DNA of 57,070 nucleotides from a virus (lineage: Duplodnaviria; Caudoviricetes): IMG/VR virus record IMGVR_UViG_3300031949_000043, positions 1 to 57,070 of that record; one strand, written 5' to 3'. This document shows, piece after piece, positions 1 to 57,070 of this stretch (positions are counted from its first letter, which is position 1; the number at the start of each line of letters is the position of its first letter). The position numbers and the translations under genes are program-made. A model generated the notes under the pieces. That model did no database searches, was not told where the DNA came from, and saw only the letters and a list, made by a program, of their open reading frames with translations.

Positions 1-1
1 C

Positions 2-523
2 GATTGGGAGTACAAGCAGTCCGATCAGCGGGAGTGGCATGTGCCGTGCCCATATTGCAGGGAATTCCAGATCCTCGATTGGTGGTCGCACTTCGTCGAA
101 GAAAAGAAGAACAAGTTTGGTGCGATCACGAGCGTGGAAATCCGCGACAAGGAGCGGCGGCAGCGTGGCATCCTCGAATACCGGCCGCTCTGCACGAACT
201 GCCAGATGCCAATGGACCGTCTGTCTAGGCAAGGCAAATGGGTGAAACTGGCTCCCAGCAACAAGCTTGTTGCCGGATTCCGCAAATCAAACCTCGTGGT
301 TCCCACAACCAAGATGTGGGAATTGTTCGACCACTACCGGAAGGGATTGCACGATCCGGGGGCGATGGCCAAATTTGTGAACAACCAGTTGGGCATGCCG
401 TATTCTGCATCCGGTTCGGGGATCGACGATGCGATGCTGCAAAGCGCATCGACCGGGCAAGCCTGCAAGATGCCCGCGTATCGGCTGATCCCCGCAGAGT
501 CGATGCAATGGAGGAGTTTGTGA
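2..523 (+). CDS. Terminase large subunit, lambda GpA type, C-terminal end of the ATPase part (5'-truncated by window edge)
   Basis: Frame is open from position 2 (DWEYKQSDQREWHVPCPYC...CTNC...GKWV...FVNNQLGMPY), matching the GpA-family SDQR-x-VPCPxC zinc finger and F-x-N-x-x-LG-x-PY motifs; stop at 521-523. Confidence 0.8.
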   Translation, partial: DWEYKQSDQREWHVPCPYCREFQILDWWSHFVEEKKNKFGAITSVEIRDKERRQRGILEYRPLCTNCQMPMDRLSRQGKWVKLAPSNKLVAGFRKSNLVVPTTKMWELFDHYRKGLHDPGAMAKFVNNQLGMPYSASGSGIDDAMLQSASTGQACKMPAYRLIPAESMQWRSL

Positions 524-723
524 GCGCCAATGATCCAGAATCGTTGATCGGCAAGTTGCCGGTCAAGCAGCGAGAGGTGGCTCGGGCCAAGATATTATCC
601 GCCCAGAAGTTCGGCTGGAACCATATCGATTTCATCGATGGCGTTGGCGAGCCGAACGAATGCGATCTTTGCGGCGTGAATCCGACGACCGGAGCGTTCG
701 ATTTTCTTCCTGACGTGGAGTGA
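520..723 (+). CDS. Hypothetical protein (67 aa)
   Basis: GGAGGAG RBS, GTGA overlap with the upstream stop and GTGA overlap with the next gene. Confidence 0.6.
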   Translation: MSANDPESLIGKLPVKQREVARAKILSAQKFGWNHIDFIDGVGEPNECDLCGVNPTTGAFDFLPDVE

Positions 724-1673
724 TTGATATGCCGATTCCACCAAGATCAAGACCCCCCGGTCCCCCTCCTCGTAGTATCGCACCCAAGTTTTCTGATGGC
801 AACGACACTTTCTGCACCGGCGCGAAGCGCGGATCGCAGGCGGGCAAGCCTCGTCCCGATCTGACCAGCCCATACGCTGCACTACGAAAGGGCGTTATCA
901 ACGCATACGGTGCCGAGCATTACGGCGACCGCAACTGGGAACGTGGCATGCAATTCTCTCGTGTGCTTGCGAGTATCGAGCGGCACCTGATGGCCTACAA
1001 GATGGGCCTCCAAGATGAGGATCATCTCGGGCAACTCGGTTGGAACGTGGATGCCCTGCTGCACTTCGAGGAAGTGGTCAAGCGTGGGCTGTTGCCCAAG
1101 GAATTGGATGACCTGCCGCGCTATGAAAGCGGTGTCACGAGTATCAGCGACGATCCGTTCCAGCAGCAGATGTACGATCGGCTGGTTGATTATGGATGCC
1201 TCGCGGACGTTGCTCGCGTGATCGCATTGGGAATCTCCGTACCCGAGCACGCCGACGCGCCAGCGCATATGGTCTATATTTCCGGGCGCATGCGCGGGGT
1301 TGACCAATTGAATTTCCCGGCCTTCGATGCGGCGCGGGACCGATTCCTGCGGCAAGGCTGGTATGTGATCAGCCCAGCGGACATAGATCGCATTGCTGGC
1401 GGATCTCCACATCATACGGATGAACAGTTGTTGCCGACGACCGACTACGCCTACCGGGATTTCTTCGCCCTCTATCTGGTCGCCGATACGAGCGTTGGTG
1501 CCGTGGCCATGCTTCCGCAATGGGAGGGCGGCGTGGGGGCACCCGCGGAATTCTTTATCTCCCGATGGACCGGGTTGATGCTCCTTGATGCATTGACCTG
1601 CAAGCCGCTGTCAACATTCAACTGGGGGATGCTCCGGCGGGCCATAGAAAAGTCGCTGTCGCGAGCGTCTTAG
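720..1673 (+). CDS. dATP/dGTP diphosphohydrolase-like (DUF5664) domain fused to DUF4406 (nucleoside deoxyribosyltransferase-like) domain
   Basis: N-term GAKR..GKPRPDL...YGAEHYGDRNWERGM...RHL...EDHLG; C-term VYISGRMRG..LNFPAF...VISPA...MLPQWEGGVGA.AE. Confidence 0.8.
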   Translation: MIDMPIPPRSRPPGPPPRSIAPKFSDGNDTFCTGAKRGSQAGKPRPDLTSPYAALRKGVINAYGAEHYGDRNWERGMQFSRVLASIERHLMAYKMGLQDEDHLGQLGWNVDALLHFEEVVKRGLLPKELDDLPRYESGVTSISDDPFQQQMYDRLVDYGCLADVARVIALGISVPEHADAPAHMVYISGRMRGVDQLNFPAFDAARDRFLRQGWYVISPADIDRIAGGSPHHTDEQLLPTTDYAYRDFFALYLVADTSVGAVAMLPQWEGGVGAPAEFFISRWTGLMLLDALTCKPLSTFNWGMLRRAIEKSLSRAS

Positions 1674-1679
1674 CACACG

Positions 1680-2423
1680 GTGATCCCGCGATTCCATCCC
1701 GGAAGCATGGCGCTCCCACTGAGCATGGTGAAAGCACCGACGTTCTGCGGAATCGATGTAAAACCCAGCGAACTCGATGTGATCATCGGCGACTGCCATC
1801 CGGCTTCCAATTTCGATCCGTTCGCGCCCGCCCATGTGATCCGTCCAGTGTTCATCGGCAAGGTCCACGACGAGCACGAGGCGTTGTTCATGCTACAGCA
1901 GTACCGACCGCGCCTGACATTGGCCGATGCCCGACCGGATACCAGCATGGCCGAACGACTTCAGCGCATGGCCGAAAAAGTCGGCTTGGTCGTCTGGCGA
2001 GCGCAGTACCACACGCAGCCGGGCGGCACCGTGGAGATGACCAAGAACGACAAGGAAAACTTGGTCACACTCGAACGGACGATGACGCTGGATCACGTAT
2101 TGCACGCCTTCCAGACCGGCCAGTCGGTGATACTTCCGCAGAATTATCGGCATATCACCGAGGGACGATTCGCCCGGCAGATGACCAATAGCGTACGCAC
2201 CTATTTTCGCACCGGCGCTGGCCGTGATGTGTGGATCTGGGAAAAGCAGGGGGAAGACGATGCGTTGCATTCGTTCAACCTGATGCTTACCGCCTATCGC
2301 ATGAGCGATATTTCCGGCTGGTCGAGCATAGAAACGATGGGCGCTACCAAGGGCATCGTGGAATCAACGCTGGAAGAGAATTTTTCGATCGAGCGCGATT
2401 TCGGGATTTTTTACGAGTCGTGA
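1680..2423 (+). CDS. Terminase large subunit, GpA-type nuclease domain (separate ORF)
   Basis: RNase H-like first strand FCGIDV, LADARPD, LERTMTLD and C-terminal W....GEDDALHSFN; continues where ORF 2..523 stops. Confidence 0.7.
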   Translation: MIPRFHPGSMALPLSMVKAPTFCGIDVKPSELDVIIGDCHPASNFDPFAPAHVIRPVFIGKVHDEHEALFMLQQYRPRLTLADARPDTSMAERLQRMAEKVGLVVWRAQYHTQPGGTVEMTKNDKENLVTLERTMTLDHVLHAFQTGQSVILPQNYRHITEGRFARQMTNSVRTYFRTGAGRDVWIWEKQGEDDALHSFNLMLTAYRMSDISGWSSIETMGATKGIVESTLEENFSIERDFGIFYES

Positions 2424-2425
2424 GG

Positions 2426-2635
2426 ATGGACCACACCGCTTTCTTCATGCCGTCAATCGAGGGGGGCACGGCCGTCACCGCGCATGAATGGGTGGGTGAA
2501 CATATCTACATGTTCCACGGCATACTGCACACGCCCCGGGATTGGATCGTGTACGAAGCATGGGACCGACTGGTACGCCGGGCGCGGGACGCCCGGGATC
2601 AAAAACCAGCGAATTTTCCGGCAAATCCGTCTTAG
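2426..2635 (+). CDS. Hypothetical protein
   Basis: ATG 2 nt after the terminase-nuclease stop; fills the gap. Confidence 0.4.
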   Translation: MDHTAFFMPSIEGGTAVTAHEWVGEHIYMFHGILHTPRDWIVYEAWDRLVRRARDARDQKPANFPANPS

Positions 2636-2799
2636 CCGAGCGTTGTAATGCCATCAATGCCAGTCATTCACGCCACGACGACCACAAGGGTGCGGCGGCG
2701 CGTTTGGATCCCATCGACCCATCTTGGACTCCGAACCGAAGTTGGCGGATGGCGGTGTCTCGGCCAGATCGCGGGGAGCCGCGGAAAAGCGAGCGTAGG

Positions 2800-3642
2800 A
2801 TGAGCAGAAAATCAGCCAAGGTTATCCGCAACGTGATAGTCGTCTCCGACACCCATTGCGGTTGCCGGCTTGGCCTCTGTCATCCCGATGGGGCCGCGTT
2901 GGACGACGGAGGCGTCTATCAGCCAAGTTCCGTCCAGAAAAAATTGTGGGTCATGTGGGATTCATTCTGGGGCGAGTGGGTGCCGCGAGTAACCCACGGA
3001 GATCCGTACGCCGTGGTGCATAATGGGGACGCCATTGATGGCAGGCACCACGATAGCACAACGCAGATCAGCCAGAACATCGAAGATCAGAGCGAATTGG
3101 CGTACCAAATCCTCAAACCCGTCGTCGAATTATGCGAGGGACGATATTTCCACATCCGCGGGACCGAATCACACGTTGGGCAGAGCGGCGTTTATGAGGA
3201 GCAGTTGGCGAAACGCCTTGGTGCGATACCCAACGAGTTTGGACAACACGCGCGCTGGGAACTATGGAAACTTGTCAGCGACGGATTGGTGCATTTCTCA
3301 CACCACATCGGGACGACCGGCAGCAATGCCTACGAGTCCACTGCGGTCCACAAAGAACTGGTGGAGGCATTCAGTGAAGCCGGTCGCTGGCAGCAACGTC
3401 CTCCGGATGTAATTGTACGTTCGCATCGCCACCGATGCTTGGAAACTCGGATACCAAACGGCAATGGATATGCCACGTCATTCGTAACCGCCGGATTCCA
3501 ATTGAAAACGCCGTTCGCCTATCGCATTGCCGGTGCCCGTCAGGCTCAGCCACAGATCGGGGGAAGTCTCATCCGTCAGGGAGACGAGGAACTCCACACT
3601 CGTCACAAGGTATGGCAACTGGAACGACCAAAAGCGGAGTAG
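2800..3642 (+). CDS. Calcineurin-like metallophosphoesterase
   Basis: VVSDTHCG, HNGDAIDG, GTESH, HH, RSHRH motifs. Confidence 0.85.
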   Translation: MSRKSAKVIRNVIVVSDTHCGCRLGLCHPDGAALDDGGVYQPSSVQKKLWVMWDSFWGEWVPRVTHGDPYAVVHNGDAIDGRHHDSTTQISQNIEDQSELAYQILKPVVELCEGRYFHIRGTESHVGQSGVYEEQLAKRLGAIPNEFGQHARWELWKLVSDGLVHFSHHIGTTGSNAYESTAVHKELVEAFSEAGRWQQRPPDVIVRSHRHRCLETRIPNGNGYATSFVTAGFQLKTPFAYRIAGARQAQPQIGGSLIRQGDEELHTRHKVWQLERPKAE

Positions 3643-3920
3643 CCTCTATCACCGTCGATGAATGGGCCAAGGCGCTGGAGGAAGCCTATGGAAGAGGCGC
3701 TACGCCCAGCGGATTTACCTCCGCCGAGATCGCGGCGGCCACCGGGCACTCGGCGACCTTCGTGCGGATGAAACTCGGGCAGTTGATCGCATTGGGTGTG
3801 GCGCGGCTACAGGGCCACAAACGGATTACTTGCATCAACGGTCGATCGGCCCATGTTCCCTGTTATTCGCTGATCCCACGCGAGAAACGATCATCTAGTC
3901 GCGTCTTGTCCAAGCAATGA
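3612..3920 (+). CDS. Small winged-helix DNA-binding protein
   Basis: FTSAEIAAATGHSATFVRMKLGQL HTH-like segment followed by a wing; start codon uncertain; ATGA overlap with portal. Confidence 0.55.
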   Translation: MATGTTKSGVASITVDEWAKALEEAYGRGATPSGFTSAEIAAATGHSATFVRMKLGQLIALGVARLQGHKRITCINGRSAHVPCYSLIPREKRSSSRVLSKQ

Positions 3921-5713
3921 AGGCCGCAGATTTTAACCGCCGCAAGCAACTCGTTCGCGAGCACCTGCTGACACTCGAAGACTCTTCCGATTCCAAGGGG
4001 CTTGGTACGCTCCAGCATGCTTCGCAGACCCATTGCGTGACACTCAAGCAATTGCGCGATTTCCGGGATGCCAGGAGCGACACCTCACTCAGCAAAAGCC
4101 TGATCGCAACATGGGCGCAGTTGATCGGCTACGACTCGGACATTTCCACCGGCGACATCGACTCGGAGTCCCGAGAATTTGCCGACGACAACTACGGGCT
4201 GGGCCAGACCAAGCGGATGGCCCGGCTGGACCAATACGATGTGATGGAGATGGCTCGCCCGGAAGTCCGGAGTGCCATCGACTGCTGGGCCGACATGGTG
4301 GTCACTGGATCGGTCGGCGAAGACCGCTATGGCGGCGGGTTCGAGCCGCAGCCCGTGAGCACCAACGAGCGAGTGCGTCGGATGCTTTCGACTATCGCCG
4401 ATCGGATCAATAGCCGGGTATTGACCGACGACGAAAAGCACAATCTCGTGCGCGATATGACCAAATTCGGCAGCGAATTCGAGCAGGTTGGGATCGGCTT
4501 GGAAGATGGCGATCCGCATATCGTCCGGCTGGCCCCGATGGACATCAGGAGCATGCGCATCCTTCCCGATGCGACACCCGAACGGGCATACGCCAAGGTC
4601 CGTCCTGGCACAAACGCGATCGAAAAAGACTATCCGGCGTGGAAGATCGTGCATTTCGCTAACCGGATGAGCCGGCGGGATCTCTATGGACGTTCCGTGT
4701 TGGAATCATGCCTGCGGAGTTGGGTGCAAGTCGAGGCCATGGAATCCGGGATGATCACCCGCCGCCTAGACCGTGCGCCAATGCGGCTCAAGCACAAGAT
4801 CGATCTATCGTGGGCGACAACGCCGGAAGAGCGCCGGGCGGCTATCAAGGAATACCGGGAGGCCATAAAAAAGCGACGCGCCGTGGACTCCGATGGAAAG
4901 TTCCACAACCAGAAGATTAGCCCGCCAGCAGACGAGGATCTGATCGTCGCCGGGGGCAAGGATTCATTCGCGGACGTGGATGTATTGCAGGGCGATGCGC
5001 ATCTCGGCGAGATCGCGGATTTCCTGCATTTCTTCCACAAATTCTTGGCCGGCTTGGGTCCGCCCAAGGCGCATCTCGGCTACGAGTCGGACACCATGCG
5101 ATCGGTCATTACCGACCTGCACATTGTGTTCGCTCGCAAGGCCAGAAGGGTACAGCAAAAGTTCATTCAGGGACTAAACCACCTATATTGGATCGAATTG
5201 ATTCTCCGAGGGATCGACCCGCGTTCCCTGCGGTATGTAATTTTTCCTCCGGCACTTGGTACCCGAGATGAACTGGTGCGGGCGCAGGTGCATCTCACGC
5301 ATGCGCAGACGGTTCAATTTCTGGCCAAGAGTTTTTCGACCACCGGCAAGGTTCCTTCGATCGACTGGATGCTCAAGTATGTCATGCAATACGACGACGA
5401 AGCGATCGCGGCCTTGGATTTGACGCCCGTTGTGTCCACTGGCAAGGGCGGACGCGCCGGGAGTCGGAATGATGATGGTCCGGCGGTGCCGGTCGGCAGC
5501 CAAGAGCGGATGATCGACTCGATCATGTCGCAATCCGAATACGCCACGAACATCCGGTGGCTCCGGTTTCTGTTGGACGAACGGATCATGGCCAAGATGA
5601 CGCCCGAACAGTTGGAGCGACTGGGATATTCCTCGGTCCGCGCCTATCTCCCGAACTTCAACGTGGACGATGCGGCCAAGTCGTTGAGGGTCGACCTCAA
5701 GCCCGCTGCCTAA
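3917..5713 (+). CDS. Portal protein, T4 gp20-like
   Basis: 598 aa; KIVHFAN...YGRSVLES, RLDRAP.RLKHKIDL, EDLIV..G, HLGEIADF.HF..KFLAGLGPPK motifs; follows terminase. Confidence 0.85.
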   Translation: MKAADFNRRKQLVREHLLTLEDSSDSKGLGTLQHASQTHCVTLKQLRDFRDARSDTSLSKSLIATWAQLIGYDSDISTGDIDSESREFADDNYGLGQTKRMARLDQYDVMEMARPEVRSAIDCWADMVVTGSVGEDRYGGGFEPQPVSTNERVRRMLSTIADRINSRVLTDDEKHNLVRDMTKFGSEFEQVGIGLEDGDPHIVRLAPMDIRSMRILPDATPERAYAKVRPGTNAIEKDYPAWKIVHFANRMSRRDLYGRSVLESCLRSWVQVEAMESGMITRRLDRAPMRLKHKIDLSWATTPEERRAAIKEYREAIKKRRAVDSDGKFHNQKISPPADEDLIVAGGKDSFADVDVLQGDAHLGEIADFLHFFHKFLAGLGPPKAHLGYESDTMRSVITDLHIVFARKARRVQQKFIQGLNHLYWIELILRGIDPRSLRYVIFPPALGTRDELVRAQVHLTHAQTVQFLAKSFSTTGKVPSIDWMLKYVMQYDDEAIAALDLTPVVSTGKGGRAGSRNDDGPAVPVGSQERMIDSIMSQSEYATNIRWLRFLLDERIMAKMTPEQLERLGYSSVRAYLPNFNVDDAAKSLRVDLKPAA

Positions 5714-5768
5714 AAGTGAACGGCACTTCACGCGGCGCTGTATTCAATGTCCGATGCTCTACGAACCC

Positions 5769-5909
5769 ATGATCACCTTCAACGGCCCGCCCACGGCGCT
5801 CCAGATATGGATCATACTCGCCATGCTGTTGATCGTGATAGTCATGCTGTTCAGCGACTACCTCGGTAATTCCGAAGACAAATCGTCGGACGACGAAGAG
5901 GGCGTCTGA
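5769..5909 (+). CDS. Small single-pass membrane protein (46 aa)
   Basis: MITFNGPPTALQIWIILAMLLIVIVMLF hydrophobic stretch and acidic tail; TGATG coupling to the next gene. Confidence 0.5.
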   Translation: MITFNGPPTALQIWIILAMLLIVIVMLFSDYLGNSEDKSSDDEEGV

Positions 5910-6466
5910 TGCTGCTGGTGGAGCGGCAGAAGCTGACGATCACGGAGGCAAATCGACTGGCGGAATCCAACCTTGGACTCTGCCATAGCGCCGTGCGTCG
6001 GGCGACGGTTCCGTACTTCGTCGTAGGCAAGGATGACCAGTATCAGATCGCCCGCATGGCCATCGTCTTGGCTGCCAGAAACCACGATGAACGGCTTGCC
6101 AAATTCTCGACGCTCGCCGTTTTGGCAGCGGTTCGCGCCATCCGGGCATTCGGTGAATACGAGACTCGGGCGAAGCGCCGTGGAAATCTTTATGCGCGTG
6201 GGGGGGAGTCAACGGAACGATTGGCATCCGCCGACCATGTTGCGAGCCGTATCTCCGATCGAGAGATCGCCGAAGTCGCCATGGGATCGCTGGGCAAGAA
6301 CGAAAAACTGATCGTCCGCAGATACATCATGCAAGGGGAGACGCTGATGAACATCGGCAGGTCACTTGGGATAAGCCACGAAGGCGTACGCCAAATCGCC
6401 AAGCGTGCCATCAGTCGCATGCGCGCCGCAGTCGCAAAAGCGATGCGAACGGGGAAAGGGAAATGA
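5909..6466 (+). CDS. Sigma-70 family RNA polymerase sigma factor (regions 2 and 4)
   Basis: NLGL...DDQYQIARMAIVLAARNHD....KFSTLA (region 2); ETLMNIGRSLGISHEGVRQIAKRAISRMR (region 4.2). Confidence 0.8.
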   Translation: MLLVERQKLTITEANRLAESNLGLCHSAVRRATVPYFVVGKDDQYQIARMAIVLAARNHDERLAKFSTLAVLAAVRAIRAFGEYETRAKRRGNLYARGGESTERLASADHVASRISDREIAEVAMGSLGKNEKLIVRRYIMQGETLMNIGRSLGISHEGVRQIAKRAISRMRAAVAKAMRTGKGK

Positions 6467-7482
6467 ACGAACTGTGGATCGCTGGCTATCCCGGACTGCT
6501 CGGCGGTGCGAAAACAGAAACACTGCATATCGCCGGTTGTCTGTCATCGCATGGCGTCCAGTTACATTTCGTGCCCTACGAAGCGCCGGAGGATCCGCTG
6601 CGTAGGTATTGCGATTCCAAAGGCTGGCCAACTCACGGGAACGCCGACGACGTGTTCGCCGGAAAAACAGTCGCGGCGTGGAACGAAGGCCGGTTCCTGC
6701 TGAACCTGCCGAGTTACATGAAACACGGACCTCCAGCGAAGGTCATCTTCTTCAACTGTATGACCTTCACTAACCAATGGGAGATCGCATGCCACAAGCA
6801 GGGATGGATCGATCTATACGGATTTGTCAGCAATCACCAGAAAGCATTGCTTACCCATGCATTGTCGCCGCATGGACCGGTCAACGAGTTTTCTGGTTAC
6901 ATCCCGCATCTCAACCCAGATAACGACTTGCAACCATTTCGGTTCAAACCGGCACCACTGAACGACGAGTTCGTGATCGTCCGGGTTTCCCGCGACGATC
7001 CGACCAAGTACAGTGGCGACACCTTCCAGATGTACGACAAGATCGATACCGGACGACGAACGAAACGAGTCGTCCTGCTCGGGTACGGCCCGAAGTGCCG
7101 TGCCGCATTCGGCGATCCACCGGGGGATTTTTACGAGATATACGATCAAGGTTCGGTCCCGGTTCAATCCGTGTACGAACGGGCTCATTGTCTTGTCTAC
7201 GCACCCGGTGGCAGCGGGGAATCATTCGGGCGGTTCGTGCTCGAATGCTGGGCGTCGGGGGTTCCGGTGATAACCACGGATTCACACGCATTCCCAGAGT
7301 TGATCGAGGACTGTATCACCGGACTGCTGTGCCGTGACGCACTTGAAATGTCGTGCATGGCATCCGTATTGGCGTGCGACGAAAAAATGAGGCGGCGGTT
7401 GATCCAAGGTGGCTACGACAAACTCCGAACGCGATGGGCGGATTCTGATAAATGCTTTGAGCCATGGAAGGCCGTTCTGTAA
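6463..7482 (+). CDS. Glycosyltransferase, GT-B fold (GT4-like)
   Basis: GGAKTE near N-term; ESFGRFVLECWASGVPVITTD..FPELIED..TGLL (E-x7-E motif). Confidence 0.85.
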   Translation: MNELWIAGYPGLLGGAKTETLHIAGCLSSHGVQLHFVPYEAPEDPLRRYCDSKGWPTHGNADDVFAGKTVAAWNEGRFLLNLPSYMKHGPPAKVIFFNCMTFTNQWEIACHKQGWIDLYGFVSNHQKALLTHALSPHGPVNEFSGYIPHLNPDNDLQPFRFKPAPLNDEFVIVRVSRDDPTKYSGDTFQMYDKIDTGRRTKRVVLLGYGPKCRAAFGDPPGDFYEIYDQGSVPVQSVYERAHCLVYAPGGSGESFGRFVLECWASGVPVITTDSHAFPELIEDCITGLLCRDALEMSCMASVLACDEKMRRRLIQGGYDKLRTRWADSDKCFEPWKAVL

Positions 7483-7488
7483 ACAAGG

Positions 7489-8046
7489 ATGACGCCGACC
7501 CTTTCCATTCTGATCTGCTCGCTGGATCGCCGGAAGCATTTGTTGGACCGGCTGGTGGAGTGTCTCAGGCCGCAACTGTCGGAGGCCATCGAAGTGCTGG
7601 TGGAGACCGACGATGGTCTGATGACCATCGGGGAGAAACGCAACTTGCTGGTCAGCCGATCCAGCGGTCGATGGGTCTGCTTCGTCGACGACGACGATCT
7701 GGTGTCCGACGATTATTGCCCATCGATTCTCAAGGCGCTGGAATCCGAGCCGGATTGCGTCGGGTTCATCGGTCGCATCACGGTGGACGGGAACGAGCGG
7801 GTGTGGAAGCACTTCCATCATTCGATCAGGAATACAAGTTGGTTTGAAAAAAACGGTCATTTTTTTCGTTGCCCCAATCACCTTAATCCGATCCGCCGTG
7901 AACTGGTAGTCCAAGTGCCGTTCCCGCACAGGTCATTCGGCGAAGACCACGACTTCTCGCTGCGGATCTATCCGCTGCTCAAGTCTGAGGTATTCATTGA
8001 TAAGGTTCTCTACCGATATCTCTTTCGCAAGCAAAAGACGGTTTGA
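7489..8046 (+). CDS. Glycosyltransferase, GT-A (GT2-like)
   Basis: LSILICS, IGEKRN, FVDDDDLV, GEDHDF. Confidence 0.85.
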   Translation: MTPTLSILICSLDRRKHLLDRLVECLRPQLSEAIEVLVETDDGLMTIGEKRNLLVSRSSGRWVCFVDDDDLVSDDYCPSILKALESEPDCVGFIGRITVDGNERVWKHFHHSIRNTSWFEKNGHFFRCPNHLNPIRRELVVQVPFPHRSFGEDHDFSLRIYPLLKSEVFIDKVLYRYLFRKQKTV

Positions 8047-8049
8047 AAA

Positions 8050-8724
8050 ATGAGCAACGTCTTCGTCGTCCTCCCTACGGCCAACGTCGAACTCGCAGAA
8101 GAGAATCTCCGTATATGGCGAGATCACGGTTACAAGATAGCGCTGCTGATGAACGGTCCGGCTTACGGTCGGCATGTCGATGCCGAGTTCATTACGCACT
8201 CCGAGCGGTATCCCGGCTGGGGAGAATCGATTAACCGGCTGGCGCGGTCGGTTTTCGACGGTTATCCATCCGTCGATTGGATTGTGGGGGCTGGCGATGA
8301 TATGTGGCCGGACCCGGACGTATGCCCGGACAAGATCGCCAGCGAATGCACGGAGCATTTCATGGGGACGTTCGGGGTCATGCAGCCGTGCGGGGATACA
8401 TGGCTGGGAAATAGCGACAAAATCTGCGGGTCGCCATGGATCGGTCGTGAATTCGCCCGCCGCTGGAACGGTGGACATGGACCGTTCTGGCCGAGTTATC
8501 TGCATCTCTGGGCGGACACCGAGCTGCACCAGACGACCCATATGCTTGGTCGGCTTTGGAATCGCTACGACCTGACCCACGAACACCGTCATTTTCTCCG
8601 TGTCGGCTGTCAGCGTCCGCGTCCTCAGTACATGGAGCGGATTTATCTGAACGCCAATGCCGACCGTGCGTTATACATGCGCCGCGTCAGGGAAGGTTTT
8701 CCGGGACACGAGCCAGCAGCATGA
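8050..8724 (+). CDS. Putative GT-A glycosyltransferase
   Basis: VVLPT, GAGDDMWP, Y.HLWADTEL, HEH motifs within the GT operon. Confidence 0.7.
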   Translation: MSNVFVVLPTANVELAEENLRIWRDHGYKIALLMNGPAYGRHVDAEFITHSERYPGWGESINRLARSVFDGYPSVDWIVGAGDDMWPDPDVCPDKIASECTEHFMGTFGVMQPCGDTWLGNSDKICGSPWIGREFARRWNGGHGPFWPSYLHLWADTELHQTTHMLGRLWNRYDLTHEHRHFLRVGCQRPRPQYMERIYLNANADRALYMRRVREGFPGHEPAA

Positions 8725-8731
8725 GGTTGTC

Positions 8732-8950
8732 ATGATCGATATTAGCCGTCCGGCCTTTCCAAGCTCCAATCCCGTGAATTTCGTGCATGGCATGAGCATT
8801 CGTGATTATTTCGCGGCGCATGTGGCGGCCGGGATCGCCTCCGCTTCAATTGACCATGTTTCTAACGAATGCATTGCAAATACGGCATACAAGATCGCCG
8901 ACGAGATGCTCGTTGAGGGTGGGCACAAGAAACGGACTCAGGGGACGTGA
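8732..8950 (+). CDS. Small phage protein (GMS.RDYFAA family)
   Basis: PAFP...GMSIRDYFAA...AYKIADEML, a common phage small-protein motif. Confidence 0.7.
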   Translation: MIDISRPAFPSSNPVNFVHGMSIRDYFAAHVAAGIASASIDHVSNECIANTAYKIADEMLVEGGHKKRTQGT

Positions 8951-9174
8951 TCATGCCCATCTCACAGCGGGAATTTCTGGATGGAGAACACGCACGGTTC
9001 GGCAACGAAGCGATGCGGATGGGAGATACTCCGGAACGCCGTTGCGAATCTGGCCCATTGTGTCCGGCATGCGGTTCGGTGAACGTCGCTTCGATCCTGT
9101 GCGACGATGGCGGAGAGGATGAGGCGGCGCTCCTGTATTGCCGGGACTGCCGATTCAGGTGTGCGGCCCCATGA
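8947..9174 (+). CDS. Small zinc-ribbon protein
   Basis: CPACGS...CRDC; overlaps both neighbours by 4 nt. Confidence 0.5.
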   Translation: MIMPISQREFLDGEHARFGNEAMRMGDTPERRCESGPLCPACGSVNVASILCDDGGEDEAALLYCRDCRFRCAAP

Positions 9175-9899
9175 ACATGGCATCGATCAAGAACTTCGAC
9201 TACCCGATACCAAAGCCGTGGATCGCCCAGCAACTCCGGGAACGACCCAACCCGGTCATTCTGGAGATCGGCTGCAACGATGGCAAGGACACCTTGGAGT
9301 TCATGGAGCAACTTCCGCGCATCCACTTGCATGCCTTCGAGCCCGATCCGCGTCCGCGTAGGCGATTCGAGAAATCGCTAGGCGCACCATTGCCGGATAC
9401 CCTTGGCCCCCACCATCAGGTCCTGCACAATCCGCGCATGAGCACCACGCTCTGGTTCTATCCGGTCGCAATCGGAGAGCGAGACGGCGATGTCCCATTC
9501 TTTCAGAGCAATGGGAACATCCCGGGGGCGCACGTTGTGGACTGGGACTTGTCCGGCTCGATCCGCGAACCGACGGGGCATCTCAAGCGCGACAAGCAGG
9601 TGAAGTTTGAACGGATGATCACCGTACCGTGCTGGCGGCTAGACACTTGGATGAGTTGTGTCAATTATCCGATCATCGACTTCATCTGGATGGATGTTCA
9701 GGGTGCCGAGGGGGATGTCATTCGCGGCGGGCCAGAGACGCTCAAGCGGACGCGGATGATCTACACTGAATTTTATAATGTGCCACAGTACGAAGGCCAA
9801 CCAAATCTCCAGCAGATACTCGATCTGCTCGGACCAACGTGGAAATTGGTCTCGACATTCGAGGGGTACAACGCCCTGATCGCCAACGCGGCGCAATAG
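9171..9899 (+). CDS. FkbM-family SAM-dependent methyltransferase
   Basis: ILEIGCNDG, HAFEPDP, LDTW, IDFIWMDVQGAE, IYTE. Confidence 0.9.
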   Translation: MNMASIKNFDYPIPKPWIAQQLRERPNPVILEIGCNDGKDTLEFMEQLPRIHLHAFEPDPRPRRRFEKSLGAPLPDTLGPHHQVLHNPRMSTTLWFYPVAIGERDGDVPFFQSNGNIPGAHVVDWDLSGSIREPTGHLKRDKQVKFERMITVPCWRLDTWMSCVNYPIIDFIWMDVQGAEGDVIRGGPETLKRTRMIYTEFYNVPQYEGQPNLQQILDLLGPTWKLVSTFEGYNALIANAAQ

Positions 9900-9907
9900 G
9901 ACTGATA

Positions 9908-10657
9908 ATGCCAACCCAGAACGCGATCGATTACTGGTACGTGAACTTGGCGTCACGGCCCGACCGAAACGATCATGCCTGCTTCGAGTTCGCCAAGGCC
10001 GGAATCTTCGCGCGGCGATTTGAAGCGTATACGCCGGATCAGTATCCCGGAGCCCAAGACAAGATCGCGCGCATGAAGGCTCGGACGCCGGGGGCCATCG
10101 GGTGCATGATGTCCCAGATGGCCGTCATGCGAACGGCGCAGGGGTCTGATCGTGCGGTCGGCGTATTCGAGGACGACGTGGTACTATGCAGCGACTTCAA
10201 AGATCGCATCTCGTATCTCTGTGAACATCTACCGGATGACTGGGATATCGCGTGGCTTGGCTCGACCGTGCATGTCAACCCGCCGGTCTGGCACAAGACA
10301 ACGCTGAAGCGCGATCTGGAGCGTACCCCGGACAAGCGGATCTTCCGGGCCTACGGCGTCTGGTCAACTTATGCCTATTTGGTGCGAGGGTCGAGCGTGG
10401 CACGGGTACTCGATCTGTGCGACCAGAATATGTATCGATCGGACGGCATCGATCACTGCATGATGCTCTACGTGCAGCCCACCTTGAGAACCTATTGCCT
10501 GATGCCCGGTTCAACGTGGCAGTACGACAACAAGAGCAACATCGGTACGGGCATGACGGAATTCAGTACGTTCAAGAAACTTGGACCATACGTCTGGGCT
10601 GATCATATGGAAGATTTCGATCCGGACACGTTCGACTGGGCGGAGGCCGCGCGATGA
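9908..10657 (+). CDS. Glycosyltransferase family 25-like
   Basis: YVNLASRPDR, GAIGCMMS, VFEDDV, DWDIAWLG, STYAYLV. Confidence 0.85.
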   Translation: MPTQNAIDYWYVNLASRPDRNDHACFEFAKAGIFARRFEAYTPDQYPGAQDKIARMKARTPGAIGCMMSQMAVMRTAQGSDRAVGVFEDDVVLCSDFKDRISYLCEHLPDDWDIAWLGSTVHVNPPVWHKTTLKRDLERTPDKRIFRAYGVWSTYAYLVRGSSVARVLDLCDQNMYRSDGIDHCMMLYVQPTLRTYCLMPGSTWQYDNKSNIGTGMTEFSTFKKLGPYVWADHMEDFDPDTFDWAEAAR

Positions 10658-11208
10658 GATACCCGCCGTCGATCACCCATCGCATTCAACTTGGCGATCT
10701 CATGCGCGAGCGAAAAGTGTTCGGAGCAGTCGCGGAAATTGGGGTTGCGTCCGGTTTGTTCTCCGCAGATATTCTCCGCTGGGGAGTACCTCTTCTCTAT
10801 CTCGTCGATGTCTGGAAATGCAGCCCGCAACTCAAGGGAGATGGGGCATTCCCGCAAGAATGGCATGACGCGAACTTGGCGGCGTGTCATCATCGTCTGA
10901 GAGATTACGAAGACCGAACATTCTTCCTCCACGGTCTTTCGCACGAGATGGCCAAGTGCGTTCCGGATCTGTCTCTCGGCATGGTCTATCTGGACGGTAG
11001 CCACGATTACGCCGCGGTATTGCGCGATCTGAATGCATGGACTCCCAAGTTGGTATCAGGTGGGATCATGGCCGGGCACGACTACATGACTACGGCATAT
11101 GGGGTTCACAAGGCCGTGAATGAGTTTGCCATGAACGTCAGGTTGATCCCAGACAACAGCAGCGCCGACTCCGGTTTTTGGTTTACCAAGAAAGATCAGG
11201 TGTATTGA
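10654..11208 (+). CDS. Class I SAM methyltransferase (Methyltransf_24-like)
   Basis: AEIGVASG, LVDVW, VYLDGSHDY, GGIMAGHDY, GV.KAV.EF. Confidence 0.85.
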   Translation: MRYPPSITHRIQLGDLMRERKVFGAVAEIGVASGLFSADILRWGVPLLYLVDVWKCSPQLKGDGAFPQEWHDANLAACHHRLRDYEDRTFFLHGLSHEMAKCVPDLSLGMVYLDGSHDYAAVLRDLNAWTPKLVSGGIMAGHDYMTTAYGVHKAVNEFAMNVRLIPDNSSADSGFWFTKKDQVY

Positions 11209-11870
11209 TGACCAAAGCGGAACTCAATGGCCTGCGCGGCGAGGTGATCGTGGAAGACATTTACGGTCTGCGCACGCTCACTGGACCGATCGATGTCGTA
11301 TTCGATCTTGGTGCCAACGTCGGATTGTTCGCCGAGCACGCGAGATCGCTATTCCCCGAGGCCAAGATTGTCTGCGTCGAGCCACACCCGGAAAATTTCG
11401 CGGAGCTACAAAAAAGGCACGGGCATGATCCGAAGATCGTGCTGATCAACCGTGCGATCGGCGACGGACCGGTGTTTCACGCCGTGGGTGCGGCCAATGG
11501 CTCGTGCGAGTGTTATCTTCCTGCTGGATTCGGCTACGACTTGGCGGAGATGCGACTGGATCCTCGGCTTACGGAAAGCGAAATTCGATCGATCGGCGTC
11601 GATGACTTGGTGGGCGAGTACGCGGGATGGCTAGACCGATATGTGATCAAAATGGACATCGAGGGTGCCGAGAACGCGGTGTTCGCCGATCCCCTGTCGC
11701 GGGCGGCGCTTCGCGGGGCCGCCCATCTCGCTATCGAGGTCCACCATTACGCGCTCAATGCCGAGGTTCATCCCGAGATGGTCCGCAATGTCGATCGCGT
11801 ACTCGCCGAATTCGGGCAGACCCATGATTGCCAGATGAAGCATGTCATTTTTACGGCGCGCAGGAAATGA
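11208..11870 (+). CDS. FkbM-family methyltransferase
   Basis: VFDLGANVG, VEPHPENF, IKMDIEGAE, IEVH. Confidence 0.9.
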   Translation: MTKAELNGLRGEVIVEDIYGLRTLTGPIDVVFDLGANVGLFAEHARSLFPEAKIVCVEPHPENFAELQKRHGHDPKIVLINRAIGDGPVFHAVGAANGSCECYLPAGFGYDLAEMRLDPRLTESEIRSIGVDDLVGEYAGWLDRYVIKMDIEGAENAVFADPLSRAALRGAAHLAIEVHHYALNAEVHPEMVRNVDRVLAEFGQTHDCQMKHVIFTARRK

Positions 11871-11882
11871 AGGAAGGCCAAG

Positions 11883-12680
11883 ATGCCACAGATCGACTGG
11901 CAGAAATTCCACGAATTCAAATATGAACTCAGCATAATGCTGGGCGAACTGGATCGCTCGCCGAAATTCCACGAATTCAAATACGAACTTAACATGATGC
12001 TTAGCGCGATGGATCGCTTGATTCGGAGTTCCCATCCGCCCGTCGGCATTGTGGGAAGTCAGTGTGGCGAAGACGAAATCATCGGCAGGCTATTGCAGGA
12101 ACCAACCGGATTCTACGTCGATGTTGGCGCGGGATCGCCCGTCGAATGCTCGAATACGTTCAAGCTCTACCAGCGCGGTTGGCGTGGATTGTTGGTCGAG
12201 TGCCTGCCAAGCGCGTGGCACGCGCTATTGCGTCATCGACCGGGAGATCTTCTATCGCCGCTGGCGGCGCTAGACACGCACTGTTTCGCCCGATTGCGCG
12301 TCGCCGATTCCGTTAGTTCGATAAGGCCCGACTGGGACATTGCGGAGTTGGGAGAAGTCATCGTCGAATGCGATACGCTCGCGAACATCTTGGCTCCCTT
12401 CCCCGAGATCCGCGACGGCTGCTCGCTGCTGTCGATCGACGTTGAGGGCGCGGAGGCGCTGGTCATCAAGGGCATCGACTGGAACACGTTCCACCCGAAG
12501 GTAATCATCGTCGAGAAAATTCGGTATCACCACGATGCAGCAGCGCGCGCCGCGTGGCTGGCCAAGCATGGCGAGTCAGATGCCAGCGATGATCTGTCGC
12601 CGGAATGGCACGGCATGCTGACCGCGCAGGGATATCTGGTTCATCAAATGAATCACCTCAACAGGATTTACGTCAAGTAA
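11883..12680 (+). CDS. FkbM-family methyltransferase with duplicated 20-aa N-terminal segment
   Basis: SQCGED, GFYVDVGA..P...SNT, GWRGLLVE, LLSIDVEGAE, PKVIIVE. Confidence 0.88.
   Translation: MPQIDWQKFHEFKYELSIMLGELDRSPKFHEFKYELNMMLSAMDRLIRSSHPPVGIVGSQCGEDEIIGRLLQEPTGFYVDVGAGSPVECSNTFKLYQRGWRGLLVECLPSAWHALLRHRPGDLLSPLAALDTHCFARLRVADSVSSIRPDWDIAELGEVIVECDTLANILAPFPEIRDGCSLLSIDVEGAEALVIKGIDWNTFHPKVIIVEKIRYHHDAAARAAWLAKHGESDASDDLSPEWHGMLTAQGYLVHQMNHLNRIYVK
11903..12018 (+). repeat. Imperfect 60-bp tandem duplication (2 copies)
   Basis: GAAATTCCACGAATTCAAATA(T/C)GAACT...GGATCGCT starts at 11903 and 11963. Confidence 0.9.
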
Positions 12681-12683
12681 GCC

Positions 12684-13409
12684 ATGTTCATCACCGCATT
12701 CTCACTTACCTGCAACCGCCCGCACTTGCTCTCTCGCGTCATCAGATGCTTCGAGCGGCAAACGTATCCGGCGAAGGATCGCTACCTCATAGTCCTCGAC
12801 GACTTGTGCCAATACGACAACTACAAAGGAGACCGCTGGGAAATGATCTCTCTGCCACGGCGGATACTTTCGCTCGGAGAGAAGAACAACGCCGCAATCG
12901 CCATGATGCCGCCCGAGACCGAGGCGATCGCCAAAATGGATGACGATGATTTCTACTACCCGCACATGATGGCAGCGCAAGCGGAGGCGTTGATGCGCGG
13001 CGAGTGGGTGCAGCCCCGGCACGCGATAGACCACGTAGATAACGAGTGGGTGCAGATCGAAACATTCAATCGCCAGTTCCCAGAGAAGCATGCTTATCAC
13101 GGCGGCTGGGCGTATACACGCGAATTGTTCGTTCGACTCGGCGGATACGGCGCTGATTACGCAGGTGACGATGGGCCATTGCAGGAGCGGTGGCTTGCCG
13201 GTGGCGCAGCGTCTGTCGATATCGTGGGACCGCCCTACTACCGATACAACAGGCCGCTCCCCAATCGCATCAGCATGATCGGTCCAGACCGTGATGCCTA
13301 CGAAAAGTGTGGCGCTGGCGCGCAGTTCGTCGGCAAGATTCCAGAGTGGACTGATGAGACGGATTGGAACACGCCGATCCCAGAGAAAATTATTCAACGA
13401 GGCTGGTGA
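12684..13409 (+). CDS. Glycosyltransferase, GT2-like
   Basis: TCNRP.LL..VIRCFERQTYP, IVLDD, LGEKNN, KMDDDDFY. Confidence 0.85.
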   Translation: MFITAFSLTCNRPHLLSRVIRCFERQTYPAKDRYLIVLDDLCQYDNYKGDRWEMISLPRRILSLGEKNNAAIAMMPPETEAIAKMDDDDFYYPHMMAAQAEALMRGEWVQPRHAIDHVDNEWVQIETFNRQFPEKHAYHGGWAYTRELFVRLGGYGADYAGDDGPLQERWLAGGAASVDIVGPPYYRYNRPLPNRISMIGPDRDAYEKCGAGAQFVGKIPEWTDETDWNTPIPEKIIQRGW

Positions 13410-13969
13410 TGGAAGTCACAAAACGCAATGACCTGTTTGCCCTCTTGAACGAACGCGGCCTTAGAGGAAACGCTGTCGAGATCGGAGTTGCCGAGGGCGG
13501 GTACTCGTTCTACTTGCTCGACTGTGTGCCCGGCATGGTCTGTTATCAGGTCGATCCGTGGTGCGAACTCGATAGCACGGAATACAACGACTACAACAAT
13601 GTTTCGGTTCGGGAACATCTGCGGAGATACCGGTTGGTCGTCGAGACCGCCAGAAAATACAACGGCCGCGCCGTCCCCCTTCGATGCTTCTCGCGCGAGG
13701 CGGCGACGATGTTCGACGACGGTTTCTTCGACTTCGTGTACATCGATGCGAATCACCGTCTGGACTTCATCCGCGAGGATTTGCTGCTCTGGTATCCGAA
13801 GGTAAAGTCCGGCGGCGTGTTCGCCGGCCACGATTATCTCGACGGCGTGATCAAGTCGGGGGAATATGGCGTTCGGACGGCAGTAGATGAATTCGCTGCC
13901 AAGCACAACTTGACGATCAACGTGACGCTTGAGGCGGACTATCCGTCATGGTGGATCGTCAAGCCATGA
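13409..13969 (+). CDS. Class I SAM methyltransferase (Methyltransf_24-like), paralog of 10654..11208
   Basis: VEIGVAEG, VDPW, FDFVYIDANH, KSGGVFAGHDY, GV.TAVDEF. Confidence 0.88.
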   Translation: MEVTKRNDLFALLNERGLRGNAVEIGVAEGGYSFYLLDCVPGMVCYQVDPWCELDSTEYNDYNNVSVREHLRRYRLVVETARKYNGRAVPLRCFSREAATMFDDGFFDFVYIDANHRLDFIREDLLLWYPKVKSGGVFAGHDYLDGVIKSGEYGVRTAVDEFAAKHNLTINVTLEADYPSWWIVKP

Positions 13970-14745
13970 ACTGGAACCTGCCAGAATCCATCATCGAAAG
14001 CTGGCTGGCGGATTGCCGGCTGGCGATATCTTCGCCGGAAGCGTTCGCCACTTTCCGGCAAATGCCGCACGTTACCTACATCACCGAGAATTGGCACGCC
14101 CATCACGTCGATGAACTCTGGGGGAGTGCGAAAAGCATCTATCCGGGGATCGCGCGGCGATTGCCGGAAATTTCGGCCTCGGACGCGCTGGGTGGGTCGG
14201 CTGCTTCGGACGTAGCGACGGTGGATGGATATCCGCTGTCTGGATGCGCCGCCCACGCGGCGCTGCGGGCGGCACAGATCGTCTCGTTGTTCGGTCGTGG
14301 CCCGTTCGATATTGCCGAGATCGGCGGAGGCTACGGGTGTCTGGCCAACGTGTTGAATCACGTCGGGCTGGTCCGCAGCTACATCGGCTTCGATCTTCCG
14401 GATCCGGCCGCGTTGCAGCAGCGTTACTTGACGGCGCAGGGCTGGCTGGGCGAATGGCCGCAAGCGGGCGAGATTCCTCGCGACAGATATGACCTGTGCA
14501 TCAGCATCTACAGCATTTCAGAGTTGAACGAAATCGCCCGCGATGATTATGCCGAGCGAGTGCTGCGTCGAAGTCGCCGTGGGTTTCATGTGTGGAACTG
14601 GGGCCGTGAATATTGGTACGCGCCGTCGGATGCAGAAAAGGTGCGGGAATGGCTGTCGGTGATCTCTTCGGCTGTGATCCAAGGCCCACACGGTCCGGGC
14701 ATGTGGAAGGGGGTCTTTGCTTGGGGAGGGGATAAATCACCATGA
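13966..14745 (+). CDS. Putative sugar O-methyltransferase
   Basis: IAEIGGGYG, FDLP, QQRYL, YDLCISIYSISEL motifs. Confidence 0.75.
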   Translation: MNWNLPESIIESWLADCRLAISSPEAFATFRQMPHVTYITENWHAHHVDELWGSAKSIYPGIARRLPEISASDALGGSAASDVATVDGYPLSGCAAHAALRAAQIVSLFGRGPFDIAEIGGGYGCLANVLNHVGLVRSYIGFDLPDPAALQQRYLTAQGWLGEWPQAGEIPRDRYDLCISIYSISELNEIARDDYAERVLRRSRRGFHVWNWGREYWYAPSDAEKVREWLSVISSAVIQGPHGPGMWKGVFAWGGDKSP

Positions 14746-15383
14746 AAAAACTACTGGTCACAATCGCGACAGAGAACATTCTTCCTCACTGCGGCGAGAT
14801 TCTGGAAACGCAGAGCGCATACGCGGCGGCCAACGGCTACGAGTACCGCCTCGTGAGCGATCTGCATTGGAAGGACATGCATCCATCCTTCAGCAAGGTG
14901 TGGGAGATTCATCGGGCGCTCGAAGAGGGATACGACTTCTTCATCTGGGCCGACGCAGATGTCGCGTTCATGGATCCGGCTTACGACTTCCTGAAGCTGC
15001 TAGAGCCCGACTACTTCGTGGCCGCGTATCAACAGACAAATTGGCGGTCGTGGAAGTATCTGTGCAACGGGCTGTTCATCATGCGGAACACACAGCAAGC
15101 CAAAGCCTACGTCAAGGAATGGATGCGCCGTTGCGAGTTGCGAACCATGGTCGATATGCCTTATGAGCAATGGTTTTGGGACGAACTCATGCGCGAGACC
15201 AACTGGGCGAACATACGCTGCTGCACCGCCGCCGAGATCGGATGCTTCTCGTCGCAGATTTGGCACGACGGCACGATCTGGCAGCCGGGCATGCCGACCG
15301 TTCATCTTGGCGGCCCTGCCGACTGGCCGCGTCGTCGGCAAGTCTTCGTCGATAACTACCTGCCACTGGTCAAGCGCGCATGA
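14742..15383 (+). CDS. Glycosyltransferase family 34-like (galactosyl/xylosyl-transferase)
   Basis: YAAANGYEY, SFSKV, YDFFIWADADV, NGLFIMRN, EQ, VHLGG. Confidence 0.75.
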   Translation: MKKLLVTIATENILPHCGEILETQSAYAAANGYEYRLVSDLHWKDMHPSFSKVWEIHRALEEGYDFFIWADADVAFMDPAYDFLKLLEPDYFVAAYQQTNWRSWKYLCNGLFIMRNTQQAKAYVKEWMRRCELRTMVDMPYEQWFWDELMRETNWANIRCCTAAEIGCFSSQIWHDGTIWQPGMPTVHLGGPADWPRRRQVFVDNYLPLVKRA

Positions 15384-16360
15384 AAACCATCGGGCTATTG
15401 ATCACCGCATACGAGGAACACAAGCGACTAGGGAAACTCCAGCGTGCGGCGGAGATTGCATTTGCCGACGAGCGTATCCGCGAACTGGTGGTGTGGGACG
15501 ACTCGGGGGACGGCAGCGATGGAATGCGCCACTTCTCGTCCGTATGTGCCGAGTTTCGCCGCAGGTGTCCGGCGCATCTCAAGCTCGTGACCGGATGGAA
15601 CCAGAAAAATCGCGGCGTGTTCGGCAACAAACTAGCGGCCATCCGCGCCAGCCGCTCCGCATGGGTGCAATCGCTGGACTCGGACAACCATTTCGGCGCA
15701 GAGTATCTCGACACGCTGTTCGCCATCGAGTGGTTGCCGCATCTGATGATCTCGCCGTCATATGCGGCCCCCGAATTCGACTACCGTGAAAAATCAGGTC
15801 ATAAGATCACATTGTCCAACGCGGTTACTTTTTTCGAGTGGCCGCGCGCCTGCTGTCTGCTGAATACCGGCAATCAATTCTTCTACCAGCCTGGCATGCT
15901 TACGATTATGGCCAATGCCAAGGAGGAGTCGTTCCACTTGGATCAGCCGGATTATTTCCACGCTGGACCGAACTTGGAAGAGGTGCGCTGGCGTAAGGTA
16001 TACGACGCCGGAGATTCGTTCTATTTCAACAAGCGCTGGCTGGAGGCTGGCAACGAAATTCTTGTCGCCCCCGGTCTGACCTACCAGCACGAGGTACACA
16101 AGGGCAGTTCGTGGCAGGCGGCACCGCCGGAGAAGGAAATCCTGACGATCATCTATGCGATGGAATTGATAGACCGCGCCAATGACATCTCTGCCGGGTA
16201 CGTTGTAGAAGGGATCGGTCCGGCGTATTCGGTGCGTCCGCCGCTTCCCGTGCAGGCACACGAGCGCGTTGTGGTCATGCGGAGGCGAACGGGAGATGAT
16301 CAATATCGCATTTGGGTCCGCATCGTCCAGCCGCGGATATTGCGATCGGTGAAACTCTAG
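15380..16360 (+). CDS. Putative GT-A glycosyltransferase
   Basis: LLITAY, VVWDDS, NRGVFGNK, SLDSDN, LNTGN, Y.H.VH. Confidence 0.7.
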   Translation: MKTIGLLITAYEEHKRLGKLQRAAEIAFADERIRELVVWDDSGDGSDGMRHFSSVCAEFRRRCPAHLKLVTGWNQKNRGVFGNKLAAIRASRSAWVQSLDSDNHFGAEYLDTLFAIEWLPHLMISPSYAAPEFDYREKSGHKITLSNAVTFFEWPRACCLLNTGNQFFYQPGMLTIMANAKEESFHLDQPDYFHAGPNLEEVRWRKVYDAGDSFYFNKRWLEAGNEILVAPGLTYQHEVHKGSSWQAAPPEKEILTIIYAMELIDRANDISAGYVVEGIGPAYSVRPPLPVQAHERVVVMRRRTGDDQYRIWVRIVQPRILRSVKL

Positions 16361-17269
16361 ATGCCCGTGCTGCAAATGACACAACTCGGGCGGATGGGGC
16401 GTGCCGGAAATTCATTCGTCCAATATGCATTTCTGAAGATCTATAGCCGAAGACATGGGCTGGCCGTTCAGGTGCCGCCGTGGATTGGCGAGACGCTTTT
16501 TGGTTTCCGGGATGCGCCTCCGGGGCGGATTCTGCCGGCGTTCCATGAGAACGTGCATACACCGCGTGGGAAGGAGATCATCCCCAATCTAAAGCAGCCG
16601 CTCCGTGACGTGGATGTGCATGGCTACTTTCAGTACGAAACGTCCTATTATGCGCCAGATCGGGAGTACATCCAGAATTTGTTCGCTAGACCGGCGCAGG
16701 CGATGGTGGACCGGATGTCACCAGCGATCGATCGGCTTCGGCATGGCGCTCAGCAGGTGATCGGCGTGCATGTCCGGCGTGGCGACTATGGGCAGAGAAA
16801 GACGATATTCTATCTCACGCCGATCGACTGGTATGTAGAGGCGCTCGATCGGCTTGTGACGCCAAGCACGACCGTGTTTGTGTCATCCGATGATCCGACG
16901 GTCGTTCGGTCTTTTGCCAAATACAATCCTGTGACCGCACCCGATCTCGGCATCAATCTCTCCAAAGATCCGCTGCCGGGAATTTGTCATCTGGCCAAGG
17001 ATGTTCGGGATGGAAATGCGACGGCGCTGGACTTTTTCCCCGACTGGGAACTCCTGCGGCATTGCGACACCATGTTGATCCCCAACAGCACATTCTCGTT
17101 CACCGCCGCGTGGCTGAGCACATGCGCACAATCGGTCTGGCGGTCTAATCCGGATACGCGGAGATTCGAGGCGATAGACCCATGGGATTCGCCGATGGCC
17201 CAGTTCTTCGATCCCAGTCAATACCAGCACGTTCCGGGGATGTGGATGGAGAAGAATTTATATTGGTGA
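16361..17269 (+). CDS. Glycosyltransferase family 11 (alpha-1,2-fucosyltransferase-like)
   Basis: GRAGNSFVQY, GYFQ, GVHVRRGDY, VSSDD, NSTFSFTAAWL. Confidence 0.88.
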   Translation: MPVLQMTQLGRMGRAGNSFVQYAFLKIYSRRHGLAVQVPPWIGETLFGFRDAPPGRILPAFHENVHTPRGKEIIPNLKQPLRDVDVHGYFQYETSYYAPDREYIQNLFARPAQAMVDRMSPAIDRLRHGAQQVIGVHVRRGDYGQRKTIFYLTPIDWYVEALDRLVTPSTTVFVSSDDPTVVRSFAKYNPVTAPDLGINLSKDPLPGICHLAKDVRDGNATALDFFPDWELLRHCDTMLIPNSTFSFTAAWLSTCAQSVWRSNPDTRRFEAIDPWDSPMAQFFDPSQYQHVPGMWMEKNLYW

Positions 17270-17300
17270 ACGAGCAGCCCGTGCGTCTGCTATAGGCAAT

Positions 17301-17489
17301 GTGATGAGCGACAATGACCAGAAGGACGAGATAGAATATCCGATGCGCGCCGTGTCGGAATCAGACTTTCGCCGCTTGGCCGTCATCCGCGGCTGGCGGG
17401 AGAAGGTGATCGGGTTGTTTTGCAAGCAGCCATGGTGCAACCGATTCGTGAAAGTTGGAGAGGAACGTCTGAAGATCGTCCGGGGATAG
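17301..17489 (+). CDS. Hypothetical protein
   Basis: Fills the gap in the operon; no motif recognised. Confidence 0.4.
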   Translation: MMSDNDQKDEIEYPMRAVSESDFRRLAVIRGWREKVIGLFCKQPWCNRFVKVGEERLKIVRG

Positions 17490-17494
17490 CCAAA

Positions 17495-18172
17495 ATGAAC
17501 ATAACGGCGATCACCGTTTGCGTTGACTACTCGGACTACCTATCTCCCCATATCGGAAAATGGCGGAAGGGCATAGAGAAAATGATCGTCGTGAGCGACG
17601 AGAAGGATGAAAAAACCAATGGGCTGTGCATGTTGTATAACGCGCTCTGTCACAGAACCGGGGTCTTCTATGCCAATGGCGCATCGTTCAACAAGGGCGC
17701 GGCGCTATCCGAGGCGATCGCGGAACATCGCGTGATCGAACGTGCCGACTGGGTGCTCCTGTTCGATGCCGATATGATCCCACCGGATGGCTGGCGGCAG
17801 AAGATCGAGGTTTCGATAAATCTCCAACGCGGATGGCTGTATGGCGCGAATCGGAGGAACGAATCGGGAAAGCAGATCAACGACAACGAGATCGCCGGGT
17901 ACTTCCAGTTATTCCACGCATCGGACGACAACGTGCAGCGGAAACCATTGCTGGAGACCTGTTGGCGTCACGCCGGCTCTTATGATACAGAATTTCAGTC
18001 CCGATGGCCTCGTGGTCGTCGGGCGTTCCTTCCCCTAACATTGATCCATCAGGGTCCGCATAGCACGAACTGGTGGGGTCGCGGGAATGTACAGGCCATG
18101 CAGGAAATGCGGCGGTTTCGTTCGATATATGGCAACTACGAGTACGAGAAGATCAAGCCAGTTTCGTCTTGA
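17495..18172 (+). CDS. Putative GT-A glycosyltransferase
   Basis: AITVCVDYSDYL, FNKGAAL, WVLLFDADM, GYFQLF, D.EF, H.G..NW.GR. Confidence 0.75.
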   Translation: MNITAITVCVDYSDYLSPHIGKWRKGIEKMIVVSDEKDEKTNGLCMLYNALCHRTGVFYANGASFNKGAALSEAIAEHRVIERADWVLLFDADMIPPDGWRQKIEVSINLQRGWLYGANRRNESGKQINDNEIAGYFQLFHASDDNVQRKPLLETCWRHAGSYDTEFQSRWPRGRRAFLPLTLIHQGPHSTNWWGRGNVQAMQEMRRFRSIYGNYEYEKIKPVSS

Positions 18173-18188
18173 TCGGATGCAGGGAAAC

Positions 18189-18488
18189 ATGATTCTACGC
18201 CCGGATGATTTTCAGATCGGCATGTTCGTGACCGTCGCGGAAGCCTCGGAGTTCACGGGATACGTCCATACCATGGACGGCCCGACCGCCGTGGCGATGA
18301 CGAACAGAAATGGCATGGGCATGGTCATGCAGGTCAAGGCGATAGAGCTGCCGTATGTCGCCGTGCATTTTTTGGCCAACGGACGGGCGGTTGTCGGCAT
18401 GCAAGGCATCGACACACGCGCCGTCAAACTGATGAAGGTCAGCGACGAATATGTGAATGCCGTCGTTGGTCCGCCAGTCGTCTGTTAG
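18189..18488 (+). CDS. Hypothetical protein (small beta-barrel-like)
   Basis: AGGGA RBS; last gene before the terminator; start 18177 or 18189. Confidence 0.55.
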   Translation: MILRPDDFQIGMFVTVAEASEFTGYVHTMDGPTAVAMTNRNGMGMVMQVKAIELPYVAVHFLANGRAVVGMQGIDTRAVKLMKVSDEYVNAVVGPPVVC

Positions 18489-18520
18489 ATGGATTGCCTA
18501 ACTTAACTCCTTCTCCCCCC

Positions 18521-18562
18521 GACGCCCGGACGTTCCAGCCCACGTTCGGGCGTTCTTGTTTT
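18521..18562 (+). terminator. Rho-independent terminator ending the glycosylation operon
   Basis: 13-bp stem GACGCCCGGACGT/ACGTTCGGGCGTT followed by CTTGTTTT. Confidence 0.6.
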
Positions 18563-18577
18563 GCGTCTTTGTCGGGC

Positions 18578-18940
18578 ATGTTATATCGCCCACGAAATCT
18601 GCTGTTTGTCATCCTCATCTCGCTGTATGCCATCGCGGGCTCGGGGTGCATCCCAGCGTTCGATCCGAATGCGACTCCGGTCCAGCGCTCGGTATCGCGC
18701 AAGGAACTGCTGACCAGCACGTTGAATGTCCTCAATGACATGCGCGAGAACGGGTTTATCTCCGACGATCAGCAGCGGGAGATCAAGAAGTTCCGCACGG
18801 CCTCGTTCACGGCGCTCGCCATATTGGATGCGCCGGGGGCCGATCCCAACAGCACCGACTACATCACGGCGTTGCAGCAGTTCCGTGCGGCTCTGCGTGC
18901 TCTAAAGAACATCGAGACCGACGCAACCGTCAACCGCTGA
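18578..18940 (+). CDS. Lipoprotein (helical), possible lysis/spanin-like role
   Basis: MLYRPRNLLFVILISLYAIAGSG|C signal and lipobox-like cysteine. Confidence 0.6.
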   Translation: MLYRPRNLLFVILISLYAIAGSGCIPAFDPNATPVQRSVSRKELLTSTLNVLNDMRENGFISDDQQREIKKFRTASFTALAILDAPGADPNSTDYITALQQFRAALRALKNIETDATVNR

Positions 18941-18947
18941 GGATACC

Positions 18948-19139
18948 ATGGCACGTTCAATGCTTGAATATATCGATCTGTCGATCGGACTCCTGATCGA
19001 AACCCTCCAGCTTGCCAATGGCATCGCCCAGCGGGCTCGCCGGGAAAACCGCGATCCCACTCCCGAAGAGATCCGTCTGGTGGACGAGAAACTCGATCTT
19101 GCTCGCCTGAAAAGCGAGTCGCTCGATCCGCCGAATTAG
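18948..19139 (+). CDS. Small helical protein
   Basis: GAGG RBS; compact ORF within the membrane cassette. Confidence 0.6.
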   Translation: MARSMLEYIDLSIGLLIETLQLANGIAQRARRENRDPTPEEIRLVDEKLDLARLKSESLDPPN

Positions 19140-19154
19140 GCCGGGAGAGCAACC

Positions 19155-19382
19155 GTGTTCGATCTGACATCCATGAACGCCGAGAAGTTAGGGATCGTCG
19201 GGATTTTGTTCGTCGCGCTTCTTGGTGGAATGAGAAAATGGTGGGTTTGGGGATGGGCCTACGATCAGGTAGTTGCCGAGCGAGACGAATGGAAACACTT
19301 GGCGCTAAAGAGCTTCGAGTTGGCATCGAAGGTAACTGAAGCGGCAGAGAAAGTCGCGACAACATCGGAGACTAGGCTGTGA
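19155..19382 (+). CDS. Holin-like membrane protein
   Basis: GGGAGAG RBS; TM LGIVGILFVALLGG, WWVWGW, then coiled coil ERDEWK. Confidence 0.55.
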   Translation: MFDLTSMNAEKLGIVGILFVALLGGMRKWWVWGWAYDQVVAERDEWKHLALKSFELASKVTEAAEKVATTSETRL

Positions 19383-19579
19383 TTGTTTTGCTCAAGCGCA
19401 TCCTGGGCCTGAAGTATGCGGCGTGTGAGGAAATCGTGGATCATGCGCAGGCGCAAAAGGAATTGTCCGCACGGATCGAACTTTTGCGGATGAGGGTGGA
19501 GCAAAATGTTCGCTTTACTGCTAATTTGGACCATACTTTCGGTTCCGGGTCCGGCGCTAACTTTACTAACTCTGATTAG
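19379..19579 (+). CDS. Hypothetical protein
   Basis: GTGA overlap with the upstream stop; 3' end overlaps the next gene. Confidence 0.4.
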   Translation: MIVLLKRILGLKYAACEEIVDHAQAQKELSARIELLRMRVEQNVRFTANLDHTFGSGSGANFTNSD

Positions 19580-19895
19580 CGCCTACCGTGACCGACGAGC
19601 TTTGCGCCAATTCAACATAGACGGGCTGCGCGCGAGGATCGCCCAGCAGGCGATTCGCAGGACGTGGATCAATCTCTTGGTCCACTCCGTCAATGTCACG
19701 GGGGTCATGATATTGATCCCGCAGATGGCGGCCGTGGCAGCTTTGGGGGGATGGGTAGGATTTGCTGTAACCCGAAACAGCATTTTCGTACTCGCCAGCT
19801 TCTTTCTGGGAATCAATTCCCTGTGCGACATCATTTCACAGCACGGCAACATCGAGATCGCCCGCGAGCGCCTGTTGCACCGCAATGCGTCTTGA
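19506..19895 (+). CDS. Multi-pass membrane protein
   Basis: About three hydrophobic segments. Confidence 0.55.
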   Translation: MFALLLIWTILSVPGPALTLLTLISAYRDRRALRQFNIDGLRARIAQQAIRRTWINLLVHSVNVTGVMILIPQMAAVAALGGWVGFAVTRNSIFVLASFFLGINSLCDIISQHGNIEIARERLLHRNAS

Positions 19896-19901
19896 TCGGG
19901 C

Positions 19902-21581
19902 ATGGCGACGCGCAATTCCTGCCTGCTCGAAGCACTGGAACGGCGATGCCTCATGGCGACCGTGAACGTCGCCGACTTCGGGGCGCTACCGGGCGATGGC
20001 ATCGACGATCGCGCGTCGATTCAAAACGCCATCAATGCTTCGCTGGCTGGCGACACCGTGAGTTTCGGACCGGGCCAGTTCAATGTGAATGGGACGATCA
20101 ATCTGCGGTCGGATCGGCAGTACCTTGGCAATGGTACGACCCTGAAGGGGATAAGTACGGCCCATGTCGCATTTTTGAATCATGGAAGCAACGTCACGAT
20201 CAGCGGATTCGTCTTCGACGGCGCGGGCGTGAAACTAGAAGCTACATCGGGTGTCGCCTTTACCCAGAATACCATAGAGAACCTCGGGGGAGATGTTTGG
20301 TTGGGCAACGGCGTGTACGTCGCTGGCTCCATCGCCGGCTCGAATATCACGCGCAACACCTTCCGCAACATCGGGCACCGCGGGATCTATTTTTTCAGTC
20401 CCACCAATACCCGGTTCGAGGACAACCTGTTCGAGAACGTCTATCAGCCGATCTCCGGATCTAACTTCGCCCCAAGCCGCAACGTCAGCTTCAGCTACAA
20501 CACCCTGCGCGGGGCCAAGCGTCACGGCATCGAATTGCAGAACTACGCCGACTCGGACAACTGGCTGGTCGAGGGCAACCTGATCTCGGACTGGGCGGAT
20601 GGCAGGCCGGGCTGGTCGAGCCACATGGCCATCTCGTTTGCCATGGGAAATTCCGTTATCAACCCCGACGGAACACGCCGCAACGTGCGCAGTAATGGAC
20701 ACATTATTCGCAACAATGTTCTGCTCGCCGACGGCGCTATCCCCACCATGATCGCGCAGGGCGTCCCGAAGTATTACTTCACCGCCATCGAAGCGATGGG
20801 CAACGGCTTTGTCATCGACAACAACCATGCCGAGGGCTGGGGATGGTATCAGCTCGTCGGCGTGGCCGACGCCAACTGGATCACGCGGAACAACACTTGG
20901 CTGGGCACGGCCACAATGCCTGTCATCCCCGGCATCGGCTCTGCGGCGGGGCAGGAGATCGTGCCGGAGGACCGGTGGACGGGCGGTCCGGCACAGAACG
21001 CCGGCAACTTCTACGGGCGCATCGGGGACCGCGCGCGTCCGGTCGCCGGCGTACGCGACGAAACTCCGAACCCGGGATCTCCGCTTGTTCCATCTCTGTC
21101 CGCCAGTGGGGGCATCAATGTAACCCTGACGATCGGGAACACCAATGCCAGCGGCACCACGTTGATTGAGCGACGGGCCGGCGTCGGCGGCTGGCAGGTG
21201 GTCGCTCTGCTTTCGTTCGATACCGTGACCTATACGGACCGGGCGTTCGCATTCGACCAGCGATGGAACACATGGGAGTTCTGGTATCGGGCAACCGCCG
21301 TGGTCGACACACAGACGAGCGCCACTACATCCGAGGCCCACGCCCAACTATCCCGACCGCGATTGGGAGATGCGAACTTCGACGGATTGGTCAATCAGGC
21401 CGATTTTGCGATTCTGTCGAGTAACTTCGGGGCAACCGGGGCCGTATGGGAACAGGGCGATTTCACGCTCAACGGCACGGTCGATTTGGATGACTTCAAT
21501 GTGCTGGCGAGCAATTTCGACGCCCCGCCGACGCCATCGGCTGGAACCAATGGCGGAAGGCGTCTGGGAAAATTCAAGTGA
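19902..21581 (+). CDS. Planctomycete-type secreted beta-helix (pectate-lyase fold) protein with Fn3-like and dockerin-like C-terminal domains
   Basis: N-term LLEALERRCLMA motif; VNVADFGALPGDGIDDRASIQNAI; N-rich parallel beta-helix repeats; GDANFDGLVNQADFAILSSNFG...GDFTLNGTVDLDDFNVLASNF. Confidence 0.8.
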   Translation: MATRNSCLLEALERRCLMATVNVADFGALPGDGIDDRASIQNAINASLAGDTVSFGPGQFNVNGTINLRSDRQYLGNGTTLKGISTAHVAFLNHGSNVTISGFVFDGAGVKLEATSGVAFTQNTIENLGGDVWLGNGVYVAGSIAGSNITRNTFRNIGHRGIYFFSPTNTRFEDNLFENVYQPISGSNFAPSRNVSFSYNTLRGAKRHGIELQNYADSDNWLVEGNLISDWADGRPGWSSHMAISFAMGNSVINPDGTRRNVRSNGHIIRNNVLLADGAIPTMIAQGVPKYYFTAIEAMGNGFVIDNNHAEGWGWYQLVGVADANWITRNNTWLGTATMPVIPGIGSAAGQEIVPEDRWTGGPAQNAGNFYGRIGDRARPVAGVRDETPNPGSPLVPSLSASGGINVTLTIGNTNASGTTLIERRAGVGGWQVVALLSFDTVTYTDRAFAFDQRWNTWEFWYRATAVVDTQTSATTSEAHAQLSRPRLGDANFDGLVNQADFAILSSNFGATGAVWEQGDFTLNGTVDLDDFNVLASNFDAPPTPSAGTNGGRRLGKFK

Positions 21582-21621
21582 CATTTGAGAAGATGTCCGC
21601 GATTCACGTCTTTTCCTGTCG

Positions 21622-24090
21622 ATGCCCCAGATCCTGACCCCCAACCGATTCTTCAACGTCAAGGATCGATTCGGTGCCCGCGGCAACGATTCGTCCGACG
21701 ATACAGCGAGAATCCAATTGGCGTTCGACGAGCACGCCAGCGCCACGGGTACTCCGGTGCTAACCGAGGCATGGGCCAGTGGCGTCTATTTCCCGCTCCC
21801 ATCAGCCCGATACCTGATCACTAGCCCCATCACGATCAAGGCTGGACAGCGCGCTTGGGCAGAAACCATCGGCACGATAATTAACTACGCGGGCTCGGAC
21901 GCCGAGGCGGGGGCGTTCCGCATCGTCGGCGACACCAACGGGTATTCCAACGATGTCATTTTCGACCACCTGTCCATCTACACCAACGCGGGCAGCGGCA
22001 TCTACTGCGGCGCGGATTACGATTTCGCCAAAGTCATCCGCGACAACGCGGGAACTTGGACGGATCAAACCACCCCCGCGGCGCAAGTGTACGATGCGAC
22101 GTTCGCATGCTTCGCGGGAGCGAACGACTGGCTGTACGTCGGCTCGGCGACGACGTTCGCGACATTCGTCGCCATCTTCTCCACGTTGTGCGTCAACGCC
22201 GTCTTCGAGGCGGATTACTGGAACGGGACTACCTGGACCGATCTCACCCTGACCCTCCAGTCCACGCTGGGCGGGCGCGACATTCAGCTCTACTGGAACA
22301 TCCCCGGCGACTGGGCGCAGACCAACGCCGAGGCGTTCTCGTCCGGCAATTTCGATCCACCCGATTCGACCAACCGCTACTACGTGCGCATCCGCTACAC
22401 CACCGCCGGCGCGGATGCGACCCAGCAGTGCTACGTCGCGGGTTGGGGATCGACGCAGCCCCTGGGGTTGAAGGTGCGCGACTGCCTGTTCAGCACCGCC
22501 AAGACCAGCATGCAACTCATGAAGGCGTACATCCAAGACGCCGAGATCCTCGGCAACCAATGGCGCTCGGGCGGTGCGGACCTGGTTTTCGGGCGCGGCA
22601 ACCACGCGACCATCAATTACAACCGGGGCGAGACCGGCTTCCGCAGCGGCGGTGCCGAGCACGCGGCGTTCATCCGCTGGCTCGGCGGAGACGTTCACTG
22701 CCGCTACAACCACGTCGAGCACGGCGGACCGGCCACGCCCTATCACCTGGGCGGCATGCGCGGCAGCATCTTCGGCGAATGGTCGGAGATGACCAGTTAC
22801 ACGAACGACACGGCGGCCATCCTCGATCTGGCCGACTATAAGCAGTTGGAATTCGCCCCCAGCGCCTCGAACGTCAAACTATATGTCAACTTCTCCAAAG
22901 GTGTGCGCGTGAGCACGCTGGCCGCTGATGGTGATGCCCGGGCCACCGAGTTCGGCGTCGTCCTGCGCAGCATTTCCGAGGATCCCAACACATCGCTCTA
23001 CGCCGACTTCGCGGCCGTGAAATATCAGGGCGAGGTACACGACCCGCGCATCACGATCCGCCGCTCCTACAGCACGGTCAACCAGTGGCATGTGAATGAG
23101 ATCATGAGCCCGCGCACGGGGAACCTGATCCGCAACGGCGACTTCGTGGATGGGCTGGGTGACTCGGCGGGATCGACCAACATCACCATCACCATCGAAT
23201 CAGGGGCGACGATCACGGCGACGGTCGAGGACTCCCCTAGGGGCGGCAAGCGTCTCAAGCTGGCCATGACCGCCAATACTCTGGGCACCGGCAAGGTCGC
23301 GACCGTGAGGATGAGCGTCGGGACGCTCGCGTCGTTTTACAGCGATAAGCCGGGTTGGTTCAGCTTCCGCGCCACCACGAGCATCGCTTACGATCTCCCC
23401 ACCGGCAGGCCGGTCGTTTTGGTGGGGAATCCCGATGGTGGCGTGGATTATTGCCGCTCGGGCGGCGGCGGCGTGACCCGCGCACCGCTGACCTTGGCCT
23501 CGGGGGACAATCTCGATCTACGCTGGTACGGCACGAGCACGGTCCCGCAGGATCTCTACATCGAAGATGTCTGCTACGTCATCGGCCGCGAGGACGATGG
23601 CATGCCCAACGTCTTCACCGACATCCGCAATCCCGCCGGGATCACGCTGGTCCAGAGCATCGTCGTCCTCGGCGGGGATGTGACGAACGACAACGGCACG
23701 CCCGACACGATCGCGGACGTGACGGGACTATCCTTCCCCGTTAGTTCGGGATTGACCTACGAGTTCCGCTTCGTCATACCATTCACCTCGGCGGCCGACA
23801 CCACGGGCTCGCGATGGAGCGTCAACGGGCCGGCCTCACCAACCCTGTTGAATTACGTCAGCAAATACACGCTTACGACGGGAAGTTTCACGGAACGCAG
23901 CGAATCAGCCTACGACCAGCCCTCTGCCGCCAATGCGACATCAGTTGCAGCCGGCAGCGTGGCCATCATCGAGGGCACAATCAAACCATCGGCCAACGGC
24001 ACGGTGATCGCCCGTTTCGCGTCCGAAGTAGGCAGCAGCGCCGTTGTGGCCAAGGCCGGTGCGTTCGTCCGCTGGGGAAGGGTCGCCTGA
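21622..24090 (+). CDS. Tailspike/fibre-like beta-helix protein with inserted carbohydrate-binding-like domains
   Basis: FNVKDRFGARGNDSSDDTARIQLAFD and GVYFPLP..RYLITSPI (Pectate_lyase_3-type start); NLIRNGDF CBM-like motif; C-terminal DVTGLSFPV..GLTYEFRF trimerisation-type domain. Confidence 0.7.
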   Translation: MPQILTPNRFFNVKDRFGARGNDSSDDTARIQLAFDEHASATGTPVLTEAWASGVYFPLPSARYLITSPITIKAGQRAWAETIGTIINYAGSDAEAGAFRIVGDTNGYSNDVIFDHLSIYTNAGSGIYCGADYDFAKVIRDNAGTWTDQTTPAAQVYDATFACFAGANDWLYVGSATTFATFVAIFSTLCVNAVFEADYWNGTTWTDLTLTLQSTLGGRDIQLYWNIPGDWAQTNAEAFSSGNFDPPDSTNRYYVRIRYTTAGADATQQCYVAGWGSTQPLGLKVRDCLFSTAKTSMQLMKAYIQDAEILGNQWRSGGADLVFGRGNHATINYNRGETGFRSGGAEHAAFIRWLGGDVHCRYNHVEHGGPATPYHLGGMRGSIFGEWSEMTSYTNDTAAILDLADYKQLEFAPSASNVKLYVNFSKGVRVSTLAADGDARATEFGVVLRSISEDPNTSLYADFAAVKYQGEVHDPRITIRRSYSTVNQWHVNEIMSPRTGNLIRNGDFVDGLGDSAGSTNITITIESGATITATVEDSPRGGKRLKLAMTANTLGTGKVATVRMSVGTLASFYSDKPGWFSFRATTSIAYDLPTGRPVVLVGNPDGGVDYCRSGGGGVTRAPLTLASGDNLDLRWYGTSTVPQDLYIEDVCYVIGREDDGMPNVFTDIRNPAGITLVQSIVVLGGDVTNDNGTPDTIADVTGLSFPVSSGLTYEFRFVIPFTSAADTTGSRWSVNGPASPTLLNYVSKYTLTTGSFTERSESAYDQPSAANATSVAAGSVAIIEGTIKPSANGTVIARFASEVGSSAVVAKAGAFVRWGRVA

Positions 24091-24091
24091 T

Positions 24092-24688
24092 ATGCCGATC
24101 GACTTCCAAATCACCTATCCCGAGGCGGCGATCACCGATATGTTCCTGATCGCCAGAAAATTCGGCACCACATCGATCGTCAAAGCGTCCGATGGATCCC
24201 TGCTCAGCAATGCGACCGCCAATTATCCGAATGCGGCGCTGACCGGGAATGACGATGATGCGACTTATTGCTACCGATTCGCGCTCCCGGATGGTGTTGG
24301 CGACGGAGAATACGAGACCACGGTTTATGTTGGTGCCACCGACCTATCGCTCACGTCGATCATCGCCATCGGACCGACGGTCACCATGGTTAATGGCGTT
24401 GGATATTTAGGCGGACCGGCAAAATTAGTCCGGGCCGTCCGGCATATCGCCGAGGGCGTGGTCACCACCGGAGCGTCCACGATCAGCGTTCCGACCAGCA
24501 GCATTGTCCCGACGGCCACGGTCACCGACCAGTTCAAGGGGCGCATCCTGATCTTCGCCGAGGACACGACGACGGCGGCGCTCCGAGGTCAGGGTACGGA
24601 CATAACGTCTTCATCTACCGGCGGAACATTGACGGTGACGGCGCTGACCACGACGCCCGCCAGCGGAGACAGGTTCACGATCCAATAA
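24092..24688 (+). CDS. Putative virion structural protein (Thr-rich beta C-terminal domain)
   Basis: DQFKGRILIF...LRGQ.TDIT...TALTTTPASGDRFTI; in the structural block. Confidence 0.55.
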   Translation: MPIDFQITYPEAAITDMFLIARKFGTTSIVKASDGSLLSNATANYPNAALTGNDDDATYCYRFALPDGVGDGEYETTVYVGATDLSLTSIIAIGPTVTMVNGVGYLGGPAKLVRAVRHIAEGVVTTGASTISVPTSSIVPTATVTDQFKGRILIFAEDTTTAALRGQGTDITSSSTGGTLTVTALTTTPASGDRFTIQ

Positions 24689-24700
24689 ACGGAGCGACCC

Positions 24701-25108
24701 ATGGCATTTAGACTCGCAACAGACACCAGGGACAAGGCGTGTGACGCTATCGTCGATGATATCGATGCGGGAACGGGCGCGGGAACCATCGCAATCCGTA
24801 CCGGGGCGCAGCCGACCAACGTGGGTGACGCAGATATCGGTACGCTGCTTGGCACACTGACCTTCACTGACCCGGCATTTGGTGCCTCGGCAACGGGAAC
24901 GGCCACGGCCAGTGCAATTACGAGCGACACCAATGCGGATGCTTCGGGGACCGCCGGCCATTTCCGCATCAAGGATTCCGATGCGAACATTCACTCCGAT
25001 GGAACCTGTGGGCAGGGCACTGGTGATCTCTCCTTTGACAACGCGGTGATTGTTGCGGGGGGAACCATAGCGATCTCATCCATGACGATCAGTCAACCCA
25101 TAAGCTGA
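24701..25108 (+). CDS. Small beta-rich virion/fibre subunit
   Basis: Strong RBS; Gly/Ala/Thr/Asp-rich; IAIRTGAQP...LLGTL...GTAGHFRI.D...DG..G...DL..DN..IVAGGTI.ISS.TI pattern typical of phage fibre subunits. Confidence 0.6.
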   Translation: MAFRLATDTRDKACDAIVDDIDAGTGAGTIAIRTGAQPTNVGDADIGTLLGTLTFTDPAFGASATGTATASAITSDTNADASGTAGHFRIKDSDANIHSDGTCGQGTGDLSFDNAVIVAGGTIAISSMTISQPIS

Positions 25109-25626
25109 TGGTTGTTGGCAGCGCATATTGCGGTTCTCCAATACTTCTCTCTTGCAACAGATGCAAGGTCGCGAAGCCGATAGGCGCTTTCCGCAAACGT
25201 CCCAATCGATCCGAACGCGGAAAGAGAAGGGGAAGGTGCTCTTTCTGTATATCATGCGAGAAAGCGTATTATGAAACGCCGCGGATGCGATCTTTTAAGA
25301 ACGCTCGCACCGCCGAGTTCAGGAGTCGGCTGAGGGAGACCAATTACGAAGAATTTAGAAGGAGGGAGAGAGAGGGAAATCTTCGTCGGCTCTATGGCAT
25401 CGGAATCTGCCAATACGAGGAGATGCTCGCGGCGCAAAATGGAGTTTGTGCGATCTGCGGCGGCGATCCCGGCGGTCGATGGAAGCGGCGATTTCATGTC
25501 GATCACGATCACGAGACGGGCGCTGTTCGTGGCCTGCTGTGCCACGGTTGCAATGCCGGTCTCGGGCTATTCGAGGAATGCGCGGAGCGTCTTGTCAAAG
25601 CAGCGGAATACCTGAAACAAAACTAG
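25108..25626 (+). CDS. Endonuclease VII-like (HNH) free-standing homing endonuclease
   Basis: N-term CNRC...CISC; RLYGI...YEEMLAAQNGVCAICG...FHVDHDHETGAVRGLLCHGCNAGLG. Confidence 0.9.
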   Translation: MVVGSAYCGSPILLSCNRCKVAKPIGAFRKRPNRSERGKRRGRCSFCISCEKAYYETPRMRSFKNARTAEFRSRLRETNYEEFRRREREGNLRRLYGIGICQYEEMLAAQNGVCAICGGDPGGRWKRRFHVDHDHETGAVRGLLCHGCNAGLGLFEECAERLVKAAEYLKQN

Positions 25627-25636
25627 GAGTCTGATC

Positions 25637-26041
25637 ATGGCACGAACAGATCGAGCGGGCGGAAGTTTCGCACCGCCATTGACCGACGAGAAGTTGGCTG
25701 CGTTCAAGGCGCTTGCGGCGTCCGCGCCGGGTCCGGTGAGAGATGCGATGACCACCTTGCAGGCGTGCGTGGAGAAGTGGTGGGAACTCCCCGATAGCGG
25801 CCCCGATGGTTCGCGTCCGCACCCCAGCGGTCGCGGGACGATCGTTCCATTGGACGGTCCGATCGCCAGCGCGCTGGACGAGCACATCCCATGGGAGCAC
25901 GAGTTGGCGGCCTACTCGAATTTGTTTAGCGCGATCGATCCGGTTACGCAGCGCGATCTCCGCAATGCCGCGTTCCACCTGCTCTGGCATGTCAAGGAAC
26001 TGAACTTCGGTCGCGAGCCGCTGACGGCGGACAAACTGTAG
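25637..26041 (+). CDS. Hypothetical protein
   Basis: AGGAG RBS, 134 aa. Confidence 0.65.
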   Translation: MARTDRAGGSFAPPLTDEKLAAFKALAASAPGPVRDAMTTLQACVEKWWELPDSGPDGSRPHPSGRGTIVPLDGPIASALDEHIPWEHELAAYSNLFSAIDPVTQRDLRNAAFHLLWHVKELNFGREPLTADKL

Positions 26042-26060
26042 GCTGATATGCGGAGTTGGT

Positions 26061-27587
26061 ATGGCGAGGAAAAGGTTCGTCCATCTACCGCGCCGCCTGA
26101 TCTTCACCGCCGTCGCATCTCTGACGGTCGGTGCGGCGTCCATATCTGCATCCGCCACCGTTTCTAATCCAGAAGCTACCGCGGCGCTGACCGTCGGCGC
26201 TGCAACGGTATCCGCTTCGGCGACCTATACGGGATCGGACTCGATGGAGTTCAACGGCTGGGTCGTCCCGGCATCGAACGGATTGGTCGATGTCTCGGTA
26301 TACATCGCCACGGCCACGAAGGTCGTCTACGTGGATTCGTCGAAGGCCGACGACAGCGGCGATGGGCTTTCCGAGGCGAACGCCAAGAAAACCATCGCGG
26401 CGGGCGCGGCCTTGATCGTCGATGGACAGCATCACATTCTCCTACTCAAGCGCGGTGGGACATGGACGGAGAGCATTCCATCTGGCAAAGGCGGGCTGTC
26501 AGCTACCGAGCCGTTGATCTACGCGGCCTACGGCACTGGGGCGAGGCCGCTGCTCAAGACCGGCTCATCTACTGGGATGCAATCCATTTCCGGCACACAG
26601 GCGCACGTAATTATTCAGGGCATCGAGTTCTACGCCCATACGCGAGATCCAAACTCTCCTGATTTCGTGGGCTCGGCTGGTGGAACGGGGATTCGCTGGC
26701 TGGCAAATTTCGAGAACTTGATGATCGAAGATTGTGTCATTCGTTTCTACATAGTCAACCTGGACATCAATAATGGGGGCACCGGGATTGTCAATCTTGT
26801 GGTTCGGCGCTGTGTGTCCCTCGATTCGTACTCGACAGACAGCCATTCCCAGGGCATGTTTATGAAGGGTGTGACCGGGGCGACGATTGAAGACAATTTT
26901 TTGGATCACAATGGCTGGAACGAGCAAGTCGCGGGTGCCGAGGCAACGGTGTTTAACCATAATTTTTATCTTTCGTCCGGCAACTTCAATGTGATTGTTC
27001 GACGAAACATCGGCGCTCGCGCTTCGAGTCATGGAATGCAACTTCGCAGTGGCGGTCTTTCCAATGACAACCTGTTCGTAAACAACTCGCTTGCGGCCAC
27101 ATTGGGCAATAGTGCGGACTTGGGCGTGATTGCGCGGAACGATGTCATTCTGGAGGGGAAGAACATCACGACCGAGCTGCCTCGCGGGTTCGGGTATGGG
27201 TTCTATGAAGACGTGGAATCGCACACGCAAACCTCCGTGCTCATGGAGGATTGCATCTTTGCGCATCGGGCCGAAGGAACTATGCACGCCATCAATCTCG
27301 ATGTGGCGATCGCCGAAGTTCTGAACCGGAACATCGTTTATGACTGGAGCACAACCAACCCCGCTGGCACTGGCACGGGGAACGCGATCCTGACGGACAA
27401 CGAATTTGCCCTTCCCGCCGGAACTTACGTCGATCCCACTCGCTCGATGGGCAGTTATAATGGCACGCTGGGCGGAACGGCGACATTGGCCGCGTTCCTC
27501 GCTGACTGCCGGACGAATTTTCCCAATAACGGTTACGACGCGATCAGTGCGAACGCTTACATCCGCGCGGGGTTCGCGCACGCATGA
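26061..27587 (+). CDS. Beta-helix protein with two N-terminal copies of the 24-aa fibre repeat
   Basis: VYVDSS..DDSGDGLSEANAKKTI, LLLKRGGTW, YAAYGTGARP, HSQG, HNFY beta-helix motifs; ALTVGAATVSASAT repeats at the N-term. Confidence 0.7.
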   Translation: MARKRFVHLPRRLIFTAVASLTVGAASISASATVSNPEATAALTVGAATVSASATYTGSDSMEFNGWVVPASNGLVDVSVYIATATKVVYVDSSKADDSGDGLSEANAKKTIAAGAALIVDGQHHILLLKRGGTWTESIPSGKGGLSATEPLIYAAYGTGARPLLKTGSSTGMQSISGTQAHVIIQGIEFYAHTRDPNSPDFVGSAGGTGIRWLANFENLMIEDCVIRFYIVNLDINNGGTGIVNLVVRRCVSLDSYSTDSHSQGMFMKGVTGATIEDNFLDHNGWNEQVAGAEATVFNHNFYLSSGNFNVIVRRNIGARASSHGMQLRSGGLSNDNLFVNNSLAATLGNSADLGVIARNDVILEGKNITTELPRGFGYGFYEDVESHTQTSVLMEDCIFAHRAEGTMHAINLDVAIAEVLNRNIVYDWSTTNPAGTGTGNAILTDNEFALPAGTYVDPTRSMGSYNGTLGGTATLAAFLADCRTNFPNNGYDAISANAYIRAGFAHA

Positions 27588-27597
27588 GGAGTGACGA

Positions 27598-27837
27598 ATG
27601 GCAACCATCGACGTGATCGGCCTGTGTGCTGGCGGCGGGCACATCATCATGGACGTGACTACGGTGAACGGCACGAAGCGCGTCACGGCTGAAATGAATG
27701 AGCTTCGCGCGGCGATCAAGAGCGAAACGAAGGAGTCGATCATCATGGCCCAACTCGCCGGGCTCGTTCGGGCCAACCCCGGTGCAACACAGGTTCAACT
27801 CCGCAACATCGTCGAGGCGTATACGTTTCTGGAGTGA
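27598..27837 (+). CDS. Hypothetical protein
   Basis: GAGGAG RBS; 79 aa. Confidence 0.65.
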   Translation: MATIDVIGLCAGGGHIIMDVTTVNGTKRVTAEMNELRAAIKSETKESIIMAQLAGLVRANPGATQVQLRNIVEAYTFLE

Positions 27838-27841
27838 ATGA

Positions 27842-28882
27842 ATGGCGACCGCTTTAGGATGTCCGGTTACGCTGGCGCTGACCCGCGTTGCGACGAAGGT
27901 CATCGATGCCAGCGATGAAGGCGCGAACAATATCTTTGTCGCGCCTAAAACCGGGAACATCAGCAAAATCTGGACGTGGTTTATCGATGTTCTGTCGCCG
28001 CCGACCTATCGGATCGGCCTCGAAGGCGCTACGAGCCCACGCTCACCGGATGGCACGTACAAGGCCAGTGGAAACGCCTACGTCGATTTGGTTCCGACCA
28101 CGACCGCAGGATGGAACACGCTGGGTACGGCGGCGAGCGTGACCGCCGGGGACGCTTTGGCCCGGACGGTTCGCTACCAATCAGGAACCATCGGCGCGTC
28201 CAACTATGCTACAATTATTCACGCGGGAACCGGTCCCTTCGGCACGTTCGGAGGCACTCCGATTCCCGGAACGATGACCGGCGGTGTCTGGAGTTTCAGC
28301 GACCAACAAGCGACGTGTCTGGCGATTCAGTATGATGATGGGACAGTGTACGGGTTCGCTCTCTCTGCGATCGCTGATGTAAGTTGGTCATCAAGCAGCA
28401 ATCCACGCTATCGCGGCACGCTCTATACGCCGCCGATGAACGTTACAATTAACGGCATCGAGGCGGCGATCGAGATTGTCAACGACAGCGCGAACTTCAA
28501 TCTGGAAATCTACACGGGAACTTCGGGAACGCCGATTCTCACGCGCTCCATCGACGCGGATGTGGTTTACAGCACCTCCAGTCCCGGAATCGCGCGGCTG
28601 TATTTCCCCAACATCGCGCTTACCAGCGGGACGAAATACTACTTCGTCATCAACCCGACGACGACGAACAGCGTTCTTTCCGTGCTGAAAACGTTCGCCG
28701 ACGCCGATGCGATGGCGGCGATCAACGCGCAAAATTGCAAGTCGGCGACGACCAATTCACTCACCGAGCCGGTGAGCTGGACGGAGACGGCGAACCAGTT
28801 TTACGGGATTTTCCCAGTCATCAGCGGGGTGGAAGCGGGGGCGGGGTCGGTGACGGTCATCAATCGCCGCACGGTCAGGTAG
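27842..28882 (+). CDS. Putative virion protein with two jelly-roll-like domains
   Basis: Beta-rich, Thr/Ser-rich, ALTSGTKYYFVI motif; basic C-terminal tail INRRTVR. Confidence 0.55.
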   Translation: MATALGCPVTLALTRVATKVIDASDEGANNIFVAPKTGNISKIWTWFIDVLSPPTYRIGLEGATSPRSPDGTYKASGNAYVDLVPTTTAGWNTLGTAASVTAGDALARTVRYQSGTIGASNYATIIHAGTGPFGTFGGTPIPGTMTGGVWSFSDQQATCLAIQYDDGTVYGFALSAIADVSWSSSSNPRYRGTLYTPPMNVTINGIEAAIEIVNDSANFNLEIYTGTSGTPILTRSIDADVVYSTSSPGIARLYFPNIALTSGTKYYFVINPTTTNSVLSVLKTFADADAMAAINAQNCKSATTNSLTEPVSWTETANQFYGIFPVISGVEAGAGSVTVINRRTVR

Positions 28883-28935
28883 GCGGCTGCGTCTTGTTCG
28901 CATAGGGCATCCGCCCGGTCAACAGGAGCAGCCGA

Positions 28936-29400
28936 ATGCGTGGAATTTTTACCGCCACTTACGCGATTTCCGGTCTGGCGGCGGCCAAGACGGTCATGTA
29001 TCTGACCGTTCCGTCGAACATGGTCGTGGAAATCTACGGGGCATCGGTCAGCGATGCCAGCAACGAGACCAGCGAGCAGATCGACTGTGTTCTCCAGAAT
29101 ATTTCCAGTCTGATTCCCGCTCCAACGGCGACCACGGTCACTCCCGATCCCCATGAACCCGGTGACGCGGCGGCTGATTCGACGGTCAAGGGCAATGTGA
29201 CGGCGAGTGAGCCGACATATAGCGGTCAAGGATTTGGCCGTCGCGGTATCCCCACGGTGGGCGGCTGGGAATTCCAGCCGACGCCGGAAGAGCGCGTGAT
29301 CGTCCCCGGCGCAGGATCAATCGGCATCCGCCTCCTAGCCCCAGCTACACCGGCGGCGTTCGATGCCGTGGTCACATTGACCTTCCGCGAGATCGGGTAA
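28936..29400 (+). CDS. Putative virion decoration/fibre subunit
   Basis: AGGAG RBS; beta-rich, W..PTPEERVIV motif. Confidence 0.55.
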   Translation: MRGIFTATYAISGLAAAKTVMYLTVPSNMVVEIYGASVSDASNETSEQIDCVLQNISSLIPAPTATTVTPDPHEPGDAAADSTVKGNVTASEPTYSGQGFGRRGIPTVGGWEFQPTPEERVIVPGAGSIGIRLLAPATPAAFDAVVTLTFREIG

Positions 29401-29657
29401 TGCGTATCCACCGCAAGATCTGGCTCTGGTTCGGCGAACGGCCGTTCCAGTGGGCGATCCAACTCTACATCAACCGCTATGTCAGTTTAGGCTTTCATTT
29501 CGACTGGCAACGCCCACTTTTAGACCTGCACATAGGCTGGTTCATCATCGCCATAGGCCGTGATCCGACTGTCACCAGTCGTCTTGATAGATACCGAGAG
29601 TGTTGCCGCGGGTTCAACATTGAGCCCGGCGGCGAGGATTCTCCGCTGATCATGTAG
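29400..29657 (+). CDS. Hypothetical Trp-rich protein
   Basis: TAATG coupling to the upstream gene. Confidence 0.45.
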   Translation: MRIHRKIWLWFGERPFQWAIQLYINRYVSLGFHFDWQRPLLDLHIGWFIIAIGRDPTVTSRLDRYRECCRGFNIEPGGEDSPLIM

Positions 29658-29685
29658 TGAACCGTGAAGACTTGAACCATGCCAG

Positions 29686-32133
29686 ATGGCCACGACTACC
29701 AAATACGCGACCGGCGCATCGGGAACGTCGTGGACAAACCCGAGTAATGCTAACGCCGATGACGGAAACGTAGCCTCCTACGTCATCGCCGAGAAAAATA
29801 CCACAGGAAATCAGAATACGCTGTCGAATCTTGGGTTCGACGCCGCGATCCCCGCCGGCTCGGTGATCAACTCGGTGCAGGTCGAAGTCGAGCACCGGGT
29901 TGATGTCTCCACTGGCATCGCCCACCTCGAAGTCGCGGTGGCGACCACCTTGGGGCTCGGTGATTTTAACACCGACAGCACCGAGCCGACGACTCTGACG
30001 GCGCGGACGTATTCGTCGCTGGCCCGCCCGGGCGGGGGACCGTGGACGCGGGCCGACCTGCTGGACGGGAGCTTGACCGTCCGTCTACAGGCACGCTCCG
30101 GCAACACCGCCACCAGCGTCACCTATGAATGGGACTATGCGCGGGTCACGGTTGATTACACGCCGCCGGTGACGGCCTCGGCGGCGCTCACGGTCGGTGC
30201 CGCAACCGCAAGCGGATCGGCGACCTTCTCATTTGGCTCCACGGGAACGGCGGTATTAACCGTCGGTGCGGCAACTCTCTCCGCATCTGCGGAATTCGAT
30301 GTTCCGGTGTATACGGGAACGTCGGCGATGACCGTGGGCGCTGCTACCCTAGCGGCGTCAGCGGAATTCGATCCACCAGTATTCTCGGCCACCGCCGCAT
30401 TAACGACGGGCGCGGCAACCCTCTCCGGCACAGCGGCGTTCGCCCATGTCTGCAAACTCTCCGGTGCCCGGTATGGCCCTCTAAGCTACTTCCAATTTGG
30501 CCGTGTTTATCCACGGACGAGAATAAGAGAATTCCTGCCCATCCGTCGCCGTGAGATCGCGGTTCCAGAGGCGGCAGACACGTTCACGGCCTCGGCGGCG
30601 CTGACCGTCGGCGCTGCAACGGCATCCGCTTCGGCGACGTTCGAGCCTCCGGTCTACACAGGGACTTCGGCGCTCACCGTTGGTGCCGCCAGTCTCTCTG
30701 CGTCGGCTGAGTTCGATGCTCCGGTCTATACCGGGTCATCGGCGTTGACCGTCGGTCCGGCAACACTGTCGGCCTCGGCGACGTTCACGGCACCCGTATA
30801 CACCGGAACATCGGCATTAACCGTTGCTCCCGCGACATTGAGTGGCGCGGCCACATTCACGGCTCCAGTCTACACGGCATCGGCGGCTCTTTCGGCTGGC
30901 CCGGCAACCTTGTCCGGCAGCGCCACGTTCACGGCACCCATCTATACGGCGACCGGCGCATTCACGGTTGGCCCGGCCGCGCTGTCCGCATCAGCCGTTT
31001 TCACGCCGCCTGTTTACACGGGTACTGCCGGATTAACGGTCGGCCCAACAACACTCTCTGCTTCGGCGACGTTTGCGACCCTGACCTATACGGCGACCGG
31101 TGCGCTCGCGGTCGGACCGGCTACGCTTTCCGCTTCAGCCACGTTCGTAGCTCCGGTTTATACGGCCAGCGCCGCGTTGACTGTCGGGGCGGCGACGCTG
31201 GCTGGCACGGCGATCTTCGCCAGCGGAGTGTTCCAAGCCACCGCCGATCTCACCGTTGGCCCAACATCGCTGTCTGGCTCCGCAACATTTACTCCGCCGA
31301 TTTATACGGCCAGTGCGGCATTGACCGTCGGTGCAGTGACACTATCGGCTTCGGGAGTGGTCGGCTCGCACCCGGTAGGCAAGATTACGCAGCCGCACTA
31401 TTTCCTGTCCGGTCGTAGATATGGAAGTTTCTCCGGTCGAGCGGAAGCATTCACGTCCACCGCCGCATTGATCGTTGGCGCGGCCACCCTGTCGGCATCC
31501 GCAGAATTTGATGTCCCGATATATACGGGGTCGGCTGATCTAACGGCTGGTGCTGCAACACTGTCGGCCACCGCAGAGTTCGATGCGCCAGTCTATACCG
31601 CGTCGGCGGCACTCAACATCGCGGGCGCTACTTTATCGGCTTCGGCTGAGTTCGATGCTCCGGTGTATACCGCCACGGCGGCACTGACGGTCGGGTCGGC
31701 GACGTTCGCGGCCACCGCGTTGTTTGCGCATGTCTGCAAGTTGTCCGGCGTGCCTTACGGGCCGCTCAGTTACTACTCGCTGGGCCGGGTCCATCCACGG
31801 CAGAGATTGAACGAAGTCTATTGGGTGCAGCAGCCGAGGCGACTGACGGTCGTCCAAGATACGGGGACGACGTTCACGGCAACCGCGGCGCTGACGGTCG
31901 GCGGGGCGACGTGCTCGGGAACCGCCACATTTATATCGCCCGTTTATACGGCGACCGCCGCATTCGCGGTCGGACCGGCGATCCTGTCGGCTACCGCGAC
32001 CTTCGCGCCGCCAGTATACACGGCGACCGCTGACCTGATGGTGGGGCCGGCGACACTCTCCGCAATCTCGATCCAGAGCGCACGGCGGCGGATCATGTTG
32101 CTGCGCGAGGCCGGGCGATACGTCCGTAAGTAA
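29686..32133 (+). CDS. Long Ala/Thr/Ser-rich repeat protein (about 22 x 24-aa repeats), putative fibre/spine protein
   Basis: N-terminal jelly-roll-like domain followed by T.TAALTVGAATLSASA.F.PPVY repeats in four blocks separated by Arg-rich inserts. Confidence 0.75.
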   Translation: MATTTKYATGASGTSWTNPSNANADDGNVASYVIAEKNTTGNQNTLSNLGFDAAIPAGSVINSVQVEVEHRVDVSTGIAHLEVAVATTLGLGDFNTDSTEPTTLTARTYSSLARPGGGPWTRADLLDGSLTVRLQARSGNTATSVTYEWDYARVTVDYTPPVTASAALTVGAATASGSATFSFGSTGTAVLTVGAATLSASAEFDVPVYTGTSAMTVGAATLAASAEFDPPVFSATAALTTGAATLSGTAAFAHVCKLSGARYGPLSYFQFGRVYPRTRIREFLPIRRREIAVPEAADTFTASAALTVGAATASASATFEPPVYTGTSALTVGAASLSASAEFDAPVYTGSSALTVGPATLSASATFTAPVYTGTSALTVAPATLSGAATFTAPVYTASAALSAGPATLSGSATFTAPIYTATGAFTVGPAALSASAVFTPPVYTGTAGLTVGPTTLSASATFATLTYTATGALAVGPATLSASATFVAPVYTASAALTVGAATLAGTAIFASGVFQATADLTVGPTSLSGSATFTPPIYTASAALTVGAVTLSASGVVGSHPVGKITQPHYFLSGRRYGSFSGRAEAFTSTAALIVGAATLSASAEFDVPIYTGSADLTAGAATLSATAEFDAPVYTASAALNIAGATLSASAEFDAPVYTATAALTVGSATFAATALFAHVCKLSGVPYGPLSYYSLGRVHPRQRLNEVYWVQQPRRLTVVQDTGTTFTATAALTVGGATCSGTATFISPVYTATAAFAVGPAILSATATFAPPVYTATADLMVGPATLSAISIQSARRRIMLLREAGRYVRK
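30171..32070 (+). repeat. Degenerate 72-bp coding tandem repeats (4+11+4+3 units)
   Basis: Periodic ACGGTCGG/ACCGTCGG...TTC...TATAC motifs; 24-aa periodicity in translation. Confidence 0.85.
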
Positions 32134-32134
32134 C

Positions 32135-32962
32135 ATGCCGCTCCACCAGCCTTATGTTGCCACATATCGGGCTCTCAATGTCGCCGGGGAGGGGGTTCCC
32201 GGGGATGTTGCGAACCACAGCATGGTCGTTTCAGCGGATGGAGTCGAAACACCGACAACCAATACGCCCACCGAAGCATCTTCGGGGTTGGGATACTACG
32301 AACTGGTTGTGACCGCTGCGGAAAACATCGGGGAGGCCATGTTGGTGCTCGGCAGTAGTTCGACGCCCGGCATCGAGTTGATGGAAGCCAGATGGAACAA
32401 TTCGGCATCCGCTGGCGGGCGAACCGTGACCGTAACCGTAACGGACACGGATACCGACCCGATCCAGAACGCATCGGTCCGGCTCGGCTCGGGGAGCGAG
32501 CAGCAGGTCATTCTGACGGACGTGAACGGGGTAGCCGAGTTCGGAATGAGCGACGGGACTCACGTTTTGGCCGTCAGCAAGGCCGGCTATAGTTTCACGC
32601 CCACCACGGTAGTCGTAGATGGCGACGAATCGGTAGATGTCGAGATGGATATCGTGTCGATCACTCCGGCATCGGATCCCGCGCAGTCGAATGCGTATGC
32701 CACGACAAGGGACGGCAAGGGGAACGTCCAAGCCACGCAGACCATAGACTTCTGGCTGAAAAAGCCGCCTTCGGGCTCCGGGCAATCCTATAACTACGGG
32801 AAATTCAGCGCCACGTCGGATGTCAATGGCTTGTTGCAGGTCGCGCTGATCCGGCTGGCCACCTATGCGGCCCGGCGTGGAAATGGCAAGGAAATCATCT
32901 TCGTCGTGGACGACACGTCCACATATGCCCTACCGCAGATACCCGCAGGGGTAACGGCTTGA
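32135..32962 (+). CDS. Virion protein with Ig-like/carboxypeptidase-regulatory-like domains
   Basis: TVTVTVTD....PIQNASVRL....TDVNGVAEF.MSDGTHVLAVSKAGYSF. Confidence 0.65.
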   Translation: MPLHQPYVATYRALNVAGEGVPGDVANHSMVVSADGVETPTTNTPTEASSGLGYYELVVTAAENIGEAMLVLGSSSTPGIELMEARWNNSASAGGRTVTVTVTDTDTDPIQNASVRLGSGSEQQVILTDVNGVAEFGMSDGTHVLAVSKAGYSFTPTTVVVDGDESVDVEMDIVSITPASDPAQSNAYATTRDGKGNVQATQTIDFWLKKPPSGSGQSYNYGKFSATSDVNGLLQVALIRLATYAARRGNGKEIIFVVDDTSTYALPQIPAGVTA

Positions 32963-32987
32963 CCGGTATAGGCGTCTTTCCCGATTG

Positions 32988-33809
32988 ATGAAACTCCCAT
33001 ACACGGAAGGCGATTTCGTTGCCGTCGGCCAGACCGTCGGTCGCGTACAGCGGATCGGCAGGAACATCCTGTATGTTCCCGGCAAGGGCGCTATGCCCGG
33101 ACCCGCCGTACTGGTCCGAATATACGAGAACGGCCAAGAGACGGACCGGCTGGAAGGTTTCCGAACCTATCTGGCTCGAAAGTATGAAGTTTCTCCGCCA
33201 GCCACACCAATTACCAACAAGGCACGGCGACCGCTGAGCGAGCGCAATCTGGCGATCAATTCCAAGGTCGGATTGATCGAAGAGGTCGAATTCTGCGTCT
33301 GCGAAGCAACCGAGAAGAGGCTCGCGGACGGAAGAACGGTATTCCGCGCCAAGGTCTCACAGGCAAATGTTGTGAACGGGAACCGGCGCGTGTACCCCGG
33401 AGAGGTCATGCATGCCGCGATTGCCTCGGCCCAGCCACGAATAGAGAGCGGAGCCCTACAGGGATCCGTGGATCATTATTCGGGAATGACCGGAACCTGC
33501 CTGAAATGGACCTCGTTGGACATGACCGACGACGGCGGAATCCACGGAACCTTCGTCGTATCCGAGAAACACAGTCGTGGCTCCGACCTTCTGGCGCTGA
33601 TTAACGACGGGTTCGCCATCCCATTCAGCACAAACGGCAGGGGCTCTGCGCACCGACCATCAGATGGCGAACGGATGCGCTTTGGACTTGGCGACGAAGA
33701 CGACGACGTAGTGGTAATCGATAGCAATTATGCCATTAGAAAAATCGACTGTGTTGACGATCCCAGCGAGGAATCGGCGCGCATGCTGGGACGCGCCGCC
33801 GCGTCTTAG
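32988..33809 (+). CDS. Prohead protease, T4 gp21-like
   Basis: SQANVVNGNRRVYP, GSVDH, G..L..LI..G..IPFSTNGRGS, IDCVDDPS; upstream of scaffold and capsid. Confidence 0.85.
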   Translation: MKLPYTEGDFVAVGQTVGRVQRIGRNILYVPGKGAMPGPAVLVRIYENGQETDRLEGFRTYLARKYEVSPPATPITNKARRPLSERNLAINSKVGLIEEVEFCVCEATEKRLADGRTVFRAKVSQANVVNGNRRVYPGEVMHAAIASAQPRIESGALQGSVDHYSGMTGTCLKWTSLDMTDDGGIHGTFVVSEKHSRGSDLLALINDGFAIPFSTNGRGSAHRPSDGERMRFGLGDEDDDVVVIDSNYAIRKIDCVDDPSEESARMLGRAAAS

Positions 33810-33851
33810 TTCGGTTGTACGCGAATGACCGCGTTTCGGAGACTCAAAGCC

Positions 33852-34511
33852 ATGAAGACCCTAGATGAACTCAAGCAGCAGCATCCCGCGCTTTTTGCCC
33901 TTCACGAAATGGAGGTCACGAAGGCCACTGAATCCCGTCAGGGTCTGGCCGACGCCTTCCTGTCGTTCGTCGGCGAATTGGCCGACACGCACAAGATCGC
34001 GCTTGGTCTGACCGACGCGGATACCAAGAAACTGGTCGATGAAGCACGCTCGGAGACGGCCAAGCAGGTGGCATTGAAGCAGGTGGACATCGACCGTATC
34101 ACCGCCGATCTCAAGGCGGCCAACGATAAGGTCGCCGCCCTAGAGGGCGAGGTCACGACCTTCAAAGAGGCCACGGTCAAGGCCGAGGCCGACAAGAAGT
34201 CCGCCGAACGCCGAGCGGCATTGGCCGAGGCGTTGCCCAAGACCGTCAAGGACAACCCGTACGCCGAGGCGATCAAGCCCATGGCGGAGAAAGAGTTCGC
34301 CCGCGACGACTTCGATGTCAAGGCACTGGAATCATTCGTCAAGTCGAAGACCGACGAGTACGCGGCGGTCAAGCCGGCCAAGAACCCGGCGTGGGACATC
34401 GAGGGTGCCGACGATCTGGCCGAGTCCGATGACCCGGACGAGCCCAAGATCGAGCGTGGCAAGCCAGTCCCGGGTGCCAAGGAAGTCGCGGAAAGTCTCC
34501 GCGGCCTTTAA
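33852..34511 (+). CDS. Capsid scaffolding protein
   Basis: TLDELKQQHP start, Ala/Glu/Lys coiled coil, between protease and capsid. Confidence 0.75.
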   Translation: MKTLDELKQQHPALFALHEMEVTKATESRQGLADAFLSFVGELADTHKIALGLTDADTKKLVDEARSETAKQVALKQVDIDRITADLKAANDKVAALEGEVTTFKEATVKAEADKKSAERRAALAEALPKTVKDNPYAEAIKPMAEKEFARDDFDVKALESFVKSKTDEYAAVKPAKNPAWDIEGADDLAESDDPDEPKIERGKPVPGAKEVAESLRGL

Positions 34512-34567
34512 CAAAAAAACGCCCGCTTGCGTCTGATTGCGATTGAACGGAAACGGAGAAAGTTGCC

Positions 34568-35896
34568 ATGAAGGAACCATTCCTAGAACTCATGTCGAGT
34601 GCCCGTCGCCTCCCGAGCGCCCGTGCGGATTTCGAGAATTCGCCGGTCATCGAAGGTGACAGTCTCTCGCCCGACGCACGCCGGCTGACCGATGGTCTTG
34701 CGCCCATTCTGGACAGCATTGACTGGGACGCCCGACTGCTCGGCCCGAAGAACATCCGGAAGCACTACGAGGCGACATACAAACTGCTGGTCGCCGAGAT
34801 GGCGCGCCGGTTCCTTCGCACGAAGGCCGCCAAGCTCGAAAAGCAGTATCGGATCGCGCAGGAAGCCACGCTCGCCGGCACCGGTGGGATTCCCACGTTC
34901 GGTCGCCAGATCATCGCGATTATCGCGCGGGCCTACCCGCAGATGATCTCGCCGCAGCTTTTCCCGGTCACCCCGCTACAGGGTCCGGAAGGCCGCGTGT
35001 ATTTCGAGAACGTCAACTACGGCACCGCCTTCGCATCTTCAACGCCCAATATCAACCCGGGCGACCTGATGAACGATCTCACCAAGTTCAACACCGACTA
35101 CCCGAACAAGGGTCAGATGGGTGACGCCCAAGAGATCGAGTACGACGTGTCCAACTTCGTGCTTGTCTCGGCAGTGATGAAGCGGCTGGGCAACCGGCGC
35201 TCGGTCGAAGCCGACGAGGACTACGAATCGTTCAACGGCGGCGACTTGGAAGAGGTCATCCGGAGCAAGATGGACTATCTGCTGGCATGGGTGACCGACC
35301 GGTCGATGATCAACGCCTGTGTCGCCGACGTTCACCCCGACAATCACGTCGTTTGGGACGCCGCTCCGATCATCAACTCGGTGGCCTATGCGGACCTCGC
35401 ACCGTCCGAGCAACAGGCTTGGAACGAGACGCTCTGGAGCACGGGCGTCAACGCGATCAAGCGGAAAATCTTCGAGAAGCGTTACGTCCAGCCCGACTGG
35501 GCGATCGCTGGTGTCGCGGCGGCCACGCAGATCGAGAAGGTCAAATCGTTCGTCGGCCTCCGCACGGGCGACACGAACATCTCCTTCCAGACCGGTGCCG
35601 TCCGCGACTTCGGAACGATGGATGCCGGACTACTCCGCGTCCTGATCGACCCGATGATGGCCACGAACACGATCCTGTTCGGTCGTCGCCCGCAGAATGC
35701 GATGGAGCCGGCGATCCACTACTGCCCGCTTCGCCCGATCACGTTCCTGCCGCAGTTGACGCTGCCCCGGAACGCGCAGCGCGACAGCGGTGCTTACACC
35801 CGGTTTGGTATCGCCCGACCGAACACGGTCGCATACGGTCTTTCGAGTGTGCTGGGCGAGGTCTACGCCCTGCTCACAATCGCCAACCTGTCGTAA
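34568..35896 (+). CDS. Major capsid protein, T4 gp23-like
   Basis: IIARAYPQMISPQLFPVTPLQGPEGRVYF, VSAVMKRLG, HYCP, TRFG motifs; strong codon bias; followed by terminator. Confidence 0.88.
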   Translation: MKEPFLELMSSARRLPSARADFENSPVIEGDSLSPDARRLTDGLAPILDSIDWDARLLGPKNIRKHYEATYKLLVAEMARRFLRTKAAKLEKQYRIAQEATLAGTGGIPTFGRQIIAIIARAYPQMISPQLFPVTPLQGPEGRVYFENVNYGTAFASSTPNINPGDLMNDLTKFNTDYPNKGQMGDAQEIEYDVSNFVLVSAVMKRLGNRRSVEADEDYESFNGGDLEEVIRSKMDYLLAWVTDRSMINACVADVHPDNHVVWDAAPIINSVAYADLAPSEQQAWNETLWSTGVNAIKRKIFEKRYVQPDWAIAGVAAATQIEKVKSFVGLRTGDTNISFQTGAVRDFGTMDAGLLRVLIDPMMATNTILFGRRPQNAMEPAIHYCPLRPITFLPQLTLPRNAQRDSGAYTRFGIARPNTVAYGLSSVLGEVYALLTIANLS

Positions 35897-35920
35897 GCCC
35901 GACGGGACAACCTTAAACCG

Positions 35921-35960
35921 AAGCGCCTCGCAGGCAAAACCTGCGGGGCGCTTTTCTTTC
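35921..35960 (+). terminator. Rho-independent terminator after capsid gene
   Basis: AAGCGCCTCGCAGG-CAAAA-CCTGCGGGGCGCTT then TTCTTTC. Confidence 0.85.
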
Positions 35961-35978
35961 AATCCGTCTTGATACATC

Positions 35979-36698
35979 ATGTCATTCACCGCCGAAGATG
36001 TAGTTTCTCTGGCCCGCGACGAGACGGGGATCAAACTCGAAAACGCGGTGGGGGAACTGTTCGTTCCCGATCACATCATCGAATCGGGGATCGGCCCGAT
36101 CGTCCGCGAACTGAATCGCATGTTGGGCACGACCACGGCGGTACGCGAGGTAAATTTCACGGCCGTACCCGAAACGCAGGACTACACGATCAGCACGTAT
36201 GTTGGAACCGACGTGCATCGGATCGATCAGGTATTGCGCTCTGGCGCATTCGTTCCCGATGGCGTTGTGCAGACCGACGAATGGGATCGGGAGAACGGTT
36301 ACAACGGGGAGGCGGTGATCCCGACTGGATTGCAAGCCGACACGTTTGACGTGATTACCGCTGGCGAGCGTTTCCGACGCAGCGACCGATATACGTGGGA
36401 GACGATCAACGGGAAGCTCCGGTTGATGCCCACGCCCGTTTCGGCGGAGACCGTTTCGATCCGCTATACGTCAACCGGCTATAGCGTGGCCACGCTCCCG
36501 GACGAGTCGAAAATGGCGCTGGTTTACGGCGCATGCACGGTCATCCTGAACGGCGTTTTGAACCGGCTGAGTTCGTCGCGGACCACCGACAAGTTTTTCG
36601 GTGAGACCACCGATCAGCGGATCGACACACTCCGGTCGCAGCGCGACGAGTATAGGTCGAAATATCAGGGAGAACTCGCTGGGCTCCGTCGGGGGTAG
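35979..36698 (+). CDS. Head-tail adaptor/neck protein
   Basis: Directly after capsid; QDYTI, KLRLMPTP, LP......ALVYGA motifs. Confidence 0.65.
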   Translation: MSFTAEDVVSLARDETGIKLENAVGELFVPDHIIESGIGPIVRELNRMLGTTTAVREVNFTAVPETQDYTISTYVGTDVHRIDQVLRSGAFVPDGVVQTDEWDRENGYNGEAVIPTGLQADTFDVITAGERFRRSDRYTWETINGKLRLMPTPVSAETVSIRYTSTGYSVATLPDESKMALVYGACTVILNGVLNRLSSSRTTDKFFGETTDQRIDTLRSQRDEYRSKYQGELAGLRRG

Positions 36699-36700
36699 CC

Positions 36701-37168
36701 ATGCGTTGGCTCTCTTGGTTAGTCCTCGTCGGCCTAGTGGGATGCGCCAGCGCAATCCAATTCAGATACCCCCCATCCATCGATCTTGATGTCATCGTGT
36801 TGTCCGCCGATCTTAACAGGTTCGTTCCCGTCTGGGGCGATGAACTGTTGCGTCGCTTCCCGCAAGGTGCCCATTGTGTGTTCTGTCATGGCCTCACATT
36901 CGGTCGGGAATGGTATCTGTTCCCGGATGCGCCGATGAAGCCATTCCGGGCCGACGCCTTGATGTCGTCGCTGGCCAAGAGGACAAACGACGGTCGGCCG
37001 TGGATTCTGTTCGCCTGCAATCCCGGCGGAGTCCCATTGAATGTGACGGGCGTGTATTACGCCGAGGAGGAGATTTGGCTGGTTCCGGATCGGTATTGCA
37101 CGGTCGCCCGCGACCGCTGGAGTGACGATGGTGCGGGGTCGATCTGGGAGTTCGTTTGCGAACGGTGA
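36701..37168 (+). CDS. Lipoprotein of unknown function
   Basis: MRWLSWLVLVGLVG|C lipobox; CHG and ACNPG motifs. Confidence 0.6.
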   Translation: MRWLSWLVLVGLVGCASAIQFRYPPSIDLDVIVLSADLNRFVPVWGDELLRRFPQGAHCVFCHGLTFGREWYLFPDAPMKPFRADALMSSLAKRTNDGRPWILFACNPGGVPLNVTGVYYAEEEIWLVPDRYCTVARDRWSDDGAGSIWEFVCER

Positions 37169-37186
37169 AACCCGTCTGTTCTCTGC

Positions 37187-37663
37187 ATGGTCACGGTCGC
37201 ATCGTACATTGCCAGAAAAGGCGGATTTCTCGATTTCCTGATCGCCTTGCGGCATTTCAGCAAATACAGCCACTCGGAGATCGTGTTCGATGACGGCTGG
37301 TGGTTCAGTTCATCCGCGCGGGACGGTGGTCCGAGAAAGAAGCGGATAGAGCCAAAGCCCGGTCACTGGGATTTCGTGCCACTGCCGTTTAGCGATGCGG
37401 AGACGGCGGAGATCAGGGCGTGGTGTGAGCAGCGGGTGAGCGAGGGGCACAAATACGATTTTAAGGGCGTCCTCGCTTTCGTTGTGCCGTTTTTCACGCC
37501 GTCCAACGCGGATGATTTTTGCTCCGAGTTTGTGACGCTGGCAATCCAGACCACGGCATGGCTCAAGGATCTTTTGGCGGGCAAGGTATTCCCGGGTCGT
37601 CTGCATGCTGCGTCCAAGAAACTGAGAATGGACCTGATGGTCCGCAACTGGTCGTCCAAGTGA
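37187..37663 (+). CDS. Permuted papain-like (NlpC/P60, YiiX/YebB-type) peptidase/amidase
   Basis: YSHSEIV (His) before KYD and FCSEFV (Cys), then P..L. Confidence 0.75.
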   Translation: MVTVASYIARKGGFLDFLIALRHFSKYSHSEIVFDDGWWFSSSARDGGPRKKRIEPKPGHWDFVPLPFSDAETAEIRAWCEQRVSEGHKYDFKGVLAFVVPFFTPSNADDFCSEFVTLAIQTTAWLKDLLAGKVFPGRLHAASKKLRMDLMVRNWSSK

Positions 37664-37788
37664 AGTGATCGCAGGCGGAAAGGTCGGATTCTTTTTTCGG
37701 TTCATACCCGAAGATGAATCGGGTTCAACTCCCGAGCCTGCTATATATGCGTGTCCTCTGGCGAGGGCGACGATAACGCAAACGCGCA

Positions 37789-38319
37789 TTGCCATCGTCA
37801 CGCAAGGTTCGATTCCTTGGCACGCTCTTGTTCCCCGCCATACTCCAATGGGTCGAGCGAATTCGCCGCGACCATCCGTGGGCTCCCGGTAGCGTTCTGG
37901 AAGTCGGCAGTTTCAACGTCAACGGATCTCCGCGCAGTCTGTTCAAGGATGCGACGAGTTACATCGGGGTTGACCTTCGGGCGGGGCCGGATGTCGATGA
38001 AATAGTGGACGGCCACGATCTGGTTTCGTGGGCCGCCGGTCGTTGGTTCGACACCGTACTGTGCTTCGAGTGTTTGGAACACGACCCGAAGTTCTGGCTG
38101 ACCGTTCGGTCGATGCGCGAAGTATTATGCGATGGCGGCCATCTACTCGTTTCCGTACCAACCTTCGGATTTCCCGTGCATCGGTATCCGTTGGATTGTT
38201 ACAGGCTGGGCGAGGATGCGTTCCGAAGCTATGTGTTTACCGGCATGCAGATCGTGCATATCGGCACGGCCAGTGCCAACAAGACCAGCCGGTCGATCTG
38301 CGGGTGTGCGATCAAGTGA
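37789..38319 (+). CDS. Class I SAM methyltransferase (Methyltransf_11-like)
   Basis: VLEVGSFNVNGS, YIGVDL..GPDVD, FDTVLCFECLEHD, HRYPLDCYR; start uncertain. Confidence 0.8.
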   Translation: MPSSRKVRFLGTLLFPAILQWVERIRRDHPWAPGSVLEVGSFNVNGSPRSLFKDATSYIGVDLRAGPDVDEIVDGHDLVSWAAGRWFDTVLCFECLEHDPKFWLTVRSMREVLCDGGHLLVSVPTFGFPVHRYPLDCYRLGEDAFRSYVFTGMQIVHIGTASANKTSRSICGCAIK

Positions 38320-38321
38320 AA

Positions 38322-38580
38322 TGGGGGCCATTGCGGGGGCCGAGTTATCTACAATCTGTCGATAAGTGAACGTAAGTCCTTGTAAAACCTACTCGGGGTG
38401 AAAGGATTTGAACCTTCGACCTCTTGGTCCCGAACGATGACACATTGAACAGATACCGTCCATTTTCTCTTAAAAAACTCTGTTTTTAATCAGAAACGCC
38501 CGTTGGTTCCCATTCAATCCCGTCGAATTCGACGGAATTAGGCGAATTGCCGCGACCCGGCCCCCATAAAAAGCGCCCCA
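38322..38580. promoter_or_regulatory. Putative attP arm-type integrase sites and IHF-like site
   Basis: TGGGGGCCA (38322) and CGGGGGCCG (38334) left of the core; inverted CGGCCCCCA (38558) and GCGCCCCA (38573) on the right; TAAGTCCTTGTAA near 38373 resembles an IHF consensus. Confidence 0.5.
38393..38434 (-). other. attP core: 3' half of tRNA-Pro(CGG)
   Basis: Minus strand reads TTCGGGA CCAAG AGGTC GAAGG TTCAAAT CCTTT CACCCCG A (anticodon loop, 3' anticodon stem, variable loop, T arm, acceptor stem); 5' half absent; beside the integrase. Confidence 0.88.
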
Positions 38581-38657
38581 CGGCGGTGTCTATCCAACCC
38601 AACCTGCCGCTCTCGCAACAAGGGGATTGCCGCGCGTGGGGCGAGTGAATTGTACAT

Positions 38658-39935
38658 CTATCCAGCCAACTTCGCAATCCTAATCGCACGGGTAAGATCG
38701 GGCTGTGCGTAGGTTCGCGTGGTACTCATGTCCGCGTGTCCGAGCATCACGCTGACATCTTCCAATCCAAACTCCCGATTAAACCGCGTTGCCGCCGCGT
38801 GGCGTAATTGGTTCGGATTCCAAGTCGGCACCAGCGGATCGGATTTCTGCGCCTGCTGGCAGGCGTAGTGGATGGCCCGCCGGTAGGTTTCTGTCGTGTA
38901 GTGTTCGCCCGGCCTACGTCGCGGCTCCTGCGCTGCAAGCAGGCGACGTTTCTTGCTCGAAGGGTACATCGGCGTCTTTCGCGCCAAGTGCTTCGCCAGA
39001 AGCTGTTCTGTGCGGGAATCCCGTGGCGAGAAAATAAATTCATGCGGCGCGCGCGTGAGAAAAGTTTTTATTATTTTCTGGCAGCGCGGGCCTAAAGGGA
39101 TGATCCTGCGCGTCCCGAGATGCTCCATCTTATGCGTGGATGGCTGGTAGAGCCAGATCGTGCCCGTGCGGTCGATATCTTGGCCGCGCATGATCACAAT
39201 GTCACCCGGTCGCGCACCGGTGAGCCACTGGAGGTCGATCATCGCCTGCACGGGCGTAGCGCAATATGGCTTAACGCAAGCTACCCAGTGTTCGTCGATC
39301 GGCTGCACGGGCTCGGACGGCGTGGCATCGCATCGGCCAGATTGCAAGGGTTTGACCTGCGCGACATCGAACATATTGTCCTTGGCGACCAATCCTTTTT
39401 CCCGGCCCCACCGGAACGCCTGCTTGATCAGATATAGCCGGTCGTTCACGGTTTTTATCGAACGAATGTAGTTGTCTCCCTTGGCATCGGTCCCGTGGAT
39501 CATGCTATCGCGCAGGGCGGCGATTTCAGGGCCTTCCACAGACGACGCCGGGCGATCCCCGAACGTGTCTAAGAGCGACTGCATGGCATAGGCGGTATTC
39601 CAGACCGTCGAGGTCGGACGCCCACGTTTTACATACGTGCGCCGCGCATGTTCGAGATAGTCACGAGCCAATTCGGCGCAGGTGTAAGTGTATTGGGTCG
39701 CCTGCGGGTTTCGGATGCGATCCTGATTGGTCCACTGCGTCAACCACTGGCGGTACAAGGCCGTGGCCTGCCGCTGGGTGACATCAGAGATCAACCCGAA
39801 ATGTTTTTCCCGACGCTTCCCACGATCGTCGTACCAGCGGGTCCGCCAGATCGGGTTGCCGTGGTGGAGACGTTGTGCGGGGGGCGTCGGTGTGCTCGCC
39901 AACTTGGGCTCCTTGATAAGACTGGCGAGCATCAT
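38658..39935 (-). CDS. int: Tyrosine integrase
   Basis: TGARPGD (R), HK, WNPNQLRH, LGH, Y catalytic motifs; adjacent to attP. Confidence 0.93.
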   Translation of the reverse strand: MMLASLIKEPKLASTPTPPAQRLHHGNPIWRTRWYDDRGKRREKHFGLISDVTQRQATALYRQWLTQWTNQDRIRNPQATQYTYTCAELARDYLEHARRTYVKRGRPTSTVWNTAYAMQSLLDTFGDRPASSVEGPEIAALRDSMIHGTDAKGDNYIRSIKTVNDRLYLIKQAFRWGREKGLVAKDNMFDVAQVKPLQSGRCDATPSEPVQPIDEHWVACVKPYCATPVQAMIDLQWLTGARPGDIVIMRGQDIDRTGTIWLYQPSTHKMEHLGTRRIIPLGPRCQKIIKTFLTRAPHEFIFSPRDSRTEQLLAKHLARKTPMYPSSKKRRLLAAQEPRRRPGEHYTTETYRRAIHYACQQAQKSDPLVPTWNPNQLRHAAATRFNREFGLEDVSVMLGHADMSTTRTYAQPDLTRAIRIAKLAG

Positions 39936-40180
39936 AACTCATTGATCACTTTCAGTCGCGGTCGAATCGGGCGATCCGGGCGGAATGCCGTGGATTTGCC
40001 GAATAGGCGGGAAATGCAGGCGTCCAAGTCGTTTCTGTGGTACATGAGTTCCCGGCCAAGTTTAACGCCGTTGAGGGCATGGGAAGCGCGGAGGGTTTCC
40101 AGCGTCCGCCCGGAATCTTCCGGCAGGTGCAGATAAATCAATGCCTCGGCGGCGGTGAACAGGTCTGGGTGATGCTCCAT
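39932..40180 (-). CDS. xis: Excisionase-like HTH protein
   Basis: LFTAAEALIYL...LNGVKLGRELMYHRNDLD (HTH_17-type); overlaps the int start. Confidence 0.75.
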   Translation of the reverse strand: MEHHPDLFTAAEALIYLHLPEDSGRTLETLRASHALNGVKLGRELMYHRNDLDACISRLFGKSTAFRPDRPIRPRLKVINEL

Positions 40181-40273
40181 GTCGGCAGATTACGGCATGG
40201 CCACTTTCTCCGTTCACAATTTCTGAACGCCGGGGGATTTTGTCCAGTAGCATCCGCCCGTCCTAAGCGGGCA

Positions 40274-41539
40274 ATGCCGAAGATCGAATACCACAACGCC
40301 GACTGTCTGGAATTCCTGCCAACGCTGCCAGAAAACTCAGTGGACACGGTGATTACAGATCCACCATATCACTTGACCAGCGGCAATCGCAAGGGAGGAT
40401 TCATGGGCCAGACTTGGGACGGGGGCGACATCGCCTTCCGACCTGAGACTTGGCGCGCGGTCCTGCGTGTGGCCAAGCCGGGGGCGTTCATGCTGTGCTT
40501 CGGCGGTACGCGCACGTGGCACCGGCTCGCGTGCGCGATCGAGGATGCGGGATGGGAGCTGCGCGATACGATGATATGGCTGTACGGCTCGGGATTTCCA
40601 AAAAGTTTGTCAATATCGAAAGCCATCGACAAAGCTGCGGGAGCGGAGCGTGAAGTCATCGGCAAGCGTACCGATGGCCGCTACGCACGCGGCTTCTCAG
40701 AAGAGGCGAAACGAGCGATCGGCTCGGCGTGGAAGGAGAATCAAGGCTTCACCGGCGAAATGGGCATCATCACTGCCCCAGCGACAGAAGCCGCAAAACT
40801 TTGGAGCGGATGGCAGACATCTCTAAAGCCATCATTCGAGCCAATACTGGTTTGCATGAAGCCGCTGGACGGCACGTTCGCGGACAACGCGCTGAAGCAC
40901 GGCGTTGCCGGGCTGAACATCGACGGCGCACGTATCTCATTGCCGCAGCACGATCGGCTCTTGAAAGGCGGAACATACGGCGGTAATCGCGTGTCGGGAG
41001 CCGGAACTTCATGTTTCGGGAACGGTGGCAAGGCGGTCGAGTATGGGCCTCTGCCAACTGGCGGTCGCTTTCCAGCGAATTTGCTGCTGGACGAATCCGC
41101 GGCGGCCCTGCTGGATAAATCTGTAGGAACACTTAAAAGCGGAATTACGAAAGATGGACAGATGAGAAAACGCTCTAAGGGGAAGGGAGGGTATCACGGG
41201 GGATTTCCTGACCAAGCAACGGCAAATGCTAGTTATGGGGATTCTGGCGGTGCTTCCCGCTTCTTCTACGTCGCCAAGGCGAGCAGGAAAGATCGCGGTG
41301 AAGGCAACACGCACCCAACGACAAAGCCCAGCGATCTCATGGAATACCTGTGCAAGCTCACGTCCACGCCGACCAAGGGCGTAGTTCTCGATCCGTTCAT
41401 GGGCTCTGGAACAACCGCTTTGGCCTGCATCCGCACCGGTAGAGATTTCATTGGGATCGAAAAGCACGCGCCATACTTTGAAATTGCCAAAAAACGTATC
41501 GAAGCCGAACAGCGGGAAGCCGCGTCTGAGCTTTTCTGA
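40274..41539 (+). CDS. DNA methyltransferase (N6-A/N4-C, beta class)
   Basis: VITDPPY first, HPTTKP and VLDPFMGSGTT last. Confidence 0.92.
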   Translation: MPKIEYHNADCLEFLPTLPENSVDTVITDPPYHLTSGNRKGGFMGQTWDGGDIAFRPETWRAVLRVAKPGAFMLCFGGTRTWHRLACAIEDAGWELRDTMIWLYGSGFPKSLSISKAIDKAAGAEREVIGKRTDGRYARGFSEEAKRAIGSAWKENQGFTGEMGIITAPATEAAKLWSGWQTSLKPSFEPILVCMKPLDGTFADNALKHGVAGLNIDGARISLPQHDRLLKGGTYGGNRVSGAGTSCFGNGGKAVEYGPLPTGGRFPANLLLDESAAALLDKSVGTLKSGITKDGQMRKRSKGKGGYHGGFPDQATANASYGDSGGASRFFYVAKASRKDRGEGNTHPTTKPSDLMEYLCKLTSTPTKGVVLDPFMGSGTTALACIRTGRDFIGIEKHAPYFEIAKKRIEAEQREAASELF

Positions 41540-42228
41540 TGCCCAGTTACGTCCTACCAGCGTCCGCCCGCCAAGCCGCCTACGGGCGACTCGGCGCATT
41601 CGTGCAGATGCGCATAGTCGTGGACAAGGCTTCGATCGCCGAGTTGACCAAACAACTGGACGCATCGATCCGGCGCAGCGCACTGGAGACCGTCGTGGAA
41701 CTCGGTCGCAGGGCCACGGAATTCCTTCAGCAATTCGACAGCCGCGCCGGTCGCCCGATGATCGCCCGCATGTGGACCGCGACACCGCCGAAGGTCGAAT
41801 CCAGCGGGCGGATCGAAACCGAGGTCTACAATGCCGGGGAGTATCTGACGTTTCAGACAAAATCCCATGCGCCGTATAGCACGCAGACCTATCCGATCAA
41901 GGGGGCTAATCTCCTACAGATTCTGATCAACGGGGCGCGTCCGCACCGCATCCCAGCCCGCGCCGGACTGGCTAACCCGCTGCAATTTCGGATTGTCGCC
42001 GGCCAGTCGCAGAGCCGATCGGTGGGCAGCGCATTTGTCACCGAAGGATTGGGTATCGCCAAGTTCCTGAACCCCAAGATTAAGACTTCCGACGACTTTA
42101 TCGAAACCGTGTCGGTCGATCATCCGGGCGTGGTCGGCAGCCGGTCGATTCAGGCGGCAACGCAACTGCTCGAACGTGTAGCCGATACGGCGGGCAACGA
42201 GATCGCCGAGCGGGTCAATCAGACATAA
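41539..42228 (+). CDS. Putative neck/tail-completion protein
   Basis: INGARPHRIPA...V.HPG motif of neck proteins; before tail terminator and tube. Confidence 0.55.
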   Translation: MPSYVLPASARQAAYGRLGAFVQMRIVVDKASIAELTKQLDASIRRSALETVVELGRRATEFLQQFDSRAGRPMIARMWTATPPKVESSGRIETEVYNAGEYLTFQTKSHAPYSTQTYPIKGANLLQILINGARPHRIPARAGLANPLQFRIVAGQSQSRSVGSAFVTEGLGIAKFLNPKIKTSDDFIETVSVDHPGVVGSRSIQAATQLLERVADTAGNEIAERVNQT

Positions 42229-42306
42229 TGATGGTGCAGGCTCGGGTACCCCGCATGCGGCTGCCGACAAGTTCGCCGCATGCGGTTTTTCGTCTGTTAG
42301 GGGCAT

Positions 42307-42843
42307 ATGGCCGCCCCTTCGGAACTCCCAAACTCCACCAAAGTTCGCAAGGCCGCGATCTCGCTCATCCAAGCGATATCGCAAAGTCATCCGACCGACA
42401 GTTATTACACGGACGGCATCGTCTGCGCGCTGGGGAAAGACCCGCGGATCATCGTCCAAGATCACGTCGAAGACTACCGGAGACTCGGTGCCGCCGCCGG
42501 CATATTTACTGGTACAGAGGAGGTCAATCCGCGTCGCACTGGCGGGGTCCGCCGATACGTTCACACCTATCCGATTCTGTGCATGCGAACGCTGACACCG
42601 GCTCAAGATGCGGCGGGGATCACGCTCGATCAGTTGATCGATGAGATGGTCTGGGATCTGAAAGAAGCCTTGGACCCCGATCAGCGGATCAAGGCGGCAT
42701 GGACGGCGCTCGGTCTGTCCGGCGGTATCTCTTGTATCGACCATCACGTGATCGCCGTGATCGGTGATGAGGGTATTAACTTCCCAGATGCTCATTTCGT
42801 CGTGCAGTGCAGTTTCGAGTACGACCGGCGCGTCCGCCAATAA
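42307..42843 (+). CDS. Putative tail terminator protein
   Basis: Position before the tail tube; LDQLIDEM..DLKEALD.D helix and final beta strand. Confidence 0.55.
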   Translation: MAAPSELPNSTKVRKAAISLIQAISQSHPTDSYYTDGIVCALGKDPRIIVQDHVEDYRRLGAAAGIFTGTEEVNPRRTGGVRRYVHTYPILCMRTLTPAQDAAGITLDQLIDEMVWDLKEALDPDQRIKAAWTALGLSGGISCIDHHVIAVIGDEGINFPDAHFVVQCSFEYDRRVRQ

Positions 42844-42906
42844 CCACCACGATTTCCAGCGAAAACCCGTCGCATCGTCTTATGCGGGCAGCAGGAGAGT
42901 CCGCAT

Positions 42907-43908
42907 ATGCCCGGAACTTACGAAAAAGATCAAGCAACTGGCGTAAACGCCTACGTCGTCTTCAAGTTCGAGAGCGACTGGGGCGTTCATCCGCTTACCG
43001 CTGACTGGCGCTACTTCAATGTGGTGGCTGGCGAGGGCCTGGACCAGAATCTCGTTCTCTACCGCAGTAAGGTCATCCGTCGCGATCGGATGCGGAACAA
43101 GGATGTTCGTGGCACCCAACTTCCCGGCGGACCCCTTCCTTTTGAACTCGCACCCAAGGGAGTTTCACAGTTCATCTACGCCCTGCTCGGCACCCACACG
43201 AGCACGGCTGGCACCGGTCCGTACACGCACGTCCTCAAGGGCTCGACCACGACGACCCTCCCGATGTTCACGATCGTGAAGTCGTTCACGGACGTTGACA
43301 ACGAATTCCAACACATCTTGTTCAAGGGCAGCCGCGTGTCCGGCATGACCTTGGACCTCAACGTCAATGATACGGCGGGCGGTGTGTTCGACATCCTGTC
43401 CCGCGAGGCCACGGAGTTCACGGATGATCCGGATTTCGGCGCTCCCGCCGACATGACCAGCGACCCGTTCACCTCTGTGCAGGTCACCGTCTACGAAGGT
43501 TCGTCGCTGATTCCTCTCGGGACCGCGCAGTCGCTGAACTTGTCCGTGCAAAACGGCATGGACGGCCAGAACCTTGTATTGGGCTCCAACTTCCGGGCCA
43601 ACTTGAAGGCCGGCGAGCGCGACACAAGAATCCGCGGGACGTTCCTCTTTAATAATACGGACCTCTACAACAAGGCGGTCAACGGCACGGATACGGCTGT
43701 TCAGATCGTCGCGTCCGACGGCACTTACAGTCACACGATCTTCCTTCCCAACGTTGATCTGTTGCCCAATCAGAGCACGCCGAAGATCCAGCGACCGGGC
43801 GGATTGACCATCCCGCTCGAAGGTGTGGCCAGCAAGGATGTTGGGCAGGGCACGGATATCGTGTGGACGATCGTATCACCCGAGTCAACGATCATCGCCA
43901 ACTCCTGA
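42907..43908 (+). CDS. Tail tube (major tail) protein, siphovirus-like
   Basis: AGGAG RBS; FESDWG, GGPLPFEL, YTHVL....LPMFTIVK, FKGSRVSGMTL motifs; terminator follows. Confidence 0.8.
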   Translation: MPGTYEKDQATGVNAYVVFKFESDWGVHPLTADWRYFNVVAGEGLDQNLVLYRSKVIRRDRMRNKDVRGTQLPGGPLPFELAPKGVSQFIYALLGTHTSTAGTGPYTHVLKGSTTTTLPMFTIVKSFTDVDNEFQHILFKGSRVSGMTLDLNVNDTAGGVFDILSREATEFTDDPDFGAPADMTSDPFTSVQVTVYEGSSLIPLGTAQSLNLSVQNGMDGQNLVLGSNFRANLKAGERDTRIRGTFLFNNTDLYNKAVNGTDTAVQIVASDGTYSHTIFLPNVDLLPNQSTPKIQRPGGLTIPLEGVASKDVGQGTDIVWTIVSPESTIIANS

Positions 43909-43938
43909 TAATCGCTCCATGTCAGAGGGGACTGAGCG

Positions 43939-43974
43939 AAAGCCCGCGCGTCAACATGACTCGCGGGCCTTTTT
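43939..43974 (+). terminator. Rho-independent terminator after tail tube
   Basis: GCCCGCG.GTCA-ACA-TGAC.CGCGGGC then CTTTTT. Confidence 0.75.
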
Positions 43975-44007
43975 CATCGGCACCCGCGTGGCGTCCGATG
44001 GTGGCAT

Positions 44008-44538
44008 ATGAATCTCAAATCGCTCGAACCGAAATCCGACGAACTGATCCGCACCTTCTGGTTTCCAGAGAACTCTGACGACGCCACTGGGTTCACCGTG
44101 AGACTCCAGTATTTGTCCCCGGAGGTACTGGCCGATCTCCAAGAGAAGATCAAGGTCCGTCGTGGAAACCCTGCGGCGTCCGCCAATGTGTCGCCCGTGG
44201 AACTCAGGCGTGGCATAGTCAACGAACTTCTGCTCAGCGCCGTGGTCAAATGCGAGGGCGTTAATCTGGGCAAGCTCTGCCGGCTGATCCCGTTGGCCGC
44301 CTCGAAGGTCGCATCGGCGGGCGGCCTAGCCACAGCGGTCGATATGGACCCCGCCGCACAGGGAAAATCCGAGGAGGCGCGGGAGAACCTGCTGCATCTG
44401 CTCAATTCGTGCGATAAGTTCGCGACGTGGGCATTGCAAACCTGCCAAGATATCTCCAAGTTCCAGTCGGACGATTGGGAGGCCGAAGTAAAAAACTTGA
44501 GTGGGCTCGGTACGAGTGGGGAGAAAACCCAGTCGTAG
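44008..44538 (+). CDS. Tail assembly chaperone (gpG-like)
   Basis: Follows tail tube; ends EVKNL at a slippery site. Confidence 0.7.
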   Translation: MNLKSLEPKSDELIRTFWFPENSDDATGFTVRLQYLSPEVLADLQEKIKVRRGNPAASANVSPVELRRGIVNELLLSAVVKCEGVNLGKLCRLIPLAASKVASAGGLATAVDMDPAAQGKSEEARENLLHLLNSCDKFATWALQTCQDISKFQSDDWEAEVKNLSGLGTSGEKTQS

Positions 44539-44966
44539 CCGGGTCCGCCGCAATGGGCCTGACGGGTAACTGCGGGGCGTGCATCAAGCACTTCGCCGGT
44601 CGTCGACCCAAGACCGATACGCCGTGTCACCGATGTCCCAAGTACCTGCTTCACCCGCCCGGCTACGGGCTGATGGCCAAGAATGCGCTGGCCATCCATC
44701 TCTATCGGCTGGCATCTCGCGATCAACGGGCTGGCATGGACGCGACGTTGATCGGAACATTGACCACCGAGGCGGCCGTCCAGATCATCGACGAGCATGC
44801 CGAGCATTTCCCGACAGCACATAGCCGGCAGACCATGTTGCAAAAACTGTATATTTTGGACAGGATTGTCACGCGGGCGAGGGGCGAGTCAGAATCGATC
44901 TATCGCGAGGTCAAGGCCGACGAGGCGAAGTGGAAATCCGAACGAAGGAAAAACAAGCGGATATAG
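44490..44966 (+). CDS. Tail chaperone extension (gpT-like) made by -1 frameshift
   Basis: A AAA AAC at 44490-44496; -1 frame open (KKLEWARYEWG...CGAC...CHRC...) to 44966. Confidence 0.7.
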   Translation, partial: KKLEWARYEWGENPVVAGSAAMGLTGNCGACIKHFAGRRPKTDTPCHRCPKYLLHPPGYGLMAKNALAIHLYRLASRDQRAGMDATLIGTLTTEAAVQIIDEHAEHFPTAHSRQTMLQKLYILDRIVTRARGESESIYREVKADEAKWKSERRKNKRI

Positions 44967-44981
44967 ATCGAACTTGCGCTT

Positions 44982-45407
44982 CTACGCTGCCGGCGGTCTG
45001 CGGACGAACATGGTGCGCAGGATCTCGCGTAGGCGATCCTGGTCATGTCTCGCCAGATTCCGTAGTTCCAGCGCGGTCTCCGCTGGAATCGCGACGTAAT
45101 ACCTGCCGTTGCGATCGAATAATGTGAAATCCGGCACCGACCGTCCCGTGCGGTCCTGTTGAAGTTTCGGTCGATCCACCTTGGTCTGCCGCCACGCCGC
45201 GTCCAATTCATCGATATAAGCATACCCGAGTGCCTGCGCCAATCGGCGGAGGGTGCCCAATCGGACCATGGGCTCTGGCATCTTTTCGATCGCATGTAAT
45301 CGCGTTGCGGAAATGCCGATTTTTGCCGCGAAGTCTGACGGACCCTCGCCACGCCTGACCCGGTGATAACGCACGAAATACCCGAAATGTATGAGCTTGT
45401 CCGCCAC
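44982..45407 (-). CDS. XRE-family HTH repressor
   Basis: FGYFVRYHR...SDFAAKIGISATRLHAIEK...TLRRLAQALG; divergent from the early operon. Confidence 0.8.
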   Translation of the reverse strand: MADKLIHFGYFVRYHRVRRGEGPSDFAAKIGISATRLHAIEKMPEPMVRLGTLRRLAQALGYAYIDELDAAWRQTKVDRPKLQQDRTGRSVPDFTLFDRNGRYYVAIPAETALELRNLARHDQDRLREILRTMFVRRPPAA

Positions 45408-45469
45408 CGCCGGGAAATCGTACGTCGGCGGGATAAAGGGTCAGCATAAATTCCGTTGAGTCGAAATAA

Positions 45470-45503
45470 TTTATCTTGACTTGATAAAATTTGGTGCTAT
45501 TTT
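45470..45503 (+). promoter_or_regulatory. Early rightward promoter with overlapping palindromic operator
   Basis: TTGACT(45476)-16 nt-TATTTT(45498) with extended TG; TTTATC-N7-GATAAA inverted repeat spans the -35; AT-rich island. Confidence 0.65.
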
Positions 45504-45512
45504 GTCTTCTCG

Positions 45513-45695
45513 ATGAAGGCGAGGTCATTTCCAATTTACTTCGAGCCCGGCATGCGAGCCGAGTTGGAAGTTTTGGCGGACACCACGGATCGCAGTGTGA
45601 ACAAGGTGGTCGTTCGGGTGGTCCGAGGCTTTTTGAAGCGGAGGCACAATCGCCTGCACGGGGTCAAGAGGGTCCACGGACGGAACCCGGGCTGA
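45513..45695 (+). CDS. Ribbon-helix-helix (Arc-like) regulator, Cro position
   Basis: FPIYFEPGMRAELEVLADTTDRSVNKVV. Confidence 0.7.
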   Translation: MKARSFPIYFEPGMRAELEVLADTTDRSVNKVVVRVVRGFLKRRHNRLHGVKRVHGRNPG

Positions 45696-45792
45696 AATTT
45701 GTACTCTCGGAAATTCCTTCCTTTTATCGCGCCTTGTCGGGACGCGATATCGGCTGTTCAAAAAAACTGAACGACGCTGGTAGCCAACGTCT

Positions 45793-46380
45793 ATGAAGGT
45801 CCGAGATGGACTCGGATTCATTCGGTCGTTGGAGCGAGCGATTGCTGATCGGATTTCTGATCGGCATGTGGCTGCTGACCGTCATGACGGCCTGTACGAG
45901 TCACTTATCTACGCCCCGTGGGACGGGGAAGGACAAATCATGTCTGTCACGATGAAGGGAAACGTCGGACACCTGAAACTCACCCGCCTGCGCGGGCAAG
46001 TCCTGCTGATCGGCCAGGATATCGAGATTCATTTTGAATCAAAGTTCAGCCGGTTCTGCGTGATCGCCCCGAACACGGTGGAGATCGTGCGCGGCGAAGC
46101 GGCTTCGCCGCGCGATCCACGACGGACGATGGTGACCAAGCATTCGACGCAGGGGATGGACTACGAAACGTGGGGTGCCAACGGACGTTGTTTCGCGCGG
46201 ATCATCGGCACCGGTCTGTTGCTACAGGGGGCCAGCGAAGAACAAGTCAAAATTCTGGCGCTCGACAGAATCGGCGCAATGCCCTCCACCCCGGGCCGTA
46301 GCGCCATGGATGTGCGCATACGTGCAGGGACGCACGTACGGTCCGGCGGTATCTCGGAGAACGAAGATGAAAAAGACTGA
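45793..46380 (+). CDS. Hypothetical early protein
   Basis: Long ORF in the early operon; start uncertain. Confidence 0.55.
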   Translation: MKVRDGLGFIRSLERAIADRISDRHVAADRHDGLYESLIYAPWDGEGQIMSVTMKGNVGHLKLTRLRGQVLLIGQDIEIHFESKFSRFCVIAPNTVEIVRGEAASPRDPRRTMVTKHSTQGMDYETWGANGRCFARIIGTGLLLQGASEEQVKILALDRIGAMPSTPGRSAMDVRIRAGTHVRSGGISENEDEKD

Positions 46381-46678
46381 TTCCGATGCCCTCGGTTATG
46401 CGATGGCGATGATGATGGCGTCGCTCCCCGTGGTCGCCGTGATCATGGCATTCGAGGGACTGGTTTTCCAGACGCTATGGGGCTGGTTTTGCGTCCCGGC
46501 GCTTGGTCTACCAAGTCTTTCTCTGCTGGCGGCGATCGGCATCCTTATCACCATCCGGCTTCCCCTTTGGCGTCAAGGTAGAAACGCCGAAAAAGATCCC
46601 TGGAAAACAATTTTCTCCGCCATCGCTCACCCGGCATTGACCTTATTTGCGGGCTGGATATTGCATTCTCTCATGTGA
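46367..46678 (+). CDS. Membrane protein
   Basis: GGAGA RBS; LWGWF.VPALGLP.LSL..AIG motif; about 3 TM segments. Confidence 0.65.
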   Translation: MKKTDSDALGYAMAMMMASLPVVAVIMAFEGLVFQTLWGWFCVPALGLPSLSLLAAIGILITIRLPLWRQGRNAEKDPWKTIFSAIAHPALTLFAGWILHSLM

Positions 46679-46684
46679 GCCAAA

Positions 46685-47611
46685 ATGTCTGACGGTAAAA
46701 CCATCCTTCGCGGCATCGACCCACCGGCTGATGGGCTGTACGAGAATGTTCCGGCGGACACCTATGACCAGTGGAGGGCGTGGCGATCCACTCTGGTAAA
46801 AAAATTCGGGGACAGCCCACTGCACGCCGCCGAAGAGATCGCCAATCCCACCGTGCAGACCACGGCAATGAAACTGGGGACCGCCTGCCATCTCGCTGTG
46901 TTACAACCCGAACTCTTCCTCCAACAGTACACGGTCGCCACCGGATGCACGGAGACCACCAAGGCGGGCAAGCGTTGCTCGAAGGGCGGGTCGGTAGTTC
47001 GCGCCGGGAACTGGTATTGCGGCCAACACGATCCAGCTCCTACTCAGCCGTTCGATAACTCGTGTGTGCTTGATATCGACGAATACGCGACCTGCATGCG
47101 CGTGCGCGAATCGGTCATGTCCCATCCGTTGGCCGGTGAAATCCTCCGAGCTGAGGGACCGGTCGAGCGGTCCGGGGTATTCCGCGACGAAGCGACCGGC
47201 CTTCGGCTGAAGTTCCGAACGGACAAGGTATTAAAAATCGGCGAGTTCTTGACCGTCGCCGATCTGAAGACAACCGAAGATGCCAACCCGAATCAGTACC
47301 AGCATGCATTGGAACGATACGGCTACCACATCTCGGCCGCGATGTACCTGAAGGGCTTGGCTGTCGTGGGACAGCCGTGCGAGCGATTCGTCCATATAGC
47401 GGTGGAGAAGAGTCCCCCTTACGCGGTGGCAGTCTATCGGGTCATGGATGATGCATTGGAGGCCGGCAATTACAAATTGACCGAACTCCTGTCGTTGGTC
47501 AGCCAATGCGAACGGACCGGCGTGTTTCCCGGCTATGGCTTCCACTTCACGTCCAACCGCTATCAGTTCCAAGAAATCAACTTAACCCGCGCGGCGTTAT
47601 CCCGCGTCTGA
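46685..47611 (+). CDS. RecE/exonuclease VIII-like PD-(D/E)XK exonuclease (DUF3799-type)
   Basis: SPLH, AMKLGTACHLAVLQP, E.S, KFRTDK, ADLKTT, YGYHISAAMY, F.HIAVEKSPPY. Confidence 0.88.
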   Translation: MSDGKTILRGIDPPADGLYENVPADTYDQWRAWRSTLVKKFGDSPLHAAEEIANPTVQTTAMKLGTACHLAVLQPELFLQQYTVATGCTETTKAGKRCSKGGSVVRAGNWYCGQHDPAPTQPFDNSCVLDIDEYATCMRVRESVMSHPLAGEILRAEGPVERSGVFRDEATGLRLKFRTDKVLKIGEFLTVADLKTTEDANPNQYQHALERYGYHISAAMYLKGLAVVGQPCERFVHIAVEKSPPYAVAVYRVMDDALEAGNYKLTELLSLVSQCERTGVFPGYGFHFTSNRYQFQEINLTRAALSRV

Positions 47612-47620
47612 GGAGCGACC

Positions 47621-47842
47621 ATGAGATCCAAAGCACCAAATCCGATATCGACTACCGCGAACGTGCGTGTGACGGCGACGCAGAAGGAGTTGGCCGCGGC
47701 GTTCACCGAATGGGATCGTCGTTATCGGGAGGATCCCGATCGATTCATGTCGGAAGCGAAGCATCTACTGAAGGGGACGCCAAAGACCTATGGCGAGGCG
47801 TGCGCGCCATATCTGATAGCGCTTCTCGCCGGCATTGTGTGA
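47621..47842 (+). CDS. Hypothetical protein
   Basis: AGGAG RBS; AFTEWDRRYREDP motif. Confidence 0.6.
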   Translation: MRSKAPNPISTTANVRVTATQKELAAAFTEWDRRYREDPDRFMSEAKHLLKGTPKTYGEACAPYLIALLAGIV

Positions 47843-47934
47843 TGCCAAAGGGGCGCTTTCCGCGTGCTCCGCGACTTACACGGAGGATACGGAGAGAAAT
47901 AAAGATGATAGGTGGATTTTGAAAGGAGCGACCC

Positions 47935-49161
47935 ATGCAGCCAGTATCCCGTGTACTCGAAGATGCATCGTCCGATCTCGCCCGGCAACCCAATGATGGA
48001 ATGATCGAAGTGGCGAGCCAGCGTGCGGCGCAGGAAGTCCAGAGCGCCATGATCATCGCCCGGAAATTCCCGCGCGATGAGACCGTGGCATATCAGAAGA
48101 TCATCACCGCCTGCAAACGCAAGGGACTGGCTGAGTCGGCGGTCTACGAGTACCCGCGCGGTACGGAGAAGGTGAGCGGGCCGTCTATCCGGCTGGCGGA
48201 AACCATGGCTCGGGCTTGGGGCAACATCGACTTCGGAGTGATCGAACTCGAACAGCGCTTGGGCGAGTCGTCGGTGTTGGCCTACGCATGGGACTTGGAG
48301 ACTAACACTCGCCAGACCAAAGTGTTCACGGTCAAGCACGAACGGCATACACGCCTCGGCGTCACCAAACTGACCGATCCGCGTGACATCTACGAGATGG
48401 CCGCCAACCAGGGTGCCCGTAGGCTTCGCGCCTGCATCATCGGCATTATCCCCGGAGATGTAGTGGACGATGCCGTGTCTGCGTGCGAGCGCACGATGTC
48501 TGGCGACAACAAGGAGCCGCTGTCGGATCGGGTGCGCAAGATGGCCACGGCATTCGCCGAATATCAGGTGACGATCCCGATGATCGAAGCCAAGCTCGGA
48601 CACCGACTGGATGCCACGACCGAACACGAATTGGCGAGACTGCGACGAATATTCGTTTCCCTCCGCGATGGCATGGCCAGCCGGGAGCAGCACTTTGACA
48701 TACACGCCGGAACGTCGGGTACGGCCAAGCCCGTCGGCCAGAAAACCCAAGAGATGGATCAGGCATTCGCGGAATCCCAGAAGCCACCACCATCGGATGT
48801 CGCGCCGGCAGAACCACCTGTATCCCCTCCCGTGAACGGCGCGACATCCGAGGCCGTGGCACCCAGCGATGCAGATGTCCTGTTGCCCAATCCGCCCGAA
48901 GCGAATCCGGTTCCCGAGCAGGCATCCATATCGGCCTCAGAGGATCTTTCGTCGTGGACGACCTTTTATGATCTGGCTGCCGACGCGGCGAGCACACGTA
49001 ACATCGCACCTTCCAAATTCACGAAGGGCGTCGGGCTGGCCCTGCTGAATATCCGCATGAAGGGTAAGGAAGAGAAGACCGCCGTAGCGTGGCGAGAGCA
49101 GTTACTCGGGTCAATCCGAGCCGACACGTTCAACTGGGACACGGGAAAGATCGGGGCGTAG
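47935..49161 (+). CDS. Putative single-strand annealing/recombination protein
   Basis: Paired with the exonuclease; ARKFPRDE, Y.YPRG...VSGPSIRLAE..AR.WGN, AWDLETN, RRLRACI core and Pro-rich linker. Confidence 0.6.
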   Translation: MQPVSRVLEDASSDLARQPNDGMIEVASQRAAQEVQSAMIIARKFPRDETVAYQKIITACKRKGLAESAVYEYPRGTEKVSGPSIRLAETMARAWGNIDFGVIELEQRLGESSVLAYAWDLETNTRQTKVFTVKHERHTRLGVTKLTDPRDIYEMAANQGARRLRACIIGIIPGDVVDDAVSACERTMSGDNKEPLSDRVRKMATAFAEYQVTIPMIEAKLGHRLDATTEHELARLRRIFVSLRDGMASREQHFDIHAGTSGTAKPVGQKTQEMDQAFAESQKPPPSDVAPAEPPVSPPVNGATSEAVAPSDADVLLPNPPEANPVPEQASISASEDLSSWTTFYDLAADAASTRNIAPSKFTKGVGLALLNIRMKGKEEKTAVAWREQLLGSIRADTFNWDTGKIGA

Positions 49162-49198
49162 ACATACGCAGCACGGCGCATATTTCACGGATGTACAT

Positions 49199-49966
49199 AT
49201 GCCTAACCGAACATTGCGCGACTGGACGGATTCGCGGGCAATCTTCGATGCTGGAGAAGCCGCAGAGAACCTTTTCTGTCGGCTGATCATGAAGGCGGAT
49301 GACCACGGGAGATATACCGCAGAGATTCCACTTCTCTTGAGATTCTGTTACCCGCTTCGCTCTGATCTTTCTGAATCAGATATCGTCGGTCGTTTGCAAA
49401 GTCTGGATGCCGCCGGCTTGGTGGCTTGTTATGAAGTGTGTGCCGCAGGAGACTCGAAGTGGGTTTCCGGCATGGATTTGGTCCATGCGCGATACGATGG
49501 TTGTAAGCGGATTCTCGTTATCCCGAATTTTCGCCAAGGGTCGCGACGACGAAAGAGCAAATTCCCAAGCCCACCGCTAGGGTCTCCGCCGGTCATCAGG
49601 GCATCCGCGAGATTGCATAACGATGCGATTGAAGCTGATCACGACATACGTACGGATGCGAGCGGCGTGCGTTTGTTTGCGGCAATACCGACCAATCTGA
49701 ATACGCCGGAGTTTCTGCTGGCATGGGAGAGCTTAGTTGCGCGTCGGAAGGCTCATCATTGGAGCACGCGCGCCGACTGGGCGAACACGCAATTAGAGAG
49801 ATTTTCTCAGTGGGGCGTGGGGCGTGCCGTAGCTGCGATAAAGCATACGCTCGAACAAAATTACCAAGGGGTTTTCGAGCCGCGCATGCAGGCTGTGGAC
49901 GAAGTTAAGCGAGAGGCAAAACAGTTCGCGGCAGAGGTCATGGAGAAGATCAAGGCGAAAAGATGA
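49199..49966 (+). CDS. Phage replication initiator (replisome organiser-like)
   Basis: MPNR.LR...S, LF.RLI.KADD.GR N-terminal winged helix; C-term W....RK...AIKH...QNYQGVF. Confidence 0.7.
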   Translation: MPNRTLRDWTDSRAIFDAGEAAENLFCRLIMKADDHGRYTAEIPLLLRFCYPLRSDLSESDIVGRLQSLDAAGLVACYEVCAAGDSKWVSGMDLVHARYDGCKRILVIPNFRQGSRRRKSKFPSPPLGSPPVIRASARLHNDAIEADHDIRTDASGVRLFAAIPTNLNTPEFLLAWESLVARRKAHHWSTRADWANTQLERFSQWGVGRAVAAIKHTLEQNYQGVFEPRMQAVDEVKREAKQFAAEVMEKIKAKR

Positions 49967-50601
49967 CCGAAGACGACATTCAGCAACTGGCGCTGTTTCT
50001 ATCCGAGAACTGGCCGAACAAGTTCACGGCTGACGACGGCGCGTATTGGGCAAATACGTTTTCCGAATTCGCGTTTTGTGACATCAGGGACGCACTGACC
50101 GAGCACAAGAACGAGACGAGAACGACGCCAAGGACTTTCGAGATTAAAAGGAAATTGTATGCCAAATCAAATCCCATGCATGCCGACAACACGGCTGCGG
50201 CCACGAATTTCGCCGCGATCATCAAGCACGGGAACCCAGGTTGGCGCACGAAGTCCGACGCCGAAGCGGTCATGCGCTACCACCGATACTGGTTCTGCCG
50301 GTACATCAAGGCATGCGAAACCAGGATCTCCAATATGGAAAGCATGCTGCCGCCCGGTGAACGCAGAGACCTATCTGTCGCCTCCGAGCAGGGCCGCATG
50401 TGCGATTGCATCGACTCCAGCAAGCGGACTTGCGCCATCGATCTAGCGGGCTGCGGCATGGACACGGCAGAATCGGAACGGGCAGCGGAGTTCGTGATCG
50501 GCGAGCAGCACGATTTCGATCTGGCGGTCGCCGACATGGACCAGAATATCCAGCATGCCGCGTCAGCGGATGGTTCGGACGACATCTTGGACCTGATCTG
50601 A
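49963..50601 (+). CDS. Putative helicase loader/inhibitor-like protein
   Basis: Follows initiator; MTEDDI..L...WP...W...F....P...EI pattern. Confidence 0.5.
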   Translation: MTEDDIQQLALFLSENWPNKFTADDGAYWANTFSEFAFCDIRDALTEHKNETRTTPRTFEIKRKLYAKSNPMHADNTAAATNFAAIIKHGNPGWRTKSDAEAVMRYHRYWFCRYIKACETRISNMESMLPPGERRDLSVASEQGRMCDCIDSSKRTCAIDLAGCGMDTAESERAAEFVIGEQHDFDLAVADMDQNIQHAASADGSDDILDLI

Positions 50602-50616
50602 CGAAATGGAGCGCCA

Positions 50617-50910
50617 ATGTTACCTGTTGCGCCTTGGATTCTTGTTGTCGCCCTCGCGCCGATGCCAGCCATCATCCTAATTACAATTCATCTCATTCAT
50701 CGGTTTGCCGAATCCGTGCGCCGGAAAACCTTGCTCGAATGTAACGAAGCTGCGAGCCGGCTGGGGCTTAAAATCTGGGAAGAGCAAGGCGAGATCATCG
50801 TCCGATCCTACTGGTGGCCGCATGGCACGGACGCCAACTTCGTTACCGGACTCCAGGAGAAAATAGCGCTGATGATGCAGGACGAATCGTCGCAGTCAGA
50901 AAAAAAGTGA
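50617..50910 (+). CDS. Hypothetical membrane-anchored protein
   Basis: N-terminal hydrophobic helix; GGAG RBS. Confidence 0.5.
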   Translation: MLPVAPWILVVALAPMPAIILITIHLIHRFAESVRRKTLLECNEAASRLGLKIWEEQGEIIVRSYWWPHGTDANFVTGLQEKIALMMQDESSQSEKK

Positions 50911-50931
50911 ACGGGGTGTACGACAATCCGT

Positions 50932-51477
50932 ATGGTTCTAAACCTTGGAGAATCAATGGAAGCCGATCTCGGACATGGCAGGAAAATCAGATACCACTTC
51001 CGGTACGACCCAGTACTCTGCAATCCCACGCAGTGTTTTCTTACATTCGTCGATCCAGATGGCGAGGAAATGGTTGCCGCCAAAGTCTGCGTGACCCGGC
51101 ATTACCGGGATCGGTATAGCAAGGAAGCTGGCCGCAAGGCGGCGTTGTCCAAGGCCATGCGCTCTATCCAAGTCGTCCCACCGTCTTTTGCCGATCTCCT
51201 ATGCGTCGAGCCCATCGGACATCCGACGACGGTAATGCGCAAGGACGCCCGCAGGTTCGTATGGAGATCATATCTCAATCGCAAGCCACAGAAGGCATCT
51301 GCGCGCAAATTGATCGTTCGCGCCCTTTGCTCGCTGTTACTGGCGCGCGATCAACTGGTCAATCGCGGCGGCATCCTGTTTGATGGCGATCCCTTGATCA
51401 ATGACCTACGGAAATTCCTCAAAGATAATCCGCATGGAGGTATGGACCATGACAGTCATCGATGTTGCAATCAATGA
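50932..51477 (+). CDS. Hypothetical protein
   Basis: DRYSKEAGRKAAL.KA motif seen in phage small proteins. Confidence 0.55.
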   Translation: MVLNLGESMEADLGHGRKIRYHFRYDPVLCNPTQCFLTFVDPDGEEMVAAKVCVTRHYRDRYSKEAGRKAALSKAMRSIQVVPPSFADLLCVEPIGHPTTVMRKDARRFVWRSYLNRKPQKASARKLIVRALCSLLLARDQLVNRGGILFDGDPLINDLRKFLKDNPHGGMDHDSHRCCNQ

Positions 51478-52777
51478 AACCGATCCGGCCACGGATGTGT
51501 CGGAACCAGAAGCGGCCGAGACACCAGAGGCCAAGCCCATATCCGCGGAGATCACATCCGAGTTTATCGACACAGATTGGTATCACCGGCTCAAAGAGCA
51601 GCGGGAGATCGTGCGTCGCCGGCAACAGGTTGTGGACGACCTGAGCGAAGACCTTAAAGATGCCAAGAAATCGCTGGACACCGCCAACTCAGAACTGCTG
51701 GAGATCATCGACGAGGATGAACAGCCGGTGCTGCCATTCGCCAGCAACGGGTCGGTGATCCATCAGGGCAAGGCGAGGCCACCGTCTCCCGTGCCAGCCG
51801 ACGACGAATCGTGGCGCGCCGTCACACTCGACGGATTGGGCATATACCAACCCCGACTGATCGAGACCCTGACTGACGCCGGCCTGACCAGCATGGGCGC
51901 TATCTGCGACTACACGAACGACAATAAGCGGCTGATCGACCTCAAGGGCATCGGACCCGGGAAGGTCCAGTTCATCGAGAATCTGATCGAGAAATACTGG
52001 ACCGAACATCCACGCCAGCCCGTGGAAATCAAGGCCATAGAAGAGGCCGATCTAGCGCCGAAGGCAGATCCCGAGATATGGCCCGGGGCCATAGGCTTCT
52101 TCGAGTTCGGCGTGGCCCGTTCGTATTTCACCAGCACTTACGATCCGCACGTCGCGAATTCAGCGATCGCGTTGAAGCAGCCGAAGGTGATGACCGTGCT
52201 CCTGGCCGACGACCGAAACCGGCTGGTAGCCGGAGACTACATCGCGGTCGGCCTAGAGGGCGACGGATTGATCATGTTGCCAGTCTACGAGCGCGAAAAG
52301 TGGTTGGCCGAGGTCGGTCGGTATGAGCGCGAAACCCATTCCGATCCGCCGGGCGTGCTCGCTGGAACGGTCGTGGTTCGCGACGATGGAGCGCAATTAC
52401 AGATCGGGGGCGACGATCGACGGGCGGTCATCGACCTGAGTACCCGCACGGTCGATCGTAAGTTTCTGGCCATTCCAGATGTTGATCTGGAAGTATCCTG
52501 TCACCCAACCATCGGAGCGTTGGCCGCATACGATCCCGACCAGCCCATTGCGGAGATCCATCATAGCATTCTCGTATACGGAGAACCGTATCTGGTGTTG
52601 CCTTCTCTTGGAGATCGCTGCGAGGGCATATATGAACTTCGTCGGCTGATCCCCGAAGATCGCGCGGAGTACAAGTCTGCGGTGGAAGCCGATCCACTGG
52701 CCAACCGGATCGTCCGTTTGGGCGGAGATCTGTTCCGGATAGGAGCCGGAGAAGATGCCCTGCACGTCCGCAGTTGA
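51449..52777 (+). CDS. Hypothetical protein with coiled coil and helix-hairpin-helix motif
   Basis: GGAGG RBS; LIDLKGIGPGKV HhH motif. Confidence 0.65.
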   Translation: MTVIDVAINETDPATDVSEPEAAETPEAKPISAEITSEFIDTDWYHRLKEQREIVRRRQQVVDDLSEDLKDAKKSLDTANSELLEIIDEDEQPVLPFASNGSVIHQGKARPPSPVPADDESWRAVTLDGLGIYQPRLIETLTDAGLTSMGAICDYTNDNKRLIDLKGIGPGKVQFIENLIEKYWTEHPRQPVEIKAIEEADLAPKADPEIWPGAIGFFEFGVARSYFTSTYDPHVANSAIALKQPKVMTVLLADDRNRLVAGDYIAVGLEGDGLIMLPVYEREKWLAEVGRYERETHSDPPGVLAGTVVVRDDGAQLQIGGDDRRAVIDLSTRTVDRKFLAIPDVDLEVSCHPTIGALAAYDPDQPIAEIHHSILVYGEPYLVLPSLGDRCEGIYELRRLIPEDRAEYKSAVEADPLANRIVRLGGDLFRIGAGEDALHVRS

Positions 52778-52877
52778 CTGATTTGTTATCCGAAAAACTT
52801 GGTCGGTCGTGGCGGCTGTGTTGGTCGCCCGTGTGCATGGATGCACCACGTTCCGGGCGAGCAACAAGGATGTCGTC

Positions 52878-53084
52878 ATGAACTACGTCTCATCCGTGGA
52901 GTCACCGAAGTCCCATCATGGTCCGATCATAGATAACCCGTTCGCGATCAGGAGCATCACGCAGGTGGCCAAGGAGTACCGGCGGCGGCATGGCAAGCCG
53001 ATCAGCCGCACCTTGGTCTGCATGGAACTCAGGAGCGCCCAGAGGAAGATGCGGGCGGCACTGCGATCCGTCTGGATCACCTGA
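52878..53084 (+). CDS. Sigma-region-4-like HTH protein
   Basis: SITQVA...ISRTLV..EL.SAQRKMR. Confidence 0.5.
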   Translation: MNYVSSVESPKSHHGPIIDNPFAIRSITQVAKEYRRRHGKPISRTLVCMELRSAQRKMRAALRSVWIT

Positions 53085-53090
53085 ACCGCA

Positions 53091-53441
53091 GTGCTGTCCG
53101 TGGTCAGCCGACAGATTAGACCGATAGGCAGGGGAACGGATGCTGTCCGGAACCTGAAGATCATGTACGAACAGTTGAAAACCTTCCTTTACGATCTGGA
53201 ACTCACCGACGATGTTCGACTGTTGACTAGTTATCTGGCGACCCGGTTGTGCCAGTCGATGGAAGTTGAGGTTAAGGCGTTGCGCGACCTAACCGGCGCA
53301 TCGGGTGCCGATCTTCATGTCGCCTGCAAATCTGCGGTCGCATTAGTGCTCAAAAGTTTCGATCTATCGGAGTCGGAGCGGACCGGAACGGACTGGGCGA
53401 AACTCGCGGCCAGCCGGCTCCGCGAACAGGGAGGCGTATGA
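53091..53441 (+). CDS. Hypothetical protein
   Basis: Fills the operon; start uncertain. Confidence 0.5.
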   Translation: MLSVVSRQIRPIGRGTDAVRNLKIMYEQLKTFLYDLELTDDVRLLTSYLATRLCQSMEVEVKALRDLTGASGADLHVACKSAVALVLKSFDLSESERTGTDWAKLAASRLREQGGV

Positions 53442-53659
53442 TCGAGCCCGTTCGCAATCTCTGGCGTCGATACGTCCGATGGCGGCTGCATGTGGAATTA
53501 GCCAACGCAATCGCATGGCGCGATTATTGGCATAGCGCATATTTCGTGTCTGTGGACGGAGCCAATCTTCGGGCGTATCGGGAATTAGGTCGCTGGACCA
53601 AAGAGATCGAGCGGCTGGAACACGAGATTGCTGAGCATGAGAAGGCTGGTGTAAAATGA
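53438..53659 (+). CDS. Hypothetical protein
   Basis: GGAGG RBS; ATGA overlaps at both ends. Confidence 0.6.
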   Translation: MIEPVRNLWRRYVRWRLHVELANAIAWRDYWHSAYFVSVDGANLRAYRELGRWTKEIERLEHEIAEHEKAGVK

Positions 53660-55146
53660 GCGCTACCGCAATCCAGTGGACCGACCATTCGCAAAATCCG
53701 ATTCGCGCCAAACTCAAGTCTGGAGCGATCGGGCACTACTGCGAGAAGATCAGCAGCGGTTGCGCAAATTGCTACGCATCGAAAATGCAGGCGCGTTTCA
53801 AAATGCCCAGTTTCCCCGGTGCGGGGAAGCGGGACGAGGACGTGGAGATTTTCTTCGATGATGAGAAACTCCACGAAGTCTTGCGCCGTCGTAAGCCAAC
53901 GAAGTATTTCTGGTGCGACATGAGCGATATGTTTGGATCTTGGGTGCCAGACGAATGGATCGACAAGTGCTTCGCCACGATGGCGCTGACACCGCAGCAT
54001 ACGCATCAGGTATTGACGAAGCGGCCAGAGCGTATGGCGGAGTACACCCGTAGTTCCGACGTGGGACAACGCATCTTTGAAGCAGCGAACGCGCTTTGTG
54101 ACCGGACTGGTTTTTCCGATGGGTGGAAGAGATGGAATTCTGGCGGCGAGCACACTGCGGTCTGGCCACTCCCAAACGTCTGGCTTGGCACGAGTGTCGA
54201 AGACCAAAAGTCTGCCGATGGGCGGATACCGCATCTGCTGAGATGTCAAGCGGCGGTGCGGTTTCTGTCGTGCGAACCGCTGCTGGGGGCGATCGATCTA
54301 AGTGTATGGATTGGAGGCATCCATGAAGAGGTCGGAAGAATTGATTTACCCAATGGTGCAGGCTGGAAAGTTTTGGATCGACGATCAGGGGCGAGTATGG
54401 CGCATTCTGCGGCACAAGAGCAGAATGAGACGCGCGGAACACGAAGCGACGTACTTGCAGGTTCGCTCGATGGTCGAGTGCAATCGAGTTCATGCTTTGG
54501 CGCATCGGCTGGTGTGGCTGCACTTCAACGGGCCGATTCCAGACGGGATGACGATCAATCACAAGGATGGCAACAAGCACAACAACCACCCCTCGAATCT
54601 AGAGTTGGCGACATACAGCGATCAGATCAAGCATGCCCGATCAGTATTGGGCAAGGCTGGACAGGCGGGGGCAAAGAACAACAACGCCGTATTGACGCAA
54701 GAGACGGTGAATCAGATACGAACGCGACGAGCGAACGGCGAGTCACTGAAGTCGATTGCAGAAGATTTCGACGTGAGCGATCGAACGATTTCCAAAGTCG
54801 CGCTCGGCCATCGTTGGACTGGATAATTTGCGGCGGCGAATCGGGGCCGAAGGCGCGCCCGTGTCATATCGGGTGGATCGATTCTATCCGCGACCAGTGC
54901 CGAGCGGCTGTAATACCGCTGTTCGTGAAACAACTTGGTGGCCATGTTATTGCCACCGGAGCGGGCGAGAATCGCATCAGGCTGGAAGATCGTAAGGGTG
55001 GCGACATGATGGAGTGGCCGCAGGATCTTCGTATTCGAGAGTTTCCAGAGGTACACCACGCGAAGGGCGCAACCCCGGACAGGCGGATGAACTACCAATT
55101 CATGCGCCACACGATCGGGACACACCACGATAGCCGGTGTTGGTAG
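53656..55146 (+). CDS. DUF5131 (phage Gp37/Gp68, radical-SAM-like) protein containing a ~165-codon insertion
   Basis: IQWTD, C.KIS.GCANCYA, MSDMF, QVLTKRPERM, NVWLGTSVE, RFLSCEPLLG, then LDWIICGGESGPKARP...LFVKQLG after the insert. Confidence 0.88.
   Translation: MSATAIQWTDHSQNPIRAKLKSGAIGHYCEKISSGCANCYASKMQARFKMPSFPGAGKRDEDVEIFFDDEKLHEVLRRRKPTKYFWCDMSDMFGSWVPDEWIDKCFATMALTPQHTHQVLTKRPERMAEYTRSSDVGQRIFEAANALCDRTGFSDGWKRWNSGGEHTAVWPLPNVWLGTSVEDQKSADGRIPHLLRCQAAVRFLSCEPLLGAIDLSVWIGGIHEEVGRIDLPNGAGWKVLDRRSGASMAHSAAQEQNETRGTRSDVLAGSLDGRVQSSSCFGASAGVAALQRADSRRDDDQSQGWQQAQQPPLESRVGDIQRSDQACPISIGQGWTGGGKEQQRRIDARDGESDTNATSERRVTEVDCRRFRRERSNDFQSRARPSLDWIICGGESGPKARPCHIGWIDSIRDQCRAAVIPLFVKQLGGHVIATGAGENRIRLEDRKGGDMMEWPQDLRIREFPEVHHAKGATPDRRMNYQFMRHTIGTHHDSRCW
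54323..54826 (+). CDS. HNH homing endonuclease nested in the +1 frame of the DUF5131 gene
   Basis: GGAGG RBS then ATG; AHRLVW..FNGPIP...INHKDGNKHNN..SNLE; C-terminal HTH (LKSIAEDFDVSDRTISKV). Confidence 0.88.
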   Translation: MKRSEELIYPMVQAGKFWIDDQGRVWRILRHKSRMRRAEHEATYLQVRSMVECNRVHALAHRLVWLHFNGPIPDGMTINHKDGNKHNNHPSNLELATYSDQIKHARSVLGKAGQAGAKNNNAVLTQETVNQIRTRRANGESLKSIAEDFDVSDRTISKVALGHRWTG

Positions 55147-55196
55147 CACGGGTCGAGTGGAAGCCCGCAGAGTGGATGCATGGAAAAGGAAGTGAC

Positions 55197-55586
55197 ATGA
55201 ACCCAACCAAAGAACAGATCGATGAGGCGGAGTTGCTGTTGCAAATGGGGATCAGTGCTGTGAGAGAACCGCAACTGGCGCATGCGGTGCGCATTGTTCT
55301 TGCCGAACTCGCCCGCCTTCGCCAGCGCGAGGAGCATGTCATAAAACTGGTGAAGGCGGCGCAACATATGGTGAATGATGCCGAGGCGTCCACATTCGCG
55401 AACCGGAGTAGGACCATGCCGACACTACTGGACATTTCCGATGACCTGTTGGCGCTTCAAGGATTGATCGATGCTCTCAAGCCCTTCGCCGGAGAGCCGA
55501 TTTCCCCGCAAAATAATGACACGCCCGCAAGCGGCAGGAGCAGCGAACATGAAGATCAAGGAAATTCTGCGCGAATCCAACAATGA
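55197..55586 (+). CDS. Hypothetical protein
   Basis: AAGGA RBS. Confidence 0.5.
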   Translation: MNPTKEQIDEAELLLQMGISAVREPQLAHAVRIVLAELARLRQREEHVIKLVKAAQHMVNDAEASTFANRSRTMPTLLDISDDLLALQGLIDALKPFAGEPISPQNNDTPASGRSSEHEDQGNSARIQQ

Positions 55587-55746
55587 TTTCTCGTCAATCA
55601 TGGTGTGCGAGCATTGTGGAAGTGAACAGCAAAACAACCGTGGGTATCACGATAACTACTATCACACCAAGATCATTCCCGCGATGTTCTGCCAATCGTG
55701 TGGTAGGGATCGAAGTGGCGAGCGGGAAGCAAAGGAGCAGAAATGA
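55549..55746 (+). CDS. Small zinc-ribbon protein
   Basis: AGGAG RBS; CEHC...CQSC. Confidence 0.65.
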   Translation: MKIKEILRESNNDFSSIMVCEHCGSEQQNNRGYHDNYYHTKIIPAMFCQSCGRDRSGEREAKEQK

Positions 55747-55931
55747 GATCACGGCGCAGGCATAACCGGGAACGAATGCGCAAACGCAACCGGCGGAATT
55801 ACCCGAACTGGCCCGATGCGTGGAAGTTTGGGGATACACGCAAGGTGTGTTCGTGCCCGATGTGCGGGAATCCTCGCAGGCACTTTCACGAATCGACCGT
55901 GCAGGAGCGCAGGCAGGAGCAGCGGACATGA
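55743..55931 (+). CDS. Small basic Cys-containing protein
   Basis: AAGGAG RBS; CSCPMCGNPRRH. Confidence 0.65.
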   Translation: MRSRRRHNRERMRKRNRRNYPNWPDAWKFGDTRKVCSCPMCGNPRRHFHESTVQERRQEQRT

Positions 55932-56158
55932 CAGACGCGGATGAAATCGCGAGAAAGTTGGCCCTCATACGTGCCAGGCGTGCCGCCGAATCCGCCGCCG
56001 TGCGTCGCATTGCGGCGCTGGCGGTGAAAGTAGAGAAAGATAGTCCGCATTACGATTCAAACTGGATCGACGCGCAATATCGTTTAAGGATGGCAATCAA
56101 AGAACTATCACCCGTCCTGCGTGAGCAACTTGAGCAGGAAGCAAAGGAGCAGAAGTGA
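55928..56158 (+). CDS. Hypothetical protein
   Basis: AGGAG RBS; ATGA overlap. Confidence 0.6.
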   Translation: MTDADEIARKLALIRARRAAESAAVRRIAALAVKVEKDSPHYDSNWIDAQYRLRMAIKELSPVLREQLEQEAKEQK

Positions 56159-56361
56159 CCAAGGAACAACAGACCGTGGAAGTCGAAGCAGATATGACAT
56201 GGAGTTCGATCATGCGCACACTGGTCGCGTTCTTTAACAAGCACGGCGTTCCGGGCCACGGCACATTGAGCGACGCCAAGCGGCTTGAGCTGTTTGCAGA
56301 CCGTATCCGGCAAAACCTAAAAACGCTTGACGAGTTGCTAGAGCGCAGGGAGACAAAATGA
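56155..56361 (+). CDS. Hypothetical protein
   Basis: AAGGAG RBS; GTGA overlap. Confidence 0.6.
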   Translation: MTKEQQTVEVEADMTWSSIMRTLVAFFNKHGVPGHGTLSDAKRLELFADRIRQNLKTLDELLERRETK

Positions 56362-56546
56362 ACATCGAACCCCTCGAATCCAGGATCTTCTGTGACGTGG
56401 AGATCACGGCGCTCCCGCCCGATCCGTCCAACCTGCCGCCGGAGTTGTGGGAACAAATCCGTCCCGTGCTGGACGGGTTCAAGTACCTCGCGGGCCGGTA
56501 CATGGTCGGAGCAACGGCGAACGTCGTCGCGGCGGCGGAGGGATGA
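56358..56546 (+). CDS. Small protein with planctomycete LEPLESR-type N-terminal motif
   Basis: MNIEPLESRIFC; GGGAG RBS. Confidence 0.6.
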   Translation: MNIEPLESRIFCDVEITALPPDPSNLPPELWEQIRPVLDGFKYLAGRYMVGATANVVAAAEG

Positions 56547-56549
56547 AGC

Positions 56550-56834
56550 ATGAAAAAGTCTAATTCAAAATCAAGACTGTCGGCCCTGAGACAGGCGGCG
56601 GCGCAGGCGTGGAAGGTGGAGGCGAAGGCGTGGGCGAAAGCGGAAGCAAAGGTAATGGCGTTGACGAAGGCGAGAAAGGAGTGGGAGAAGGCGGAAGGGG
56701 AGTGGGTGAAGGCAGAGGCGAAGGCGAAGGCGAAGGCGATGAAGCATGAAAAAGTCCAACGCGAAATTGAGTGCGGCAACCAAGGCACGGGCAAGAGCGG
56801 AGAAGGCATGGAAGGTGGCGATGAAGACGGATGA
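56550..56834 (+). CDS. Ala/Lys/Glu-rich helical protein (paralog 1)
   Basis: MKKSNSKSRLSA...AWKV; low-complexity AKAEAK repeats. Confidence 0.5.
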   Translation: MKKSNSKSRLSALRQAAAQAWKVEAKAWAKAEAKVMALTKARKEWEKAEGEWVKAEAKAKAKAMKHEKVQREIECGNQGTGKSGEGMEGGDEDG

Positions 56835-56979
56835 AAAAGCGCAGAAGGCGAGGGCGAAGGCATGGCTCGCAAAAGAAATATCCGACCTAGCTAATGAGGC
56901 AAACATAATGGCATTGAATGAGGCAGAGGACGCAGAAGCCGCGGCGCGCGATGCCGAAAGGGCGGCGGCAGAGGGATGA
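56746..56979 (+). CDS. Ala/Lys/Glu-rich helical protein (paralog 2)
   Basis: MKKSNAKLSA...AWKV; same start context as 56550. Confidence 0.55.
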   Translation: MKKSNAKLSAATKARARAEKAWKVAMKTDEKAQKARAKAWLAKEISDLANEANIMALNEAEDAEAAARDAERAAAEG

Positions 56980-57070
56980 AGCATGATCCATATTTACTCT
57001 GCATCAGTGCAGCCCGCGACGTGCTGGACTGATTCGCGATTCAATGCGACGCACGCATGGTCGCCGAACC

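What the first reader, a model, noticed from the sequence alone, without database searches (positions are those of the whole stretch)
6463..18172. Very large phage glycosylation plus O-methylation operon inside the virion morphogenesis region (candidate methylated glycan shield)
Seen: about 9 glycosyltransferases of at least five types (GT4, several GT2/GT-A, GT25, GT34, GT11) and 6 SAM methyltransferases (3 FkbM, 2 Methyltransf_24-like, 1 sugar O-MTase-like), tightly packed and mostly translationally coupled, between the portal and the virion proteins. A seventh MTase sits at 37789. I see no NDP-sugar synthesis genes, flippase, polymerase or undecaprenyl-linked transferase, and no obvious TM segments in the enzymes. 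Known: serotype-conversion cassettes (GtrABC) are membrane-bound, while some mycobacteriophages glycosylate capsid/tail proteins using a few soluble GTs encoded among structural genes. Inference: a cytoplasmic pathway using host NDP-sugars builds a complex, heavily O-methylated glycan on virion proteins (Ser/Thr-rich fibres and capsid lie downstream), at a scale more like giant viruses than a temperate phage.
Basis: partly seen in the sequence, partly recalled or inferred. Interest (0 to 1): 0.85.

Follow-up and report, generated by a model that had tools for sequence, protein, structure and literature searches.

The report
Phage sugar-building and methylating gene cluster
An uncultured soil phage carries seventeen back-to-back genes, nearly all sugar-adding or methyl-adding enzymes, that most likely coat its own capsid and tail proteins with methylated sugars, as some mycobacteriophages are known to do.

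Summary
Window 6463-18172 is one co-directional block of 17 ORFs: 9 glycosyltransferase (GT) candidates, 6 SAM methyltransferases (MT) and 2 small ORFs. None has a predicted membrane segment. The block lies between portal/sigma factor and the tailspikes, and a strong terminator-like hairpin follows it.

The second gene, a GT2, is 35-38% identical over its full length to the GT domain of Che8 gp108, Che9d gp109 and Gordonia phage Forza gp93. All 63 matching records among cultured phages are actinophages. [quoted passage not shown] Che8 gp108-110 is GT2+Methyltransf_24, a GT2-like protein and a GT25, families also present here. Corndog's cassette also lies between portal and protease.

A GT4-GT2 pair is conserved after the portal in two relatives. 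No enzyme that prepares DNA for glycosylation was found here or in a complete relative.

The claim of giant-virus scale is overstated. The GT2 family has 296 relatives in IMG/VR, and 26 of 50 examined records have an MT within 10 kb. The capsid protein is not Ser/Thr-rich.

The acceptor remains unproven; host-envelope glycan is the main rival. Verdict: new variant of a known kind, moderate interest.

The parts
3917..5713 (+). T4-type portal protein (left flank)
   Evidence: Portal_T4 E 4.5e-27; 41 metagenomic homologs at 32-56% identity
5909..6466 (+). Phage sigma factor; its stop overlaps the GT4 start by 4 nt, so it is probably the first gene of the transcription unit
   Evidence: Sigma70_r4 E 2.1e-9; phrog_351 E 3.4e-16; junction
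6463..7482 (+). GT4 (GT-B) glycosyltransferase; conserved in the lineage
   Evidence: Glycos_transf_1 and Glyco_trans_1_4 above cut-off; 40-42% identical orthologs next to the portal in G001 and G002; no homolog in cultured phages; best solved relative is BshA, E 3.9e-6
7489..8046 (+). Short GT2 of the phrog_14775/8858 family; conserved in the lineage; homolog of the GT domain of Che8 gp108
   Evidence: Pfam GT2 41.5 bits; phrog_14775 E 1.2e-35; 35-38% identity to Che8 gp108, Che9d gp109 and Forza gp93; 42-44% to the G001 and G002 orthologs; invariant VDDDD motif
8050..8724 (+). GT-A-like protein of a phage-specific family
   Evidence: No Pfam or PHROG hit; Atlas model pTM 0.90, TM 0.79 to GT2 clusters; weak match in L003
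8657..8950 (+). Small ORF of unknown function; its real start is probably later
   Evidence: phrog_2201 E 3.9e-11
8947..9174 (+). Small Cys-rich ORF, possibly a zinc ribbon
   Evidence: FdhE_central E 2.4e-4, below cut-off
9138..9899 (+). FkbM-family SAM methyltransferase
   Evidence: Methyltransf_21 60.9 bits; TIGR01444 67.5 bits
9839..10657 (+). GT25 glycosyltransferase
   Evidence: Glyco_transf_25 38.7 bits; phrog_2835 E 4.8e-9; only a short local match to Che8 gp110 and Corndog gp38 (E 0.001-0.002)
10654..11208 (+). Methyltransf_24 (TylF/O-MT type) methyltransferase
   Evidence: 47 bits; phrog_2675 E 1.3e-21
11178..11870 (+). FkbM-family methyltransferase
   Evidence: Methyltransf_21 33.6 bits; TIGR01444 74.9 bits
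11883..12680 (+). FkbM-family methyltransferase
   Evidence: Methyltransf_21 49.6 bits
12684..13409 (+). Probable GT-A/GT2 glycosyltransferase (weakest assignment)
   Evidence: GT2 E 0.013; DDDD motif in the alignment; low-confidence model hits GT-A glycosyltransferases
13364..13969 (+). Methyltransf_24 methyltransferase
   Evidence: 55.3 bits; phrog_2675 E 6.8e-19
13948..14745 (+). NanM-like putative sugar O-methyltransferase
   Evidence: TIGR04371 E 1.3e-10, 41.3 bits against a cut-off of 44; no Pfam hit
14742..15383 (+). GT-A nucleotide-diphospho-sugar transferase
   Evidence: Nucleotid_trans 26.4 bits against 22
15380..16360 (+). GT2-fold glycosyltransferase
   Evidence: Atlas feature score 0.98 and TM 0.65/0.92 to GT2 clusters; Pfam GT2 only E 0.061
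16361..17269 (+). GT11-like (fucosyltransferase-type) glycosyltransferase
   Evidence: Glyco_transf_11 29.4 bits; phrog_2644 E 4.3e-18; 24% identical counterpart in the G001 cluster
17495..18172 (+). GT-A glycosyltransferase of a large family (longest ORF starts at 17420)
   Evidence: 1529 representatives at E<=0.001, aligned from residue 26; model pLDDT 96.5; Foldseek GT-A hits; invariant DxD
18521..18554 (+). Strong terminator-like hairpin (13 pairs, 8 GC) with a T-rich tail; closes the unit
   Evidence: no comparable + strand site lies inside 6463-18172
19902..24090 (+). Two beta-helix tailspike-like proteins (right flank)
   Evidence: Beta_helix and Pect-lyase hits; phrog_7458 tail spike
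34568..35896 (+). Gp23-type major capsid protein, candidate acceptor; ends ...TIANLS
   Evidence: Gp23 E 1.7e-13; C-terminus
42907..43908 (+). Tail tube protein, candidate acceptor; ends ...TIIANS
   Evidence: Phage_tube_2 E 1.5e-30; C-terminus

Best explanation
The block is probably a single transcription unit encoding soluble, cytoplasmic glycan-building enzymes. During virion production they would decorate the phage's own structural proteins with a branched, multiply O-methylated oligosaccharide. The most likely acceptors are the capsid and tail-tube subunits; tailspike or repeat-fibre proteins are also possible.

Shown: the enzyme families, their order, their tight packing, the absence of membrane segments, homology of the GT2 to the GT domain of Che8 gp108, and conservation of the GT4-GT2 pair next to the portal in relatives.

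Inferred:
- Host NDP-sugars and SAM are the donors, because the 57 kb available holds no sugar-nucleotide synthesis gene.
- One enzyme puts the first sugar on a Ser or Thr. The conserved GT4 or the GT25 is the likeliest, the latter by analogy with the GT25-type Che8 gp110 and Corndog gp38.
- The GT-A enzymes extend and branch the chain.
- The FkbM, Methyltransf_24 and NanM-like enzymes methylate sugar hydroxyls.
- The result changes the virion surface (shielding, stability or adsorption).
For: 1. Window GT2 7489-8046 matches 63 of 63 cultured-phage records that are all actinophages (Mycobacterium 39, Gordonia 22, Actinoplanes 2), each over at least 80% of the query. Identity is 35% to Che8 gp108 (E 3e-29), 38% to Che9d gp109 and 36% to Forza gp93.
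2. Che8 gp108 is a GT2 + Methyltransf_24/TylF fusion, gp109 is GT2-like and gp110 is GT25. Corndog gp35 (MT) and gp38 are 54% and 47% identical to the Che8 gp108 C-domain and gp110. The window holds the same three families.
3. Literature, read as passages only: glycosylated proteins were found in Che8, Corndog and Myrna, and Che8 gp110 and Corndog gp38 are called essential for capsid glycosylation (PMC12363180). The glycans sit at the C-termini of capsid and tail tube subunits (PMC12619734). [quoted passage not shown] All cite Freeman 2023, which is not held.
4. The position here is the same: after the portal and before the protease and capsid genes.
5. The GT4-GT2 pair is retained after the portal in G001 (a complete 101-kb genome) and G002 at 40-44% identity, against 50-53% for the portal. 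This points to a long-kept phage function rather than a transient moron.
6. Of the 12 GT2-family virus records that are at least 90% complete, 9 lack a tyrosine integrase. That argues against a mainly lysogenic-conversion role for such clusters.
7. No Tet_JBP, C5 DNA methylase or thymidylate-synthase homolog occurs in the window, G001 or G002.
8. The window's capsid and tube proteins both end in Ser and share IAN (..TIANLS and ..TIIANS). Only 13 of 1891 protein pairs share a tripeptide in their last 7 residues, and 9 of 62 proteins end in S. In Che8, Che9d and Corndog the capsid and major tail proteins also end alike in Ser: GS/GS, DES/DES, GS/DS.
Against: - No experiment bears on this phage.
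- Only one of the 17 genes has specific homology to a validated cassette, and it matches gp108, not gp110, which PMC12363180 names as essential. The match of the window GT25 to gp110 and gp38 is short and weak (E 0.001-0.002). No homolog of gp109/gp37 was found.
- GT25, GT11, FkbM and Nucleotid_trans are typical of LPS and O-antigen pathways, whose GTs are also soluble.
- The shared C-terminal tail is post hoc and absent in relatives.
- GT25 accompanies the GT2 family in only 3 of 50 records.
- One portal relative, L010, has no GT genes in the 8 kb after its portal.
- The phage has an integrase, so a lysogen-expressed role is possible.
- A terminator-like site separates the block from the tailspike genes.
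- phrog_14775 also rings in 10 of 14 control cellular genomes at E<=0.001, so the family is not phage-exclusive at that threshold.
Confidence: 0.5

Rival explanations
1. Host-envelope remodelling. The soluble GTs and MTs act at the inner face of the membrane on the host's lipid-linked LPS, O-antigen, capsule or cell-wall glycan intermediates. Host flippases and ligases export the altered glycan. The changed cell surface would block superinfection or alter recognition, during infection or in the lysogen.
For: - GT25, GT11-like, Nucleotid_trans and FkbM families are typical of LPS and O-antigen clusters (family descriptions; the pathway link is general knowledge).
- Cytoplasmic GTs of such pathways need no membrane segment, so one search does not exclude this.
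- A cyanomyovirus with 13 GTs and 22 cell-wall-related genes is read this way by its authors (PMC12801897, passages).
- The phage carries a tyrosine integrase and an adjacent tRNA-Met.
- The relative G001 encodes an 8-segment membrane protein with a weak PMT_2 (GT-C) hit, E 1.5e-4, below cut-off.
Against: - The 57 kb holds no priming polyprenyl-phosphate transferase, flippase, polymerase, ligase or NDP-sugar gene.
- The block sits inside the morphogenesis region, about 20 kb from the integrase, co-directional with late genes and behind a phage sigma factor.
- The GT4-GT2 core is conserved across relatives at structural-gene-like divergence.
- 9 of 12 complete GT2-family phage records have no tyrosine integrase.
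- The one gene with specific cultured-phage homologs points to virion-glycosylating actinophages.
Confidence: 0.3
2. DNA hypermodification. The GTs build a mono- to oligosaccharide on a hydroxylated pyrimidine in phage DNA to evade restriction, and the MTs trim the sugar chemistry.
For: - Phage GTs related to LPS and teichoic-acid enzymes put up to trisaccharides on 5hmC, and such clusters occur near structural genes (bioRxiv 10.1101/2023.12.21.572611, abstract).
- Poly-arabinosylated 5-hydroxycytosine exists in RB69 and DLP3 (PMC13326640, abstract).
- In G001 and G002 a DNA adenine/N4-N6 methylase gene directly precedes and overlaps the GT4 gene.
- The window encodes a dATP/dGTP-diphosphohydrolase-like protein.
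Against: - All described routes need a thymidylate-synthase homolog, or a C5-methylase plus a TET/JBP dioxygenase. None is found in the window, the complete relative G001 or G002.
- Nine GTs and six sugar-type MTs far exceed any described DNA glycan.
- FkbM and TylF-type MTs are sugar or small-molecule O-methyltransferases.
- The window is only 41% of its genome, so absence there is not final.
Confidence: 0.06
3. Another acceptor. The cluster makes a free or lipid-bound methylated oligosaccharide, or glycosylates a non-virion protein or peptide (host or phage), for example to manipulate host physiology or defence.
For: - The last GT's model resembles peptide S-glycosyltransferases SunS and ThuS as well as polysaccharide synthases.
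- Its family profile weakly hits the flagellin glycosyltransferase GmaR, E 0.022.
- FkbM and TylF-type MTs occur in natural-product pathways (family descriptions).
Against: - The block has no carrier, peptide-precursor or export gene.
- The fold hits are generic GT-A matches with TM 0.55-0.66.
Confidence: 0.1

Closest known systems
Mycobacteriophage virion-glycosylation cassettes (Che8 gp108-110; Corndog gp35-38)
   Same: - Soluble phage GTs plus an O-methyltransferase next to or inside the structural module. In Corndog they lie between portal and protease (PMC4351075).
- The window GT2 is 35% identical to the GT domain of Che8 gp108.
- Methyltransf_24 and GT25 are present in both.
- Capsid and tail proteins end in Ser in both.
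   Different: - 17 genes against 3-4.
- The window adds a GT4, three FkbM MTs, a NanM-like MT, and GT11-like, Nucleotid_trans and several other GT-A enzymes.
- It has no homolog of gp109/gp37.
- The MT is separate rather than fused to the GT2.
- The virion is T4-type (portal, capsid) with a Phage_tube_2 tube, not an actinophage siphovirus.
- No glycoproteomic evidence exists.
Multi-GT/multi-MT clusters around the same GT2 family in uncultured phages (for example loci L015, L018, L043, L052, L030, L056)
   Same: - The GT2 is 35-54% identical.
- Methyltransf_24 or FkbM lies within 10 kb in 26 of 50 records (distances worked out by hand).
- The clusters often lie directly after capsid or tail genes (L018, L043, L052).
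   Different: - Several of them carry their own sugar-nucleotide genes, which the window lacks: NeuB, CMP-sugar cytidylyltransferase, GDP-mannose dehydratase, DegT. Some also carry Maf-type MptE-like proteins.
- At most 2 FkbM genes per record there, against 3 here.
- None is characterised.
Cyanomyovirus cell-wall/LPS gene sets (S-SCSM2R, 13 GTs; PMC12801897)
   Same: A comparable number and diversity of GT families (GT2, GT11, GT25) in a T4-like phage.
   Different: - The cyanophage genes are scattered and come with epimerases, KdsA/B and PgaA.
- Their authors read them as host-surface or DNA modification.
- Methyltransferases are not a feature there.
- The function is untested.
Phage DNA sugar-hypermodification clusters (T4 alpha/beta-GT; MT/5mYOX-dependent GT clusters; RB69/DLP3 arabinosyl-5hoC)
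   Same: Phage-encoded soluble GTs related to LPS and teichoic-acid enzymes, sometimes near structural genes.
   Different: They require a thymidylate-synthase homolog, or a C5-MT plus TET/JBP. These were not found. Their glycans have at most three sugars, and no sugar MTs are described.
GtrABC serotype-conversion cassettes
   Same: A phage-borne glycan modification in a temperate phage.
   Different: Gtr proteins are membrane proteins encoded next to the attachment site. Here nothing in the block has a membrane segment, and the integrase is 20 kb away.
Chlorovirus and giant-virus capsid glycosylation (recalled, not tested)
   Same: Virus-encoded cytoplasmic GTs and MTs build methylated glycans on the capsid. 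The Atlas neighbours of 15380-16360 include Nucleocytoviricota GT2 clusters.
   Different: The hosts are eukaryotic and the capsid type is different. The Atlas similarity is at GT2-family level only and is no evidence of kinship.

Membership tests
Actinophage-type virion glycosylation cassette (Che8/Corndog) | Phage-encoded soluble GTs, with an O-methyltransferase, placed in or beside the structural gene module | tested here: met
   The block lies between the portal and the tailspike/protease/capsid genes. It has no membrane segments and six MTs.
Actinophage-type virion glycosylation cassette (Che8/Corndog) | Sequence homology to the cassette's enzymes | tested here: inconclusive
   The GT2 domain of gp108 is matched clearly (35%, E 3e-29). 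GT25 and Methyltransf_24 match only at Pfam-family level (GT25 local E 0.001). No homolog of gp109/gp37 was found.
Actinophage-type virion glycosylation cassette (Che8/Corndog) | Glycans attached to capsid and tail-tube subunits (C-termini) | not testable with these tools
   Only a lead: both proteins end in Ser with a shared IAN. Relatives do not share this.
GtrABC-type serotype conversion | Membrane proteins: GtrA flippase, bactoprenol-linked GtrB, polytopic GtrC | tested here: not met
   No hydrophobic 19-residue window of 1.6 or more in any enzyme of the block. Pfam gave no such family.
Self-contained O-antigen/capsule/EPS gene cluster | A priming polyprenyl-phosphate transferase with a flippase/polymerase or ABC exporter, and NDP-sugar synthesis genes | tested here: not met
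   None appears among the Pfam hits for 70 window ORFs. The only multi-segment protein is a 129-aa ORF at 19506. The window is 41% of the genome, and host genes could supply these steps.
Phage DNA sugar hypermodification pathway | An enzyme that makes the hydroxylated pyrimidine (thymidylate-synthase homolog, or C5-MT plus TET/JBP dioxygenase) | tested here: not met
   PF00303, PF00145 and PF12851 each gave 0 of 3 records (window, complete G001, G002) at E<=0.1. The controls ring for PF00303 and PF00145 in 10 of 14 genomes.
Glycosyltransferase family 2, phrog_14775/8858 subgroup | Full-length match to the subgroup profile with a conserved DxD acidic motif | tested here: met
   phrog_14775 covers residues 1-182 of 185, E 1.2e-35. 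VDDDD, G-KRN and PNH/ED motifs are invariant across six sequences.

The most novel reading that the evidence does not exclude
This soil phage makes the most elaborate protein-linked glycan yet inferred for a tailed phage: a branched hetero-oligosaccharide built by up to nine GTs and O-methylated by up to six MTs. It would be attached to a short C-terminal tag ending in Ser (IAN(L)S) shared by the capsid and tail-tube subunits. The portal-linked GT4-GT2 pair, conserved across a whole uncultured T4-like-capsid lineage, would form the core. Virion glycan coats would then be a widespread trait of environmental phages rather than an actinophage peculiarity.
Probability: 0.3. Interest if true: 0.8.

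Novelty: new variant of a known kind. Interest (0 to 1): 0.55.

Why it matters
Virion glycosylation is so far documented experimentally only in a few mycobacteriophages. There it is reported to shield particles from antibodies (PMC12363180 and PMC11600133, passages citing Freeman 2023).

This work links one conserved GT2 family to those cassettes. It also shows that the family sits in multi-GT/multi-MT clusters in hundreds of uncultured phages, including a T4-like-capsid soil lineage with a portal-linked GT4-GT2 core.

If the acceptor is indeed the virion, glycan and methyl-glycan coats would be a general and diversifying layer of phage surface biology. That would bear on adsorption, environmental stability, immune recognition in therapy, and mass-spectrometric identification of virion proteins. 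The cluster is also a compact source of soluble GTs and sugar O-MTs.

Tried and rejected
- The portal as a single query in IMG/VR found nothing. The portal alignment found nothing in metagenome contigs and one MAG contig in genome contigs.
- Megablast of the whole block against cultured phages: no match. tblastn of the GT4: no match.
- phmmer against PDB for 12684, 15380, 8050 and the GT25: nothing usable.
- Earlier findings of this scan: none for this genome.
- Test for co-variation of a C-terminal tag. No shared tails were found, so the window's IAN(L)S similarity stays an isolated lead.
- C-termini in three other GT2-family phages (L018, L043, L052) gave no pattern.
- The idea that GT2 + MT + GT25 form a general triad is rejected: GT25 occurs in only 3 of 50 records.
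- Sequencing runs: no RNA holder listed. Two soil-metagenome DNA runs hold the stretch, one of them possibly the source.
- Complex prediction was not used, because an enzyme-substrate pair is a poor case for it.
- Freeman et al. 2023 is not held. Its content is known here only through passages of papers that cite it. Its supplements might list glycosylation sites and gene-knockout results that bear on items 2 and 3 of the evidence.

Full report
**What the window is.** The window is a whole IMG/VR virus record: 57,070 bp, linear, and 41% complete by CheckV. It is a tailed phage with these features:
- a T4-type portal at 3917-5713;
- a prohead protease at 32985-33809;
- a Gp23-type capsid protein at 34568-35896;
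- a Phage_tube_2 tail tube at 42907-43908;
- two beta-helix tailspikes at 19902-24090;
- a tyrosine integrase at 38658-39935 (minus strand), next to a tRNA-Met.

GC content is 56-64% along the window. No cultured phage is close. The capsid protein finds only hits of about 22-23% identity, in 75 records, and the block finds nothing by megablast.

**The observation.** Between 6463 and 18172 lie 17 co-directional ORFs.
- Pfam, NCBIfam and PHROGs assign 5 GTs and 5 MTs above curated cut-offs. A NanM-like sugar O-MT falls 2.7 bits under its cut-off.
- The four unassigned or weak ORFs also resolve as GT-A-fold proteins.
  - 15380-16360 and 8050-8724 are assigned through the ESM Atlas.
  - 17495-18172 has a pLDDT 96.5 model that hits K4CP, SunS/ThuS, SpsA and ppGalNAc-T. 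It has an invariant DxD and belongs to a family with 1529 representatives.
  - 12684-13409 is assigned only weakly: GT2 E 0.013, a DDDD motif and a low-confidence model.
- Genes overlap by 4 nt, abut, or are 3-12 nt apart, except for one 225-nt gap before the last GT.
- No enzyme has a hydrophobic segment.
- The stop of a sigma-factor gene (5909-6466) overlaps the GT4 start.
- The strongest terminator-like hairpin of the region (13 pairs) lies at 18521-18554, just behind the block. Nothing comparable lies inside it.
Several tail or fibre-like proteins reach 22-25%.

**Relatives of the phage.** The portal has 41 metagenomic homologs at 32-56% identity. DNA could be fetched for three.
- G001 is a complete 101-kb genome with terminal repeats. 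G002 is a 17-kb fragment. A MAG contig is L010.
- In G001 and G002 a GT4 (40-42% identical) and the short GT2 (42-44%) follow the portal, against 50-53% identity for the portal itself.
- In both, a DNA adenine/N4-N6 methylase gene directly precedes the GT4.
- At that site G001 also carries a Glyco_trans_1_2 protein, a GT11-like protein and a Methyltransf_24. This makes a block of roughly 10 kb ending at a Pect-lyase tailspike, with no FkbM gene.
- L010 has SSB, a phosphoesterase and a histidine kinase after its portal, and no GT.
- The GT4-GT2 pair is thus a conserved core in three of four loci. The rest of the window's block is a lineage-specific expansion.

**Link to a characterised system.**
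- tblastn of the GT2 (7489-8046) against 50,697 cultured-phage records gives 63 records. All are actinophages (Mycobacterium 39, Gordonia 22, Actinoplanes 2), and each match covers at least 80% of the query.
- The match is to the N-terminal GT domain of Che8 gp108 (35%), Che9d gp109 (38%) and Forza gp93 (36%).
- Che8 gp108 is a GT2 + Methyltransf_24/TylF fusion, gp109 is GT2-like and gp110 is GT25.
- Corndog gp35 (MT), gp37 and gp38 are homologs of the gp108 C-domain, gp109 and gp110.
- Passages of papers that cite Freeman et al. 2023 (itself not held) state the following:
  - Che8, Corndog and Myrna carry glycosylated proteins, and gp110 and gp38 are essential for capsid glycosylation (PMC12363180);
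  - the glycans sit at the C-termini of capsid and tail tube subunits (PMC12619734);
  - cluster O phages have an O-MT followed by three GTs that modify capsid and tail tube (PMC11600133).
- PMC4351075 (passages) places the Corndog genes between portal and protease. It detected the enzymes in infected cells but not in virions.
- The window shares the position and the three enzyme families, but only the GT2 shows specific homology. The GT25 match is short (E 0.001-0.002), and nothing matches gp109/gp37.

**How common such blocks are.** An alignment of the GT2 with its relatives finds 296 relatives in IMG/VR. The best 80 loci were fetched, and 50 records with contigs of at least 17 kb were examined.

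| Feature | Records with it (of 50) |
|---|---|
| Methyltransf_24 | 15 |
| FkbM | 17 (never more than 2 per record) |
| GT25 | 3 |
| Tyrosine integrase | 7 (3 of the 12 that are at least 90% complete) |

- From the coordinates, worked out by hand, Methyltransf_24 lies within 10 kb of the GT2 in 12 of 15 records and FkbM in 15 of 17. Together that is 26 of 50 records.
- Pfam annotation of six loci (124 ORFs) shows large glycan blocks.
  - L015: GT2, GT2/GT7C, Gly_transf_sug, a GT47-like protein, three Methyltransf_24, a Methyltransf_23, NeuB, a CMP-sugar cytidylyltransferase, GDP-mannose dehydratase and an MptE-like protein.
  - L018: the block follows the tail genes directly and includes TylF, two radical-SAM enzymes, an MptE-like protein, NeuB and Nucleotid_trans.
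  - L043 and L052: capsid gene, then GT2, a GT-MT fusion, Methyltransf_24 and GT2.
  - L030: GT2, TylF, GT15, GT25 and two more GT2.
  - L056: a T4-like phage with GDP-mannose dehydratase, GT10, Methyltransf_24 and DegT.
- MptE-like/DUF115 is, from my own recall, the domain of Maf flagellin glycosyltransferases. That would fit protein acceptors in those phages, but I did not test it.
- A cyanomyovirus with 13 GTs is published (PMC12801897, passages).
- The window's block is therefore at the upper end of a common class, not unique in scale. What distinguishes it is the number of MTs (six, including three FkbM) and the lack of any sugar-nucleotide gene.

**The DNA rival.**
- Described phage DNA glycosylation starts from 5hmC, 5hmU or 5hoC. 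These are made by thymidylate-synthase homologs, or by a C5-methylase plus a TET/JBP dioxygenase (abstracts of bioRxiv 10.1101/2023.12.21.572611 and PMC13326640).
- None of PF00303, PF00145 or PF12851 is found in the window, G001 (complete) or G002.
- The methylase-GT4 adjacency in the relatives and the dATP/dGTP-diphosphohydrolase-like gene at 720-1673 keep a small probability alive.

**The envelope rival.**
- The families present are those of LPS and O-antigen pathways, and such GTs are normally soluble. The absence of membrane segments therefore does not decide.
- Against this rival:
  - no priming, export or sugar-nucleotide gene in 57 kb;
  - the position in the morphogenesis region, far from the integrase;
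  - conservation of the core across relatives;
  - most complete phages with the GT2 family lack a tyrosine integrase.
- For it:
  - the integrase;
  - a weak GT-C-like membrane protein in G001;
  - the terminator that separates the block from the tailspike genes.

**A lead on the acceptor.**
- In Che8, Che9d and Corndog the capsid and major tail proteins of each phage end alike in Ser: KTGS/SDGS, DADES/VLDES and LVGS/KGDS.
- In the window the capsid ends ..TIANLS and the tube ..TIIANS.
- Only 13 of 1891 protein pairs in the window share a tripeptide in their last seven residues, and 9 of 62 proteins end in Ser.
- The pattern is not general in the lineage. Only the window's capsid ends in Ser among 13 capsids, while 8 of 14 tubes end in Ser or Thr.
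- I treat it as a testable hint, not as evidence of weight.

**Verdict.** The most likely function is late, cytoplasmic glycosylation and O-methylation of virion proteins (confidence 0.5). Remodelling of host envelope glycans is the main rival (0.3), followed by another acceptor (0.1) and DNA (0.06). The block is a new, enlarged and methylation-rich variant of a known kind. The useful new points are:
- the homology bridge from the mycobacteriophage cassettes to a widespread GT2 family of environmental phages;
- the portal-linked GT4-GT2 core in this T4-like-capsid lineage.

Noticed in passing
window 29686-32133 (+): An 815-aa protein built from at least 17 copies of a 24-residue repeat (PVYT-A/G-S/T-AALTVG-A/P-ATLSASATF-T/D-A). 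It has 26% Ser+Thr and 22% Ala over residues 151-800. TRF sees 72-nt units. It has no Pfam or PHROG hit and no ortholog in G001. It is a possible surface fibre and glycan acceptor.
   Followed up: partly
window 720-1673 (+): A fusion of a dATP/dGTP diphosphohydrolase N-terminal domain (E 4.5e-14) with DUF4406 (E 7.6e-10). This suggests manipulation of the nucleotide pool. No other base-modification gene was seen in the window.
   Followed up: no
window 53656-55146 (+) and 40037-41539 (+): The DUF5131 protein (496 aa) and the N6_N4 DNA methylase (500 aa) each match a model of about 220-240 positions across about 385-430 residues. Both therefore carry large insertions, possibly inteins or inserted domains.
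   Followed up: no
G001 (L006:5810-7690, +): The complete relative encodes a 626-aa protein with eight hydrophobic segments and a weak PMT_2 (GT-C) hit: E 1.5e-4, 22.5 bits against a cut-off of 26.1. It lies on the strand opposite to the neighbouring tail genes. It may be a membrane glycosyltransferase acting outside the cytoplasm, or a spurious ORF.
   Followed up: partly
L011, L013, L014, L094-L096 (Che9d, Che8, Corndog): In each of these three GT-bearing mycobacteriophages the major capsid and major tail proteins end in the same short Ser-terminal motif (GS/GS, DES/DES, GS/DS). Of the 38 other proteins listed from the same loci, 3 end in Ser.
   Followed up: partly
L002:13927-15488 and L003:6722-8652: In both relatives a DNA methyltransferase gene (Dam-type in G001, N6_N4 type in G002) directly precedes the conserved GT4 and overlaps its start. 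In the window a sigma-factor gene holds that place.
   Followed up: no
L015:4822-8075 and L018:14601-18634: The GT2-family clusters of other uncultured phages carry NeuB, a CMP-sugar cytidylyltransferase and an MptE-like (DUF115) protein. L018 also has two radical-SAM enzymes. This looks like a nonulosonic-acid pathway with a Maf-type transferase; the Maf link is recalled, not tested.
   Followed up: no
window 19506-19895 (+): A 129-aa ORF with three hydrophobic segments lies directly before the first tailspike gene. It is the only multi-segment membrane protein predicted in the window and has no family hit.
   Followed up: no
window 45793-46380 (+): A 195-aa ORF with a weak CsrA-like match (E 8.1e-5, 23 bits against a cut-off of 27).
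   Followed up: no

What the first reader, a model, noticed from the sequence alone, without database searches (positions are those of the whole stretch)
53656..55146. Complete HNH endonuclease gene nested out of frame inside a still-open host gene (dual-coding ~500 nt)
Seen: the DUF5131 ORF has no stop across 496 codons, but between its conserved motifs EPLLGAIDL and LDWIICGGESG lie ~165 codons of non-family sequence. The +1 frame of exactly this insert encodes an intact HNH-HTH endonuclease (54323-54826) with its own GGAGG RBS, and its TAA is formed from the host codons TGG ATA ATT. No intein ends (C/S...HN) or obvious group I intron flanks are visible, and the insert is essentially just the ORF. 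Inference: a homing endonuclease that avoids killing its target without splicing, by landing in a tolerant loop and keeping the host frame open (or by ribosomal bypass). This would be an alternative to intron- and intein-borne homing.
Basis: partly seen in the sequence, partly recalled or inferred. Interest (0 to 1): 0.82.

Follow-up and report, generated by a model that had tools for sequence, protein, structure and literature searches.

The report
Out-of-frame homing endonuclease inside DUF5131
A selfish DNA-cutting enzyme gene sits in a shifted reading frame inside a phage enzyme gene whose own frame is kept free of stop codons, so one stretch of DNA can give both proteins; this trick was first described in 2025 for one other phage gene and here turns out to be widespread.

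Summary
ORF 53656-55146 (496 aa, DUF5131, radical-SAM superfamily) is open. Between its conserved motifs, in the +1 frame, lies an intact I-HmuI-like HNH-HTH endonuclease gene (54323-54826). It has its own GGAGG site, and its TAA is made from host codons ATA ATT.

This is not chance. Synonymous-codon shuffles expect about 8 stops in the host frame, and none of 5000 shuffles gave zero.

Scans that started from the HNH, and so did not depend on the host frame, found 85 distinct relatives.
- 52 are flanked on both sides by DUF5131 halves, at two sites. All are +1 to the host. Together they have 1 host-frame stop against about 294 expected.
- 19 free-standing relatives have 89 stops against about 111 expected.

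No intron (Rfam) or intein (Pfam) signal was found. The host-frame insert is hydrophilic and modelled as disordered, while the HNH frame folds confidently. Carriers are scattered on the host tree, and HNH and host divergence are uncorrelated, which fits homing.

About 24 of 56 relatives carry a TATAAT box 6-7 nt before the ATG, suggesting leaderless mRNA.

The principle is already published as the 'ShiLan domain' in mycobacteriophage methylases (Genes 2025). This is a new, much larger member family. No RNA or protein data were available.

The parts
53656..55146 (+). Host gene: DUF5131 (Gp37/Gp68, radical-SAM superfamily) ORF of 496 codons, open through the insert
   Evidence: ORF list. PF07505 229.5 bits. 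phrog_2045 E 4.4e-84. It keeps all 28 columns that are invariant in a 67-sequence family alignment, including C29, C39 and G393/E395/S396.
53740..53772 (+). Host Cys motif C29-x6-C36-x2-C39 (presumed Fe-S cluster ligands)
   Evidence: C29 and C39 are invariant and C36 is at least 90% conserved in A3. DUF5131 is listed as a radical SAM subgroup in PMC9477430 (passage read). The cluster-binding role is inferred.
53656..54300 (+). N-terminal host part (codons 1-215), ending in EPLLGAIDL
   Evidence: Custom DUF5131 HMM domain 1 covers residues 1-221. AF2 pLDDT is 85-98, except 70-75 for residues 151-170.
54301..54813 (+). Insert region read in the host frame (codons 216-386): hydrophilic, non-family peptide. 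The element's true ends lie within about 20 nt of these limits.
   Evidence: No Pfam family at E<=5. AF2 pLDDT 33-48 for residues 223-376. Empty alleles have 18-273 nt at this position. The exact junctions are not resolvable because the nearest listed empty alleles are only 59-68% identical in the part that aligns.
54313..54317 (+). GGAGG Shine-Dalgarno site, 5 nt upstream of the HNH ATG
   Evidence: Sequence. An SD-like motif 3-11 nt upstream is seen in 21 of 58 nested relatives.
54323..54826 (+). Nested HNH-HTH endonuclease gene (167 aa), +1 frame relative to the host
   Evidence: phrog_59 HNH endonuclease E 2.4e-35. The family profile matches I-HmuI, PDB 1U3E, at E 2.5e-9. AF2 mean pLDDT 82.
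54497..54622 (+). HNH_3 catalytic core (HNH residues 59-100)
   Evidence: Pfam HNH_3 covers residues 59-100. H80, N88, N92 and H104 are invariant among the 5 nested HNHs in A2.
54692..54796 (+). C-terminal helix-turn-helix of the endonuclease (HNH residues 124-158)
   Evidence: HTH_38 E 6.4e-5 and HTH_7 E 3.7e-4, both below their curated cut-offs. The AF2 model has three helices at 126-160.
54824..54826 (+). HNH stop codon TAA, built from host codons ATA ATT (I390 I391) of the conserved W-[IV]-I strand motif
   Evidence: Sequence. W389 and I391 are at least 90% conserved in the host family. In all 50 nested relatives examined the HNH stop lies in the same host motif, or for site A just before WPLP.
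54814..55146 (+). C-terminal host part (LDWIICGGESG onward)
   Evidence: Custom HMM domain 2 covers residues 374-467. AF2 pLDDT 79-96 for residues 381-470.
53438..53659 (+). Upstream 73-codon ORF whose TGA overlaps the host ATG (ATGA), which places the host gene inside a + strand operon
   Evidence: No PHROG match.

Best explanation
A mobile I-HmuI-like HNH-HTH homing endonuclease gene is overprinted in the +1 frame on a loop-coding part of a phage DUF5131 (radical-SAM-type) gene.

The element is little more than the endonuclease ORF. In the window it brings or uses a GGAGG site 5 nt before its ATG, and it borrows its stop codon from the host's conserved W-I-I codons.

Ribosomes translating the host gene read straight through the insert. 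This adds a hydrophilic, probably disordered loop of about 165 residues, just before a beta-strand of the barrel. Selection removes every stop codon from that 'shadow' frame, so the host enzyme is still made as one chain. The endonuclease is made separately by internal initiation. In many relatives it appears instead to come from an internal promoter that would give a leaderless mRNA.

The endonuclease then cuts or nicks insert-free DUF5131 alleles during co-infection or in prophages. Repair copies the element in, which is homing.

Shown here:
- the anatomy;
- stop-codon purging in the host frame across a large family;
- the sporadic, host-independent distribution;
- the absence of intron and intein signatures.

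Inferred:
- read-through translation;
- disorder and tolerance of the loop;
- independent HNH expression;
- endonuclease activity and homing.
For: Anatomy.

Stop purging in the window: 0 stops observed against 7.9 expected, with 0 of 5000 shuffles giving zero.

Family evidence from searches that started from the HNH:
- 104 HNH hits in 91 records collapse to 85 distinct copies.
- 52 copies are flanked on both sides by DUF5131 halves, 42 at the window's site B and 10 at a second site A.
- 80 of the 82 HNH hits (before collapsing near-identical copies) that have a DUF5131 flank are +1 to the host. The other two are L136_878 and the free-standing L167_2504.
- All 52 inserts have a length that is a multiple of 3.
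- Host-frame stops total 1 observed against 293.7 expected. For 40 of the 52, P(0) is below 0.01.
- The 19 non-nested relatives have 89 stops against 110.8 expected. They include copies lying directly upstream or downstream of DUF5131 genes.

HNH integrity:
- 51 of 52 nested copies have no stop in their own frame, and 48 of 52 cover the full profile.
- Catalytic residues are invariant.
- The profile matches I-HmuI.
- The HNH frame folds at pLDDT 82, while the same DNA in the host frame gives pLDDT 33-48.

Host integrity:
- All 28 family-invariant columns are kept.
- The insert lies between strands 201-206 and 389-392.

Host-frame peptide: Kyte-Doolittle hydropathy -1.25, 16% hydrophobic residues, rich in G/R/S/D/E/Q. 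It is slightly more hydrophilic than the shuffles (mean Z -1.2 over 57 copies, against -0.3 over 12 non-nested copies).

No splicing signatures.

Mobility:
- Of the 120 best DUF5131 proteins, 6 carry the insert. These need 5 changes of state on the host tree, the same as shuffled labels (5-6 in the ten shuffles printed).
- Host and HNH pairwise identities are uncorrelated (rho 0.014, 171 pairs from 19 loci), with pairs such as host 26% / HNH 65%.

The same principle has been published for another host gene (PMC11855218).
Against: - There are no RNA or protein data. The only public run holding the stretch is DNA, probably the source sample, and laying it gave nothing.
- No near-identical filled/empty allele pair was found, so the junctions and the target site are not defined. 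The nearest listed empty alleles are 59-68% identical in the part that aligns.
- The 52 nested copies share ancestry and are not 52 independent events.
- One nested copy (L125) has a host-frame stop.
- The doubly invaded gene in L001/L160 has a TGA upstream of the inserts, so host function is not always kept.
- Low pLDDT is not proof of disorder or of tolerance.
- The HTH matches are below Pfam's cut-offs.
- Endonuclease activity and homing are inferred from family membership and distribution only.
Confidence: 0.8

Rival explanations
1. The HNH is a domesticated partner of DUF5131 rather than a selfish homing element. It would be kept inside or beside the gene because the two proteins work together, for example on DNA, and it no longer moves.
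For: Relatives of this HNH clade sit at four positions tied to DUF5131 genes: upstream, site A, site B and directly downstream. The top weak fold matches of the host are DNA-repair radical SAM enzymes (spore photoproduct lyase, E 8e-3).
Against: About 95% of sampled DUF5131 genes lack it: 114 of the 120 best proteins and 76 of 80 viral loci. Carriers are scattered on the host tree, needing 5 changes for 6 carriers. HNH and host divergence are uncorrelated. None of 130 cultured-phage records with DUF5131 carries it. Homing endonuclease genes typically lie next to the gene they cut, so adjacency is expected under homing as well (general knowledge).
Confidence: 0.08
2. The insert is a non-canonical intein or another protein-level self-excising element whose endonuclease is encoded out of frame, as in the cyanobacterial dnaX intein. 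That would also require an open host frame.
For: Inteins with out-of-frame endonucleases exist (bioRxiv 10.64898/2026.09.14.751524 and 10.1101/2025.01.02.630785; passages read). An open frame is equally required for protein splicing.
Against: The host-frame insert matches no Pfam family, Hint/intein families included, at E<=5. Five other carrier proteins match nothing beyond DUF5131, apart from one chance-level Ribosomal_L50 hit (E 0.22) in P0100. Only 7 host-frame codons precede the HNH start and none follow its stop, so a splicing domain would have to be fully dual-coded. The residues at the 3' junction vary (SLDW, LSW, LAW, ISW, ISL), with no HN + C/S/T. The region is modelled as unstructured.
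Confidence: 0.04
3. The insert is removed or skipped at the RNA or translation level: an unrecognised self-splicing intron, or long-range ribosomal bypass. The open frame would then be irrelevant.
For: HNH genes of the I-HmuI family are classically carried by group I introns (1U3E is I-HmuI). A bypass element linked to an HNH gene is known in T4 (bioRxiv 10.1101/2022.08.31.505936; search listing and abstract only).
Against: No Rfam match in the window (E<=10) or in 14 nested loci totalling 68.7 kb (E<=0.1). The insert is essentially only the ORF, which leaves no room for a ribozyme core. Splicing or bypass would not explain why about 294 expected host-frame stops are reduced to 1 while free-standing relatives keep theirs.
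Confidence: 0.03
4. A programmed +1 frameshift fuses the N-terminal half of DUF5131 to the HNH. On this view the nested ORF is a frameshift product, not an independent gene.
For: The HNH is +1 to the host in 80 of the 82 HNH hits that have a DUF5131 flank.
Against: In the HNH frame a stop lies 0-81 codons upstream of the start that script 42 picked, and 0-20 codons upstream in most copies. The start is ATG in 42 of 50 copies. It is preceded by an SD-like motif in 21 of 58 copies, or by a TATAAT box 6-7 nt upstream in 24 of 56. These are signals of independent initiation. This does not explain why the host frame downstream is kept open.
Confidence: 0.03
5. The open host frame is chance in a GC-rich gene, or the DUF5131 gene is a dead pseudogene.
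For: In relatives with GC3 of about 0.8 or more, the chance of a stop-free frame reaches 0.02-0.13.
Against: For the window, 0 of 5000 shuffles were stop-free. Across 52 distinct nested copies there is 1 stop against 293.7 expected. The host keeps all family-invariant residues.
Confidence: 0.01

Closest known systems
[quoted passage not shown]
   Same: An insertion in a conserved phage gene gives no stop in the host frame. An HNH endonuclease ORF nearly as long as the insert lies in another frame. No intron or intein signature is found. The host-frame product is predicted to be a loop. The distribution is disjunct and homing-like. The HNH stop sits at the very 3' end of the insert.
   Different: - Host gene: DUF5131, not a methylase.
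- Endonuclease type: HNH_3 + HTH of the I-HmuI type, not HNH flanked by zinc fingers.
- Frame: +1 (second frame), not the third frame.
- Start: ATG with GGAGG, or TATAAT at 6-7 nt in relatives, instead of GTG with no RBS.
- Two insertion sites in one host family.
- Found across environmental phages and bacteria of several phyla, rather than in phages that infect Mycobacterium.

That paper contains no synonymous-shuffle test (the word 'synonymous' occurs 0 times) and no mention of DUF, gp37, gp68 or radical SAM. Homology between the two HNHs was not tested, because the ShiLan sequence was not fetched.
Pacc40 gp60 insertion (same paper, section 3.6)
   Same: A second out-of-frame, DNA-binding or HNH-like ORF inside a methylase/helicase gene. 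Related free-standing HNH genes lie next to empty alleles in other phages. Here too, free-standing relatives lie directly upstream or downstream of DUF5131 genes.
   Different: The host gene and the endonuclease are different, and the authors regard the HNH assignment as less certain.
Inteins with out-of-frame homing endonucleases (cyanobacterial dnaX intein, bioRxiv 10.64898/2026.09.14.751524; actinophage inteins with frame-3 EndoVII-like HEN, bioRxiv 10.1101/2025.01.02.630785)
   Same: The endonuclease is overprinted on an open host-frame stretch that is itself unstructured.
   Different: Those elements keep a Hint splicing domain that excises the insert from the protein. Here no splicing domain or junction residues are present.
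I-HmuI (PDB 1U3E), the group I intron-encoded HNH homing endonuclease of Bacillus phage SPO1
   Same: The endonuclease family is the same: the profile of the nested HNHs matches 1U3E at E 2.5e-9 over the catalytic core. It has an HNH core plus a C-terminal helical DNA-binding module.
   Different: I-HmuI rides in a self-splicing intron. That I-HmuI is a nicking enzyme is recalled from memory and was not tested.
Free-standing homing endonuclease genes that split or flank their target gene (e.g. mobE in the Aeromonas phage Aeh1 nrdA gene; recalled from memory, no call)
   Same: An intron-less, intein-less endonuclease gene is inserted in or beside the gene it targets.
   Different: Those insertions end the host frame and give a gene in pieces, or they lie between genes. 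Here the host remains one ORF.

Membership tests
Out-of-frame HNH insertion element (ShiLan-domain kind) | An insertion inside a conserved host gene, relative to insert-free alleles | tested here: met
   A custom HMM splits the window protein into residues 1-221 and 374-467. 74 empty viral alleles have 18-273 nt at this position, against about 513 nt here.
Out-of-frame HNH insertion element (ShiLan-domain kind) | The host reading frame has no stop across the insert | tested here: met
   0 stops in the window. 51 of 52 distinct nested relatives have none. This is far below the shuffle expectation.
Out-of-frame HNH insertion element (ShiLan-domain kind) | An intact HNH ORF in another frame, nearly coextensive with the insert | tested here: met
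   54323-54826 lies within the insert region 54301-54813 (+13 nt). HNH_3 E 3e-17.
Out-of-frame HNH insertion element (ShiLan-domain kind) | No intron and no intein signature | tested here: met
   Rfam. Pfam. The junction residues vary.
Out-of-frame HNH insertion element (ShiLan-domain kind) | A disjunct, homing-like distribution | tested here: met
   5 changes of state for 6 carriers among 120 proteins. Host and HNH identities are uncorrelated.
Out-of-frame HNH insertion element (ShiLan-domain kind) | Host is a phage DNA methylase, and the HNH is homologous to the ShiLan HNH | tested here: not met
   The host is DUF5131. No methylase is annotated under any listed phage match of the HNH. Direct comparison with the ShiLan HNH was not done. 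The window element is therefore the same kind of element, not the same element family.
HNH_3 / I-HmuI-like homing endonucleases | An HNH_3 domain above Pfam's cut-off, with the catalytic His/Asn kept | tested here: met
   62.4 bits against a cut-off of 24.8. H80, N88, N92 and H104 are invariant in A2. 1U3E matches at E 2.5e-9.
HNH_3 / I-HmuI-like homing endonucleases | A C-terminal helix-turn-helix DNA-binding module | tested here: inconclusive
   HTH_38 scores 23 bits (cut-off 27) and HTH_7 21 bits (cut-off 23.8). The AF2 model has three helices at 126-160.
HNH_3 / I-HmuI-like homing endonucleases | Site-specific nicking or cleavage of the insert-free allele | not testable with these tools
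   This needs an in vitro assay.
DUF5131 (PF07505, Gp37/Gp68; radical SAM superfamily subgroup) | A Pfam match above the cut-off and the family-invariant residues, including the Cys motif | tested here: met
   229.5 bits against a cut-off of 28.9. The invariant columns are kept. The radical SAM listing is in PMC9477430. The fold search is only weak: 4fhf at E 8e-3.
Intein | A Hint splicing domain, with N-terminal C/S and C-terminal HN followed by C/S/T | tested here: not met
   No Pfam family in the host-frame insert at E<=5. The junction residues are not conserved. pLDDT is 33-48.
Group I / group II intron | A ribozyme core detectable by covariance models | tested here: not met
   No match in the window at E<=10 or in 14 related loci at E<=0.1.

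The most novel reading that the evidence does not exclude
'Read-through' (overprinted) homing endonuclease genes may be a widespread third lifestyle beside introns and inteins, with adaptations of their own.
- A shadow frame kept stop-free and hydrophilic, so the host enzyme tolerates it as a disordered loop placed before a beta-strand.
- Expression signals stitched from host and element: a -35 box made of the host's V/I-D-L codons plus the element's TATAAT, 6-7 nt before the ATG, which would give a leaderless HNH mRNA. In the window the signal is a GGAGG site instead.
- A stop codon donated by the host's conserved strand motif.

Truncated copies that stay in frame (L192, L159) would make such elements a source of new loop sequence in radical-SAM-type enzymes.
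Probability: 0.5. Interest if true: 0.75.

Novelty: new member of a known kind. Interest (0 to 1): 0.6.

Why it matters
Homing endonuclease genes are thought to survive inside genes only by hiding in self-splicing introns or inteins. The 2025 ShiLan report suggested a third way from a few mycobacteriophage methylases, without statistics or experiments.

This window and its relatives show that the arrangement is not a curiosity. About 5% of sampled DUF5131 genes carry it. It occurs at two sites and in phages, and probably prophages, of several phyla. The host-frame stop codons are removed by selection: 1 observed against about 294 expected, with free-standing relatives as a built-in control.

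Several things follow.
- There is now a quantitative signature, a stop-free alternative frame around a homing endonuclease gene, that can be searched for genome-wide.
- There are candidate promoter and RBS solutions to the open question of how the hidden endonuclease is expressed.
- There are record-named actinomycete genomes (Nonomuraea, Spongiactinospora, Spirillospora) where it could be tested.
- Annotation is affected: such genes are called as single long 'DUF5131' proteins, and the endonuclease is missed.

Tried and rejected
- Intron: Rfam on the window and on 14 related loci found nothing.
- Intein: Pfam at E<=5 on the host-frame insert found nothing. Five other carrier proteins gave only DUF5131, apart from one chance-level Ribosomal_L50 hit in P0100.
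- Chance: rejected by shuffles.
- Ascertainment bias: the first protein search could only return long, open forms. I therefore repeated the census starting from the HNH.
- Low-GC free-standing relatives were a poor control because their GC3 is 0.13-0.44. They were replaced by shuffles and by free-standing relatives of GC3 0.45-0.89.
- Decay remnants: no HNH remnant at E<=1 inside the 76 empty viral alleles, including those with long loops. L055 and L057, which lacked a C-terminal hit, are ordinary empty alleles with a divergent C-terminus. L055 was read; L057 was not read.
- Sigma-70 promoter in the window upstream of the HNH: none on the + strand.
- Sequencing runs: no RNA holder is listed. 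One DNA run, probably the source, was laid. It gave only four short pieces over a conserved motif (54249-54289) and one contig from 55192, with no joints.
- Cultured phages: HNH relatives are free-standing. None of 130 DUF5131-bearing records covers 80% or more of the window protein.
- Fold search of the host model: no match at E<=0.001. The top rows are radical SAM enzymes at E 8e-3 to 0.3, used only as a weak hint.
- Literature: 'DUF5131' occurs in 1 paper, which is unrelated to this arrangement. The ShiLan papers are the only ones found on this kind of element. A claim that the DUF5131 case is unpublished rests on those searches alone.
- Supplements and the GitHub tables of PMC11855218 were not seen. 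They may list further hosts.
- Rows dropped:
  - Near-identical HNH copies (>=90% nt identity over >=60% of the shorter) were collapsed, 104 to 85.
  - Copies under 150 codons were left out of the hydropathy test.
  - Copies without the profile's first 6 positions or without 70 nt upstream were left out of the promoter count.
  - Only the 19 site-B loci with a complete N-terminal host domain entered.


Full report
**What is there.** The window is a 57,070-base linear virus record, about 41% complete by CheckV. It holds one DUF5131 gene and one HNH gene.
- ORF 53656-55146 on the + strand is open for 496 codons. It is a DUF5131/Gp37-Gp68 protein (PF07505, 229.5 bits; phrog_2045).
- Its ATG overlaps the stop of a small upstream ORF (ATGA), so it lies in a + strand operon of genes with no PHROG match.
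- A custom family HMM aligns residues 1-221 and 374-467 and leaves the stretch between them unmatched.
- In the +1 frame of exactly that stretch lies ATG 54323 to TAA 54826, encoding 167 aa. It has an HNH_3 domain (E 3e-17) and a weak C-terminal HTH, and matches phrog_59.
- GGAGG lies 5 nt before the ATG. The TAA is formed from host codons ATA ATT of the conserved W389-I390-I391 motif.

**Is the open host frame chance?** No.
- I shuffled synonymous codons within the HNH ORF 5000 times. The mean was 7.9 stops in the host frame, and no shuffle reached zero.
- The other alternative frame has 9 stops against 7.6 expected.
- Four nested relatives from viral contigs gave the same result, with P(0) <= 2e-4.

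**Is it recurrent? A census free of ascertainment bias.**
- The first protein search already showed five other DUF5131 proteins of 471-517 aa with a like-sized insert at the same place. That search could only return long open ORFs.
- I therefore searched from the endonuclease: viral contigs, metagenome contigs (80 of 131 relatives kept) and one genome per species (7 loci).
- With local HMMs for host and HNH, 104 HNH hits in 91 records collapse to 85 distinct copies.
- 52 copies have DUF5131 halves on both sides. 42 are at the window's site (site B, between EPLLG..DL and DW[IV]I.GGESG). 10 are at a second site (site A, in the variable region before WPLPNVW).
- One gene (L001, also held as L160) has both sites filled.
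- In all 52 the two host halves share a frame, the HNH is +1 to it, and the insert length is a multiple of 3. No case with halves in different frames was seen.
- Host-frame stops inside the HNH span total 1 (in L125) against 293.7 expected.
- A further 14 copies are cut by contig ends or flanked on one side only. 12 of these have no stop in that frame. The other two are L136_878, a partial HNH read in the host's own frame (2 stops), and L167_2504 (15 stops), which is really free-standing.
- The 19 non-nested relatives have 89 stops against 110.8 expected. Several lie immediately upstream or downstream of DUF5131 genes, and their GC3 range is 0.45-0.89.
- The one clear exception among them is L128, with 0 stops against 5.1 expected. 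It sits in front of a divergent DUF5131-like C-terminus.
- Purifying selection against stops therefore acts specifically on copies that lie inside the host gene.

**Not an intron, not an intein.**
- Rfam finds nothing in the window at E<=10, or in 14 nested loci at E<=0.1.
- The insert is essentially only the ORF.
- The host-frame insert peptide matches no Pfam family at E<=5. Five other carrier proteins match only DUF5131, apart from one chance-level Ribosomal_L50 hit in P0100.
- Junction residues are not conserved.
- Splicing or ribosomal bypass would also leave the purging of stops unexplained.

**The two products.**
- AlphaFold2 with a 67-sequence alignment models the host fold at pLDDT 85-98, with a dip to 70-75 over residues 151-170. 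Residues 223-376 are at 33-48. The insert lies between strand 201-206 (plus a 4-residue helix) and strand 389-392.
- Site A likewise ends directly before strand 175-181. Both sites are therefore loops that precede a beta-strand. In beta/alpha barrels that is the face away from the active site. This is an inference from general barrel architecture, because the 3D coordinates were not inspected.
- The fold search gives only weak matches, led by spore photoproduct lyase and other radical SAM enzymes. This agrees with DUF5131 being listed as a radical SAM subgroup (PMC9477430).
- The host keeps all 28 family-invariant columns.
- Across 57 nested copies the host-frame peptide is very hydrophilic. 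Its Kyte-Doolittle hydropathy is -1.25, 16% of residues are hydrophobic, and it is rich in G/R/S/D/E/Q. It is slightly more hydrophilic than the shuffles (mean Z -1.2, against -0.3 in 12 non-nested copies).
- The same DNA read in the HNH frame folds at mean pLDDT 82. The model has a beta-rich N-terminus, the HNH core, a linker and three C-terminal helices.
- The family profile matches I-HmuI (1U3E) at E 2.5e-9. Catalytic residues are invariant.
- 51 of 52 nested copies have no stop in their own frame, and 48 of 52 cover the full profile.

**How the endonuclease is expressed (inferred).**
- The start is ATG in 42 of 50 copies examined. A stop in the HNH frame lies 0-81 codons upstream, mostly 0-20. 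This argues against a frameshift fusion.
- Two signal types occur. The first is an SD-like motif 3-11 nt upstream, seen in 21 of 58 copies. The window's GGAGG belongs here. At site A the host's own K-E codons (AAGGAG) serve this role.
- The second is a TATAAT-like hexamer (at least 5 of 6 matches). It ends exactly 7 nt before the ATG in 21 of 56 copies and 6 nt before it in 3 more. Counts are zero at offsets 8-18, and 0 of 8 free-standing copies have it.
- 14 of these 24 also have a -35 match (at least 5 of 6) at 16-18 nt spacing, often TTGACT made from the host's V/I-D-L codons.
- In the host frame the hexamer reads Y-N. The motif Y[NTDS]P is absent after 'DL' in 79 empty alleles and present in 4 of 6 carriers, so the hexamer belongs to the element.
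- Such a promoter would start transcription at or next to the ATG, giving a leaderless mRNA. This is the mode that the ShiLan authors guessed at. The window copy has no such box and would rely on internal initiation.
- These motif counts come from related sequences and are not independent events.

**Mobility (inferred from distribution).**
- Of the 120 best DUF5131 proteins, 6 carry the insert. On a tree built from the 322 host match columns these need 5 changes of state, no fewer than shuffled labels (5-6 in the ten shuffles printed).
- In the listing, eight proteins rank above the first insert-bearing relative (P0009). P0002-P0007 were confirmed insert-free by alignment; P0008 (362 aa) was not inspected individually.
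- Host and HNH pairwise identities are uncorrelated (rho 0.014, 171 pairs from 19 loci), with pairs such as host 26% / HNH 65%.
- 4 of 80 viral DUF5131 loci (2 distinct) carry it. None of 130 cultured-phage records does. In cultured phages the HNH's relatives are free-standing 'HNH homing endonuclease' genes.
- Carriers include contigs whose record titles name Nonomuraea, Spongiactinospora, Spirillospora, a Phenylobacterium MAG and a Fraserbacteria MAG.
- Truncated but still in-frame copies exist, for example L192 and L159_578, where the HNH profile stops at about position 124.

**Comparison with what is known.**
- A full-text search found the same principle already in print. This is the 'ShiLan domain' of mycobacteriophage DNA methylases: an insertion with no stop in the host frame, hiding an out-of-frame HNH, without intron or intein features. 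It is predicted to loop out and is proposed to be translated leaderlessly (PMC11855218; I read the abstract, all of sections 3 and 4, and search passages).
- That paper does not mention DUF5131, gp37/gp68 or radical SAM, and has no synonymous-codon test.
- Related cases are inteins whose endonuclease is out of frame.
- 'DUF5131' occurs in only one held paper, which is unrelated to this arrangement.
- The window element is therefore a new member of a known kind. The host gene, the endonuclease type (I-HmuI-like HNH_3 + HTH), the frame (+1) and the expression signals all differ, and the family is far larger and more widely distributed.
- Whether its HNH is homologous to the ShiLan HNH was not tested.

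**Limits.**
- There is no RNA or protein evidence. The one public run holding the stretch is DNA and was uninformative.
- The element's exact ends and target site are undefined, because no near-identical empty allele was found.
- The nested copies share ancestry.
- One nested copy has a host-frame stop (L125). The doubly invaded gene of L001/L160 has a TGA upstream of its inserts.
- Supplements and repository files of the cited papers were not seen.

**Verdict.** My confidence is about 0.8 that this is a read-through, overprinted homing endonuclease element. It is a new member of a kind first described in 2025. Its main value is in showing that the arrangement is general, in giving the first quantitative evidence that the host frame is kept open by selection, and in giving concrete hypotheses for how the hidden gene is expressed.

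Noticed in passing
L001 980-3046 (the same sequence is held as L160): One DUF5131 gene carries two nested HNH genes, at site A and site B, both +1 to the host. The host frame is open for 595 codons through both. A TGA replaces a Gly codon upstream (..GPRWT*KIQ.., against ..GPRWTGKVE.. in L051). The site-A HNH also has one in-frame stop near its start. This may be a recently dead host gene, a sequencing error or read-through.
   Followed up: partly
L167 1764-3308; also L171, L188, L158: HNH relatives sit directly after a complete DUF5131 gene. In L167 a second copy of the host's C-terminal segment follows the HNH (order N - C - HNH - C'), as if the insertion had duplicated the 3' part of the gene. 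These copies have 2-15 stops in the -1 frame.
   Followed up: partly
L136 617-2230: Besides a normal site-B nested HNH, a partial HNH (profile 69-179) lies in the same frame as the host part that follows it (profile from 150). The host's N-terminal 150 residues were not found. This may be an in-frame fusion or a decayed site-A copy.
   Followed up: no
L128 2431-3213: An HNH relative with a stop-free -1 frame (0 stops against 5.1 expected) precedes a divergent DUF5131-like C-terminus (..IIIGANSTRGAKKPP..). A stop lies just upstream and no N-terminal host domain was detected. It also has TTGACT-16 nt-TAGAAT-6 nt-ATG.
   Followed up: partly
L117, L137, L164, L166, L184, L186, L187 and others (5' junction of site B): There is a composite sigma-70-like promoter. 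The -35 TTGAC(T/A) is made from host V/I-D-L codons, the spacer is 17 nt, and the -10 TATAAT is supplied by the element (Y-N in the host frame). The HNH ATG follows 7 nt later.
   Followed up: yes
L192 2501-2902 (record title names a Phenylobacterium MAG); L159 578-973: Nested HNH copies lack the C-terminal HTH part (the profile ends near position 124). They still end at the host's W-V-I stop, and the host frame is open (inserts of 375 and 357 nt). They are either a natural short form or in-frame decay.
   Followed up: partly
window 56550-56979: Two overlapping small + strand ORFs (56550-56834 and 56746-56979) both begin MKKSN(S/A)K and encode Lys/Ala/Glu-rich low-complexity proteins (..KAEAKAKAKA..). 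The region has extreme purine skew (GC skew up to 0.50, AT skew up to 0.60). No PHROG match for the first.
   Followed up: no
window 53524-54589 and 54712-55206, minus strand: Long antisense ORFs (241, 263 and 164 aa) overlap the DUF5131/HNH region. No evidence of coding was sought. Such ORFs are common opposite GC-rich genes.
   Followed up: no
window 55060-55146 (host residues 471-496): The host protein has a C-terminal tail of about 26 residues beyond the family profile. It has pLDDT under 50, and the next ORF (GTG 55137) overlaps it.
   Followed up: no
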